This document shows positions 1 through 32,000 of a stretch of 32,000 nt of DNA, one piece after another. The stretch spans positions 504,046-536,045 of the forward strand of contig NZ_JAZGQK010000003.1 of assembly GCF_036422035.1 (NCBI RefSeq), read 5' to 3'. The notes below the pieces were generated by a model. That model saw nothing but the letters and a program-made list of their open reading frames with translations. It made no database searches and was not told the origin of the DNA. The position numbers were made by a program, and so were the translations under genes. Positions within the stretch are counted from its first letter, which is position 1. The number at the start of each line of letters is the position of its first letter. This DNA is from Plantactinospora sonchi. Lineage in GTDB: Bacteria; Actinomycetota; Actinomycetes; Mycobacteriales; Micromonosporaceae.

Positions 1-65
1 GCGTCGGCGAGGTAGCCGACGCTGGGCCAGTGGACCGGGGTGATGACGGAGACGAGACGGGTCAA
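1..65 (-). CDS. 5' end of an unidentified gene running off the left edge (partial)
   Basis: The minus-strand frame from TTG at 65-63 overlaps the TGA of the upstream GntR gene (TTGA). It reads MTRLVSVITPVHWPSVGYLAD with G/C at nearly every third codon position. Only 21 codons are visible, so the product cannot be assigned. Confidence 0.3.
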   Translation of the reverse strand, partial: MTRLVSVITPVHWPSVGYLAD

Positions 66-874
66 GCGTTCCACCGCTTCAGCTTGGTCGTGAAGCAGAG
101 TTCTGTCCGGTCGCCCGGGAAAACGATGTCCGCGACCTCGACCACCCGGCCGATGATGTCGTACGAGGTCTTCCGCACGTCCAACACGGCAACGCCGGCT
201 TCGATGTCGAGGAGTTCCGCCTCGTCTGGCAGCGGCGGCCGGGCGCGGACGACCTCTTCGATCCGGTCCAGCTCGACCCCCACGGTGTGAAGCTGGTGCT
301 GTGTGCCGCCGGGCCAGGGTTCGTAGTCGGCCGACAGGAGCTGTTTGTTGGCCTTCACCAGGTCATACGGCAGGTAGGAGTACGACGCCGACAACGGCGC
401 GGTTTCGTGTCGGGAACTGGTCCAGTACACCCGCCGCAGCAGCGGTGTACCGACCGGCAGTCCGAACGCCGCCGCCATCTCCTTATCCGCCTCGACCTGC
501 GAGTACTCGGCGTGGAACTTGAGATCATCAACGGTCAGGCCGGTGTCGTGCTCGGTACCGCCGGTCCGGCGCCGCTCGGCGTCGTCGAGTAGGACCCGGT
601 CCTTCTCCCACTGGTACCGCTGCGTGTTGCGTCGGCGGATCCGCTGCCTAGGCGCCCGTACGTAGGTGCCCCGGCCCTGCTCGGCCCGGACCAGGCCCCA
701 TTCGCGTAGCTGACGGATGGCGTTGCGGACGCTGGTGCGGGACATCTGCGAGGTCTCGGCCAGCTCTGTTTCGCTGGGCATCGCCGAGCCCTGGGGCAGT
801 TCCCCGCTCACGATGCGTTCGCGTAGTTCTTCCGCTAGTCGGAGGTAGCGCGGACGCCAGTCCCGGGAAGTCAC
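62..874 (-). CDS. GntR-family (HutC/UTRA-type architecture) transcriptional regulator
   Basis: GntR winged-HTH signature RYLRLAEELRERIVSGELPQGSAMPSETELAETSQMSRTSVRNAIRQLREWGLVRAEQGRGTYV, plus a C-terminal effector domain of about 170 aa. The ORF is open to 958. GTG at 874 (VTSRDWRPRY) gives a normal-length N-terminus and leaves the candidate operator at 898-909 outside the CDS. Confidence 0.85.
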   Translation of the reverse strand: MTSRDWRPRYLRLAEELRERIVSGELPQGSAMPSETELAETSQMSRTSVRNAIRQLREWGLVRAEQGRGTYVRAPRQRIRRRNTQRYQWEKDRVLLDDAERRRTGGTEHDTGLTVDDLKFHAEYSQVEADKEMAAAFGLPVGTPLLRRVYWTSSRHETAPLSASYSYLPYDLVKANKQLLSADYEPWPGGTQHQLHTVGVELDRIEEVVRARPPLPDEAELLDIEAGVAVLDVRKTSYDIIGRVVEVADIVFPGDRTELCFTTKLKRWNA

Positions 875-897
875 GCCGCTTACGCTACCGCCCAGAC

Positions 898-909
898 GTT
901 TAGACGTCT
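898..909. promoter_or_regulatory. candidate GntR/HutC operator GTTTAGACGTCT
   Basis: It lies about 24 nt upstream of the proposed GTG start of the GntR gene. It matches 11 of 12 positions with the box at 2134-2145 upstream of the paralogous GntR gene. It contains GTnTAnAC and the palindrome AGACGTCT. Confidence 0.4.
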
Positions 910-935
910 GCCGGGCGGTCGACCTAACAACCCGG

Positions 936-1298
936 TCAGCCACCCGTCCGCCCACCACTTACCTGCTCGTCGCCGTACTGGTCACGGACCGGGTCCGGCA
1001 GGCGGATCAACTCCCGGATCAGCCGTATCGTCTGCTCCGACGTGAGCATCACTCGTTCCGAGGAGCCGAACCGAGTCACCTGGATCCGCAGCACCGGTTC
1101 ATCCGCCGCGCCGCGATCCGCGATCAGGTAGACACTGATCCACCCGGTTCCCTCCCGGCCGATCGTTGTGACCCGGCTCCGGTGCGTTGAGTCGTTCGGC
1201 CGGCACCCCACACACCACGGCGGACACTCATCCGGCTGACTGACCCGCCGCGCATTGCGCTCCGCGTCCTGGCCGTGCCCTGGGTCAGGCGTCGTCAC
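936..1298 (-). CDS. hypothetical small protein with a CPPWC motif (paralog of 1285-1638)
   Basis: 120-aa ORF whose start overlaps the stop of the upstream ORF by 14 nt. It shares its layout with that neighbour: (H/C)P(L/P)WCV...C near the N-terminus, a central hydrophobic strand (WISVYLIA vs SVAVFLFA) and a C-terminal helix (IRLIRELIRL vs LARHLDELLNRA). Confidence 0.55.
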   Translation of the reverse strand: MTTPDPGHGQDAERNARRVSQPDECPPWCVGCRPNDSTHRSRVTTIGREGTGWISVYLIADRGAADEPVLRIQVTRFGSSERVMLTSEQTIRLIRELIRLPDPVRDQYGDEQVSGGRTGG

Positions 1299-1638
1299 CG
1301 TCGACCCCCTCCGGTGGTGGGGCGAACCCGGCCCGGTTCAGCAGCTCGTCGAGGTGTCGGGCCAGCCGCCACACGTCGACCAGGCGCAGCTTGGCCCCGC
1401 CCGAGCCCTGCCAACGGCCAGCCGCATGCAGGCCGACCATCGGCAGCCCGGCGTGCGGGGCGAACAGAAATACCGCGACACTGCCACCGACGCGCCGGTC
1501 CCCGAGGAGCTGCACCGGCCCTTTGTGATGACGCAACGCGTGTGCCATCTGCGGAGGGACCACGAACTCACACCGCTGCGGCACGCACCACAACGGATGC
1601 GCCACCTCCGACGGCCGCCGTCGACGTTCGCCCGTCAC
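1285..1638 (-). CDS. hypothetical small protein with an HPLWCVPQRC motif (paralog of 936-1298)
   Basis: 117-aa ORF with a GTG start. It is the first gene of a minus-strand string that continues into the 936-1298 ORF and the GntR gene. Assignment rests only on the ORF and its paralogy. Confidence 0.5.
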   Translation of the reverse strand: MTGERRRRPSEVAHPLWCVPQRCEFVVPPQMAHALRHHKGPVQLLGDRRVGGSVAVFLFAPHAGLPMVGLHAAGRWQGSGGAKLRLVDVWRLARHLDELLNRAGFAPPPEGVDGDDA

Positions 1639-2133
1639 TTCGGCCCCCGCCCACCACGGCCCCGGAACGCCTGAGCCCGGGTCAGCAACGGGCCGTCACG
1701 CCATACCGGAACCTCACGCGTCGCCGCCGTCGCCCAGGACGGCAGCACCGCCGGACCTACATGGGCACGCGCTCGAACCGCCGGCGCAGGCGTTCGGGTA
1801 CGCCGCCGACGGCCGGGCCACCGGAAGACGAGTCTGACGAGTATGCGGGCACGGACCATCACAACCTCCTCGCAGAGCGATGGAGGGCCGGTGACCGGCC
1901 GCGCCGGAGGAAAAGGCCGGCCACCGGCCCGAGGAAGGGCACGACGCACCGCCCGATCAAGCGGTGTCGGGTATCGCCGTACCCCGGCTCAGGCACACGG
2001 GGGACACGTCCAAGCCACTGCCCGACGCGTCAGAACTCTCGGTACGTGCGGCTGGGCAGGCGGGATGCCAACCCCTTGTCACGACCCGTTTACCCAGCCG
2101 CACAAGCAGAACGTACCTACGACTAGGCAACTT

Positions 2134-2145
2134 GTCTAGACGTCT
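2134..2145. promoter_or_regulatory. candidate GntR/HutC operator GTCTAGACGTCT
   Basis: It lies 14 nt upstream of the ATG at 2159. It contains the perfect palindrome GTCTAGAC (GT-n-TA-n-AC form) overlapping AGACGTCT. It matches 11 of 12 positions with 898-909. Confidence 0.4.
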
Positions 2146-2158
2146 ATGACGAGCATGG

Positions 2159-2977
2159 ATGGCAGACGAGAACACGGCAGACAGGTACCGTGAGCCCGTG
2201 CCAGCCCCGCACAGACAACCCCGATACCGCGCCATCGCCGACGAACTCCGACGCCGCATCACCGCAGGCGCGATCCCACCCGGCGCCCTGATCCCCTCAG
2301 AGAGCTCCCTAACCACAGAGTTCCGCGTCGCCCGAGGAACCATCCGCGAAGCCATCAACGTGCTCCGCGCCGAAGGCCTGGTCATGACCGAACACGGCCG
2401 AGGCACCTACGCCCGCCCCAACCTCCCCGTACGCCGACTCGGCCCCGAGCGCTATCTGAGCCGACGCGAGCAGGACGGAGACGAGGCCACCGGAGCGCGA
2501 AGCGTTGGGAAACCAGCGGTTGAGCAGGTCAACGCCGAGTATCACGAGGTAGCAGCCACGCCCGAACTCGCCGCAATGTTCGAGGTCGAGCCCGGCACCA
2601 TCCTGCTCGAACGCCGTCTACTGGCCAGCGCCTACGGCGTGCCACAACAACTGACTACCGCGTACTACCTGCTCGACATGGTCGCCGGGACACCCGCAGC
2701 CGATCCCAACCGCGAACCATGGCCAGGCGGACACGTCGCGCAACTCCAGTCGCTCGGCATCCTTGTAACCAAGGTCCGAGAAGTTGTACGGGCGCGCATG
2801 CCCACGCCCGAAGAGGTCAAGACGCTCCGGCTGCCACTAGGCGTGCCTGTTCTCGACGTGAATCGCCGAACATTCACCCGAACGCAAATAGTCGAAGTCG
2901 CCAGCCGCATAGTGCTACCCGCAGACCGCGCCGAGTTGCAGTACGATATCCCGGCCTCGCACGTCGACCCGACGTGA
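2159..2977 (+). CDS. GntR-family (HutC/UTRA-type architecture) transcriptional regulator, paralog of 62-874
   Basis: HTH signature RYRAIADELRRRITAGAIPPGALIPSESSLTTEFRVARGTIREAINVLRAEGLVMTEHGRGTYA. The C-terminal domain shares EPWPGG, VVRAR-P-P-E and VLDV-R blocks with the other GntR. Confidence 0.85.
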   Translation: MADENTADRYREPVPAPHRQPRYRAIADELRRRITAGAIPPGALIPSESSLTTEFRVARGTIREAINVLRAEGLVMTEHGRGTYARPNLPVRRLGPERYLSRREQDGDEATGARSVGKPAVEQVNAEYHEVAATPELAAMFEVEPGTILLERRLLASAYGVPQQLTTAYYLLDMVAGTPAADPNREPWPGGHVAQLQSLGILVTKVREVVRARMPTPEEVKTLRLPLGVPVLDVNRRTFTRTQIVEVASRIVLPADRAELQYDIPASHVDPT

Positions 2978-3384
2978 GTGTCTTCTGTAACGGTTGCAGC
3001 CCCGCCGACGGCGCGACATACGAAGAAGCCCCGGGCTGCCATGAGTGATGGTAGACGCCGGGCTTCGATGCTGATGGCGACGAACGGGGTGTGCCTCCGG
3101 CGGGGTGCTCAGGCACTCCAGGATGGTTGTCGCCATCCCGACAACCTCCGTCCGCGCAGAGCCGACCAAGTGGGAGCCAACCCAGTCAAGGCCGTTCAGG
3201 CAGTGGGGGGTCCACCTTGCCCGGGTAGGCCACCACCCATTCCACGGTGTGCGGACGAAGGCCGACAGGATGGCTAGGGGGCGAGCGGCCGACGGTCTTG
3301 CGGGTAGGTGGGCTGCTTAGCGGCGAATCGCCCTATGTGGTTAGCGAACCTGGTCCACTGGTCCCGGCAGCTTGAGTACGTACG

Positions 3385-4257
3385 ATGTGGAGCATGAGCG
3401 AGCAGCCGAGACCGATCGCGACCAATGCCGTAGCGAAGATGTCGTCAGCTCGTTTGAGCTTGGCGGACCTCGAACTCGTTGCGAAGTCCATCAGGGAGTT
3501 GCGACGAGTAGAAATATCCTGGTCCAGTCGTGAAATGTACACGGTGACGGCTTCGAATTTTTCCGCGCAAAGCCCTTCGATTAAGGTCGTCCGCACCTTC
3601 GAGGTGAACTCGGTTGCGGGTTTTGCGGCACAGGCGCCACGAGGAAAGATCTACATCATGGAGGCTCGCTTCGAATCGCCGGACGGCACGGCGTTCCTGA
3701 CATTGGGTAAGGATCGCGACCTTAGTCGCGACCTGCTGCTAAGGTTCGAGGGTGTCGAAGGAGCCGTGCCCTCTTGGTTCGACGTAATTGTCAGAGAGAT
3801 TGTCTCCGCGAAGATGCTAAACGCCGCCCAGCGCGAGTTCTACCTGCTGTGCCTGACCTGGGCGCCTGTACTCTTGCCTCCTATCGCGGTGCCATGGGCG
3901 GTCGCAACCGGGCGTCTTCCAGGCCCGGAGGCATCGACGCTTCTCGCACTGTTAATGGGCGCTGTCTGGATCGCGTACGTGGCTTTCGCTTCGACGATTA
4001 CGGGGTTCATCCGCGCCAGCAGTTTGCGAGTTAGGCCACTTTTCGCTGCTGTCTCACGGCGACGGCCGGTTACCGTCCCCTCGCCTTCCCAACTTGTCCC
4101 GTCTCGCCTGAAAGATTTTAGAGCGGAAGTGATGGTTGCGTTCAAAAGCGGTTGGCTGGCATTCAGGCAGAGTGATCATCAATTCAATGCCGTCTTGATT
4201 GCTTTGATGGCATTGGTCGTTTCGTTGGCGACCTTGATCGTTGAAATTTCTAAGTAG
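3385..4257 (+). CDS. hypothetical membrane protein (soluble N-terminal half, about 3 C-terminal TM helices)
   Basis: 290-aa ORF in the lower-G+C block. Hydrophobic stretches are FYLLCLTWAPVLLPPIAVPWAVA, LLALLMGAVWIAYVAFASTITGFI and FNAVLIALMALVVSLATLIVEI. I recognise no family motif. Confidence 0.55.
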   Translation: MWSMSEQPRPIATNAVAKMSSARLSLADLELVAKSIRELRRVEISWSSREMYTVTASNFSAQSPSIKVVRTFEVNSVAGFAAQAPRGKIYIMEARFESPDGTAFLTLGKDRDLSRDLLLRFEGVEGAVPSWFDVIVREIVSAKMLNAAQREFYLLCLTWAPVLLPPIAVPWAVATGRLPGPEASTLLALLMGAVWIAYVAFASTITGFIRASSLRVRPLFAAVSRRRPVTVPSPSQLVPSRLKDFRAEVMVAFKSGWLAFRQSDHQFNAVLIALMALVVSLATLIVEISK

Positions 4258-4366
4258 GCCGACTGGAAACGGGTAAGTTCCGCCGGTACGGGTGCGAGGA
4301 ACTTTGCCGAACAACTCTGTATTGGATCAAGGCGCCACGCGCAGCGTTGCGCGGGGGCGGTGAACC

Positions 4367-4431
4367 GTCCGGCGGCAAGCCGCCCCGACCGCTTCGCGGC
4401 CGGGGCGGAAGGCCACCGACTGCCGCCGGAC
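4367..4431. terminator. nested inverted repeat between convergent genes (possible bidirectional terminator or structured RNA)
   Basis: The outer stem is a perfect 11 bp: GTCCGGCGGCA (4367-4377) pairs with TGCCGCCGGAC (4421-4431). The inner stem is 8 bp: CCGCCCCG (4380-4387) pairs with CGGGGCGG (4401-4408). There is no T-tract. Confidence 0.35.
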
Positions 4432-4741
4432 AACCGCCCCCGTGCCGCGTTTGATCAGCCTACGGTTTAACTAAACTCATGCACACCTCGACCAACAGCC
4501 AGAGTCAATCGCGGCGTTACGGAAGCCGTTCGGGGCTGACCGCCGTCGCGCTCGGGGGCTTCCGGCTGCCGCGCCAGTCCACACCCCGGACTGGCTTGCC
4601 ACCGGCCGCCGGGGTTATCCTCGCCCCAGCTCGTCCAGGCGTACCCGAGGGCCGCGTCGCATATCTGCTTGCCCATCCTGAGGGCCGGGAGTCTTTCAGG
4701 CATCGTTAGGGGCATGGCCAAGGCTCGCTCGTTGACCCGGG

Positions 4742-5482
4742 TTACCTTAAGGAGTCAATTTCCTCGATGCCGCGACACTGATTGAGGCAGCGGTCACAAT
4801 TGACTGCGTCACCTATTTGGAACGACGCGCCCAGCACTTCTTTCAGGTTGCTTGTGTCCACGGGAATCGATGTAATTCGAGCATCGGGATTTGCGGGTTT
4901 CCTTACGACGGAAACCTCATGTAGATCAGCCTTTATGATGATTCTAATCGGCGCGACTTTGTATGTCTTTTGCGGACTATGCTCGTCACATTCTGAGCCG
5001 CCACAGACGGGACAGTAGCCCGAGCTTCCAACCCCGCCTTGCACCTCGTATAGCAGGTTGGATCGATGATCACATTCGCTAATGTCGTCGCCGCAGATCG
5101 AGCAGACAGTCTGCCGTGCCGTAAACCCGATCGACATTCCGACCCGTTTGTGGGCGATGGCCACCGGGCAGCGCTGATAGTAAACGCCATCTTCGAAGGC
5201 TAGCCGACAACCGAAGGTTTCCCTAACCCATCGGCCGTATTGGTCGAGTTCCTCATGGGCCAGTTCCTCGAAAGTAGTATCCTCCGAGTTCCAAAAAGCG
5301 CTAGCAGCGGTGCTCAGGAGTTGGCGAGCGATCTGCTCGGCCTCTCTGTCGCCAATGTTATTGAGGAGAAAGCTCTTGCCGAAGAGTTGCTTCGCTCGAC
5401 GCCGGATGGTAGTTATGCGCTCTGCTCGATCTTGCTCGTGCCACTCTTCCAGAGCACGGGAGTCGTTATTCTCCAAGGTCAT
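4742..5482 (-). CDS. hypothetical Cys/His-rich protein (putative zinc-ribbon clusters)
   Basis: 246-aa ORF in the lower-G+C block. It carries CSICGDDISECDH and CPVCGGSECDEH pairs plus CDRCLNQC. The segment HEVSVVRKPANPDA vaguely recalls the E-x-S-L-V-x-x-P-A-N strand of phage prohead-protease/XkdF-like proteins, but this is not sufficient for a call. Confidence 0.55.
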   Translation of the reverse strand: MTLENNDSRALEEWHEQDRAERITTIRRRAKQLFGKSFLLNNIGDREAEQIARQLLSTAASAFWNSEDTTFEELAHEELDQYGRWVRETFGCRLAFEDGVYYQRCPVAIAHKRVGMSIGFTARQTVCSICGDDISECDHRSNLLYEVQGGVGSSGYCPVCGGSECDEHSPQKTYKVAPIRIIIKADLHEVSVVRKPANPDARITSIPVDTSNLKEVLGASFQIGDAVNCDRCLNQCRGIEEIDSLR

Positions 5483-5942
5483 GGTTGTCGTCCGAGTTAG
5501 TGGTCTGCTGTCGCCACGGGTTGAGCTGTTCCAAGGCGGAGGAAATCTCTGAGCCGGGGCCTTCGATCTCGAACTGGGAATCCTGGCTGCCGTCTGGATG
5601 TACTCGAGCCAGGATCTTGATCTTGAAGGTCGTCTTCTCCTTCTTGCTGAAGACTGCCTTGAGAACGCCCCAGGCGGCTGAACTCGCTACACCTACGATC
5701 AATGGAATCACGATCAGTTCGACGACTGCTGAACGCTCGCCATACCAACCGCGTGCCTCTCTGTTAAGCGACCAGGAGGCATCTACCCCTTGAGCCCTCA
5801 GCTCTTTAAGTAATTCAATCGACTGCTCCGCGTAGATCCCAACAGTGCCGTCCATGCGGATCGGAAAAAAGACAAGTTCAGAACGAAAGGCGTCATGATT
5901 GGGGTAAGGCAACTTCTCGTCCATCGTCAGCGGGTGCTCCAT
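5466..5942 (-). CDS. hypothetical single-pass membrane protein
   Basis: ATG at 5942 (MEHPLTMDEK). The longer ORF up to 6092 begins with an Arg/Pro-rich stretch that does not look coding. Central TM helix VVELIVIPLIVGVASSAAWGVLKAVF. It overlaps the downstream Cys-rich gene by 17 nt. Confidence 0.5.
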   Translation of the reverse strand: MEHPLTMDEKLPYPNHDAFRSELVFFPIRMDGTVGIYAEQSIELLKELRAQGVDASWSLNREARGWYGERSAVVELIVIPLIVGVASSAAWGVLKAVFSKKEKTTFKIKILARVHPDGSQDSQFEIEGPGSEISSALEQLNPWRQQTTNSDDNHDLGE

Positions 5943-6177
5943 GGCCCCAATCTTATCGGCGTACGCTAGTCGGACATTTACGAGCGTACGTCCGCGAAAC
6001 GGGCGTCTTCTGTTCGTAAATGGTGATCTTCTAGGAGGACCCTCTCGCTGCCGTGAACGAGCGCAGGGGTACTGACCCCCGCGCGACCCCAACGACGCGC
6101 AAGAAGCGCAAGATCAGCACGCCAACTCGACCGGCGTACGCCAGGCCAGGGCGTACGACCGCGACCGAGAGGGAGCC

Positions 6178-6222
6178 CTCTTAATCCGCGGGTTCGGGGT
6201 TCGAGTCCCTGGCGGCGCACCA
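6178..6222 (+). pseudogene. 3' half of tRNA-Lys(CUU): anticodon loop to CCA, with no 5' half (att-like remnant)
   Basis: Reading CTCTTAA TCCGC GGGTT CGGGG TTCGAGT CCCTG GCGGCGC A CCA gives: an anticodon loop with CUU, the 3' anticodon stem, a variable loop, a T-arm (CGGGG/CCCTG, with a TTCGAGT loop), the 3' acceptor strand, the discriminator base and CCA. Upstream sequence cannot pair with the acceptor strand (GCGCCGC is absent) or with the anticodon stem. Confidence 0.65.
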
Positions 6223-6321
6223 CTGAGATAGGCCCTGACCTGGGGTTCACCCTGGGTCAGGGCCTTTTCATATTCACGTTTCGGTTCTGGGTGCTCGACG
6301 GGTGCTCGGGAGCCGTTGGAC
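6211..6321 (+). repeat. repeat copy 1: tRNA tail + terminator hairpin + 33-nt GGGTGCTCG..CGTTGGAC motif
   Basis: GGCGGCGCACCACTGAGATAGGCCCTGACCTGGGGTT (6211-6247) recurs identically at 7162-7198. The motif gggtgctcgacgggtgctcgggagccgttggac (6289-6321) matches copy 2 at 29/33 positions and copy 3 at 29/33. Confidence 0.8.
6231..6270 (+). terminator. rho-independent terminator of the (truncated) tRNA
   Basis: GGCCCTGACC (6231-6240) pairs with GGTCAGGGCC (6255-6264), followed by TTTTC. Confidence 0.6.
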
Positions 6322-6591
6322 CGCAAGGCGCCGGGCACGGACAGGTGCGGTGCCGGTGGACGCCGTCGCCTCCGGATGCGCCGGCTCCCGTCCTGGGCGG
6401 AGCCTGTCTGATCTTGATGTCGCTGTACCGGCTCAAGGTCGTGCTGGCTGGGACATCGGCTTGCCCGGGCGGGCGTTGCGGTTGGCGCCGTGCTGCTGTC
6501 GCTGGCGAGGCCGAGTATGAGGGGCGTTCGATTGCCGTTCTCGCGCGGGGACGTTTGTTGCCCGGCAATCCTCCGTGCAGGATGTTTGGCC

Positions 6592-7092
6592 ATGAGCATG
6601 ATCACCAACTACCTGCGGTTGCGTCCACACGAGCTTGCCGAGCTTCGCCGCCTCCTCGATGGGGACCCGGATGACGCAGCCGAGTACGCGGCTGACCTGC
6701 GCATGGGTGATCTTGATGAGGAGGTGTCGTCGCGAGGGATGGACACCGACAAGGCATGGGCCGGCTTGCAGTATCTGTTGGCGAAGTTGAGCCCGCCGGT
6801 GGACGTCATCAGTGGAGGCGAGCCGATGACCGATGACAGGTGGGGCTACGACTCACCTCGTCTGCTTTCCACGGACGCTGTGGCTGATGCGGCCCTGTTC
6901 CTTGAAGCCACTTCTTTTGCGTCGCTCGCCGAGCACTACGATCCGACCGAGATGATTTCCGCCAAGGTCTATCCGGTCATCTGGGATCAGGACTGGGCGC
7001 TGTCGTATCTGGAGGACTACTACAGCGGGCTCGTGGCACTGTTCCGCGTAGCCGCAGCCGATCGGGAGCCGATCCTGGTCTGGATGGGCTGA
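6592..7092 (+). CDS. DUF1877 (YfbM-like) family protein
   Basis: From ATG at 6592 it reads MSMITNYLRLRPHELAELRRLLDGDPDDAAEY...DKAWAGLQYLL...VYPVIWDQDW. This matches my memory of the DUF1877 N-terminal MxxIxNYLRLxPxEL pattern. The gene is bracketed by repeat copies 1 and 2. Confidence 0.65.
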   Translation: MSMITNYLRLRPHELAELRRLLDGDPDDAAEYAADLRMGDLDEEVSSRGMDTDKAWAGLQYLLAKLSPPVDVISGGEPMTDDRWGYDSPRLLSTDAVADAALFLEATSFASLAEHYDPTEMISAKVYPVIWDQDWALSYLEDYYSGLVALFRVAAADREPILVWMG

Positions 7093-7161
7093 TGCCGCGG
7101 TCACCATCGCAGGTCGCACGAGTTGGGAAACTGCCCGCGTGGCTGGCCGTGAACCACCGCA

Positions 7162-7264
7162 GGCGGCGCACCACTGAGATAGGCCCTGACCTGGGGTTCC
7201 CCCTGAGTCCGGGCCTTCTTCGTTGTTCCCGGGGTGCTCGGCGCGTGCTCGGAAGTCGTTGGAC
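7162..7264 (+). repeat. repeat copy 2: last 11 nt of the tRNA + degenerate hairpin + 33-nt motif
   Basis: 7162-7198 is identical to 6211-6247, and the 3' arm of the hairpin has decayed. The motif gggtgctcggcgcgtgctcggaagtcgttggac lies at 7232-7264. Confidence 0.8.
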
Positions 7265-7338
7265 GGATACCGCGTCCGTGGGATTGTCCGCTGAGGTTGT
7301 GGACAGGCTCGGCGAGTGGCTGTCTGCATCCCTGGCGG

Positions 7339-7914
7339 TCAATCCTGATCGCTGGCAACTGCTCGCGACTGGTGGACGAGCCGGGCTGCGGTCTCGAACG
7401 CCGCCGTCCAGGGGAAGACTTTCTGTCGGTCGTTGCCGCTGCCGGGTGGGTGGGGCTCCCACCCGTCGTCTTCGCCGAGCAGGATGCGTACGTGTTCGTG
7501 GCGGAGGTCTGCCACGGCGCGTTGGAAGGGTGCGCGGGTGGCCAGGGCGGCGTTGACGAACGGGACGATGACTGCTGGTACCTGGCGTCCGATCAGTTCG
7601 GCGACTGAGGTCATGGCGTAGTTGTCGGCGATGCCGAGGGCGATCTTGTTGATGGAGTTGTAGGTCGCGGGGGCGATGACGAGGGCGTCGGGGGCGGGAA
7701 GCGTGCGGCGGCCTCCTGGAGACGTCTGGTAGGTAAATCTGATCGGGTGTCCGGTCATCGTCTCGATCGTTTCGGTGTTGATGAAGTCGATGGCGCTGGG
7801 GGTGGCGGTGACCGCCGCCGTCCAGGATCTCTGCTTGGCTGTAGCGATCAGTTGCGTCACGTCGGTGGCGGGGCCGGCTCCGCAGACGACAATTTGAAGG
7901 TGGCCGGCGGTCAT
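7339..7914 (-). CDS. HFCD/CoaC-like flavoprotein
   Basis: From ATG at 7914 it reads MTAGHLQIVVCGAGPA (Rossmann-like start). PATYNSINKIALGIADN corresponds to the PA(S/T)ANT-x-xK-x-AxGIxDN signature of the flavoprotein (PF02441-type) family. Its ATG overlaps the TGA of the upstream regulator (ATGA at 7914-7911). Confidence 0.75.
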   Translation of the reverse strand: MTAGHLQIVVCGAGPATDVTQLIATAKQRSWTAAVTATPSAIDFINTETIETMTGHPIRFTYQTSPGGRRTLPAPDALVIAPATYNSINKIALGIADNYAMTSVAELIGRQVPAVIVPFVNAALATRAPFQRAVADLRHEHVRILLGEDDGWEPHPPGSGNDRQKVFPWTAAFETAARLVHQSRAVASDQD

Positions 7915-9257
7915 ACCGGGATCCCGATGCGGTGGGCGAACTCGATGACCTCGGTGCGGACGTGGCCCCGGCTGAGGGCCGCGAGGTCGCCGGCGATCCG
8001 CTGAACCGCTGGCCGGCATCGGAGTTCTTCGGGCGCCACGTCGTACGCGATGCGCAAGACGTTGAGGCCGTGTTCGTAGCGTCCCCATTGCGTGTAGGCG
8101 CGTGCCACGTCGACGAACAGCGAGGCTTTGCGTTCGGCGAGGTGGATCTTGTCCAGTGGCACCTGACGGGCGAGGGCGATCGCGGTTCCGGCGTCGCCGA
8201 GGGCCAGGGCGATGTTGACCTGGTGGAGCTGAACGTTCGTGGCGCCGAAGCCGGTCCACCTGTCGTTGCCGTCGTAGCCGAGCCGCGCGGCGGCACGGGT
8301 GGCCTCGTCGATCATGGCTTGCGCGCTGTCCCGGTCGTCGCTGCGTGCGGCGGCGATCGCACCGCGGAGCAGGAGGGCGCCGTAGACGGCCACCTGGTCG
8401 GTGGACCTGAGGTGGGTGTCCCGTTCGAGGGTGCCGGCCGCGTTCTCGGCCAGGTTCCTTGCCTGCCTGGTGTGGCCGTTGCTCATGAGGGCGTGGGTCA
8501 TGATCCGCGCGCTGGTGGCGATTGCCACCGGGTCCTGGCTGGCCGCGCCGGCGTGGGCGCTTCTCTCGGCCGCGACCAGGGCCATGCCCCGGTCACCGAC
8601 CTTGAGTAGCACGCTGCCGACGACGTGGTACAGGTCGCTGGTCAGGGCGTCGATCCGGGTCCGCTGGTCGCCCTCGGCTTCCGCCCGGGTCGGTGCCAGA
8701 GCGGGTAGCAGGGTCGCGAGACGACCGAGAACCTGCTCGTACCGGCACGCCTGATAGGCGGCCTTCGCGGTGGCCACGTCGCGAGCGAAGTCTCGAAGTG
8801 GCAGGGCAACCGGCTCGGCGGGCCCAACTGTCGGCGCTGAGACCAGCGCGTCGAGTAGCGGCGTGACGCCGGGCAGGGCAGCCATGCCGCCGACCGTCGC
8901 ACCTTGTAGGAACTGTCTACGCTGCACGTCACCGTCCGACTCGACACCGTCGTTGTCCCTGCCAGTATCGGCGTCCAAAGCGGCCGGCGGTCTGGTGGTA
9001 GCGGCAAGTGCACCACTGGTGCCCTGTCCCCGTAGGGCCTCGAAGCGTTCCAGAACGTCGGGGGCGGCCCGGGCGAGCACCGTGTCGAGCGCGGCCTGCA
9101 TGTCGGCACGTAGTTGGATGTTCTCGCCCTGGCTGCTCCACTTGGCCACCGTGCGTCGGGCCGCGCCCAGGTGTTCGGCGAAGCCGGTGACGCTCATTCG
9201 TAACGCTCTCCGCAGGGCGTTTGCGTCCTGGCCGGTCCAGTTGGTCACTGTGGCCAT
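7911..9257 (-). CDS. XRE-type HTH regulator with a long TPR-like helical C-terminal domain
   Basis: N-terminus NWTGQDANALRRALRMSVTGFAEHLGAARRTVAKWSSQG is an XRE/Cro-like HTH. The remaining roughly 350 aa are Ala/Leu-rich helical repeats (ALALGDAGTAIALA, DVARAYTQWGRYEHGLNVL). Confidence 0.75.
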   Translation of the reverse strand: MATVTNWTGQDANALRRALRMSVTGFAEHLGAARRTVAKWSSQGENIQLRADMQAALDTVLARAAPDVLERFEALRGQGTSGALAATTRPPAALDADTGRDNDGVESDGDVQRRQFLQGATVGGMAALPGVTPLLDALVSAPTVGPAEPVALPLRDFARDVATAKAAYQACRYEQVLGRLATLLPALAPTRAEAEGDQRTRIDALTSDLYHVVGSVLLKVGDRGMALVAAERSAHAGAASQDPVAIATSARIMTHALMSNGHTRQARNLAENAAGTLERDTHLRSTDQVAVYGALLLRGAIAAARSDDRDSAQAMIDEATRAAARLGYDGNDRWTGFGATNVQLHQVNIALALGDAGTAIALARQVPLDKIHLAERKASLFVDVARAYTQWGRYEHGLNVLRIAYDVAPEELRCRPAVQRIAGDLAALSRGHVRTEVIEFAHRIGIPV

Positions 9258-9613
9258 CGGATGTCCTCTCGATGGGACAGGTCAGCGTGCCGATCGTAGC
9301 GTCACATGGCGTGCCGGCGGGTGCACCGCGAGTGCACCGCGGGGACATTCCCCATCGTCACGCTCCCCGGCCATTCTGAACCGGCCAGTCGCCTTCTCGT
9401 GACGAATAGGCGCTGCCGCCACCCCTCACGGATTCCATCAGGGAGCGCAGGAATGAAGCACGTAGCCATTCGAGGCCAGAAGCTTTTGACGCGTCGGCCG
9501 ATGGGGTCCCCAGAGACTCGCACGCGTGTGCCCGTGACTCCCCGTCTGCGTACTGCCACCAGGGCTGCGCGGGCGGGTGACTGGCGGTCTGCTCCCAGCC
9601 GCCGCCCGGCGGC

Positions 9614-9645
9614 GGTGGGCTCGCCTTTCCCCAGGCGAGCCCACC
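9614..9645. promoter_or_regulatory. perfect 12-bp inverted repeat upstream of the RiPP operon
   Basis: GGTGGGCTCGCC (9614-9625) pairs with GGCGAGCCCACC (9634-9645) across an 8-nt loop. It ends 34 nt upstream of the ATG at 9680, in the divergent intergenic region shared with the XRE/TPR regulator. Confidence 0.3.
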
Positions 9646-9679
9646 GCTTGCCGGCGCCTACCTGTTTCGGGAGGCGGCC

Positions 9680-9847
9680 ATGACGGTGTACGTCTCGCGC
9701 AACGCGACGACGGGCGAACCGTGGCGTCCGGAGCCGCCGAAACCCGCTGGTCCGCTCGAGTTGGAGCGGATAACCGAGCCGCCGCTGCTCACCCACGTGT
9801 GGCGTCAGCATTTCGAACGGCAGGCCCGGCAGGAGATGCGCCGATGA
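9680..9847 (+). CDS. small ORF (55 aa) not in the supplied ORF track
   Basis: GGGAGG sits 6 nt upstream of the ATG. It translates as MTVYVSRNATTGEPWRPEPPKPAGPLELERITEPPLLTHVWRQHFERQARQEMRR, with mostly G/C at third codon positions. Its TGA overlaps the next ATG (ATGA at 9844-9847). Confidence 0.4.
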   Translation: MTVYVSRNATTGEPWRPEPPKPAGPLELERITEPPLLTHVWRQHFERQARQEMRR

Positions 9848-10209
9848 CCGAAGCCCACCCAGACGCCGTACCCGCGCGCCGCCACACCTCGAAGCAGGGA
9901 GAACAACCGCAGAGAGAGCACCTCCCGCTGCGTCCGCTCTGGCTGTGCCGGACCTGCGGTCAGCCCTGGCCCTGCGGGCGGGCGAAGCTGGATCTCCTGG
10001 CCGAATACGAGGGCAGCCGGGTCGGCCTGTGCCTCTACCTGGCCACCCTGCTCTGCGGCGCCATCGATGATCTGCACAGACTCAACCCGAGCGCTACGGG
10101 AAGCACCGCCGGTCTGTTCGACAGGTTCCTTGGCTGGCCACGCGCACCCCACCCACCAGTACCCGACGACCACAACGACCAGGTACAGGCCGGGGAGGCA
10201 GGATCATGA
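9844..10209 (+). CDS. hypothetical protein with a CRTCGQPWPC motif
   Basis: From ATG at 9844 it reads MTEAHPD...LWLCRTCGQPWPCGRAKLDLLAEY. ATGA overlaps occur at both ends, so the gene is coupled to its neighbours. The track ORF starts at 9577, but that upstream part is Arg/Ala-rich and overlaps the small ORF. Confidence 0.55.
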   Translation: MTEAHPDAVPARRHTSKQGEQPQREHLPLRPLWLCRTCGQPWPCGRAKLDLLAEYEGSRVGLCLYLATLLCGAIDDLHRLNPSATGSTAGLFDRFLGWPRAPHPPVPDDHNDQVQAGEAGS

Positions 10210-11327
10210 GCGGCATCGGTGTCATCACCGCCGACGGGCGGGCAGCCATAGCCCGCACCTTCCACACCCTGGTACTGCAGCCCACCAGCTTCTGCAACCT
10301 GGACTGCACCTATTGCTACCTGCCCGACCGACAATCCCGAAGGCTCATGACGGTCCCGGTCGCCGCAGAGTCCGCCCGATCCGTCAAGGAACAGGCAAGC
10401 CCCTATCCGGTAAGCGTGGTGTGGCACGGAGGCGAGCCCACCACAACACCTCTCGACACCTTCCGGGAACTGCTCGCCCCGTTCGAGAAACTGAGGCAGG
10501 CCGGACAGGTACGCCACGAAATCCAGACCAACGCCACCCTCATCAACCAGCGGTGGTGTGACCTGTTCACTGCCTACGAGTTCGAGATCGGGGTCAGCAT
10601 CGACGGCCCCGGCGCCCTGAACCGCAACAGACTCGACCGGGCCGGAAAATCGACAACGGCCCGGACCATCCGAGGGATACAGGCGCTCGCCGAAGCAGGA
10701 TTGCCGTATTCGGTGATCTGCGTCGTCACCCCGGAAACCATCGACCAAGCCGACGACCTCATCGACTTTTTCACCAACCTACCCGGGTGCCGCTCCGTGG
10801 GCTTCAACATCGAGGAACAGGAAGGCGCCGGGCGGACACCGGTGTCGGAGGAGGCCGCGTACCGGTTCTGGCACCAACTCGTCCAGCGCCGGATCGACGG
10901 CAGCCCGCTACCCATCCGCGATCTGGACCGCCTGGCCGACTACCTCACCGCCACCCGCGCCGGGCTCGTCGACGACGCCCCGTACGAACCGATCCCCACC
11001 ATCTCCTGGGACGGGCACGTGGTCCTCCTGTCACCAGAACTCCTCGGAATCAAGGACCCGCAGTACGGAGACTTCGTCGCAGGCAACGTTCTCCATGAAC
11101 CGATCGGCGACATCCTGGCCCGGGCCGGCAACCTGCGGTACGTCACCGAGTTCATCGCGGGACTCAACGAATGCGCGGACCATTGCACGTTCTACGACTT
11201 CTGCCGGGGTGCCCAGGCCGGCAACCGCTACTTCGAGCACCACACCTTCACCGCCCGGGAGACCAACTACTGCCGCACCACCCGGCAGGCCCTTGTCCGC
11301 GCCACCGCAAACCACCTCGCCAGCTAG
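10206..11327 (+). CDS. radical SAM/SPASM-domain peptide maturase (cyclophane/triceptide-type suspected)
   Basis: CNLDCTYC is the CX3CX2C radical-SAM cluster motif near the N-terminus. The C-terminal Cys-rich region CADHCTFYDFCRGAQAGNRYFEH...NYCR is typical of a SPASM domain. It lies immediately upstream of a short precursor-like ORF. Confidence 0.85.
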   Translation: MSGIGVITADGRAAIARTFHTLVLQPTSFCNLDCTYCYLPDRQSRRLMTVPVAAESARSVKEQASPYPVSVVWHGGEPTTTPLDTFRELLAPFEKLRQAGQVRHEIQTNATLINQRWCDLFTAYEFEIGVSIDGPGALNRNRLDRAGKSTTARTIRGIQALAEAGLPYSVICVVTPETIDQADDLIDFFTNLPGCRSVGFNIEEQEGAGRTPVSEEAAYRFWHQLVQRRIDGSPLPIRDLDRLADYLTATRAGLVDDAPYEPIPTISWDGHVVLLSPELLGIKDPQYGDFVAGNVLHEPIGDILARAGNLRYVTEFIAGLNECADHCTFYDFCRGAQAGNRYFEHHTFTARETNYCRTTRQALVRATANHLAS

Positions 11328-11337
11328 GAGGACCACC

Positions 11338-11520
11338 GTGACCAACGCCCTCGCGAGCCTCGTGGACGCCACGCCGGAGCACCTCGCACGTTTCGGCGTC
11401 GAGCCGCTCCGGACGATAGCGTCGATCGACGCGGCCAAGTTCGACAACCGACCCACCTGGAGCAACAAGGGCGGGTTCGACAGCCGCCCCGGCTGGGACA
11501 ACTGGAACAAGAAGAAATGA
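11338..11520 (+). CDS. RiPP precursor peptide (60 aa) with repeated aromatic-x-(N/S/K) motifs
   Basis: AGGAGG lies 7 nt upstream of GTG at 11338. Sequence: VTNALASLVDATPEHLARFGVEPLRTIASIDAAKFDNRPTWSNKGGFDSRPGWDNWNKKK. The C-terminal core contains FDN, WSN, FDS, WDN and WNK. Confidence 0.6.
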   Translation: MTNALASLVDATPEHLARFGVEPLRTIASIDAAKFDNRPTWSNKGGFDSRPGWDNWNKKK

Positions 11521-11596
11521 CCTGCTGACCCAGGGAGTATGCAAACGATCGCGGGGTGGCGCCGCCACCCCGCGCCCCTAACCAGACTGAGGATTC

Positions 11597-12259
11597 ATGC
11601 GGACAACCACCATCGGTGATGTAAAGGTCCTGCTCCCGGACCTCGACCCGGAAGATCTTGACAACGTCACCGACCCAGCGAGCGACCTCACCGAGGCCAG
11701 CATCGAGGGCGTCTCCTGGCGAAGCGTCCAACTGGAAGACATCAGCATCCGTAGCAGCCGGATCGCCGGCGCGGACCTCAGCGAAAGTACCTGGGAAGCC
11801 GGAGCCATCTGGGGCAGCGAAATCACCCGCACCGACCTCTCCGGCTCGACCCTGTCCGGAATCACCATCGAACGCTGCGCGTTCACCGGCTCGCGGTTCA
11901 CCGGTACCCGGCTGACCGACGTACGCCTCAAAGACGTCCTCTTCGACGGCTGCCGCTTCGACTACGCCACCTTCCAACGCGTCGTCGCCGCTGGAGCCAC
12001 GGCCTTCACCGACTGCACGCTCGCCAACGGCACGTGGTCCTCCTGCCGACTACCCAAAATCGTCATCAGGTCCTGCCAGTTGACCGACCTTGAACTCGAT
12101 TCCTGCCAGCTTCAGGGCGCTGACCTCCGGGGCAACCGCCTGCACGATCTGAAGACGGCACTCGTCAACCTGCACGGGGTCACCCTCGGCCAAGAACAAC
12201 TCCCCGAGCTCACCCAGCTGGTCATCGCGGAGCTACGCGTTGACGTGCGGGCCGACTGA
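11597..12259 (+). CDS. pentapeptide-repeat protein
   Basis: Tandem A(D/N)LxX-type pentads run throughout (ADLSESTWEAGAIWGSEITRTDLSGSTLSGITIERCAFTGSRFTGTRLTDVRLKDVLFDGCRFDYATF...ADLRGNRLHDL). Confidence 0.8.
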   Translation: MRTTTIGDVKVLLPDLDPEDLDNVTDPASDLTEASIEGVSWRSVQLEDISIRSSRIAGADLSESTWEAGAIWGSEITRTDLSGSTLSGITIERCAFTGSRFTGTRLTDVRLKDVLFDGCRFDYATFQRVVAAGATAFTDCTLANGTWSSCRLPKIVIRSCQLTDLELDSCQLQGADLRGNRLHDLKTALVNLHGVTLGQEQLPELTQLVIAELRVDVRAD

Positions 12260-12364
12260 ACGCGGGGGCCGAGGTGCCCGATACTCGGCGACAACTGGCA
12301 CCGCGCCCGGCCTGACGAACGCGTCGCCGCTCTCACCGCCGGCCGGGGCCGCCCTTCCGGGGAG

Positions 12365-13021
12365 TTAGCCGGCCGACTCGTTGTGCTTGCGGACGAGTTC
12401 GGGCAGTTCGGCCAGTGAGTCGAGTTGGAGCAGGCAGCGGTCGGTGACCGCGTGGTCGTCGAGGATGTACCCCCACGGGCCGCGACGGACCAGGGCGGTT
12501 GCGATCCCCGCCTCCTGCGCTGGCCGGATGTCGTTGTCCAGCCGGTCGCCGACGTAGAGCACCTGGCCTGCCGGGCAGCCGGCCTCGGCGATGACTCGTT
12601 CGAAGAACGCCGTGGACGGCTTCTCCACACCCCAGTCGTCCGATGTGCCGATTACCTCGACCGGCAGGTCCAGGGCGCGCAGGATTGTCTCCGCCCGCGC
12701 GGTCTGGTTGCCGGCCAGGCCGACGCGTAGCCCTGCCTCGCGCAGTGCGGTCAAGCACGGCCGGGCATCCGGGTACAGGTCCTCCTCGGTGAACGACTCC
12801 GGCTGTCCCGCGGCGGCCCGGCGCTCCCGTTCCACGGTCAGGTCGAACCCCGGCTGGAACACCTGGAACGTCTCCCGGTAGTCGAGGCCGCGAGCGATCA
12901 CCGACCCGAAGACGGCCGAGAAGGTGTGGCGCGGTACGCCGAGCCAGTCCGCCCAGGTCCCGTACTCCCGGGACTCGTCGACGATCGTCTCGCCCACATT
13001 GAAGAACACGCTCGCGATCAC
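12365..13021 (-). CDS. HAD-superfamily hydrolase (motif I reads FFNVGET, with Asn where the nucleophilic Asp is expected)
   Basis: From GTG at 13021. HAD motifs are present: VGLAGNQ (II), EKPS (III Lys) and YVGDRLDNDI (IV). The part of the track ORF upstream of 13021 is Arg/Pro-rich and does not look coding. Confidence 0.75.
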   Translation of the reverse strand: MIASVFFNVGETIVDESREYGTWADWLGVPRHTFSAVFGSVIARGLDYRETFQVFQPGFDLTVERERRAAAGQPESFTEEDLYPDARPCLTALREAGLRVGLAGNQTARAETILRALDLPVEVIGTSDDWGVEKPSTAFFERVIAEAGCPAGQVLYVGDRLDNDIRPAQEAGIATALVRRGPWGYILDDHAVTDRCLLQLDSLAELPELVRKHNESAG

Positions 13022-14142
13022 CCCTTGATTGTGCCCCGGGCACGCAGAATGATCTACGGGGGTCTGTGTGTCCAGAGCCGCCTGGGCGCAAACGGGCGGG
13101 CTTGGCTCGCCAGCGACGACCGCGAGCACAGGCGGGCGGAGCTTCGCGGAAAGGCAGGCGCACTTGCGCTCTCCGGACAGTGGGCACCGCCGTCGAACCA
13201 CGATGTACCCGCCCGGACGGACCAGTCCGTGTCTGCGCGATCGACTCTGCAGGTCGGGCCTGTGAGCTGAATCGCAGCAGCTGAATGGCCTTGACAAGGG
13301 CGGCAAGCCGAGAGGTACTGGATGAACGTTCCCCGTGCGGCGGTTCTGCGCCGGGCCATATAGGTCGATGCGTGGGTGCTCCGACGGAGCGCTTGCTTTC
13401 GTTCTGGGCCCGCGTGATCGGGTCGGTCGACCGGGTGCCGAGCGAGCTACAGGAGGGGCAAGATGAAGGATCTCTTCCCGGCGGGTTAGCCGAGGCTCTA
13501 CCCGGCCGCCGCAGTGCCGAGCGGCCGTAGGAGCGCCCTGTCACGGGTTGTGGACGTGCGTACCGGTGCCAACGCCATCCGCCCTGTCTATCGCTGTCCA
13601 CCTTCGTCTGCGCGACCGCGCTGCTCGCGGTCGTGCCGACTGCAGCTGCCCTGATTCGCCTCATGCCGGCCGGTGCGCCGGTCTACGCGTTCGTTGACAT
13701 CTCCACAGTGATAGCTCCTTTGGCCGCGTCCGCGCGGCCCGCCCCGCCGGGCGTAACCCGGCAGGGCGCCGGCTACCCGCCGCGCGGCTCCACTCGGCCG
13801 CGCGGCGGGTACGGCCGGCGACCACACGAGGCGCCGTGACTGTCGGCGCCGTCCAGACTTCGACCAAGGAGTTGTGTTGTTCTCCCGTTGCTTCACCTCG
13901 CCGCCTCGTCCACGGACCGATGGCGGTGACAGATCCCGGCTTGACCTCGGTTCGGGCGTCCGTGTTGACGTCCGGGTTGGGGTCAGTCTTCAACCGGACC
14001 CCCGAACTGACCCCCGACTATCGCTCACACCGCAGGTCACGGCGTCTGTCAGCACCTGCTGCTTGTCCTGCGAGAGACCCTGCATGGCCTCGGGTCTCTC
14101 CCCCGGCACCCCGCCTCATGAGGATCGACGAGGAGGTGAAAT

Positions 14143-15032
14143 TTGGTGGATGACCCCGTCCTTCGCGTGCAGTCCCAGCTCACCGACCGCGACCGGATAC
14201 TGCTGAACTGGTTGTACGACCACGGGGTGCTGACCTCGTTCCAGATCGCCCACGCACTGTTCCCGTCATTGGACTTCTGCCAACGCCGGCTGCGCACGCT
14301 GCATCGGCTACGGCTCGTGGGCCGGTTCCGGCCCCAGCGCGCCGACGGCGGCTCGTACCCGTACCACTACGTCATCGACCAGCTCGGCGCCGAAGTCGTC
14401 GCCGCAGCCCGCGACGAGCGGCCCCCACGCCGCGATCACGCCCGTGCCGAACGGCGACGTTGGACCTCCAGCCGCGCCCTGGCGCACCGGCTCGGGATCA
14501 ACAGCTTCTTCACCGACCTGGCCGGCCACGCCCGTACCCACCCTGAGGCGGAACTGCGCCGGTGGTTGCCGGAGTCGGCATCCGGCCGAGCCGGAGCCTT
14601 CACAAGACCGGACGATCCGGGGCTGGTGCGCGCCTACCAACCCCGGGTACGGCCGGATGGTACGGCCTGTGGGTCGAGGACGGCACCGAGGTGCCGATTT
14701 TCGTCGAGTACGACTCGGGCGGCGAGCAGCTGTCGGTCCTGCTCGGCAAACTGGCCGGGTACCAGGAACTGTTCGCCACCATCGGACGGGCGTGGCCGGT
14801 GCTGTTCTGGCTGCACTCCGCGGCCCGGGAACGCAACCTGCGGCGCATGCTCGCCGAGGCACCATCCCTGCTGCCGATCGCCACCGGCGCCCGCGATCAC
14901 GCCGCCTCAGCGAGGCTCTCTCCGGCTGACGCCGTCTGGGCCATCGCGCACGGCGACAGCGAGAGGTACCGGCTGGTTGACCTCGCCGCGTACGTCGTCG
15001 ACCTGCGACACGAATCGCCGCAGGCGGCATGA
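14143..15032 (+). pseudogene. replication-relaxation family gene disrupted by a 1-nt frameshift near 14659-14661
   Basis: The N-terminal part in frame 1 (DRDRILLNWLYDHGVLTSFQIAHALFPSLDFCQRRLRTLHRLRLVGRFRP...YHYVIDQLG) runs up to ...VRPDG. The family-typical continuation YGLWVEDGTEVPIFVEYDSGGEQLSVLLGKLAGYQELF...WPVLFWLHS is in the next reading frame (track ORF 14562-15032). After the shift, frame 1 turns into Arg/Pro/Ser-rich nonsense. Confidence 0.7.
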
Positions 15033-15307
15033 ACAGTGCCATCCGATCACCAAGAGGCGGCCCATACCTCGCCGGCTCCGCTGACAGCAAGAGCGGGGAT
15101 CTGTCACCCGTCTGTCACGGCGAGAGCTGCCAGCGCGGACAGTCCCCTGACAGATCCGGATCCCTTCCGACAGCACCCTTCCCGAGGTATCGTCCCGCGT
15201 CTTCGCCCGGGCGCTACCCACGCCTATGCGCGATCGTCCCATGATTACCAGTTTGAGAGGTACGGACATGATCTTCGTCCCCATGCAGGCCAGTTTGGCG
15301 GCCGTCG

Positions 15308-16357
15308 GTGCCGGCGCCGCTGCGGTCCGGACGGAGGAGGTGCTTTGCCACGACTACGCCGCAGAACGATGCGGACGGTCCCCGGCGGACGGACCGGGCT
15401 GAGGGAGCCGTCCAGATTCTGATCATGCTCGCGATCGGCGGGGCCGCCGGTGCGGCGAGCTTCACTCACGTCCACAATGTTGCCGCAGCACACGGTCAAC
15501 CGGGATGGCTCGCCTGGGCGGACGCGATCGTCCTGGAACTGATGTCCATCGCAGCCGGACTCGAGTTGCGGCGCCGCAAACGCGCTCGTGTCTCGACCAG
15601 GTTCCCGGCGGTCGTACTGGGGTGTGCGGTCACACTGTCGCTTGCCGCGCAGGTAGTCGAGGCTGAGCCCTCGCCGATTGGCTGGATCGCCGCGGCTGTG
15701 CCGGCGCTCGGCTTCCTCGTCATGGTCAAGGTCGCCCTTGGCTACGCCGGCACAGCGACTCGGACCGACGCAACCCCGTCCTGGAAACACGAGCCGGACC
15801 GGACCGCAGGCGTTGAACCGTCCGTCGGACCGATCAACCACGCCCGGTCCGCCGGACCGGTGGGGGAGCGGTCCACCGCTCGGACCGTCCGTCCGCCCGG
15901 CGCCAGCCATCGACGGGACGGACGGACCCGCCGCCGCAACACAACGCATCGCGAGTGGTCCACGCACCGCTCACCGGACGCGGACGGACTGCTGCCCGCA
16001 GCACGACACGTCCGGGACCGGCTCGCCGCGGACGGGGAGCCGCTCACCCGGGCGGCGCTCGCCGATGCTCTCCGGTCCGCCGGGCACAGCGTCTCCAACA
16101 CCCGGGTATCCGATCTCCTCAAGACCCTCAAAGCCGAATCGTCCCTGCCATCGACTGCGTCCAAGCGCGGCCGGGCCTTACCGGCCGCGACGCCGCTGAA
16201 ACCCGATCAGCGGTCGCCAGGCATCAGCCCACTCAACCGTGCGACCGGCACCACCGACCTACCCGAAACGGACGACAGATATCGATCTGGCGAATCCGAA
16301 CCATCCCATAACGATCAGGAGCATCTCGATCATGAGCACCCACCTAAACCCAACTGA
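15308..16357 (+). CDS. DUF2637-like membrane protein (start uncertain)
   Basis: TM-rich N-terminal region ILIMLAIGGAAGAASFTHVHNVAAAHGQPGWLAWADAIVLELMSIAAGLELRRR...AVVLGCAVTLSLAAQV...IAAAVPALGFLVMVKVALG is typical of DUF2637 proteins of actinomycete integrative elements and phages. The C-terminal tail is Pro/Arg-rich and looks disordered. Confidence 0.6.
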   Translation: MPAPLRSGRRRCFATTTPQNDADGPRRTDRAEGAVQILIMLAIGGAAGAASFTHVHNVAAAHGQPGWLAWADAIVLELMSIAAGLELRRRKRARVSTRFPAVVLGCAVTLSLAAQVVEAEPSPIGWIAAAVPALGFLVMVKVALGYAGTATRTDATPSWKHEPDRTAGVEPSVGPINHARSAGPVGERSTARTVRPPGASHRRDGRTRRRNTTHREWSTHRSPDADGLLPAARHVRDRLAADGEPLTRAALADALRSAGHSVSNTRVSDLLKTLKAESSLPSTASKRGRALPAATPLKPDQRSPGISPLNRATGTTDLPETDDRYRSGESEPSHNDQEHLDHEHPPKPN

Positions 16358-16760
16358 GCAGTCCTACCGCGGCACGGCAGACACCACGCCTACCACGCAC
16401 ACTGCCGACCCCGCGTCCGCCGCAGTCGAGGTGTGGACCGCCGAACGCCTCCGTGCCCTGGGCGTAACCACCACCCTCGCCACCGCCGCCTCCGTACTCG
16501 GGGTCAGCCGCTCCCAGGCGTACCGGCTCGCCGCCACCGACACCTTCCCCACGCCACTGATCCGGGCCGGCACCCGCATCATCGTCCCAGTCGCCGGCCT
16601 GCTCCAGCTTCTGCTGCTCGAAAGCCCCGCCCCGGCCGCCGACGACCGGCGACTTGATCCCGTCGGCGAGACGAGCGTGGATGCAACGACCAGGCCACCA
16701 GCGGACTATGCCCACCACCGCTGGCGGCACCGCGTCGAGCACCAAGGAGACGATGCGTGA
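16332..16760 (+). CDS. xis: excisionase-like helix-turn-helix DNA-binding protein
   Basis: AGGAG lies upstream of ATG at 16332. The motif WTAERLRALGVTTTLATAASVLGVSRSQAYRLAATDTFPTPLIRAGTRIIVPVAGLLQLL is an excisionase/MerR-like HTH. Its stop overlaps the integrase start (GTGA at 16757-16760). Confidence 0.65.
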   Translation: MSTHLNPTEQSYRGTADTTPTTHTADPASAAVEVWTAERLRALGVTTTLATAASVLGVSRSQAYRLAATDTFPTPLIRAGTRIIVPVAGLLQLLLLESPAPAADDRRLDPVGETSVDATTRPPADYAHHRWRHRVEHQGDDA

Positions 16761-18229
16761 AGGGTTCCACCTTCAAACGTTGCGGCTGCCGCGACACCAC
16801 CTCGGGCCGGCGACTGGGGCGTTCCTGTCCCCAGCTCCACCGGCCCGGCGGTGGCTGGTCCCGCAGCCACGGCCAGTGGCACTGGCAGATCGAAGTTCCC
16901 GCTCGCGCTGACGGGAGTCGCCGGCCGCTGCGGCATGGCCCGTATCCGTCTCAGTCAGATGCCGACGCGGTTCTGGACCGCATCCGCGCCGCGCTCGCCG
17001 TCCCCGACCCCACCGACCCACACGCCACGGTCAAGACCGGCGACCTCATCGAAACCGCCGCCAAGACCGGCGCACCCATACCCACGCCGGATCAGATCCG
17101 CCGGGCGCTGCACCTGGACATCACCCCGACCGAACTGCCGACCCTGGGGGAGTACCTGACCGACTGGCTTGCCGGGCGTAAGAACATCAAGCAGGGCACC
17201 CTGCGCTCGTACGAAGGCCACGTCCGGCTGTACCTGATTCCGTACCTTGGCCACCTGCGCATCGACCGGCTCCGCCCCGGACACATCGACGCGATGTACG
17301 ACGCCATCGACGAACGCAACGCCACCATCGGCACTCTGCGCGCCAGCCGCGACCAAGCTAAGCGGGACCAGGTCAAGCGCCAGCGCATCGTCGGCCCGGC
17401 AACCCAGCACCGCATCCACGCCACACTGCGCAAAGCCCTCAACGACGCGATGCGCCGCCACCGGCTCATCGACACCAACCCCGCCGTCATGGTCGAACTA
17501 CCCCCGGCCCGGCCACCGAAGCCGACCATCTGGACCGACCAGCGCGTCAAGACCTGGCGCGACACCGGCAAGATCCCCAGCCCTGTCATGATCTGGACCC
17601 CCGAACAGACCGGACGATTCCTCGACCACACCCACGACGCCGGCGACAGGCTCTACGCCCTCTACCACCTCGTCACCTTCACCGGCCTCCGCCGAGGCGA
17701 AGCCTGCGGCCTGCACTGGGACAACGTCGACCTCGACGCCGCCACCCTCACCGTACGGTGGCAACTCGTCCAACACGGCTGGGTCACTGCGATCGACACT
17801 CCCAAGACCACCGACAGCGAGGCAGCCGTCGCTCTCGACGCCGAAACCATGGCCGTCCTGCGCGCCCACCGTGCCCGGCAACACCGCGAACGACTCGCGG
17901 CCGGTGCCGCCTGGATCAAGACCGGCCTGGTGTTCACCAACCCGACCGGCGGTCAGCTACACCCCGCCGACGTCACCGACCACTTCCACCACCTCGCCAC
18001 CCAAGCCGGCCTACCACCCATCCGCCTTCATGACCTTCGCCACGGCGCCGCCACCATGGGCCTCGCCGCCGGCGTCCAAATGAAAGTCATCTCCAACCGG
18101 CTCCGCCACTCCAGCCCTCACTTCACCGCAAAGTTCTACGGGGACGTACTGCCGGAGCTCTCTCACGCCGCTGCCGAAGCAACCGCGTCGGTCGTTCCGC
18201 GTCAACGTGGCGTGACATGGCCTACGTAG
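16757..18229 (+). CDS. int: tyrosine-type site-specific integrase
   Basis: The N-terminus KGSTFKRCGCRD...WHWQIEVP is the actinomycete integrase DNA-binding arm domain. Catalytic residues are in context: GLRRGEACGLHW (Arg), HDLRHGAAT (His-x-x-Arg) and RHSSPHFTAKFYGDV (His...Tyr). Confidence 0.9.
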   Translation: MKGSTFKRCGCRDTTSGRRLGRSCPQLHRPGGGWSRSHGQWHWQIEVPARADGSRRPLRHGPYPSQSDADAVLDRIRAALAVPDPTDPHATVKTGDLIETAAKTGAPIPTPDQIRRALHLDITPTELPTLGEYLTDWLAGRKNIKQGTLRSYEGHVRLYLIPYLGHLRIDRLRPGHIDAMYDAIDERNATIGTLRASRDQAKRDQVKRQRIVGPATQHRIHATLRKALNDAMRRHRLIDTNPAVMVELPPARPPKPTIWTDQRVKTWRDTGKIPSPVMIWTPEQTGRFLDHTHDAGDRLYALYHLVTFTGLRRGEACGLHWDNVDLDAATLTVRWQLVQHGWVTAIDTPKTTDSEAAVALDAETMAVLRAHRARQHRERLAAGAAWIKTGLVFTNPTGGQLHPADVTDHFHHLATQAGLPPIRLHDLRHGAATMGLAAGVQMKVISNRLRHSSPHFTAKFYGDVLPELSHAAAEATASVVPRQRGVTWPT

Positions 18230-18649
18230 CCGACGCTGCCTCCGGGAGCCAGCTGGAGGGGCTCCGGACCGAACAGGCTGCCTGCGACGTTCGTGCACGG
18301 CCTCCCAGACAACACCGTCGGCCGCAACTGCCCTGGGAACTGTGTGTTACTCAGGGGCAGGCGGGTCGAGCCTCTACCGGAACCAGCAGTCACAGCGCAA
18401 GTAACCAACAGGGGCGCCGGACGACCAGCGACCTGATTGCCGCCCAACCATCCGCGCGCGCCTGCAGTGGTCGTTCGATCGCTGTGAGTAGGCTTACCGA
18501 CTCGTGGCGCGCCTCAACGGGCCAATATCTCGCTAGCGAGGTGCGCTAGGGTACCCGTCATGCGCCTTCCCGTCAGGATCTTGAGTCATCGACCGTATAG
18601 GCCCAAGGCAGGCGGGAAGCCAGTCGTCGCTGGGCGGGTGGCAGCATAA

Positions 18650-20395
18650 ATGGCCAGCGCTCTGTTGACTGAACTCTACCCTGTTTCGCCGACGAACTTG
18701 CCAGCGGGCTGGGAGCTCAGGCCACTGGGTGAACTGATAACTGATGCGCGCAGCGGCTTCTCATCCGGTTCGCACAATAGCGATGGGGTTGGCATCCCGC
18801 ACTTGCGTCCGATGAATATTGACCGCGATGGCAGTGTAAACCTTAACCAAATCAAGTACGTCTCGGCGGATGCATCTACTCTCCGGCTCCAGCCAGGCGA
18901 CATCGTCTTTAACAACACAAACAGTCGCGAGCACGTCGGCAAGAGTGCCGTCTTCGACTTGGTTGACGCCGAGTGGGGCTTCTCTAACCACATAACTCGC
19001 CTTCGCTTGCACCAAGGGCTTCTACCCCAGTTCGTAGCCTGTCAGCTCCTCTATCTATGGGAGTGTGGATACTTCCGCTTTCATGCGAAGCAGCACGTGA
19101 ATCAAGCGAGCATCTCGACAAGTACGCTGACCAGCCGAGTCCCGCTGCTGGTTGCTCCGCTGTCCGAGCAGCAGGACTTGGTTGACCGTATAGAACGGAA
19201 CCGGTCCATACTTGACTCCATCACTACGGCGGTGGGCGGTGCGCGATCCCGACTCGGTCGTTTCGAAGACCAGACCATCCTTGATGCTATCGCTGGTCGC
19301 CTCGTGCCGACAGAGGCTGAGTTGGCAACGGCGAGGTCGGGCACGTATGTTTCAGGCAGCGAGCTACTCAAAAAGATAAACGATAGAGTAGCCGCCCAAG
19401 CGGGTGAGCTCTTCAATGCAAAGCCGCGGCGTTCATATAAGCGAAGCATCATCGATGTATCCACATCAAATGCTAGTGGTCTTCCCGATGGGTGGGTCCA
19501 GGCGCGGGTGGACGAGGTCGGCCTTGTGACATTAGGCAAGAAGCGGGAACCCAGCTCTCATTCGGGCCCATATATGAGACCCTATCTGCGCGTGGCCAAC
19601 GTCTACGAGGATCGCATCGATGTCAGCGACGTGCTTGAGATGAACTTCCCGCCGCAGGACTACAAGACGTACCGGCTGGAGTATGGCGACATACTCTTGA
19701 ACGAGGGCCAAAGTCCGGAGCTGGTTGGTAGGCCGGCCATGTATCGGGGGGAGCTGCCGGGCGGGTGCTTCCAGATGACGCTGCTTCGGTTCCGTGCGCA
19801 CCCAGGGGTGAGTGCGACGTTCGCTCTCTTGGTTTTTCGTGCCTACTTGCGCACCGGTCGGTTTCGAGAAGCCGCCCGATGGAGTACAAACATCGCACAC
19901 CTTAGTACGCAACGGTTTGCGGCCTTGCCGTTTCCTCTCCCGCCACTGGAGGAACAAGAGCGAATCGTTGAAGAAGCGACGCGGAGGCTTCGTGCTGCGG
20001 AGAACCTTTCGCAGGTGCTTTCGGCGATCGGCGATCGAGTGCTATTGGCCAGGCAAGCTTCCCTTAAGGCCGTCTTTCCTGGGGCAGTTGTTTATGGTGT
20101 CGTTCCCGCCATAGTCGAGGAAGCTGGCCAAAGTGAGTCTTCTCCCACAGGACGGAGCACGGCTCGACGATCACGTGCGGGTGGCCGAAGTGCGACAAGA
20201 GTCGACCTTCTGAAGGCGCTATCCGATGCCGAAACTGCGCTTAGGCCAGAGGAGCTATTCGACGCCTCCGGATATTCGGAGGAACTTATTGATGAGTTCT
20301 ATTCGGACCTGCGCAGACATATCTATTCGGGCAGCGTAAGGGAGGTTCGCGACGCTCATGGCGAGCCATTCCTAAATTTGGCGGAGCGGCAATGA
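18650..20395 (+). CDS. hsdS: type I restriction-modification specificity subunit (HsdS) with an extra C-terminal domain of about 100 aa
   Basis: There are two target-recognition domains (LPAGWELRPLGELI...GDIVFNNTNS and LPDGWVQARVDEVG...GDILLNEGQS). Each is followed by a conserved coiled-coil spacer (PLLVAPLSEQQDLVDRIE; PFPLPPLEEQERIVEEA). Confidence 0.85.
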   Translation: MASALLTELYPVSPTNLPAGWELRPLGELITDARSGFSSGSHNSDGVGIPHLRPMNIDRDGSVNLNQIKYVSADASTLRLQPGDIVFNNTNSREHVGKSAVFDLVDAEWGFSNHITRLRLHQGLLPQFVACQLLYLWECGYFRFHAKQHVNQASISTSTLTSRVPLLVAPLSEQQDLVDRIERNRSILDSITTAVGGARSRLGRFEDQTILDAIAGRLVPTEAELATARSGTYVSGSELLKKINDRVAAQAGELFNAKPRRSYKRSIIDVSTSNASGLPDGWVQARVDEVGLVTLGKKREPSSHSGPYMRPYLRVANVYEDRIDVSDVLEMNFPPQDYKTYRLEYGDILLNEGQSPELVGRPAMYRGELPGGCFQMTLLRFRAHPGVSATFALLVFRAYLRTGRFREAARWSTNIAHLSTQRFAALPFPLPPLEEQERIVEEATRRLRAAENLSQVLSAIGDRVLLARQASLKAVFPGAVVYGVVPAIVEEAGQSESSPTGRSTARRSRAGGRSATRVDLLKALSDAETALRPEELFDASGYSEELIDEFYSDLRRHIYSGSVREVRDAHGEPFLNLAERQ

Positions 20396-21933
20396 GGCTT
20401 GAGAGTCTGTATATCCGGTCTTGGAAGAATCTGCAAGATTTTGAAATCCACTTCTCGGATGTTCAGACTACCGTGCTGGTGGGACAGAATGGAACAGGGA
20501 AGTCAAATGTACTGGAAGCCCTGATCATAATTTTCCGGGATCTAGACCTTGGAGCGCCTCCGCTCTTTGCGTTCAAACTTGCCTACCGATGCAAGGGCAA
20601 GTCAATCCGCGTGGATTGCGATCCGGCACGTCGGGGCCGCACTGCCCTTATTGAGGTCGACGGTGAACGGTGGCGTGCTGATCGATTCTCCCGTAAGGGA
20701 GGCGGGGAGTACCTTCCTGGTTTTGTTTTTGGCTACTATTCAGGCCCGAGCAATCGAATGGAACGGCACTTCGAAAGCCATCAGATCCGTTTCGCAAGCG
20801 ATCTCCGTGAAGGAGCAGACAGGCCTCTCCGCCCATTGCTATACGCGCGCCTTGTTCACAGCCAGTTCGTTCTGCTGTCCTTCTTCGCTCGCGAATCCGG
20901 TGACCGTGAAGTTCTCACACGCTTCCTGCGAATTGTGGACCTTGATTCGGTATTGTTCGTCCTAAAAAGGCCGTCATGGTTCAACCCGAACAGAGGCGCA
21001 GACCCTACGAACCCAGGGGACCCCCGGATCTGGGGTGCACGCGGCGTGGTGCGTGACTTCGCCTCTCGCCTGTACCGTATTGCATTAGCGCCTATGCGGG
21101 GACGCCGGGGCTCTGAGCGCCTCTACCTGTATCTGAAAGACAAGAAGGACTTGCTTGCCCTTGCTGACGGCTACGATAACCAGGCCGAATTCTTCAAGGC
21201 ACTTGAGAGCTTGTATATATCTGATCTAATCGAGGATGTTCGAACCCGGGTCACCATAAGTGGCAGCGATGATGCTCTTACGTTTCGCGAGTTAAGCGAG
21301 GGCGAGCAGCAGCTCCTGACGGTATTAGGTCTGCTTAGGTTTGTAGAGGGTCAGGAGGGGCTCATTCTGCTTGATGAGCCCGACACGCATCTGAACCCGT
21401 CCTGGAGCTTGGACTACACCTATCTCCTGAAGACACACGTGTCTGATCCAGATTCAGCCAATATCGTGATGGCCACGCACGACCCGCTGGTTGTGTCGGC
21501 ACTTACCCGCGATGAAGTCCGCGTAATGAGACGAGGCGAAGCGGACAGGATCCATGCAGCGGTTCCTGAAGAAGATCCTAAGGGCATGGGTGTGGCCGGC
21601 CTTCTGACGAGCGAGCTCTACGGGCTGAGATCGCAACTCGATCGAGAGACACTCAACGCGCTGGATCGCAAGCGCGACCTAGCATCGCTCGACACGTTGA
21701 CGCCAGAGCAACGCGCCGAGTTGTCGTCACTCAATGAGTATCTGGCTAACCTTGACTTTTCGAGGACCACCCGCGATCCGCTCTACAAGCCCTATGTCTC
21801 GGCTATGACCGTACTGGAAAATCACCTTGCCTTGCGGAAGGCTACTTTAACGCCGGGGGAGATCGACCGGCGGCAAGAGTTAGCCAACGAAGTGGTCCGA
21901 TTGCTGCTTGAAAGGCTGGAGGCGGAGCCGTGA
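20392..21933 (+). CDS. ptuA: ABC/AAA_21-type ATPase, Septu PtuA-like
   Basis: Motifs: Walker A GQNGTGKSN, ABC signature LSEGEQQLL, Walker B/D-loop LILLDEPDTHLNP and H-loop MATHDP. Its ATG overlaps the hsdS stop (ATGA). It is followed by an HNH gene, as in Septu. Confidence 0.7.
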   Translation: MRLESLYIRSWKNLQDFEIHFSDVQTTVLVGQNGTGKSNVLEALIIIFRDLDLGAPPLFAFKLAYRCKGKSIRVDCDPARRGRTALIEVDGERWRADRFSRKGGGEYLPGFVFGYYSGPSNRMERHFESHQIRFASDLREGADRPLRPLLYARLVHSQFVLLSFFARESGDREVLTRFLRIVDLDSVLFVLKRPSWFNPNRGADPTNPGDPRIWGARGVVRDFASRLYRIALAPMRGRRGSERLYLYLKDKKDLLALADGYDNQAEFFKALESLYISDLIEDVRTRVTISGSDDALTFRELSEGEQQLLTVLGLLRFVEGQEGLILLDEPDTHLNPSWSLDYTYLLKTHVSDPDSANIVMATHDPLVVSALTRDEVRVMRRGEADRIHAAVPEEDPKGMGVAGLLTSELYGLRSQLDRETLNALDRKRDLASLDTLTPEQRAELSSLNEYLANLDFSRTTRDPLYKPYVSAMTVLENHLALRKATLTPGEIDRRQELANEVVRLLLERLEAEP

Positions 21934-22754
21934 TCTTCATCGATCTAGTCAGGCTTGAGCAGCGGGTGGAGTTGTCATGGAAGGAAAAAGCTGCGGCGGC
22001 GCTTCTTGACGTCCGTGCTGCAACGACAAGCGACGATCGCAAGAAGGTTTTGACCAAGCACGCAAGTCTCTGGGCGGAAGTAAAGCATCATTTGGCGGGG
22101 GCGAGCACAGGCAAGTGCTGGTACTGCGAAACTCGGGACGTGCGGTCCGATGCTGCAGTTGATCACTTTCGTCCGAAGAGTAAGGTCGAGGAAAGCCCGG
22201 AACACGAAGGTTATTGGTGGCTTGCCTTCGATTTCCGCAATTATCGTTATTGCTGCACTTTCTGTAACTCAACCCGTGTGGACCGTGTGGGCGGCAGTAG
22301 AGGCGGTAAGCAAACGCACTTCCCCCTTCTAAACCCAGAGGACCGTGTCTTCGAGGAGGGTGATATTGCGGTCGAACGCCCGATGTTGTTGGACCCGATA
22401 CGAGCTACGGACCCGGCCCTTCTGTACTTCCGGGAAGATGGCGTTCCTGAGCCAAGGTACGGGGGCGAAAAAGGATTACGAGCGAGCAAGTCTATTGAAA
22501 TTTACCACCTTAATCACACGGAACTCGTAGAAGCGCGTCTTGAAACGCTGAATCGGGTCCGGGAGTTGATTTCTCTTGGTAGAAGATACTATGATAGCTG
22601 GCTCCTCGACGGATCGGACGAGCCTGCTTTTGAATCCGTCATCGCCCAACTCAAGAAGCTCTGTGCCCCAGGGGCCGAGTATTCCGCAGCGGTCAGGGAC
22701 TTGGTAAAAGGTTATCGAGATTCTGAGCATACGTGGATCGACCAAGTTTTCTGA
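21930..22754 (+). CDS. ptuB: HNH endonuclease, Septu PtuB-like (TIGR02646-type)
   Basis: CWYCE...DHFRPKS...YRYCCTFCNSTR forms a Cys4 + His-Asn-type HNH core. Its GTG overlaps the ptuA stop (GTGA at 21930-21933). Confidence 0.7.
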   Translation: MIFIDLVRLEQRVELSWKEKAAAALLDVRAATTSDDRKKVLTKHASLWAEVKHHLAGASTGKCWYCETRDVRSDAAVDHFRPKSKVEESPEHEGYWWLAFDFRNYRYCCTFCNSTRVDRVGGSRGGKQTHFPLLNPEDRVFEEGDIAVERPMLLDPIRATDPALLYFREDGVPEPRYGGEKGLRASKSIEIYHLNHTELVEARLETLNRVRELISLGRRYYDSWLLDGSDEPAFESVIAQLKKLCAPGAEYSAAVRDLVKGYRDSEHTWIDQVF

Positions 22755-22770
22755 TAGAAAGAACGAGTAG

Positions 22771-24267
22771 ATGAGTAGCGCCCGAGACATCGTTCAGAAG
22801 CTTTGGAGCTATTGCAGTATTCTGCGGGATGACGGCCTGTCCTACCCTGACTACGTCGAGCAGTTAACGTACTTGCTCTTCCTCAAGATGGCACACGAAA
22901 CTGCCACGACTCAGAGCGGCGTTAATATTGTACCGAACGGTATGGACTGGCCGAGCCTTGTGGAACGCCGGGGGGATGATCTCCACCGACACTACGGTGA
23001 AATCCTGAAAACTCTAGGCGCCTCTGATGGGATGCTGGGCTTAATCTTCCGCGACTCTCGGAATAAGATTAAGGACCCACATAAGCTGCGGCTGCTCGTT
23101 GCGGATCTTATCGATGCTAGGCATTGGAGTGCGCTCGATATAGATGTGAAGGGTGATGCTTACGAGGGCCTGCTCGAAAAAAACGCCCAAGACACCAAAA
23201 GTGGCGCCGGTCAGTACTTCACGCCGCGACCCGTTGTAGACGCTATTGTTGAGTGCATTGACCCGAAGCCGGGGGAAAAAATCCTTGACCCTGCATGCGG
23301 AACCGGGGGCTTCTTAATTTCGGCCGCTCGTCATCTCAGGATGCGCAATCCGGACATGACGCCGACGGAGGAAGAGCACCTACGTCTGCACGCTATTCGG
23401 GGAGGGGAGCTGGTAGGTGAGGTTACGCGGCTTGCTGCCATGAACCTCCTTCTCCACGGCATAGGTCCGAACGCTGGCACAGCCGAGCCGCCGGTGGCAA
23501 CACAAGACAGCCTTGCAGTCCCGCCGAAGGAACTGTACGACGTCATCATCACGAACCCGCCTTTCGGGAAGCGCTCGAGCGTAACTCTTGTGACGAAGGC
23601 TAAGGAAGGTGACGATGAGCGCCGTCGTGTGCTGCGCGATGACCTATGGGTCTCGACTTCGAACAAGGAGCTGAATTTCCTCCAGCATGTTGCGGTGAGC
23701 TTGTCGCAGGGTGGGCGGGCCGCAGTTGTTGTTCCTGACGGCGTTCTCTCGGGTCCTGGAGCGGGTTCTGCAATCAGAAGGCGGCTACTCGAAACATTCG
23801 ACGTCCATACGCTTCTGCGGCTGCCTGCTGGCATTTTCTATGCGGCAGGAGTGAACGCGAATGTTCTCTTTTTTGATCGCAAGTCGCCTGGTCAAGGCTC
23901 GGAGCGAGGACGCTTGTGGGTATACGATTTGCGCACAGATAAGCGATTCACGCTAGTAGGTCGTCGCCTGAGCTCCGCTGACTTGACAGAGTTCACGAGA
24001 CTTTATGAGCCGGCGGATCGTGCGAAGCGGGAGGACTCAAGGGCGGAGGATCCGGTAGGCGGTAGGTGGCGAAGCTTTAGCGTCGATGACATACTCAAGC
24101 GGGAAGATTGCAGCCTGGATCTGTTTTGGCTTCCGTCGCAAGGCAACGCTATGGCGACTCAGAACTTTGACGAGATTGTAGGCGATCTTGTGGCTGATTT
24201 GCAGTTTGCGTTGGCCGAGGCTGCGAAGCTCATGCCAGGGGACGAGAGGCGCAGGGAAGAGCGGTGA
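22771..24267 (+). CDS. hsdM: type I restriction-modification N6-adenine DNA methyltransferase (HsdM)
   Basis: HsdM N-terminal domain (IVQKLWSYCSILRDDGLSYPDYVEQLTYLLFLKM), SAM-binding motif I (ILDPACGTGGFL) and catalytic motif IV (ITNPPFG). Confidence 0.9.
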   Translation: MSSARDIVQKLWSYCSILRDDGLSYPDYVEQLTYLLFLKMAHETATTQSGVNIVPNGMDWPSLVERRGDDLHRHYGEILKTLGASDGMLGLIFRDSRNKIKDPHKLRLLVADLIDARHWSALDIDVKGDAYEGLLEKNAQDTKSGAGQYFTPRPVVDAIVECIDPKPGEKILDPACGTGGFLISAARHLRMRNPDMTPTEEEHLRLHAIRGGELVGEVTRLAAMNLLLHGIGPNAGTAEPPVATQDSLAVPPKELYDVIITNPPFGKRSSVTLVTKAKEGDDERRRVLRDDLWVSTSNKELNFLQHVAVSLSQGGRAAVVVPDGVLSGPGAGSAIRRRLLETFDVHTLLRLPAGIFYAAGVNANVLFFDRKSPGQGSERGRLWVYDLRTDKRFTLVGRRLSSADLTEFTRLYEPADRAKREDSRAEDPVGGRWRSFSVDDILKREDCSLDLFWLPSQGNAMATQNFDEIVGDLVADLQFALAEAAKLMPGDERRREER

Positions 24268-24418
24268 TGCTGCGACGGCCCTTGTCCTGTCTATGGCTGC
24301 CGACCGGCGCCCCGCAGGAGGCGGTGATCCGTCGGCTGTCGGCTTCCGTTGACGGCAGCGGTCACCGCGTAGTGAGTAGAGCCGGATGGAGCGAGATCCG
24401 CACATGCGGTTCGGGAGG

Positions 24419-24474
24419 CAGGCGGCAAAAGCAGACGGGCGGGGTGCTCTGCGGGTGCTCGGGACGCGTTGGAC
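24419..24474 (+). repeat. repeat copy 3: CAGGCGGC + 33-nt GGGTGCTC..CGTTGGAC motif (no hairpin)
   Basis: gggtgctctgcgggtgctcgggacgcgttggac (24442-24474) matches copy 1 at 29/33 positions and copy 2 at 28/33. It is preceded by ggttcg-N7-ggcggc, the same spacing as the T-loop/acceptor of the tRNA fragment at 6198-6216. Confidence 0.6.
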
Positions 24475-24698
24475 GGGCATGGCCGTCGAGGGCCTGTGCT
24501 GTATGCGTGTGGGCGTGGGAGTCAGGCCGAACTGGTGACTCTGTGCGGACCGGGTGTGTCGGAGTTGCTGGTCCAGGTGAGCTTCCTGGGGTGGCATGCG
24601 CAAAGTCCGCTGGTCGAGAGAGCACGTGGGTCACCAAGACTCGCCTGCCGCTCGGCGGCTGCCTTGGCCGATCGGGCAAACCGGCCAGGGGTGTTTCC

Positions 24699-26309
24699 TC
24701 ATACCGCTGCCGCTTGGGCGATGTCCTTCGGGCAGATGGAGCGCAGAGGGCAGGTGCCGCAGGCGGGCGTGCCTGGTCCGCACCAGCGTCGTCCGATCAG
24801 CCAGGCGGGGTAGTCCAGCTCTCCGGGCCGCTCTGGGTGTAGCCATCGCGCGACCTCCACCATGTGGTCGAGGTCGTCGCGCTCGGCGAGTCGTGTACGG
24901 AGGAATACCCGCCGAACATGTACGTCGTAGGCGATGTCCGTCCCGGACAGCTCCCGGATTGGCACTGCCAGGTCGCGGGCCAGGATCTCTACTGCCATCG
25001 CTGACTTCTTCTGCGCGATGCCGGGGAACCTCCGCAGCCGGGTGGCCAGATCGGTCGCGCGGGGTTCGTCCGCCCAGATCCGGCCGGCGTCGCCGCCATA
25101 TTCGTTCACGACGATGATGGCGGCGGCGACCAGCCATCCGGGCATGTTGTTGATGAACCGATGCAGTGCCGTCGGCTGGGCGACGGCAGCACGTACCTGC
25201 TCTGGTTCGGACGCCATTCGTGCTGGGTCGAGGTGTCCGAGGCGCTGATGCAAGTCGTACGGTGCCTTCCAGGCCCGCTCGGCGGGTATGCCTTGGTCGA
25301 AGATGACAGCCAGCAGGAACGCGAACGGGTCGGTCAGGATCAGCGTGTTGGCTTCGGGGTGCGGTGTGAATCGGGGTGGGGTGCCGGCCCGTTCGGCCTG
25401 ATGTTCCCGCCCGTACTTCAGCAGGGCAGTGACGATGGCACGCGCATCTGGTCGGACGGGAACGGGTGTGCCGGTGGGTGCGAGCGGCCGGATGGTCTCC
25501 TGGGGCTGCTTGATGAGGGCTACGGGTTGTTCTGGCGCTGGTGGTTGGGGCTGCCGGTCGTACCAGGCGAGCTGTTCGCCGAGCGGTAGCCCGGCCAGCG
25601 GTCGGCGAACCGCCGCTCCGGCCTGGGTGAGCAGTGGCACGATTGCTTGCGCGTATTCGTCGCCGGCGTGGATTTCGACCACGCGGTCGCGCACCTGGCT
25701 CTCTGCGCGCATCAGCTTGGCCGCGACCCATTGGCCCCATACGCGCCGGTAGTCCTTGCTCTGCTCGGCGAACGCGGTGTCGTACGGTGCGAGCACCGTC
25801 TCGGGCAGCACCAAGCCGTCCTCGGCGCTCAGGATGTAGTAGCGGCGGGCGTGCCGTTCGGCGTAGGCGCGGCGGCGGATGAACAGCGGCGAGACGTACA
25901 GGTCGCGGGCCGGCGCAGGGTGGTCGAGTTTCGTCTTGACGCAGCCGACCAGCGCGATGTCGGCCCGGATCTCGCCAGGCTCGGTCGGCCTTGATTGTCC
26001 GCTTGGGGGCTGCGCCGGGATCGCCGGCTGGGCTGTGGAGGAGGGCGATCGGCTGGTGTCGGCGAGCGTGTACCGGCCGCGCCCGACCCGGATGAGCGGC
26101 GTCCCGCACGGGCTCGACGGGCCACCGGTGGTATCCCGGGTCATTCCCTGGATGACCGGGCCGAGCGACTGTACGCGCTGCGTCGGGTCGAGCCGTTGGA
26201 CCTCGTCGATCAGCTCCGCTCGGCTGAAGTCGAACTTGTGTTTCGTGAGCTGGCGTGCTGCGGTGAGGATGAGCTGCCAGGCCGGCTGGTCCGTCACTGT
26301 CGCTTCCAT
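24699..26309 (-). CDS. fusion protein: N-terminal wHTH-like module + DUF6884-like domain + EndoIII-type HhH-GPD domain with a [4Fe-4S] cluster loop
   Basis: Central part: IALVGCVKTKLDHPAPARDLYVSPLFIRRRAYAERHARRYYILSAEDGLVLPETVLAPYD (DUF6884-like, from memory). C-terminal part: an HhH element (LRRFPGIAQKKSAMAVEIL), YDVHVRRVFLRTRL (compare VDTHIFRV of EndoIII) and CGPGTPACGTCPLRSIC, which is exactly Cx6Cx2Cx5C. Confidence 0.7.
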   Translation of the reverse strand: MEATVTDQPAWQLILTAARQLTKHKFDFSRAELIDEVQRLDPTQRVQSLGPVIQGMTRDTTGGPSSPCGTPLIRVGRGRYTLADTSRSPSSTAQPAIPAQPPSGQSRPTEPGEIRADIALVGCVKTKLDHPAPARDLYVSPLFIRRRAYAERHARRYYILSAEDGLVLPETVLAPYDTAFAEQSKDYRRVWGQWVAAKLMRAESQVRDRVVEIHAGDEYAQAIVPLLTQAGAAVRRPLAGLPLGEQLAWYDRQPQPPAPEQPVALIKQPQETIRPLAPTGTPVPVRPDARAIVTALLKYGREHQAERAGTPPRFTPHPEANTLILTDPFAFLLAVIFDQGIPAERAWKAPYDLHQRLGHLDPARMASEPEQVRAAVAQPTALHRFINNMPGWLVAAAIIVVNEYGGDAGRIWADEPRATDLATRLRRFPGIAQKKSAMAVEILARDLAVPIRELSGTDIAYDVHVRRVFLRTRLAERDDLDHMVEVARWLHPERPGELDYPAWLIGRRWCGPGTPACGTCPLRSICPKDIAQAAAV

Positions 26310-29300
26310 TCAGGGGCCGGTCGCAGGTCCAGGATGTCGGGTACGCCCGCCGCGCCGGTCTCTCGTCCTCGGAGCAGGTTCAGCAGGTCCTCCTGCCTGG
26401 GCTGGCCGAACGCCAGCCGGTACATCACCAGGTCCGACTTGAGCCGGTCGAGTTTCGCCTGGTCGCGGCTGAGTGGGTACGGCAGGACGTGCCGTTCGAT
26501 CTTCGCTGGCCCGGGGAACACCCAGTACGGCGCGAAGTCGCCAAGCTCTCCAGAGACCGCTCGTGCCGCGTCGTACAGGGCCTTCCACACGTCCGGCTCG
26601 CGGGAGCGCAAGGCCTCAGCGCGGTGTGCGGCGGCGACGTTGCGGCGTACGGCGTGCCCGCCGAACCGGTGCACTCGGCCCTCACGCTGCTCGAAGTCGA
26701 CGGGGTTGGCGGGGGTGTTCCAGTGCACGACGGCTGAGCACCACTGGTGGAAGTCGATGCCTTCCTGGCCGGCGCTGGTGGTGGCGACAACGAACGGCCA
26801 GAACGGGCTGTTGAAGGCTCGACGGACGGCCTCCTTGCGGTTGACCTGGGATTGTTCCTCGCCGCGGCCGCCGTAGCGCAGCGCGAACCGGCCGGGCAGT
26901 TTGATCCGCTCGTCGGGGTGGTGCGGGTTGAAGGCTTCGTACGTCGACGGTCGACTGGCGATCGCCTGCCGCGCCTCGTCGGCGAGCCGGCAGAGTTCCT
27001 CGTCGTCGAGGCGGGTGTCGGCAGCACCGCTGCGCAGGGTGTGCAGGTGCTCGTCGAGGACGGCCTGCAGACCGCCGGCGGCGCAGTACCGCAGCACCGC
27101 CCGCCAGTAGACCGAGCCCATCGACAGGCCGTCGAGCAGCTGCGCGGATTCCGGCCGGTTGAAAAGAGACCGCAGCCCGTTCGCCAGGACCGCCGCGGCG
27201 CGCCAGTGCCCTGCGGGTGTGACCGCATCGCCGGGGTGGATCAGCCGGGACAGTGCCCGCCAAGCAATGTTGCCCGGCCCATGCAGGCCGATCTCCGCGA
27301 CGCTGCCGAGCAGACCGTCGAGATGGTCCGTTGCCGGGTAGCGGGCATCGCTGGCCAGCTCGCGGACTCGCGCCACGTGCCGGTCCAGGCCGGTGGCCGT
27401 TCCGTCCTCTTCGGCCGAGGTGCCCAGGGCGGCAGCGGCGTCGTCTAGGCCGGGGTCGGCGCCGGGCCACCGGAAGACCAGCTCCCACGGCTCGGCCGGG
27501 CTCGCTTCGATGGCCTCCGCATCGCCCGAAGCGCGAGCAAGCAGCCGTTCCCGCACCTCGCGTTCGAACACGTCGAGCGGTGCGGTCTCGTCGGGCCGTC
27601 GGCGGGCCAGGGCCAGCGGATCGCACAGCGCGGCCAAAGCGGGATGGGGCCAGAACAGCGCCAAGACGCTCATCGCCGCCGGTCGGCCGTGTTCCAGTCG
27701 GTAGTCGAGATGCCGGTGCCCTTCCCCGGCGGCGCCGAGCCGGCGTTCGGCTTCGTAGCTGAGTAGCCCTGCCACCGCGGTGGGTGTGGCGTTCCAGGAC
27801 GAGAACAGCAGCCGCTTGGTGATGCCGTCCCGCGCTGCGGTGGTGAACGGCTCGCCGAGCGCGTGGTAGGGCATGGATGGGGGCAGCCACAGCAGTCGCC
27901 ACCAGCCCTGGTCGACGGTGTCGGCGGCGAGCTGCCGGAGCCGGGCGTTGCCGAGATCGACCAGTTCCCGTCGGTTGATCGCCTCGGCATCGAGCAGCTG
28001 GGTGGAGGCCAACAGCGCGGACACCTCGGGGTGCGGCTGGCCGTCGAGCGCGGCGCGAACCTTGTCACCGAGCTGGTAGCCGTCGAGGAAGTTGAGGAAG
28101 TACGGGGCGGACTTCCAATACTCGACCGTCATCGGAGCGCCGACGACACCGGCAATCTTGCGCATCGCCACGTAGCTGCGGACATCACGCACGTCGAGGT
28201 CATCGGCCACGGTGAGGTGCTCCCGCAGCATGCCATCCTGCATCAGCGCGGGCCGTTCCGTACGACACATGACCCGCAGCAGCAGGCCGCGCAGCCAGTC
28301 GCGCAGGTCACCGCAGGGCTCGCCGCGCACCAGCGCGTCCCGGTACGCCTCGAACGCCTTCGTCACGTCGGCGTGCCACGACTCGTCGTCGCTGAGGAAC
28401 CTCAGCACCTGCCGGAAGTCGCGGTAGTGGTCCTCGCCGGCGGTGGCCTCCTCGGCGAAGGTGAACGGCTTGTACGGGGTGGCCGACAGCAGCAGCACCC
28501 GGGCGGCCCGGTAGTCGAACAGGTGTCGGGCGAGGTCGGCGCCCTCGCCGCCGTGGGGGTCTAGCAGCTCCCGAAACCGTTGGAACTCGTCGAGGATGAT
28601 CAGGTCGGGTTCGAGAACCTCGACGCCGGCGGTCGCGAGCGTGGTCCGGAGAGCACCGGTGAGCGTGCGTGCCGTTTCCCGTAGTGCGTCCGGTAGGGCG
28701 GGGCGGCGGCCGATGCCGTCGAGCAGCGCGTCGAATTCGTGGAGCAGGCCACGTCGGCGGGCGCGGCGGAGGAACTCGCGGGTGATGGTGTGATCGAGCT
28801 TTCCGTCGAGCTGCGCCCATAGCCGGTTGCACTGTTCCTCGAACCGGCCGGGGCTTGCGACGCCGGCCTGCAGGGCGCGTAGCGCGGCCCGGGTCCGCCA
28901 ACCGTTCCATGAGCTCGCCTGTTCGAGGATCAGGAACAGCAGCGCCCGTTCCTCGGCCGTACCTGTGCGCCACCCCTGGTCGAACGAGGTGCCCGGGGTG
29001 AACGCCACCAGGTTGATCGGCTTGCCCCCGGTGGTGGGTGCGGCGTTGAGCTGGTCGGCGTGCTTGGCGAGCAGGGTGAGCCGGCTGGAAAGCGTGACGG
29101 TTTCGTCGGGGGTGACCCGGAGCCGGGCGATGTTCTGCCGGGCGACATCTTGGTTGGAGCAGACGTAGACGACGTCGACCCGGTCCACGCTGTCGTCGTC
29201 CTGCAACCGCTGCAAGGTCTCAGCGATGACGCCTCGGGCGACGACGCTCTTGCCGAGCCCGGTCTCGTCGGCGACCAGGAACCGGCGAGTCGGATCGGTG

Positions 29301-29389
29301 CCGAAAAACCGGTCGATCACGTGCGCGACGGTGGCGCGTTGGAAGTCTTTTAAGCCGGCCATGACCGGCCCGGCGTCGTACCAGTTCAC
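26294..29389 (-). CDS. SF2 helicase, SNF2/RapA-like
   Basis: Motif I is FLVADETGLGKS, motif II LIILDEFQRF, motif III LLLSATPYKP, and motifs V-VI are VVATTSAGQEGIDFH...FEQREGRVHRFG. The preferred start is GTG at 29389, which overlaps the PLD stop (GTGA). The ORF is open to 29440. Confidence 0.85.
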   Translation of the reverse strand: MNWYDAGPVMAGLKDFQRATVAHVIDRFFGTDPTRRFLVADETGLGKSVVARGVIAETLQRLQDDDSVDRVDVVYVCSNQDVARQNIARLRVTPDETVTLSSRLTLLAKHADQLNAAPTTGGKPINLVAFTPGTSFDQGWRTGTAEERALLFLILEQASSWNGWRTRAALRALQAGVASPGRFEEQCNRLWAQLDGKLDHTITREFLRRARRRGLLHEFDALLDGIGRRPALPDALRETARTLTGALRTTLATAGVEVLEPDLIILDEFQRFRELLDPHGGEGADLARHLFDYRAARVLLLSATPYKPFTFAEEATAGEDHYRDFRQVLRFLSDDESWHADVTKAFEAYRDALVRGEPCGDLRDWLRGLLLRVMCRTERPALMQDGMLREHLTVADDLDVRDVRSYVAMRKIAGVVGAPMTVEYWKSAPYFLNFLDGYQLGDKVRAALDGQPHPEVSALLASTQLLDAEAINRRELVDLGNARLRQLAADTVDQGWWRLLWLPPSMPYHALGEPFTTAARDGITKRLLFSSWNATPTAVAGLLSYEAERRLGAAGEGHRHLDYRLEHGRPAAMSVLALFWPHPALAALCDPLALARRRPDETAPLDVFEREVRERLLARASGDAEAIEASPAEPWELVFRWPGADPGLDDAAAALGTSAEEDGTATGLDRHVARVRELASDARYPATDHLDGLLGSVAEIGLHGPGNIAWRALSRLIHPGDAVTPAGHWRAAAVLANGLRSLFNRPESAQLLDGLSMGSVYWRAVLRYCAAGGLQAVLDEHLHTLRSGAADTRLDDEELCRLADEARQAIASRPSTYEAFNPHHPDERIKLPGRFALRYGGRGEEQSQVNRKEAVRRAFNSPFWPFVVATTSAGQEGIDFHQWCSAVVHWNTPANPVDFEQREGRVHRFGGHAVRRNVAAAHRAEALRSREPDVWKALYDAARAVSGELGDFAPYWVFPGPAKIERHVLPYPLSRDQAKLDRLKSDLVMYRLAFGQPRQEDLLNLLRGRETGAAGVPDILDLRPAPEWKRQ

Positions 29390-31137
29390 GCGCGCACCGT
29401 CCCCGTGATCGTCTCGCGTGCCGCCGTGATGACCCGCCACAGATCGGAAAAGCCCGCAGGCAGCAGTCGTTTGCTGTCACCTCTGGCTTCGATTCGGGCC
29501 ACCAACCGGGCCAGGTCGTCGAGCTGGTCCGGCCGGTCGACGAGGGCGTTGAGCAGCAGCTCGAGGATCCCGGTCCCGCCGGCGCGCCAGGCACCCGACC
29601 CGCCGGTGTCGCCGCCTGCGGCGGCGGCAGCCTCGGTGCCCAGGCCGAGGATCAGCAGCAGAAATCGCAGGAACTTCTCCGGGGTGTCGATCTGCTGGGC
29701 GAGGACGTGGTCGAGCCGGTGCGCGGGGTCGCCGATCAGGGTGGCGAGGACGACGGTCTGCTCTCGGCCGGTGGTGTCCTCGGCGGTGATGACGATGAAC
29801 GGGGTGATGTCGGCCAGCGCAAGTCCGGTGAACACGGCAGCCACCGGCTGCCCCGCCACGAGCGGCACCGCCTCACCGCGACGGGTGTGCACCTGCGCGG
29901 TGATCCGCACCCCCGGCAGATCGGGCAGGGCGTCCTGTGAGGTGAGCTCGATGCCGTAGCTGTCGGCTTCGGTGGTGACGGTGGCCGTCAGTGGGATGGC
30001 CGCGATGTCGCGGATCAGGTCCCGCAGCATGGTCGTTTCCGGCTCCGACTCGGTGGCATCGTGGCGGTCGTAGGGTTCGAGGATTCCGCGGAGACCTGCT
30101 TCCGGGCCGAGGACGGCGTTGATGCCCCACTGGGCGCGGCTGCCGGCCAGTTCCACCAACAGTTCGACGTTTCCGCCGAACGCCGCGTCGGTGGCGTTCG
30201 CGGAGCCGAGCAGGACCCGTGCCTGGTGGCCCTTCTCCACCACGTACACCTTCGCGTGCAGCCCGTGCAGCACCTCCTGGCCCGACGGCGTCCCCTCGGC
30301 GGGCAGACCGGCCAGGGCGCTGACCACGAACGCCTCCAACCCCGCCACCGTCTCCTCAGGTAGGCAGTCGAGGGTCTCCTGCCGGCTCACCAGGGCCAGC
30401 TGCCCGCTCGGTGCGCACCGGTCCAGCCCGCCCGGCGTGCAGAACGGCGAGATGACGAGGTGACGCGTGCCCTCGAAACGTGGCAGGCGAACACCGGGCA
30501 CGCCCAGCGCGTGGAAACTCATCTCCCGGGCTCTGTCGGGGAGTTCCCACTGGGCCCGGCGCAGGTCCTCGTTTAGCGCCTCGATCGCCGCCTGCCGGTC
30601 CGGCGGTAGTGGCGCGACCGCCAGCCGCACCGCATGCCGCAGGAGATCAGACAGCGGCCGGTTGTCCGCCTTCGGCCGTGGGCCGATAACACCGTCCAGA
30701 CGCAGGCACACATCCCAGCTGCGATCCTTGGTCAGGTTCCGGCTGAGCACCAGCAGCCGCAGGGACGTCTCGCCGGTTGTCTCGTCGTGGAAGCGCAGCG
30801 CCCACACCTTCGGGTGGAACAGGTGCCCGGGCTTGGGCCGGCGTACCTGGTGCACCATGGGCTCGACGAACGCCAGCAGCGCGGACTTCGTCGGGGGCAC
30901 GGCGATCTGCCCCGCTTGGCAGAACACGTCAATGCGGTCGGCGCAGTACCGTACGCCCTCCATCACCGTGATCGGGTCCGTCGACTCCCGCATACCGTGG
31001 GCGGCGAAGGCCAACGGGGCGACCAGCAGGCTCTCCAGGTCCAGGGTGAACGTCAACGCCACGGCTCGGGACAGTCGCGCGCCCGCTGGTGGGCGCAGCG
31101 CGTCAAGCAGCAGGGCGCGGGAGTCAGGCGCGAGCAC
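29386..31137 (-). CDS. phospholipase D-family (two HKD motifs) putative nuclease
   Basis: HKD 1 is LFHPKVWALRF...LLVLSRNLT. HKD 2 is GLHAKVYVVEKGHQARVLLGSANATDAAF. The ORF is open to 31242. GTG at 31137 gives a 14-nt overlap with the upstream gene rather than 119 nt. Confidence 0.8.
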   Translation of the reverse strand: MLAPDSRALLLDALRPPAGARLSRAVALTFTLDLESLLVAPLAFAAHGMRESTDPITVMEGVRYCADRIDVFCQAGQIAVPPTKSALLAFVEPMVHQVRRPKPGHLFHPKVWALRFHDETTGETSLRLLVLSRNLTKDRSWDVCLRLDGVIGPRPKADNRPLSDLLRHAVRLAVAPLPPDRQAAIEALNEDLRRAQWELPDRAREMSFHALGVPGVRLPRFEGTRHLVISPFCTPGGLDRCAPSGQLALVSRQETLDCLPEETVAGLEAFVVSALAGLPAEGTPSGQEVLHGLHAKVYVVEKGHQARVLLGSANATDAAFGGNVELLVELAGSRAQWGINAVLGPEAGLRGILEPYDRHDATESEPETTMLRDLIRDIAAIPLTATVTTEADSYGIELTSQDALPDLPGVRITAQVHTRRGEAVPLVAGQPVAAVFTGLALADITPFIVITAEDTTGREQTVVLATLIGDPAHRLDHVLAQQIDTPEKFLRFLLLILGLGTEAAAAAGGDTGGSGAWRAGGTGILELLLNALVDRPDQLDDLARLVARIEARGDSKRLLPAGFSDLWRVITAARETITGTVRA

Positions 31138-32000
31138 CAGCAGCCTCCGGCAGGTCGGCGGCGCAGCCGTCGTGGATGTCGGCGAGGATCCGGCGTACCT
31201 GCGGCCACCGGAACACCAGTTGCCGGCTGCCCGACGCGCCACTCCACGTGCGGAGCAGCTTGTCGTTGACCAGCCGCGACTGGCCCTTCTTCACCGACCG
31301 TTCCCGCTCGGCCACGAGAGCCCGCAGGCCTGGGTCGATGGCCGCATCACCGGCTGCTCCGCTGGTCACCGCGTCGAGCCACCGCTCGATGAACCGGTGC
31401 GCCGCCGCGTTCGTGGCGATTCGCGGGTTCTGCTGGATCAACCGGCTCCACATCCCCGACCGCTCCCAGCCCTTGAGGCCGGGCAAGGCCGACACTCGAT
31501 CACTCCACTTCCGCAGGGCGTCGCGGTACACGTCCGTCGGGTTCTCGTGCTCGGTCAGACCAGCTTGTTCGTACCGCTCGGCCACGAGCAGGTTGTACAG
31601 CAACGCTGCGCCATGCATCGCCAGCGAGAAGCGCTGCGCGTCCCGGACCAGCGAACCGACCGGCTCCGGCGCGGCGAGCGCCGCCGGCTCCCACGGCACT
31701 TGGCCGTCGGTAACCGGCCGATGCTCGGGTTGGAGCAGGTACGCCAACAGTGTGGCCGGCGCTGCGGCAAGAAGCCTCTCCCGCAGCCAGCGGGCCTCCT
31801 GCGGATACAGCGTCAGTCCGCCGTCGACCTCATTCGGGAAGTTCGCCGGTGCTCCTGGCATCGTCGGCTGCCAGGCACCGCTCGACTGGTCGGCCAGTTC
31901 ATCGGCCTCGGACGAACCGGAAGTCACCCGTCGGCCCGGGGTGTCGTCGTCACCCGTGCGGATGCCGTACCGCAGCAGCGCCGCCGCGTAGATGGCCGAT
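31124..32000 (-). CDS. hypothetical helical protein, first visible gene of the PLD-helicase operon (5' end outside the window)
   Basis: The frame stays open from 31124 to the window edge (SAIYAAALLRYGIRTGDDD...), so the GTG at 31927 is not necessarily the start. Third-position G/C is high throughout. I recognise no family motif (RLVNDKLLRTWSGASGSRQLVFRWPQVRRILADIHDG at the C-terminus). Confidence 0.6.
   Translation of the reverse strand, partial: SAIYAAALLRYGIRTGDDDTPGRRVTSGSSEADELADQSSGAWQPTMPGAPANFPNEVDGGLTLYPQEARWLRERLLAAAPATLLAYLLQPEHRPVTDGQVPWEPAALAAPEPVGSLVRDAQRFSLAMHGAALLYNLLVAERYEQAGLTEHENPTDVYRDALRKWSDRVSALPGLKGWERSGMWSRLIQQNPRIATNAAAHRFIERWLDAVTSGAAGDAAIDPGLRALVAERERSVKKGQSRLVNDKLLRTWSGASGSRQLVFRWPQVRRILADIHDGCAADLPEAAGARA

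Follow-up and report, generated by a model that had tools for sequence, protein, structure and literature searches.

A PtuAB effector pair embedded in an hsdR-less type I methyltransferase operon of Plantactinospora sonchi: a recurrent gene module with a possible guard function

What does a Septu-like pair, consisting of an ABC-type ATPase and an HNH nuclease, do inside a type I restriction-modification operon that has no hsdR? This question is raised by a locus in the 32-kb stretch of the Plantactinospora sonchi genome that was analyzed here (hereafter, the window). According to the list of open reading frames, four co-directional genes occupy the forward strand, namely, hsdS (18650–20395), ptuA (20392–21933), ptuB (21930–22754), and hsdM (22771–24267). 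When the junctions are read directly, the TGA stop codon of hsdS and the ATG of ptuA overlap as ATGA, the TGA of ptuA and the GTG start codon of ptuB overlap as GTGA, and a 16-nt gap separates ptuB from the ATG of hsdM, exactly the layout described in the initial annotation. The G+C content is 0.54–0.58 across the four genes and 0.66–0.70 in the flanks (about 56% in the cassette vs 68%). The cassette, with a conserved leader of about 150 nt and a trailer of about 70 nt, spans positions 18499–24339 of the forward strand and aligns, as a single blastn block with 91.9% identity, to a locus of Solwaraspora sp. WMMD1047 (L001); the homology stops 72 nt past hsdM, and the copy is 92–97% identical.

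All four products are readily recognizable. HsdS (581 aa) matches the PADLOC Specificity_I profile (1.5e-67) in two stretches, 15–195 and 273–518, as well as Pfam Methylase_S, and both these stretches and a region-by-region alignment show that it contains the two target-recognition domains (TRDs) of a type I specificity subunit. HsdM (498 aa), the N6-adenine DNA methyltransferase subunit, is identified by Pfam N6_Mtase (5.4e-61) and HsdM_N and by PADLOC MTase_I (2.3e-162), and retains both motif I (DPACGTGGF) and motif IV (NPPF), the latter being present in 87 of the 87 HsdM proteins of the family described below. PtuA (513 aa) is covered in full by the PADLOC profile PDLC00293 (1.6e-171), with additional matches to Pfam AAA_21 (3e-17) and AAA_15 (4e-13), and its Walker A, Walker B, and signature motifs are intact, as they are in all or nearly all of the 94 PtuA proteins of the family. 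The gene directly downstream of ptuA encodes the HNH nuclease PtuB (274 aa), which matches PADLOC PDLC00330 over the full length (2e-84) and the NCBIfam PtuB model under its cut-off (4.8e-11); the alignment columns KCW..E, DH-F-R-P-K, N, and N are invariant among 85 homologs.

We found no HsdR, the helicase-nuclease subunit of type I systems, in the window. The absence noted in the initial annotation was borne out by three approaches: the only ORF of HsdR size belongs to another system, a tblastn search with 10 verified HsdR proteins (E<=1e-3) returned nothing from the 32 kb, and neither did an HsdR profile HMM. Thus, hsdR is missing from the 18.6 kb upstream and the 7.7 kb downstream of the operon, and it is also missing around the Solwaraspora copy. 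The large helicase encoded on the opposite strand (26294–29440) is not part of the operon: PADLOC assigns it to ZacC (E=0) of a different candidate defense system. It lies among separate candidate defense genes on the reverse strand (24699–31927) that encode a DUF6884/DUF7669 protein (Pfam DUF6884, 3.8e-46; PADLOC PDC-M57A), ZacB (1.4e-170), and a partial ZacA (2.1e-64). Upstream of the cassette, a tyrosine integrase gene (16757–18229, forward strand; Pfam Phage_integrase, 1.5e-17, and Phage_int_SAM_3) shows 86.7% DNA identity (blastn) to its counterpart in the same position of the Solwaraspora locus. A repeat search (family D1, with blastn-short) detected a 33-nt direct repeat at 7232–7264 (candidate attL) and at 24442–24474, 175 nt past the hsdM stop codon (candidate attR), with a third copy at 6289–6321. 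These candidate attachment sites would delimit an integrative element of about 17.2 kb, and the cassette would be the cargo at the integrase end of this element.

The same gene set, in the same order, recurs in approximately 100 independent loci from more than 15 phyla. The survey recovered it in Actinomycetota, Alphaproteobacteria, one prophage, and 80 GTDB species genomes, which span more than 15 phyla and include that of Methanosarcina; family members are found on archaeal genomes, plasmids, and prophages alike. This clade of PtuAB is almost always located directly 3' of hsdS and adjoins hsdM: among the evaluable loci, with R, M, S, A, and B for hsdR, hsdM, hsdS, ptuA, and ptuB, respectively, the order is M-S-A-B in 22, R-M-S-A-B in 22, S-A-B-M in 15, and R-S-A-B-M in 11. 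The autonomous two-gene form, A-B alone, was observed in 1 of about 70 evaluable loci (L072). The hsdS-ptuA overlap is present in 72 of 90 loci and in both gene orders, and the ptuA-ptuB overlap in 78 of 93. The distances between PtuA proteins and those between the respective HsdM proteins are correlated (Mantel r=0.47, a value reached by none of 999 permutations; 0.61–0.65 within one architecture). The nested order is therefore conserved in related loci, one of the outcomes on which the initial annotation had staked its proposal. This arrangement is not accidental, and the comparison supports the view that hsdS-ptuA-ptuB-hsdM is one conserved, co-inherited module.

A further feature of the module is found at the C-terminus of HsdS. 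Alignments delineate a basic, Arg/Lys-rich linker (aa 497–519; 20138–20206, forward strand), with the low pLDDT of a disordered region in the AlphaFold2 (AF2) model, followed by a predicted winged-helix domain (aa 520–577; 20207–20380). In the AF2 model, the latter adopts an H-H-H-beta-hairpin fold with a pLDDT of about 90; Foldseek searches retrieved generic wHTH folds (Fur, MarR, H1), and no Pfam family matched the tail. An HMM built for the tail matched 93 of the 97 family loci, and the 4 loci that were missed lack hsdS, so that all 93 hsdS genes of the family encode it; 4 of 5 independent plasmid loci also matched. In contrast, none of the 6 control HsdS proteins, which come from the nearest relatives of HsdM with other cargo or none, was matched. 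By this profile comparison, the winged-helix tail is shown to be specific to the PtuAB-embedding family. The possibility that the winged helix tethers PtuA is suggested by this co-occurrence, and DNA binding is an equally possible role.

HsdR itself is not foreign to this family. In about half of the loci, an EcoEI-like hsdR is located immediately upstream (R-S-A-B-M or R-M-S-A-B), and in about half there is none; wherever the family has hsdR, the position is always directly upstream. These large upstream ORFs encode genuine HsdR proteins with the ResIII, EcoEI_R_C, and HSDR_N domains. Because hsdR adjoins the operon in so many loci, PtuAB is not a general replacement for HsdR, and the substitution suggested in the initial annotation is not supported for the wider family. 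In the PtuA tree, loci with and without hsdR are interleaved, and the locus in the window belongs to a uniformly R-less clade; the R-less state is a recurrent derived variant. Among the R-less loci, HsdM is intact in 37 of 39, PtuA in 39 of 39, and PtuB in 38 of 39, motif IV of HsdM shows no variation in 37 of 37, and the catalytic motifs of HsdM, PtuA, and PtuB are conserved in loci with and without hsdR alike. The intact R-less four-gene unit occurs in Actinomycetota, in Alphaproteobacteria, and on plasmids of Gammaproteobacteria. On a complete 70-kb conjugative plasmid (NZ_CP012741), the order is M-S-A-B and HsdR was found nowhere on the entire plasmid. Given that R-less loci with four intact genes exist in many lineages, including this complete plasmid, the module evidently persists without a linked HsdR.

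The behavior of hsdS in the R-less loci is more complicated. In the clade that includes the window, hsdS is broken by a frameshift, a stop codon, or an IS element in 5 of the 10 members, all of which retain intact ptuA, ptuB, and hsdM; errors in long-read assembly could account for part of these breaks. In every case, the C-terminal fragment of hsdS that abuts ptuA is kept. In uniformly R-less clades, HsdS diverges more slowly relative to HsdM than it does in pairs with hsdR, with identity ratios of 0.79 and 0.56, respectively (p=0.002), in a small sample of sister pairs in which two of the R-less pairs are very close relatives. The slower divergence fits relaxed selection for new specificities. 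In the Bacteroidota clade, TRD swapping is equally frequent in loci with and without hsdR. TRD2 of locus L077 is 65–70% identical to that of the window, whereas the PtuA proteins are 43% identical.

We tentatively favor, while giving it slightly less than an even chance, the interpretation that the operon is one integrated defense module, in which a Septu-type PtuAB effector is coupled to an HsdM2-HsdS1 core that acts as sensor or restrainer, with HsdR as an optional component. M2S1 would methylate the bipartite sites of the host and, through the HsdS tail, would tether PtuAB and keep the effector latent. A perturbation of M2S1, for instance, by phage DNA-mimic anti-restriction proteins, or its engagement with foreign DNA would release or activate PtuAB, and the active nuclease would cut nucleic acid and so abort the infection. 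Where HsdR is present, ordinary type I restriction would provide the first line of defense; in the R-less form, the methylase core would serve mainly as bait or regulator, in a guard arrangement akin to Ronin and PrrC but with a Septu effector. The near absence of this PtuAB clade outside the context of hsdS and hsdM, the gene overlaps, the correlation between the PtuA and HsdM trees, the family-specific HsdS tail, the slower divergence of HsdS in uniformly R-less clades, and the precedents of Ronin, PrrC, and Retron-Eco7 argue for this interpretation. Three observations fit it less comfortably: the hsdS breaks next to intact ptuAB in half of the window's own clade are odd if full-length HsdS restrains a toxin, TRD swapping in Bacteroidota is no rarer without hsdR than with it, and the invariant motif IV of HsdM in R-less loci is accounted for by a mechanism that depends on methylation no less well than by a decoy.

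In a rather unlikely alternative, PtuAB is the nuclease arm of methylation-directed restriction: M2S1 would mark self DNA and recruit or activate the SMC/Rad50-like PtuA at unmethylated bipartite sites, where PtuB would cut, making HsdR redundant and often lost. Put more specifically, HsdM2S1 would act through the winged-helix tail of HsdS as a sequence-specific loader or activator of PtuA6B2, so that an SMC/Rad50-like ABC ATPase with an HNH cutter would replace the HsdR translocase in a self-sufficient new class of restriction-modification, present in bacteria and archaea, on plasmids, prophages, and integrative elements. Such redundancy predicts the repeated loss of hsdR, and both the strict conservation of motif IV and that of the PtuA and PtuB catalytic motifs are in line with it, as is the TRD mosaicism that continues in R-less Bacteroidota (L077), suggesting that specificity still matters. 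Furthermore, systems that combine a methylase, an ATPase, and a nuclease without HsdR are known (MADS, MANTIS), and PtuAB of E. coli Septu is reported to cut DNA in work cited in PMC11555353. Against this scheme, a complete HsdR is kept beside PtuAB in half of the loci; HsdS remains nearly in step with HsdM in long-standing R-less clades, unlike in active restriction systems; several R-less relatives retain ptuAB next to a disrupted hsdS; and the partners known for effectors of the PtuAB or ABC-ATPase type (retron, PrrC, Ronin, PARIS) are restraints or sensors rather than site-specific targeting modules.

It is also possible, albeit unlikely, that there is no functional coupling at all and that an autonomous Septu pair travels as cargo in a type I slot, with hsdR lost in this lineage and hsdM and hsdS orphaned or decaying. 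The gap between hsdS and hsdM in the nearest HsdM relatives indeed holds unrelated cargo (HIRAN plus a hypothetical protein, DUF262, or GIY-YIG) or nothing, matching the published embedding (bioRxiv 10.1101/2024.01.29.577857), and the disrupted hsdS genes in 5 of the 10 loci of the window clade, the locus L114, which is riddled with IS elements, and the stand-alone A-B locus point in the same direction. This stand-alone pair is, however, the only one among about 70 loci, and mere cargo would not be expected to leave HsdM intact in 37 of 39 R-less loci, to preserve the hsdS-ptuA overlap in both gene orders, to show correlated PtuA and HsdM trees, to be accompanied by a dedicated HsdS tail (93 of 93 vs 0 of 6), or to persist as an intact R-less unit in three lineages. 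Finally, the operon could be an ordinary, complete type I system with an embedded Septu and with hsdR elsewhere in the genome, given that the window covers no more than 32 kb. In some type I systems, hsdR lies apart from hsdMS. Of the Ronin-bearing E. coli genomes, 23% contain a type I system elsewhere (bioRxiv 10.1101/2023.04.06.535777). We consider this very unlikely: the hsdR of this family, when present, is invariably adjacent, none was detected in the 18.6 kb upstream or the 7.7 kb downstream of the operon or around the Solwaraspora copy, the homology of the cassette, a discrete import of low G+C, ends 72 nt after hsdM, and the R-less unit resides on a complete plasmid.

If the integrated-module interpretation is correct, HsdMS would be a third partner state for the Septu effector, beside none and the RT-msDNA of retrons, and PtuAB would be a portable effector that can be restrained by different sensors. 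The guard logic of Ronin and PrrC would then no longer be a matter of E. coli curiosities but would apply to hundreds of species, archaea among them, and the winged-helix tail of HsdS would offer a handle on how the methyltransferase core communicates with the embedded effector. Should the restriction scheme prove right instead, PtuAB combined with type I recognition and methylation would amount to a restriction enzyme of novel construction. Current pipelines report such loci as "Septu" plus an orphan M/S pair, missing that all four genes belong to one unit and that a unit without hsdR is more than a broken restriction system.

How does this module compare with the known systems? Canonical type I Septu (Doron 2018) likewise encodes an ABC-type ATPase and, in an overlapping downstream gene, an HNH nuclease, and its PADLOC models match both proteins of the window over the full length; it is, however, an autonomous two-gene system, whereas the PtuAB clade described here is bound to hsdS and hsdM. 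The PtuA of this clade is only distantly related to the solved PtuA (8EE4; E=1.6e-6 over about 70 residues), and PtuB had no sequence match in the PDB. In type I-A retrons (Septu type II), such as Retron-Eco7, an RT-msDNA module restrains PtuAB, so that an effector and a separate sensor or restraint module similarly share an operon; the partner here is, however, a type I methyltransferase core, with no RT domain in the cassette or the neighboring ORFs and no Rfam match in 16000–25500. MADS and MANTIS resemble the module in that self is marked by methylation and that ATPases act with a nuclease that is not HsdR, but HsdM scores 132.8 bits against NCBIfam MAD2 (cut-off 720) and PtuA 28.9 against MAD3 (cut-off 420), and the operon contains neither the mandatory MAD6-8 or MtsA-D nor any further mad-like genes. 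Embedding of defense genes, Septu included, in methylation-based systems has been surveyed previously (bioRxiv 10.1101/2024.01.29.577857), with Septu commonly found in the methylation-based Hma and the embedded genes co-oriented as they are here. That survey required complete host systems, a rule under which an R-less unit would not count as embedded, and it describes neither a cargo-specific HsdS domain nor a clade of PtuAB obligately associated with hsdMS.

The closest parallels are the guard systems. PrrC, found almost exclusively embedded, in the reported order R-S-PrrC-M, is held latent by the restriction complex. In EcoprrI, a type IC locus, an ABC-ATPase effector likewise follows hsdS, but it is a single polypeptide with an anticodon nuclease in a complete R+M+S system, whereas here the ATPase and the HNH nuclease are separate proteins and HsdR is missing from the window and from about half of the related loci, so that the embedded position after hsdS is the one shared feature. 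Ronin consists of hsdS and hsdM without hsdR together with a linked toxin that is sequestered by HsdMS and unleashed by anti-restriction proteins such as Ocr and ArdA, methylase activity being unneeded; it often adjoins an integrase and other defense systems, and the strategy has been termed 'decoy immunity' (Silas et al., bioRxiv 10.1101/2023.04.06.535777). The operon in the window has the same composition of type I M and S without linked HsdR and with a tightly linked effector. The Ronin effector, however, is a 61-aa membrane peptide, RonA, whereas here, judging from the gene content, ptuA and ptuB are the only additional genes in or abutting the cassette and encode a two-protein effector between hsdS and hsdM; moreover, the PtuAB family keeps hsdR in half of its loci, and its HsdS has the extra winged-helix tail. 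With PrrC, which the initial annotation itself cited, Ronin, and embedded Septu as precedents, the original expectation that either licensing or restraint of PtuAB by M+S or substitution of PtuAB for HsdR would be mechanistically new is overstated. By analogy, the operon most resembles the guard systems PrrC and Ronin, and would represent no new principle.

The window encodes an operon of four co-directional genes: hsdS (18650-20395, 581 aa; PADLOC Specificity_I, 1.5e-67; Pfam Methylase_S), ptuA (20392-21933, 513 aa; full-length match to PADLOC PDLC00293, 1.6e-171; Pfam AAA_15/AAA_21), ptuB (21930-22754, 274 aa; PADLOC PDLC00330, 2e-84) and hsdM (22771-24267, 498 aa; PADLOC MTase_I, 2.3e-162; Pfam N6_Mtase and HsdM_N). 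Direct inspection of the sequence shows that hsdS and ptuA overlap by ATGA, that ptuA and ptuB overlap by GTGA, and that a 16-nt gap separates ptuB from hsdM; together with the ORF table, this bears out the coordinates and junctions in the initial annotation. The G+C content of the four genes is 54-58%, compared to 66-70% in the flanks. The claim that the window lacks HsdR holds as well: apart from one helicase, the ORF table includes no HsdR-sized ORF, and neither tblastn with ten verified HsdR proteins nor an HsdR HMM produces a match in the window. The helicase, encoded on the opposite strand and described in the initial annotation as SNF2-like, is ZacC (PADLOC E=0) and is part of another candidate defence system. 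The initial observation is thus real, and the hsdS-ptuA-ptuB-hsdM module is biologically meaningful.

Homology with the copy in Solwaraspora sp. WMMD1047 spans the Replic_Relax gene, the integrase and the cassette, and stops 72 nt past hsdM. A 33-nt direct repeat, GGGTGCTCnnCGnGTGCTCGGnAnnCGTTGGAC, is present in three copies (6289-6321, 7232-7264 and 24442-24474), of which the second and third flank a 17.2-kb segment containing a radical-SAM ORF, the Replic_Relax (replication/relaxase) gene, the integrase and the cassette; given this bracketing, these copies are probably the att sites of an AICE-like integrative element. A 56-nt repeat (6211-6266 and 7162-7217) accompanies the first and second copies, and the presence of both repeats about 945 nt apart suggests a tandem remnant. 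Taken together, the homology and the bracketing repeats indicate that an actinomycete integrative element probably carries the low-G+C cassette as cargo, at its integrase end, and has inserted beside the Zac system. No tRNA was found in the window. The minus-strand genes at 24699-31927, which encode a DUF6884/DUF7669 protein (PADLOC PDC-M57A), ZacC, ZacB and a partial ZacA, are a separate candidate defence system adjoining the cassette, which makes the region a small defence island. Low G+C (56-59%) recurs in a second patch, at 3000-6000; there, a minus-strand ORF (4742-5482) weakly matches the Caudovirus prohead protease Peptidase_S78, and the ORFs next to it match no family.

Exact-protein look-ups of close PtuA homologues retrieved the S-A-B-M order (R, M, S, A and B denote hsdR, hsdM, hsdS, ptuA and ptuB), with the surrounding 8-10 kb or so free of hsdR, in Solwaraspora sp. 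WMMD1047 (97% PtuA identity), two Bradyrhizobium assemblies, a Methylobacterium prophage, Sphingomonas and several metagenome contigs. The two Bradyrhizobium assemblies are identical in the cassette and the right flank and differ in the left flank (LysR fragment vs guaA), which indicates a recent event on the hsdS side, either a rearrangement or an insertion. A metagenome scan for close relatives yielded 9 loci, only one of them close (L089), so that close contexts were taken from the look-ups; a scan of a phage collection produced nothing useful. Scanning the PtuA alignment against one genome per GTDB species identified at least 531 confirmed relatives, of which the best 80 loci were kept. 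PtuA identity in these 80 is 39-54%, and they come from Chloroflexota, Acidobacteriota, Planctomycetota, Bacteroidota, Bacillota, Actinomycetota, Verrucomicrobiota, Cyanobacteria, Pseudomonadota, the archaea Methanosarcina and Methanoperedens, and others. Further loci were drawn from IMG/VR viral contigs and PLSDB plasmids, and all were annotated with purpose-built HMMs for the five genes. Among non-redundant evaluable loci, that is, those with hsdR found or at least 5 kb of hsdR-free upstream sequence, we counted 22 M-S-A-B, 22 R-M-S-A-B, 15 S-A-B-M, 11 R-S-A-B-M and a single A-B alone. Thus, the survey of homologous arrangements proposed in the initial annotation shows that these architectures recur, with hsdR present in some loci and absent in others. 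In every case, ptuA lies directly 3' of hsdS; the two genes overlap in 72 of 90 loci (by 4 nt in 49 of these), and ptuA overlaps ptuB in 78 of 93. In two viral contigs from IMG/VR (L106 and L111), the gene after R-M-S encodes an ABC ATPase of another, longer type (596-605 aa) that scores only about 280 bits with the PtuA HMM, and PtuB was not detected; these contigs may hold a further family of ATPase cargo placed after hsdS.

Where hsdR is present in the family, it is always located directly 5' of hsdS or hsdM. Of the large upstream ORFs, 14 were tested, and every one encodes a genuine HsdR carrying ResIII and EcoEI_R_C domains and, variably, HSDR_N. The large ORFs downstream of cassettes without hsdR were ruled out as HsdR; these encode NACHT proteins, TonB receptors, HD-CE and others. 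In the neighbour-joining tree of PtuA, loci with and without hsdR are interleaved, which implies many independent losses, and the ten loci of the monophyletic clade that includes the window are all devoid of hsdR. Across the family, hsdR is thus an optional gene, and the window's own clade lacks it. The loci lacking hsdR are mostly free of decay, with intact HsdM in 37/39, PtuA in 39/39 and PtuB in 38/39. Loci with and without hsdR alike conserve motif IV of HsdM, the Walker and signature motifs of PtuA, and the HNH core of PtuB. A complete 70-kb conjugative plasmid of Vibrio vulnificus carries Fic-M-S-A-B, and HsdR is absent throughout its sequence; S-A-B-M without hsdR is also present on Pantoea and Roseomonas plasmids, and a Pseudoalteromonas plasmid carries R-Abi-M-S-A-B. 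The Fic/DOC protein of the Vibrio locus (L118, 4624-5703) is encoded directly 5' of hsdM, and in the Roseomonas locus (L128), a gene for a MarR-family regulator (3222-3704) overlaps the hsdS start; these may be lineage-specific regulators or extra cargo.

The nearest plasmid-borne relatives of HsdM without PtuAB, five loci of an EcoEI-like lineage (L121, L122, L125, L126 and L127), have the layout R-S-[cargo]-M, with hsdR upstream in all. The gap between hsdS and hsdM contains HIRAN plus a hypothetical gene, DUF262 (GmrSD-like), a GIY-YIG nuclease, two hypothetical genes, or nothing, and hence is a general cargo slot, in line with the embedding of defence genes described by Payne et al. (bioRxiv 10.1101/2024.01.29.577857). 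Three findings on PtuAB go beyond embedding and support functional integration. The distances between PtuA proteins correlate with those between HsdM proteins (Mantel r=0.47, matched in 0/999 permutations; 0.61-0.65 inside one architecture), so that the module is inherited as a unit, and solitary PtuAB is almost never seen in the family. Furthermore, the HsdS proteins of the family end in a cargo-specific tail, a basic linker followed by a conserved domain of about 60 aa. An HMM of this tail matches 93 of the 97 family loci, the other four having no hsdS at all, and the match is always in the hsdS ORF adjoining ptuA; it also matches four of the five plasmid loci kept out of HMM building and none of six control HsdS proteins. 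Because of a word filter biased towards short proteins, searching a large protein database with a 75-aa tail profile retrieved nothing but short fragments and gives no count of tail-bearing HsdS; in two look-ups, the stand-alone tail proteins are pieces of broken hsdS genes overlapping a PtuA-type gene. The AlphaFold2-predicted fold of the tail is a winged helix, with three helices and a beta-hairpin (pLDDT about 90), which in Foldseek matches generic wHTH proteins; no Pfam family corresponds to it, only a weak HTH_11 hint.

We favour a guard model, by analogy with the known partners of PtuAB and related ABC-ATPase effectors, which restrain or sense. The HsdM2-HsdS1 methyltransferase core would hold PtuAB latent, with the HsdS winged helix possibly acting as a tether, and perturbation of the core would release PtuAB; HsdR would serve, optionally, as the first line of defence. 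In Retron-Eco7, the RT-msDNA restrains PtuAB; EcoprrI masks PrrC until Stp arrives; and RonA, the toxin of Ronin, stays sequestered by an hsdR-less hsdS-hsdM pair, independently of methylase activity, until Ocr, ArdA or Aop1 appears (bioRxiv 10.1101/2023.04.06.535777). The main rival casts PtuAB as a nuclease arm that is directed by methylation and makes HsdR redundant; this view stays viable through the repeated loss of hsdR, the invariance of the NPPF motif and the target-recognition-domain swaps that continue in some loci without hsdR. We measured specificity turnover as the ratio of HsdS to HsdM identity, with medians taken over disjoint sister pairs: 0.56 for pairs with hsdR (n=10) and 0.79 for uniformly hsdR-less clades (n=7; one-sided Mann-Whitney p=0.002), in small samples where two of the hsdR-less pairs are very close relatives. 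The median for hsdR-less loci of the Bacteroidota clade, in which both states are mixed, is 0.54. Thus, turnover seems to slow after permanent hsdR loss, a result that leans in the same direction as the guard model.

A deflationary alternative is an autonomous Septu sitting in a decaying restriction locus. It draws on the state of hsdS in five of the ten members of the window's clade (L089, L113, L114, L115 and L116), where a frameshift, in-frame stop codon or IS insertions disrupt the gene, as judged by ORF number and length and by tblastn frames; HMM coverage was dropped as a misleading measure of hsdS intactness because the target-recognition domains are too divergent. These lesions could reflect real inactivation, phase variation or assembly error. 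In these loci, ptuA, ptuB and hsdM are intact, L114 excepted, and all five keep the C-terminal hsdS fragment adjoining ptuA. An autonomous Septu, however, must account for the HsdS tail, the gene coupling and the near-absence of solitary A-B.

Among known systems, the PtuAB of the cassette fits the sequence definition of Septu (PADLOC) but is not an autonomous two-gene system, and its PtuA is no more than a distant relative of the PtuA with a solved structure (8EE4, E=1.6e-6); a PDB sequence search with PtuB gave no match. Because HsdR is absent, the window locus falls outside the definition of type I restriction-modification. MADS (NCBIfam scores far under the cut-off) and MANTIS were considered as families and rejected, a retron was ruled out, and WonAB (PMC12137116), an ABC ATPase and PD-(D/E)xK pair without a methylase, was rejected as a relative. 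The top NCBIfam match of PtuA, under the cut-off, is TIGR04435, "restriction system-associated AAA family ATPase", a name showing that annotators have long been aware of ATPases next to restriction genes. Ronin shares its architecture with the window locus and differs in the effector. We found no description of the hsdS-ptuA-ptuB-hsdM unit or the HsdS tail in a literature search that had most subscription journals outside its scope. The initial annotation considered the arrangement mechanistically new; this has to be narrowed, given that Ronin and PrrC already exemplify the principle of HsdMS without HsdR combined with an embedded effector, and that the family often retains hsdR. What is apparently new is the widespread PtuAB clade bound to hsdMS, the hsdR-less half of this clade, and the cargo-specific winged-helix tail of HsdS.

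Follow-up and report, generated by a model that had tools for sequence, protein, structure and literature searches.

The window analyzed here, a stretch of 32,000 nucleotides of Plantactinospora sonchi DNA, carries at its right end four co-directional open reading frames on the minus strand: gene 1 (ZacA, 31124..32000), gene 2 (ZacB, 29386..31137), gene 3 (ZacC, 26294..29389) and gene 4 (24699..26309). An earlier note on this DNA had described four minus-strand genes with overlapping stops and starts, and a base-by-base reading bears out the frames and all three junctions. The ZacA stop (TGA, 31126-31124) and the ZacB start (GTG, 31137-31135) overlap by 14 nt, ZacB and ZacC overlap by 4 nt in the GTGA at 29389-29386, and the ZacC stop (26296-26294) is overlapped for 16 nt by a gene 4 frame that starts at the ATG at 26309. 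The 16-nt overlap given in the note does exist, but the likelier start of gene 4 is the GTG at 26297 (again a GTGA, overlapping the ZacC stop by 4 nt), because this GTG is common to all four of the orthologues compared, the ATG is missing in locus L006 and the NCBI annotation gives the 532-aa form from the GTG (the ATG form has 536 aa). The operon continues beyond the right edge of the window, as the note had said: ZacA runs off it, leaving the C-terminal 291 aa inside and the N-terminus outside, and in orthologous loci ZacA is ~410-420 aa long and has a further overlapping gene, encoding a DUF429 protein, on its 5' side. The block adjoining the operon reads hsdS-ptuA-ptuB-hsdM, in agreement with the type I RM/Septu block reported before.

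By homology, genes 1-3 are the ZacA, ZacB and ZacC of Azaca, an already described anti-phage system. The portion of ZacA inside the window matches the PADLOC ZacA model at 7.5e-68 (profile positions 120-394 of 396) and Pfam DUF6361 at 4.3e-23, so that the gene in which no motif could earlier be placed now has a family. ZacB (PADLOC 2.3e-171, residues 1-576 on profile positions 1-583 of 586) and ZacC (E=0, 1110 bits, residues 5-1024 on positions 5-1016 of 1019) are matched from end to end. Because the three proteins match over their full lengths (for ZacA, the part in the window), the PLD-plus-helicase core is a described system and not, as the earlier note had proposed, an undescribed one; the note's view of the locus as a defense operon stands, and its tentative mention of Azaca was apt.

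Both enzymes carry their characteristic motifs. ZacB, a single-chain nuclease of the PLD family, has two HxK...SxN motifs: HPKVWALR...LSRN at aa 108-134 (30793-30816 with 30736-30747) and HAKVYVVE...GSAN at aa 294-314 (30235-30258 with 30196-30207). Their H, K and N residues, including H108, K110, H294 and K296, are invariant in 75/75 ZacB proteins, so the two HKD motifs claimed for this gene are real in these positions, but the canonical Asp is replaced by Arg or Glu in the ZacB of the window. ZacC, an SF2 helicase/ATPase, has the motif set previously read from it: motif I (Walker A, GLGKS, 29246-29260), motif II (Walker B, DEFQ, 28580-28591), a SAT motif and motif VI (QREGRVHR, 26666-26689). 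The gene order ZacA-ZacB-ZacC is kept in all of those of the 80 species-level Azaca loci that have enough flank.

Azaca has three genes, as its composition is cited in bioRxiv 10.1101/2024.10.26.620412. In the Bacillus homologue, ZacA, ZacB and ZacC work together as a nuclease that depends on ATP and breaks down double-stranded phage DNA, with a preference for hypermodified T4 DNA; all three proteins and the Walker A motif of ZacC are needed, and ZacABC alone is enough for defense and for cleavage in vitro (bioRxiv 10.1101/2025.07.10.664194). The locus in the window resembles this system in having a DUF6361 protein, a two-HxK PLD nuclease and an SF2 helicase encoded in the same order by overlapping genes. 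It differs in its host, which is an actinomycete (Plantactinospora) rather than a Bacillus, and in that this clade adds, through overlapping codons, the DUF429 gene upstream and gene 4 downstream. The pairing of a PLD-family nuclease with a large SF2 helicase is also reminiscent of DISARM, named in the earlier note, which we considered and rejected: the DrmD and DrmC models reach 51.3 bits (versus 610) and 19.8 bits (versus 133) and align no further than the HKD motif and the C-terminal lobe of the helicase, the scores against the ZacB and ZacC models are much higher, and no DrmA, DrmB or methylase is present in the operon.

Gene 4, whose product is 100% identical to a P. sonchi protein, encodes a DUF7669-DUF6884-HhH-GPD[4Fe-4S] fusion, assigned by Pfam, NCBIfam and an AF2 model (pLDDT 88.4) that has three domains, all described here on the minus strand and in the numbering of the 536-aa form. 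The N-terminal DUF7669 domain (26064..26285; Pfam PF24706, 3e-16, aa 9-82) is predicted from the model to be winged-helix-like, with three helices (residues 10-24, 30-40 and 46-56) and a beta hairpin (strands 72-76 and 79-82). The DUF6884 domain follows at 25554..25958 and covers all 135 positions of Pfam PF21818 (3.8e-46; 157 bits against a cut-off of 30). It carries the CxxxK motif as CVKTK (25929-25943), with C123 and K127 invariant in 67 homologues, and the LSAxxG motif as LSAEDG (25815-25832). Its model (pLDDT 96) has YaaA (5caj, E 4.3e-5) as sole significant PDB match, in keeping with the relationship to the YaaA family reported by the Pfam authors (PMC11701544). DUF6884 has the “Cantaloupe” fold of YaaA/DUF328 but makes up its own Pfam family, shorter than theirs and marked by the two motifs. 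An identification as DpdC was rejected, its model being matched at E ~1e-3 over ~60 of 312 profile positions, a distant superfamily similarity only. The domain also matches the whole 138-position profile of the PADLOC defense candidate PDC-M57A (6.7e-29). PDC-M57A comprises the DUF6884 module only, whereas gene 4 has the HhH-GPD part as well, and no other PDC-M57 model matched any protein scanned with PADLOC.

The C-terminal domain (24702..25457) is EndoIII/MutY-like, as first noted for this gene and as seen with Foldseek and TIGR03252. Its model matches EndoIII (2abk) with an E value of 4.1e-7 and a TM score of 0.77 on the target; there are 59 PDB matches at E<=0.001, those listed being mainly EndoIII, MutY and MIG, and sequence matches in the PDB to MutY and EndoIII span the FeS region. 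The HhH motif (GIAQKK, 25005-25022), the Asp motif (YDVH, 24918-24929) and the Cx6Cx2Cx5C cluster (24732-24782, CGPGTPACGTCPLRSIC) are all present, and K434, K435, D462, H464 and the four cluster cysteines are invariant in 67 homologues. D462 aligns to the Asp of the MutY “VDGNV” (HMMER), and K434 and K435, both in the HhH motif (GIAQKKSA), may by motif comparison supply the counterpart of the Lys nucleophile K120 of EndoIII. The domain is a divergent relative and not an equivalog, because its scores fall under the curated cut-offs: 91.2 bits (6.1e-26) against 136.5 for TIGR03252, 16.1 against 211.7 for NCBIfam nth and 16.9 against 20.5 for Pfam EndIII_4Fe-2S. The Pfam search did not report HhH-GPD for gene 4, and this part of the protein matched no model in PADLOC v2.0.0. 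Gene 4 thus shares with EndoIII, MutY and MIG the fold, the HhH motif, the catalytic Asp in xDxH and the cysteine cluster; unlike them, it is fused to DUF6884 and a winged helix and has a mobile-island distribution, and it is ~20% identical to them.

Downstream of gene 4 a flank (24515..24698, minus strand) is kept with the module in other genomes, matching L009 at 88.7% over 186 nt and L006 at 77% over 141 nt (blastn); the homology ends at 24515, the downstream boundary of the module. Minimum-free-energy folding of this stretch places a G+C-rich 9-bp hairpin at 24665..24687 (minus strand), 11 nt past the gene 4 stop, as a candidate for the operon's 3' end. Shuffled versions of the whole stretch fold about as well (z -0.35), so the hairpin is weak evidence for such an end. 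The module aligns as a single block of 7.3-7.5 kb, at 83-94% identity, in different flanks (blastn); in the Micromonosporaceae loci that keep gene 4, gene 4, ZacB and ZacC have broadly similar dS values, and dN/dS of gene 4 is 0.21-0.37. Judging from the alignments and the dS values, gene 4 is passed on with ZacABC as one unit in these loci. A second, decayed copy joining ZacC and gene 4 is found in L006. Taken together, the overlapping start, the co-inheritance and the decayed copy could reflect a functional tie to Azaca tighter than the word “add-on” implies.

Outside this group the association dissolves. The earlier note had put forward co-conservation of the fourth gene with the PLD-helicase pair as a test of its four-gene system, and such co-conservation is not seen: gene 4 follows ZacC intact in 1/80 species-level Azaca loci, and three close relatives have a truncated copy beside an intact ZacABC, with breakpoints equivalent to 26225 (L010), 26147 (L016) and 25856 (L053) of the window. 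Its place is taken by a type I-E CRISPR-Cas system in two loci (L176 and L177) and by other genes in further ones. Conversely, Zac genes are absent from all 86 loci, metagenomic and viral, that encode gene 4 relatives (49 of them with at least 1 kb upstream), and the four distinct contexts of more distant homologues contain no ZacABC either. Homologues at <=62% identity occur as stand-alone genes next to Mrr-like, AbiE, type III RM and GIY-YIG genes. Because the metagenomic loci yield 32 HhH-GPD/DUF6884 fusions and five split gene pairs, the two modules belong together independently of Azaca. Actinobacterial genomes and metagenomes contain hundreds of members of the family, often next to restriction and Abi genes. 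PADLOC matches are sparse among 100 ORFs neighboring its members (no family recurs in more than three), and the defense-island context of the family is no more than suggestive. Proteins with a DUF6884 domain occur near Azaca in three layouts: gene 4 itself, L051 (with GIY-YIG) and L175. Gene 4 is, then, an accessory of Azaca in part of the Micromonosporaceae and not a general component, and its family, large and mostly actinobacterial, consists of stand-alone proteins, each made up of a winged helix, a DUF6884 domain and an EndoIII-like [4Fe-4S] HhH-GPD domain. What survives of the earlier proposal is a DUF6884 and FeS HhH-GPD fusion whose gene, in some Micromonosporaceae, is joined to Azaca through overlapping codons and shares its inheritance. 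Neither this combination nor the gene 4 protein family is described in the literature that we searched.

Glycosylases with a role in defense have been described: Brig1 has a UDG fold (PMC11078745), Brig3 an AAG-like fold (PMC13160076), and Dag1 and Dag2, of the HhH superfamily, act against 7-deazaguanine phages, Dag1 appearing to be bifunctional (bioRxiv 10.1101/2025.10.29.685425). These are single proteins in defense contexts that excise phage-specific modified bases, and gene 4 is likened to them in its context; with the Dag proteins, as their authors describe them, it has the HhH superfamily in common. Unlike them, it has an EndoIII-type [4Fe-4S] cluster, an additional winged helix and DUF6884, and a place in a nuclease-helicase operon.

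We favor, with somewhat better than even confidence, a known Azaca PLD-nuclease/helicase system with a facultative, co-transcribed and probably self-sufficient predicted glycosylase, and other readings have to be weighed against it. An obligate, undescribed system of four genes (five with DUF429), in which the FeS glycosylase fusion recognizes or excises modified phage bases and so licenses helicase-driven PLD cleavage, would explain the overlap of the gene 4 start with the ZacC stop, the inheritance of the module as a whole in different flanks at broadly similar dS, the ZacC and gene 4 pieces still joined in the decayed L006 copy, and the DUF6884 proteins with other C-terminal parts near the unrelated Azaca loci L051 and L175; the published preference of Azaca for hypermodified T4 DNA (bioRxiv 10.1101/2025.07.10.664194) also suits it. 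It is nevertheless quite improbable, given that Bacillus ZacABC suffices for defense and cleavage in vitro, that 79/80 species-level Azaca loci lack an intact gene 4, that ZacABC is intact beside the three truncated copies and that no Zac gene accompanies the relatives in the 86 loci; further, two or three adjacencies of DUF6884 and Azaca among ~83 loci could come from co-location in defense islands.

Gene 4 might instead be a DNA-repair enzyme (base excision repair of oxidized or abasic lesions) carried on mobile islands with no role in defense, its place after ZacC being an accident of hitch-hiking. The nearest solved folds (EndoIII, MutY and MIG) are repair enzymes, NCBIfam names the matching family “HhH-GPD-type base excision DNA repair protein,” the operon readily sheds gene 4, and the Pfam authors tie DUF6884/YfjM to binding of abasic lesions and YaaA to oxidative stress. 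Because published data on the DUF6884 and YaaA relatives suggest a connection with DNA damage or oxidative stress (PMC11701544), a repair role keeps some standing, but we consider it unlikely: the distribution of gene 4 is patchy and strain-variable and not that of a core-genome gene, its family has Mrr-like, AbiE, type III RM, GIY-YIG and Azaca genes as neighbors, its DUF6884 module is already a PADLOC defense candidate, and it is under purifying selection inside a defense operon, while the exchange of the glycosylase for a GIY-YIG nuclease in related architectures suits an effector module better. That gene 4 acts on host DNA, marking or protecting self for Azaca (with DUF6884 as a DpdC-like base modifier, or the winged helix as a regulator of the operon), seems to us very improbable. 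According to the literature, DpdC belongs to the DUF328/YaaA family and makes ADG from preQ0 in DNA, and DUF6884 has weak PADLOC matches to it (1e-3 here, 9e-5 in a stand-alone relative), which together with the winged-helix-like N-terminal domain speak for the idea; against it, a partner of this kind is lacking from most Azaca loci, those with experimental activity included, no DpdA/DpdB-type insertion machinery was found among the scanned subset of ORFs of the window, the family is mostly stand-alone and the catalytic residues of the glycosylase are conserved.

The reading of a known Azaca with a facultative glycosylase draws on the family assignments, the conserved catalytic motifs, the co-inheritance within the clade and the dispensability of gene 4 elsewhere, and makes the locus a lineage-specific variant of Azaca, not a new four-gene system. 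From these we infer the activity of gene 4, its substrate, its role in defense and any cooperation with ZacABC. The segment 26294-32000 encodes Azaca (ZacA, the ZacB nuclease and the ZacC helicase/ATPase), and one sub-lineage of the Micromonosporaceae has lengthened the operon at both ends, with the DUF429 gene 5' and gene 4 3'. Gene 4, probably self-sufficient as a glycosylase, would use its DUF6884 domain as a YaaA/DpdC-like putative module for binding a DNA base or lesion and, by analogy with Brig and Dag, would remove a non-canonical base from invading DNA, possibly acting as an AP lyase too. Co-transcribed with Azaca, it would serve as a second layer, and the abasic sites or nicks it produces could serve as entry points for ZacBC. 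A broader proposal, which we hold as doubtful, is that the DUF7669/DUF7662-DUF6884-HhH-GPD[4Fe-4S] proteins are widespread, unrecognized single-gene anti-phage glycosylases that combine two putative DNA-base-binding modules, a YaaA/DpdC-like reader and an EndoIII-like excision domain (GIY-YIG in relatives), and that in some Micromonosporaceae they have been wired into Azaca, so that excision lesions on modified phage DNA would be processed by ZacABC in a glycosylase-primed nuclease-helicase defense.

As a core finding, Azaca is routine: PADLOC-style annotation picks it up directly. The part most worth attention is the gene 4 family, in which an FeS glycosylase is joined to a DpdC/YaaA-like domain. 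A predicted base-excision enzyme that is co-transcribed with Azaca in some strains and not in their close relatives amounts to a natural experiment on Azaca, one that bears on whether base excision widens or sharpens its target range. If the gene 4 family is antiviral, the recently discovered DNA-glycosylase effectors would gain a new architecture and a place in the actinomycetes, whose phages are rich in DNA modifications.

By profile match, the core of the locus (genes 1-3) is an already described system, Azaca, since the three genes match the PADLOC Azaca profiles over essentially their full lengths and the system is the subject of published work in Bacillus. Gene 1 (31124 to beyond 32000, minus strand), in which the earlier note could place no motif, is ZacA (7.5e-68) and also matches Pfam DUF6361; gene 2 (29386-31137, minus) is the PLD-family nuclease ZacB (2.3e-171); and gene 3 (26294-29389, minus) is the SF2 helicase ZacC (E=0, 1110 bits). 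Azaca had been named tentatively in that note among the systems that pair PLD nucleases with helicases, and its proposal of a defence operon is supported by the assignment of these three genes. The two HKD motifs it reported in gene 2 are present as two HxK...SxN modules, but the canonical Asp is Arg115 or Glu301; the motifs listed for genes 3 and 4 were all found when checked. A DISARM or RapA identity for genes 2 and 3 was rejected, as the matches to DrmC, DrmD, DpdE and RapA are motif-level only (they cover just the HKD motif or the C-terminal lobe of the helicase, and score far below curated cut-offs), whereas those to ZacB and ZacC are full-length.

With one genome taken per species, a degenerate-pattern scan turned up at least 584 stretches that encode ZacC, and the best 80 of these loci (ZacC 36-94% identical) formed the Azaca comparison set. 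They come mostly from Actinomycetota, with others from Chloroflexota, Planctomycetota and Proteobacteria, and keep the order ZacA-ZacB-ZacC wherever the contig is long enough. ZacB residues H108, K110, N134, H294, K296, G311, S312 and N314 are invariant in 75/75 sequences, which is compatible with an active single-chain PLD nuclease. In the Bacillus system, DNA cleavage depends on each of the three proteins, on the nuclease site and on the Walker A motif of ZacC, the preferred cleavage substrate is T4 (glucosyl-hmC) DNA, and protection against T4 exceeds 10^6-fold (bioRxiv 10.1101/2025.07.10.664194).

ORF listing, translation and reading of the junctions bore out the description of four co-directional minus-strand genes with overlapping stops and starts. 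The GTG of gene 2 at 31137 lies over the TGA of gene 1 (31124-31126), an overlap of 14 nt; genes 2 and 3 meet in GTGA at 29389-29386; and gene 4 (24699-26309, minus) overlaps gene 3 by 16 nt if it begins at ATG 26309, or by 4 nt (GTGA) if it begins at GTG 26297. The second is probably the true start, because this GTG is kept in 4/4 orthologues compared, the ATG is absent from the related locus L006, and the NCBI annotation gives the 532-aa form (residues below are numbered on the 536-aa form unless stated). As its start overlaps the ZacC stop, the layout suggests that gene 4 is co-transcribed with Azaca. Between 24000 and 32000, scans found no promoter-like sites, and terminator-like sites no commoner than chance.

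The 5' end of the operon lies beyond the window and was inferred from two loci that are 94% identical, L009 (Micromonospora sp. NPDC049101) and L016 (Plantactinospora veratri). A DUF429 gene stands directly 5' of ZacA in all close-clade loci with upstream room (L006, 3172-3942; L009, 4268-5023; L007, L010, L016, L053 and L175-L177), with an overlap of 4-17 nt between the two genes in several of them; the operon of this lineage therefore begins outside the window, in keeping with the earlier view that it runs past the right edge. The DUF429 gene has a weak PADLOC match to PDC-S44 (2.3e-10), is retained in loci that lost gene 4, and is missing from more distant Azaca loci.

The type I RM/Septu block noted next to the operon is indeed there, as an hsdS-ptuA-ptuB-hsdM locus (18650-24267, plus strand) with the Septu pair embedded in it and a GC content of 0.54-0.58, where the Azaca genes have 0.69-0.72. 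ORF lists for the whole window contain no hsdR-sized ORF, so this type I system may lack restriction, or its hsdR may be encoded elsewhere. Consecutive genes for a replication-relaxation protein, a DUF2637 protein and a tyrosine integrase (14143-18229, plus) look like an actinomycete integrative element flanking the defence genes; a tRNA scan of the window found no tRNA gene as integration site. A radical SAM protein (10206-11327, plus) with a weak PADLOC match to pVip (viperin-like; 9.1e-10) may belong to defence as well, or may simply be a radical SAM enzyme of the ordinary kind.

The undescribed four-gene system that the earlier note proposed did not hold up when co-conservation was checked. 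Gene 4 is intact after ZacC in 1/80 species-level Azaca loci, that of L009, and no Zac genes were found near its relatives in 86 loci (80 metagenomic and 6 viral-contig; upstream sequence of at least 1 kb in 49 and at least 3 kb in 34). It is truncated beside full-length ZacABC at three different breakpoints, where blastn homology to the window stops: 26225 in L010 (M. zhanjiangensis), 26147 in L016 (ZacC 94% identical) and 25856 in L053 (Verrucosispora). In L011, L012 and L013 (Micromonospora spp. and Dactylosporangium sucinum) homology stops at 26313, 26382 and 26370, at or slightly before the ZacC stop, and gene 4 is absent, as it is from the close relatives L176 and L177, with a type I-E CRISPR-Cas downstream, and L175, with a UvrD-like helicase there. 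A universal fourth Azaca gene was also sought among ORF clusters up to 2.5 kb downstream of ZacC (82 loci) and rejected, as no cluster extends beyond 6 loci. Two clusters reach that size, one of a DrmD-like SNF2 helicase, the other of a type IV PLD-helicase-DUF3427 enzyme.

In the clade retaining gene 4, the 7.3-7.5 kb module aligns as a single block (blastn, 83-94% identity), and L006 and L007 (gene 4 78-91% identical) keep DUF429-ZacA-ZacB-ZacC-gene 4 with otherwise different flanks. Gene 4 (dS 0.12-0.43, dN/dS 0.21-0.37) gave values beside those of ZacC (0.18-0.43, 0.16-0.23) and ZacB (0.11-0.46, 0.21-0.37) that show it, as judged from substitution rates, to be a functional gene inherited together with ZacABC in this clade. 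L006 also has, at 19440-20441, a degraded duplicate of the module, in which an internal stretch of ZacC (window 27636-27078) runs directly into an internal stretch of gene 4 (25638-25181); it adjoins an hsdM 90% identical to that of the window, about 8 kb from the intact DUF429-ZacABC-gene 4. An element of ~134 nt directly 3' of gene 4 (window 24515-24648) is conserved in L006 and L009, and L009 has two copies in the same orientation (12744-12877 and 1473-1606; 78% identity). The pair may be direct repeats at the borders of the module; as the upstream copy, ~2.7 kb 5' of the DUF429 gene, falls inside a 342-aa ORF, it may instead be a gene fragment. The conserved 3' flank was rejected as a structured RNA, folding no better than shuffles (z -0.35).

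The gene 4 product shares 100% identity with a protein of Plantactinospora sonchi whose annotation reads "DUF6884 domain-containing", and profiles place DUF7669 at aa 9-82 and DUF6884 at aa 118-252 (3.8e-46), followed by a TIGR03252-like HhH-GPD region (6.1e-26, under the family cut-off) and a C-terminal EndoIII FeS motif. Its AlphaFold2 model (67 homologues; pLDDT 88.4) has three confident domains with disordered linkers between them: a three-helix plus hairpin domain (about 10-82), the DUF6884 domain (about 112-255), for which E. coli YaaA (5caj, E 4.3e-5) alone gave a significant match in the PDB, and the HhH-GPD domain (about 285-536), matched best by EndoIII (2abk, E 4.1e-7, TM 0.77 on target), by MutY, by the EndoIII of D. 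radiodurans and by MIG. C123, K127, K434, K435, D462, H464 and all four cluster cysteines are invariant in the family alignment, C123 and K127 being the CxxxK motif given for DUF6884 by the Pfam authors (PMC11701544). The DUF6884 region is PADLOC candidate PDC-M57A (6.7e-29), with weak DpdC matches near 1e-3. DpdC, a DUF328/YaaA-family protein, converts preQ0 to ADG within DNA (PMC5699537; bioRxiv 10.1101/2025.10.09.681413), so the DUF6884 superfamily includes the base-modifying DpdC and the DNA-binding YaaA. The HhH-GPD partner was rejected as PDC-M57B, since PADLOC matched neither the HhH-GPD part nor the split HhH-GPD ORFs, nor a 251-aa ORF in L051. Two phage protein families without assigned function, phrog_5935 (1.7e-19) and phrog_5436 (2e-12), match the same DUF6884 module (aa 111-245 of the 532-aa form, at about 25560-25970 in the window), and phages thus encode stand-alone relatives of it. 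A literature search found no paper on PDC-M57, TIGR03252, DUF7669 or DUF7662; of the papers listed, just the Pfam update and one preprint on genome mining mention DUF6884.

The gene 4 family is large (476 cluster representatives at E<=1e-5), its members being 500-780 aa long and starting with DUF7669 or DUF7662, and it extends outside Azaca. Homologues at or below 62% identity (L001, L002, L003-5 and L008) stand alone, beside Mrr-like, MmeI-fragment, GIY-YIG, AbiE, type III RM and SMC-like ATPase genes, and when 100 ORFs next to family members were run against PADLOC (no control set), RM, CapP and RmrA matches were scattered and no partner recurred. DUF6884 and HhH-GPD are fused in 32/86 loci and adjacent as separate genes in 5/86, and are therefore tied together independently of Azaca. 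In the split pairs (metagenomic loci L109, L110, L111, L121 and L126; e.g. L111 5266-7030) the gene for a ~430-aa protein with the gene 4-type HhH-GPD domain comes before a short separate gene for DUF6884 (the two overlap in L111), an order opposite to that of the domains in the fusion. Many members (600-780 aa) carry between DUF6884 and HhH-GPD an extra conserved region of ~150-200 aa (consensus "...RWP...GW...VT...EGV..DDY..."), without a Pfam match and absent from the window protein. The unrelated islands L001 (15363-19251) and L008 (18874-22016) have in common a three-gene module, possibly a further defence candidate, whose first two products (~375 and ~490 aa) have no family match and whose third (~431 aa) is an AAA_11/AAA_12 helicase.

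Gene 4 could possibly be a true Azaca subunit, since DUF6884 proteins adjoin Azaca in three layouts: as gene 4; in L051 (11171-13335, Pseudactinotalea terrae), where a distant Azaca (ZacC 48% identical) is followed by the 251-aa ORF, without a family match, and then by a DUF7662-DUF6884-GIY-YIG protein; and in L175 (340-2079, minus, Micromonospora sp. NBC_00389), where a 356-aa DUF7662-DUF6884 protein, its C-terminal ~125 aa without an assigned family, and a 213-aa unknown gene are divergent from a DUF429-ZacABC operon lacking gene 4. However, two or three adjacencies in ~83 loci are no more than defence-island co-location might account for, and we take them as a lead. The evidence fits better a known three-gene nuclease-helicase system with a 3' passenger from an independent family, in one actinomycete lineage. 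That passenger would be a DNA glycosylase attacking non-canonical bases in invading DNA, a reading suggested by the conservation of both putative active sites, by the L051 architecture, in which the gene 4-type reader module has a nuclease (GIY-YIG) in place of the glycosylase, and by the published defence glycosylases Brig1, Brig3 and the HhH-superfamily Dag1 and Dag2, the last two of which attack 7-deazaguanine phages; a possible alternative is that gene 4 is a DNA repair enzyme.

The value of the finding lies in the gene 4 family, whose function is predicted only, and in the presence and absence of gene 4 across strains, a natural series for probing what Azaca senses.

Follow-up and report, generated by a model that had tools for sequence, protein, structure and literature searches.

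We analyzed a 32,000-nt stretch of the Plantactinospora sonchi genome (the window) and found, on its minus strand, a gene that joins DUF7669, DUF6884 and an EndoIII-type HhH-GPD/[4Fe-4S] domain in one protein and directly follows the helicase gene of an Azaca (zacABC) operon. Azaca as described has three genes, whereas here a fourth is coupled to zacC. With a confidence a little above even, we read the fusion, from its domains and gene order, as a defence enzyme that targets DNA with several modules on one chain, was added 3′ of zacABC and would attack unusual bases in foreign DNA.

A three-domain fusion gene overlaps the 3′ end of an Azaca operon

The fusion ORF encodes 536 aa from an ATG start (Table 1); an alternative GTG at codon 5 would yield 532 aa, the length of an NCBI product of P. 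sonchi (P0001) that is 100% identical to the fusion protein. All motifs quoted in the original prediction (RVGRGRYTLAD, GCVKTK, LYVSPLF, YILSAEDGLV, PYD, FPGIAQKKSAMAV and YDVHVRRV) were recovered in the translation, as was its exact Cx6Cx2Cx5C loop. Profile and structure searches agree, well beyond chance, with the proposed architecture of a small N-terminal domain, a DUF6884-like module and an EndoIII-type domain. Homologues of the fusion vary at their N-termini in alignment, with DUF7669 replaced by DUF7662 or missing. The gene is under purifying selection, with dN/dS values against orthologues of 0.21–0.38 for the whole fusion and 0.14–0.15 for the glycosylase domain alone. No promoter, terminator or hairpin was found 3′ of the gene (positions 24200–24760).

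The prediction had also placed the gene last in a nuclease-helicase operon, and zacB and zacC do lie upstream of it, contiguous on the minus strand. With zacA, zacB and zacC adjacent on one strand, the upstream operon is, by its profile matches, the already named Azaca system, and the canonical gene order and overlapping junctions are kept. Specifically, the zacA portion within the window covers PADLOC ZacA profile positions 160–394 of 396 (E 2.1e-64) and matches Pfam DUF6361 (E 4e-21). The mechanical ORF of zacB extends to 31242 (orthologues, 583 aa) and contains an HAK...GSAN motif, with a weak PLDc_2 match, while that of zacC extends to 29440 (orthologues, 1,031 aa) and contains Walker A GLGKS and DEFQ. 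ZacC also partly matches DpdE models. The TGA stop of zacC lies inside the first codons of the fusion gene (junction ...GAATGGAAGCGACAGTGACG), and by this stop/start overlap the fusion gene is translationally coupled to zacC. None of the PADLOC Zac models matched the fusion protein and canonical Azaca loci lack it; therefore, it is an accessory gene rather than ZacA, ZacB or ZacC.

Micromonospora humida and M. palomenae carry the same overlapping cassette, DUF429-zacA-zacB-zacC-fusion, between flanks that are unrelated, and nucleotide synteny breaks off about 185 nt beyond the stop codon of the fusion. A Natronosporangium Azaca locus (L090), with a ZacC 78% identical to the one here, has no fusion, and homology to it ends where zacC ends. 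As judged from these comparisons, the fusion is most likely an add-on to Azaca. An integrase/relaxase element lies 6–10 kb from the fusion gene within the window; a search of the window for a tRNA marking an integration site found none.

Table 1. Features of the fusion gene and the Azaca operon (positions within the window)
Feature	Coordinates	Strand	Evidence
Fusion gene, DUF7669 - DUF6884 - EndoIII-type HhH-GPD/[4Fe-4S]	24699..26309	(-)	ORF and translation, domain matches
N-terminal DUF7669 domain, aa 9-82	26064..26285	(-)	Pfam E 3e-16; isolated segment 1.2e-17
DUF6884 module, aa 118-252, YaaA/DUF328-like fold	25554..25958	(-)	Pfam, PADLOC and model
EndoIII/MutY-fold glycosylase domain, aa ~300-536	24702..25412	(-)	TIGR03252, model, profile-to-PDB alignments
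HhH element FPGIAQKKSAMAV, aa 428-440, invariant K434/K435	24990..25028	(-)	Sequence; sets of 25 and 114 homologues
Predicted catalytic Asp D462 in IAYDVHVRRV	24924..24926	(-)	HMMER alignment; invariant in sets of 25 and 114 homologues
[4Fe-4S] ligand loop, C510-x6-C517-x2-C520-x5-C526	24732..24782	(-)	Sequence; EndoIII/MutY loop alignment
zacC, Azaca SF2 helicase	26294..29389	(-)	PADLOC ZacC 1110 bits, aa 22-1041; orthologue lengths
zacB, Azaca PLD-family nuclease	29386..31137	(-)	PADLOC ZacB E 1.4e-170; orthologue gene models
zacA (DUF6361), 3′ part only, gene runs past window end	31124..32000	(-)	PADLOC, Pfam

The C-terminal domain has the fold, catalytic Asp and Fe-S loop of EndoIII

The best sequence-profile match of the glycosylase domain was to NCBIfam TIGR03252 (a hypothetical equivalog), a group of uncharacterised actinobacterial proteins named "HhH-GPD-type base excision DNA repair protein" (E 6e-26, aa 316–449), at a score below the family cut-off (91.2 versus 136.5 bits) and over profile positions 6–141 of 189. 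Pfam HhH-GPD (PF00730) was matched weakly (E 0.014, 16.2 bits versus a cut-off of 26.2) and the nth equivalog model TIGR01083 failed (16.1 versus 211.7 bits), so the domain is a divergent member of the superfamily and not an Nth orthologue. An AlphaFold model of aa 285–536 (pLDDT 96) had E. coli EndoIII (2abk; E 4.8e-6, TM 0.63/0.73) as its best PDB match, with MutY, Deinococcus EndoIII and MIG among the further best, and the best 40 Foldseek PDB matches of the domain model were all EndoIII, MutY, NTHL1 or MIG. The fold is thus shared with EndoIII and MutY (Foldseek E about 5e-6, TM 0.6–0.74 to 2abk, 1orn and MutY), but identity is only 18–22%. In addition, 10 residues are inserted between its HhH Lys and its Asp, and the fusion carries about 300 extra N-terminal residues (DUF7669 plus DUF6884).

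HMMER paired D462 with D138 in the E. coli EndoIII sequence (IAVDTHIFRV) and with the corresponding Asp in EndoIII from B. stearothermophilus. K434 corresponds to K120, the lyase nucleophile of EndoIII, by motif register only (FPGIAQK versus LPGVGRK), because HMMER did not align across the 10-residue insertion. The Cx6Cx2Cx5C spacing is identical to that of EndoIII/MutY and all four cluster Cys are invariant in sets of 25 and 114 homologues, while the Pfam EndIII_4Fe-2S match is weak. Fold, catalytic Asp alignment and Fe-S loop therefore agree that the C-terminal domain is HhH-GPD, as had been proposed.

A fold and residues that are those of EndoIII and MutY, and a nearest family named for base excision repair, also suit a host base excision repair enzyme, in which lesions (abasic or oxidised) would be recognised by DUF6884 and processed by the EndoIII-type domain. 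Its position beside Azaca would then reflect chance in a variable region, or the mending of chromosomal damage caused by ZacB/ZacC. We consider this reading unlikely, though it is the strongest competitor. Stand-alone relatives of the glycosylase domain (250–260 aa, recovered in Acidimicrobiia and other genomes) have, unlike the fusion, conserved transporter and metabolic neighbours, a housekeeping synteny that favours repair. Whereas Nth and MutY are encoded by core genes, the fusion is an accessory gene of patchy occurrence that shares an operon with a defence system.

The DUF6884 module resembles the YaaA/DUF328 fold

Pfam DUF6884 (PF21818) matched the central module over its full profile (1–135 of 135; E 3.8e-46, 157 bits versus a cut-off of 30). 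The CxxxK and LSAxxG motifs that define DUF6884 (PMC11701544) are kept as GCVKTK and LSAEDG. Specifically, the invariant residues are C123 and K127 (CxxxK), S161-A162-x2-G165 (LSAxxG), Y176-D177 and H214, and E212 is nearly invariant (≥90%). PDC-M57A, the gene A model of the PADLOC candidate system PDC-M57, matched the DUF6884 part alone (aa 117–253; E 6.7e-29).

The sole significant PDB match of an AlphaFold model of aa 105–265 (pLDDT 94) was YaaA (5caj; E 4.6e-5). A Pfam PF03883 search of the fusion protein gave no match, and phmmer of the module against YaaA gave an E-value of 0.53, but the motifs are alike (ILSAEDGLVLP..PYD here versus MLSGLYGVLRP..PYR in YaaA). DUF6884 is a shorter version (~135 versus ~260 aa) with a Cys-x3-Lys of its own (invariant) and a conserved Glu-x-His of its own, in which the Glu is kept at ≥90% and the invariant His is Leu in YaaA. 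Members of the YaaA/DUF328 family, including DpdC, bind or act on DNA bases. YaaA is an oxidative-stress protein, and baits with abasic sites or RNA bases enriched the DUF6884 protein YfjM (PMC10220248; PMC11701544), properties that fit lesion repair equally well.

DpdC, a DUF328/YaaA-family hydrolase, belongs to the Dpd restriction-modification system and turns dPreQ0 into dADG within DNA. An improbable alternative follows from this shared fold, namely that the fusion is the self-marking or self-editing part of a restriction-modification-like Azaca: DUF6884 would alter a base already in host DNA, the glycosylase would exchange or proofread it, and ZacABC would spare the chromosome. The partial DpdE matches of ZacC and a DNA methyltransferase that follows zacC on a Shinella plasmid are in line with it. 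However, the PADLOC DpdC models match the module only marginally (E about 1e-3 over 59 aa), and the vicinity holds no gene for base synthesis or for a DpdA-like transglycosylase.

DUF6884 is joined to several DNA-damaging effectors

DUF6884 comprises 5,597 clusters at 50% identity. Among the 150 best cluster representatives, the module was joined to GIY_YIG_2 in 48, to the HhH glycosylase of the fusion in 16, to an OGG-like glycosylase in three and to a PLD-like domain in one, and DUF7662/DUF7669 N-termini are common to these swapped proteins. For example, a DUF7662-DUF6884-GIY-YIG protein is encoded beside type I restriction-modification genes and integrases on Rhodococcus plasmids. Such effector swapping suggests that DUF6884 may be a DNA reader or base-flipping module. 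It also lends independent support to the original view of the fusion as a putative sensor or effector acting on modified or damaged foreign DNA. DNA-cutting partners, mostly GIY-YIG and also PLD-like, are ill-suited to lesion repair, and they point to DNA damage rather than to marking.

More tentatively, and as a possibility that we hold well below the defence reading of the fusion itself, DUF6884 could define a type IV-like family in which it serves as a reader of non-canonical bases or as a Cys/Lys abasic-site trap. Its effectors would be nucleases (GIY-YIG or PLD) or glycosylases (OGG-like or of the Fe-S EndoIII type), and within Azaca the module might act as a sensor or entry-site generator.

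The fusion family is large, patchy and often found near defence genes

The fusion had been judged unusual, and the joining of its domains is real; it is neither rare nor a one-off, since relatives number at least 476, mainly in Actinomycetota and Chloroflexi. When 185,579 species, each represented by one genome, were scanned by pattern, 123 matches were confirmed, a lower bound that includes HhH-only relatives. Fusion genes neighbour DEAD/ResIII helicases, UvrD, NERD, Mrr_cat/NA-iREase1, integrases, BrxC (BREX), AbiE, type III restriction-modification genes and an AspBHI-like type IV enzyme. Some neighbours are ordinary housekeeping genes (e.g., SecY and glutamine synthetase), as a repair enzyme might have. 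The census is based on crude ORF calling, short MAG contigs and small samples, and its counts are approximate because GC3-filtered ORF callers missed or mis-stranded several genes.

The occurrence of the fusion is patchy (it is missing in L090), some copies are shortened (P0009, P0053 and P0056) and the flanks vary, showing that it is not a conserved housekeeping gene. On this pattern and the failure of the nth model, we rejected a housekeeping nth. The wider repair reading is weakened by the same patchiness, shortened copies and varying flanks, by the translational coupling to zacC in a mobile cassette and by the modification-dependent Mrr/AspBHI-type enzymes among the neighbours.

Stand-alone DUF6884 occurs in Caulobacter phage Kronos, Halobacterium phage ChaoS9 and Mycobacterium phage Mendokysei, and many conjugative plasmids of sphingomonads carry such genes in the midst of small ORFs. 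These occurrences, like the integrase/relaxase element in the window, would suit a counter-defence or establishment factor of an island or other mobile element that, for instance, strips or masks the marks of DNA entering the cell. We regard such a role as very improbable: the fusion sits in a defence operon, overlapping zacC, and the HhH fusion itself was absent where mobile DNA was searched. In IMG/VR (2.9 million viral contigs), searches for the fusion and for ZacC relatives found none, on which grounds a phage-borne origin was also rejected. A plasmid-borne fusion was likewise rejected, as tblastn against 72,556 plasmids matched the DUF6884 part only and never the HhH fusion.

Glycosylases and DUF6884 modules adjoin Azaca repeatedly in actinobacteria

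Beyond the Micromonospora clade, the fusion is convergent with Azaca in an Actinomycetota MAG (L010) and, in a MAG from Chloroflexia (L028), lies upstream of Azaca. In Actinopolymorpha (L101), DUF6884 and GIY-YIG are encoded by split genes that adjoin zacA, and OGG-like glycosylases adjoin Azaca in two loci (L086 and L092). The fusion, DUF6884 modules and OGG-like glycosylases have come to lie beside Azaca independently, and repeatedly so in actinobacterial loci. On proteobacterial and archaeal plasmids, Azaca had no glycosylase or such module alongside. Unassigned genes after or near zacC in L092, L101, L102 and L103 were compared by phmmer with the sets of fusion, OGG-like and DUF6884 proteins and resembled none of them. 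The reverse test, on metagenome contigs with ZacC, yielded only two loci, one of which was informative and had an OGG-like neighbour.

BmAzaca requires ZacABC, prefers glucosyl-hmC T4 DNA and cleaves T4 DNA with these three proteins alone (bioRxiv 10.1101/2025.07.10.664194). That three-gene Azaca works without such a module counts against both the defence reading and a self-marking role, as does the finding of the fusion mostly without Azaca. Outside the Micromonospora clade, approximately 30 of the 32 species-level fusion loci have no Azaca nearby; therefore, the fusion protein can work without it, and the operon link may reflect co-regulation only.

Proposed mechanism and relation to known systems

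Returning to the defence reading, we infer a first step in which DUF7669 and DUF6884 would engage DNA at a lesion or non-canonical base and either recognise it or flip it out, because of the YaaA/DpdC-like fold, the action of DpdC on bases in DNA, the YfjM baits and the effector swapping. Going by its residues, the EndoIII-type [4Fe-4S] HhH-GPD domain would then cut out the base via D462, and since K434 is kept at the EndoIII K120 position, β-lyase strand nicking is probable too. The resulting abasic sites or nicks would stop replication of the invader, as with the Dag and Brig glycosylase defences. Co-translated with ZacC, as the overlapping stop and start imply, the fusion could broaden the range of targets, or its lesions and nicks could be fed to ZacC/ZacB; this role alongside the ZacC helicase and the ZacB PLD nuclease is the weakest step of the scheme. 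The leading candidate substrates would be 7-deazaguanines, modified pyrimidines or other hypermodified bases of phages. Under the broader DUF6884 proposal, the module in actinobacterial Azaca would turn modified phage bases into abasic sites or nicks, where ZacC/ZacB would load.

The HhH glycosylases Dag1 and Dag2 use a Lys-Asp pair in defence against phages whose DNA contains 7-deazaguanines (Getz et al., bioRxiv 10.1101/2025.10.29.685425). Compared by description only, they too are HhH-superfamily, anti-phage proteins from mobile or defence contexts, and bifunctional cleavage is reported for Dag1 with its Lys-Asp catalytic pair; as described, they are integron-cassette proteins whose target, 7-deazaguanines, is known (Getz et al.). 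The main text of that paper does not contain "iron-sulfur" or "Fe-S", and its description mentions no DUF6884 module. Brig1, and Brig3 in one operon with the base-processing hydrolase BapA, set a precedent for pairing a base-processing module with a glycosylase against hypermodified phage DNA, but Brig and BapA have no homology to the domains of the fusion. Getz et al. assign Brig1 (and Brig2) to the UDG family. BapA was considered as a DUF6884 relative and rejected, as it is an ASCH protein.

Type IV modification-dependent restriction enzymes have a layout of reader plus cleavage domain with exchangeable DNA-damaging domains, as do DUF6884 proteins, and those of the Mrr/AspBHI type neighbour fusion loci. 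PabI-type enzymes have a fold unrelated to that of the glycosylase in the fusion. Restriction by base excision is the idea in common with the R.PabI family, which is described as sequence-specific and methylation-sensitive (PMC10273834). Our literature search found no DUF6884 reader or Fe-S glycosylase effector in modification-dependent or base-excision restriction enzymes, no mention of DUF7669, DUF7662 or TIGR03252, no link of Azaca to glycosylases, and none of YaaA to GIY-YIG in a phage context.

Azaca is experimentally validated, and its preference for glucosyl-hmC T4 DNA is the only biochemical clue to how it chooses targets. Antiviral DNA glycosylases (Brig and Dag) are a very recent finding and have so far been single-domain proteins. 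The P. sonchi locus joins both themes, with an Fe-S EndoIII-type glycosylase and a YaaA/DpdC-like module hard-wired to the Azaca helicase gene. If the protein is an ordinary repair enzyme, the finding shrinks to an unusual gene fusion. If instead DUF6884 acts as an entry-site generator, this would explain the preference of Azaca for hypermodified DNA. Its behaviour as a swappable reader on several DNA-damaging effectors would give the large DUF6884 family a concrete, testable function, and the family may yield modification-specific DNA glycosylases and nucleases for mapping modified bases.

DUF6884 is joined to an EndoIII-type HhH-GPD/[4Fe-4S] domain in the fusion

Several other long ORFs, e.g., 24631–26109 (−), 492 aa, overlap the fusion ORF as shadows in alternative frames, which are typical of ~69% GC DNA. 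All of the motifs named in the original prediction were recovered in the translated ORF, the product of which is 100% identical to a 532-aa NCBI protein of Plantactinospora sonchi (P0001) that starts at a GTG four codons downstream. Comparison with orthologues gave dN/dS values of 0.21 to 0.38 for the whole gene, 0.14 to 0.15 for the C-terminal domain, and 0.14 to 0.41 for DUF6884, with the linkers more relaxed than the domains. Therefore, the fusion is a real gene on which purifying selection acts.

In addition to the profile matches in the table, the fusion displayed a weak Pfam match to EndIII_4Fe-2S and only a trace match to the nth model of NCBIfam. An AlphaFold2 model of the C-terminal region (aa 285–536; 114 homologues; pLDDT 96) was closest to the PDB structures of E. 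coli endonuclease III, MutY, Deinococcus EndoIII, NTHL1, and MIG (E ~5e-6 to 1e-4; TM 0.6 to 0.74; identity 18% to 22%). In both profile and single-sequence HMMER alignments, D462 (IAYDVHVRRV) falls on the catalytic residue D138 of EndoIII, and the four Cys on the cluster loop of EndoIII/MutY; the HhH element FPGIAQKK is in the same register as LPGVGRK of EndoIII. The invariant K434 probably occupies the position of K120, the lyase nucleophile of EndoIII, a correspondence drawn at the motif level because a 10-residue insertion stopped HMMER from aligning that stretch.

The model of the DUF6884 region (aa 105–265; pLDDT 94) had YaaA (5caj) as its sole significant PDB match (E 4.6e-5), in agreement with Pfam, where DUF6884 is described as having a YaaA-like "cantaloupe" fold and the motifs CxxxK and LSAxxG (PMC11701544). 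Among homologues, C123, K127, S161, A162, G165, Y176, D177, and H214 are invariant, as are K434, K435, D462, H464, and the four cluster Cys; the invariant DUF6884 residues are retained in family members bearing other C-terminal domains. The YaaA/DUF328 family includes DpdC, which hydrolyses dPreQ0 to dADG within DNA, and DpdC models gave weak PADLOC matches to the fusion. Another DUF6884 protein, YfjM of B. subtilis, was enriched when DNA with abasic sites or RNA bases served as bait (PMC10220248).

Features of the window, domains of the fusion, and selected loci used for comparison
Feature	Location	Strand	Description
Fusion ORF	24699–26309	−	536 aa, ATG start (ORF listing)
DUF7669	fusion aa 9–82	−	Pfam E 3e-16
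DUF6884	fusion aa 118–252	−	Pfam E 3.8e-46; match spans full profile
TIGR03252 "HhH-GPD-type base excision DNA repair protein"	fusion aa 316–449	−	NCBIfam E 6e-26, under its cut-off
hsdS–ptuA–ptuB–hsdM operon	18650–24267	+	Convergent; type I specificity and methylase subunits flank Septu PtuA ATPase and PtuB HNH
Replic_Relax protein, DUF2637 protein, tyrosine integrase	14143–18229	+	Just upstream of defence genes
ORF with weak prohead-protease match	4742–5482		In low-GC stretch; E 7e-5
Radical SAM gene	10206–11327
Two GntR/UTRA regulators	62–958 and 2159–2977
Fusion locus L081			Mrr_cat/NA-iREase1 gene 60 bp upstream of fusion
Fusion locus L082			MmeI-type methylase fragments, GIY-YIG gene
Fusion locus L083			AbiE, type III RM, T5orf172
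Fusion locus L010			Zac genes, GIY-YIG and C5-methylase pair, AspBHI-like Mrr enzyme
Azaca locus L086 (soil metagenome contig)	2467–3189	−	PF21790 "OGG-like" putative DNA glycosylase beside zacC, E 1.7e-39
Azaca locus L092 (Micromonospora sp. WMMC415)	11773–12492	−	PF21790 "OGG-like" putative DNA glycosylase beside zacC, E 1.3e-42
Azaca locus L101 (Actinopolymorpha pittospori)	1479–2827	−	Separate DUF6884 (156 aa) and GIY_YIG_3 (160 aa) genes, divergent from zacA
Azaca locus L102			Protein with weak MGMT-type DNA-binding match
Azaca locus L103 (Microlunatus-type contig)	9174–10706	+	510-aa gene without annotation overlaps zacC stop

The fusion gene follows zacC in an Azaca operon

The original prediction placed the fusion gene last in a nuclease-helicase operon, to which a name can now be given. 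PADLOC identified the two genes upstream of the fusion as those for ZacB (E 1.4e-170) and ZacC (1110 bits), and the ORF crossing the window end encodes ZacA/DUF6361; with all three models matched, the operon is therefore Azaca. The opening codons of the fusion gene (…GA ATG GAA GCG ACA GTG ACG…) contain the TGA of zacC, and the two genes are therefore translationally coupled.

Gene models of Micromonospora humida and M. palomenae show the order DUF429-zacA-zacB-zacC-fusion, in which the junctions overlap and the flanks are unrelated; nucleotide synteny of the Micromonospora loci with the window extends from the window end to ~24515, i.e., 185 nt beyond the fusion stop. A Natronosporangium locus has zacABC without the fusion; its ZacC is 78% identical, and homology ends where zacC ends. 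The fusion is thus a lineage-specific add-on, gained by one Azaca lineage. That the fusion is a DpdC-like self-marking component of the system appears highly improbable, as Azaca works without it and no gene content speaks for such a role.

A DUF429 gene lies 5′ of zacA at L088:3172–3942, L089:3440–4003, and L001:3188–3937, with its end overlapping the zacA start in L088 and L089, the two Micromonospora loci with gene models. The remaining Azaca loci in the sample did not show it; in P. sonchi, if present, it would fall past window position 32000. A zacC fragment joined directly to a fusion-gene fragment was also observed at L088:19440–20441 (M. humida), ~8 kb from the intact cassette and adjoining an hsdM that is 90% identical to the window's hsdM; the region looks like a second, decayed copy of the zacC-fusion/hsdM arrangement.

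Azaca adjoins DUF6884 or base-excision modules in other lineages

Outside the Micromonospora/Plantactinospora clade, the fusion adjoins Azaca in two distant lineages, each differently arranged: in L010 it is convergent with Azaca, and in L028 it lies upstream of a zacABC that may be degraded. We sampled seven further Azaca loci, actinobacterial or metagenomic (L086, L092, L101, L102, L103, L090, and L091). The OGG-like glycosylases of L086 and L092 are 52% identical, and PF21790 proteins are a second kind of putative glycosylase recurrently adjoining Azaca. The gene pair of L101 is a split form of the DUF6884-nuclease fusion, again adjoining Azaca, and the 510-aa gene of L103, which has no similarity to the fusion, is another lineage-specific "fourth gene" of the system. 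L090 (the Natronosporangium locus) and L091 carried no comparable module beside Azaca, and at four loci carried by proteobacterial and haloarchaeal plasmids Azaca comprised three genes only.

DUF6884 was present in 5,597 of 1.84 billion cluster representatives, a rarity that makes its recurrence beside Azaca difficult to explain by chance, although general defence-island clustering could account for it instead. On a Shinella conjugative plasmid, a gene for a 900-aa site-specific DNA methyltransferase (L095:9042–11744, +) begins 30 bp after zacC and is possibly another accessory to Azaca.

Fusions and stand-alone relatives have different genomic neighbours

A word-indexed search returned at least 476 relatives of the fusion at E ≤ 1e-5, mostly from genomes and metagenomes of Actinomycetota and Chloroflexi. 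These relatives have the DUF6884 and HhH core in common and vary at the N terminus (DUF7669, DUF7662, or none). In relatives, DUF6884 is often separated from the HhH domain by an insert of ~120–150 aa without annotation. This insert is conserved, with the motifs FxxRWP...GW...VRHG...YG (e.g., aa ~255–410 of homologue P0044 and aa ~165–330 of homologue P0079); it matches no Pfam model, and the window protein lacks it. A pattern-based genome scan with one genome per species, and thus a lower bound, yielded at least 123 confirmed matches, and the best 80 of 123 that were kept included fusions, ~440-aa proteins with another N terminus, and ~260-aa stand-alone proteins. HhH and DUF6884 were found as separate neighbouring genes at six loci (L023, L035, L037, L043, L048, and L050).

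Clustering of neighbouring genes revealed that the stand-alone proteins retain a conserved neighbourhood and that the fusions have almost nothing in common, with Azaca genes (4 loci), NERD-UvrD helicases, and a DEAD helicase recurring among the latter. A census of the two nearest genes per side at 32 fusion loci, based on our own ORF calling and small samples, gave as the most frequent families DEAD/Helicase_C/ResIII (4), UvrD (2), Mrr_cat (2), NERD (2), NA-iREase1 (2), integrase (2), and BrxC (1), together with some housekeeping genes. In comparison, the 16 stand-alone control loci were flanked by transporters, 2-thiouracil desulfurase, and reductases, with no restriction-type family in the census. 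Individual fusion loci in defence-type contexts are included in the table.

DUF6884 is combined with interchangeable effector domains

HMMER, run exhaustively with the DUF6884 domain as query, returned 5,597 clusters, and partner domains were counted in the best 150 representatives. The HhH domain of the fusion was present on 16 of these (local phmmer), and the commonest partner was GIY_YIG_2 (48/150, or 48/134 of those without HhH), with the PF21790 OGG-like glycosylase on three and a PLD-like MIT_C domain on one. Common N-terminal partners among the 134 representatives without HhH were DUF7662 (41) and DUF7669 (22). Rhodococcus plasmid pLW3, for example, encodes a 441-aa DUF7662-DUF6884-GIY_YIG_2 protein (L098:4728–6053, +), also found at locus L100, and the gene adjoins type I RM genes as well as integrases or IS elements. 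Modification-dependent restriction enzymes have the same layout of a constant front end and interchangeable DNA-damaging back ends, an analogy which argues that DUF6884 may supply recognition, and perhaps the first chemical step, and the C-terminal domain the damage.

Its fold, the housekeeping look of its stand-alone relatives, and the YaaA and YfjM literature would suit the fusion to host repair, but its siblings fused to nucleases, its patchy occurrence, and its place in the operon make a repair enzyme an unlikely reading.

DUF6884 also occurs as a stand-alone protein, both in phages (Caulobacter phage Kronos, Halobacterium phage ChaoS9, and Mycobacterium phage Mendokysei; BFVD matches) and on many conjugative sphingomonad plasmids (loci L097 and L099), the plasmid genes lying amid runs of small unknown ORFs; therefore, the domain occurs on both the host and the parasite sides of conflict. 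Only these stand-alone genes speak for a counter-defence function of the fusion; viral contigs and plasmids yielded no copy of the fusion itself, and we regard such a function as exceedingly improbable.

Other features of the window

The hsdS-ptuA-ptuB-hsdM operon may be a type I methylase/Septu hybrid, and the window contains no hsdR. Its GC content of 54–58%, compared with ~69% around it, suggests recent acquisition. The genes at 14143–18229 look like an actinomycete integrative element at the island border; no tRNA genes were found anywhere in the window. A lower GC content (56–59%) was also observed at positions 4000–6000.

Proposed role of the fusion in defence

HhH glycosylases have already been described as antiviral effectors (Dag), as has Azaca; Pfam notes that DUF6884 is found in combination with other domains and mentions possible binding to DNA lesions, and PADLOC includes a DUF6884 model (PDC-M57A) among its untested candidates. 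The literature that we searched contained neither the DUF6884-EndoIII/Fe-S fusion as a family nor its hard-wiring to zacC, the recurrent actinobacterial pairing of Azaca with glycosylase/DUF6884 modules, or the DUF6884 effector-swap pattern.

We propose that DUF6884 would read or flip a non-canonical base or lesion, which the Fe-S HhH domain would then excise, probably nicking the strand via K434/D462, and that the resulting damage would block foreign DNA, by analogy with the Dag and Brig systems. The YfjM pull-down raises an alternative for DUF6884, in which its Cys/Lys might trap the abasic product covalently or bind it tightly. BmAzaca depends on ZacA, ZacB, and ZacC together and favours glucosyl-hmC T4 DNA (bioRxiv 10.1101/2025.07.10.664194), which makes a link with modified-DNA recognition plausible but unproven. 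In Azaca, damage inflicted by the fusion may widen the target range or create entry sites for ZacC/ZacB.
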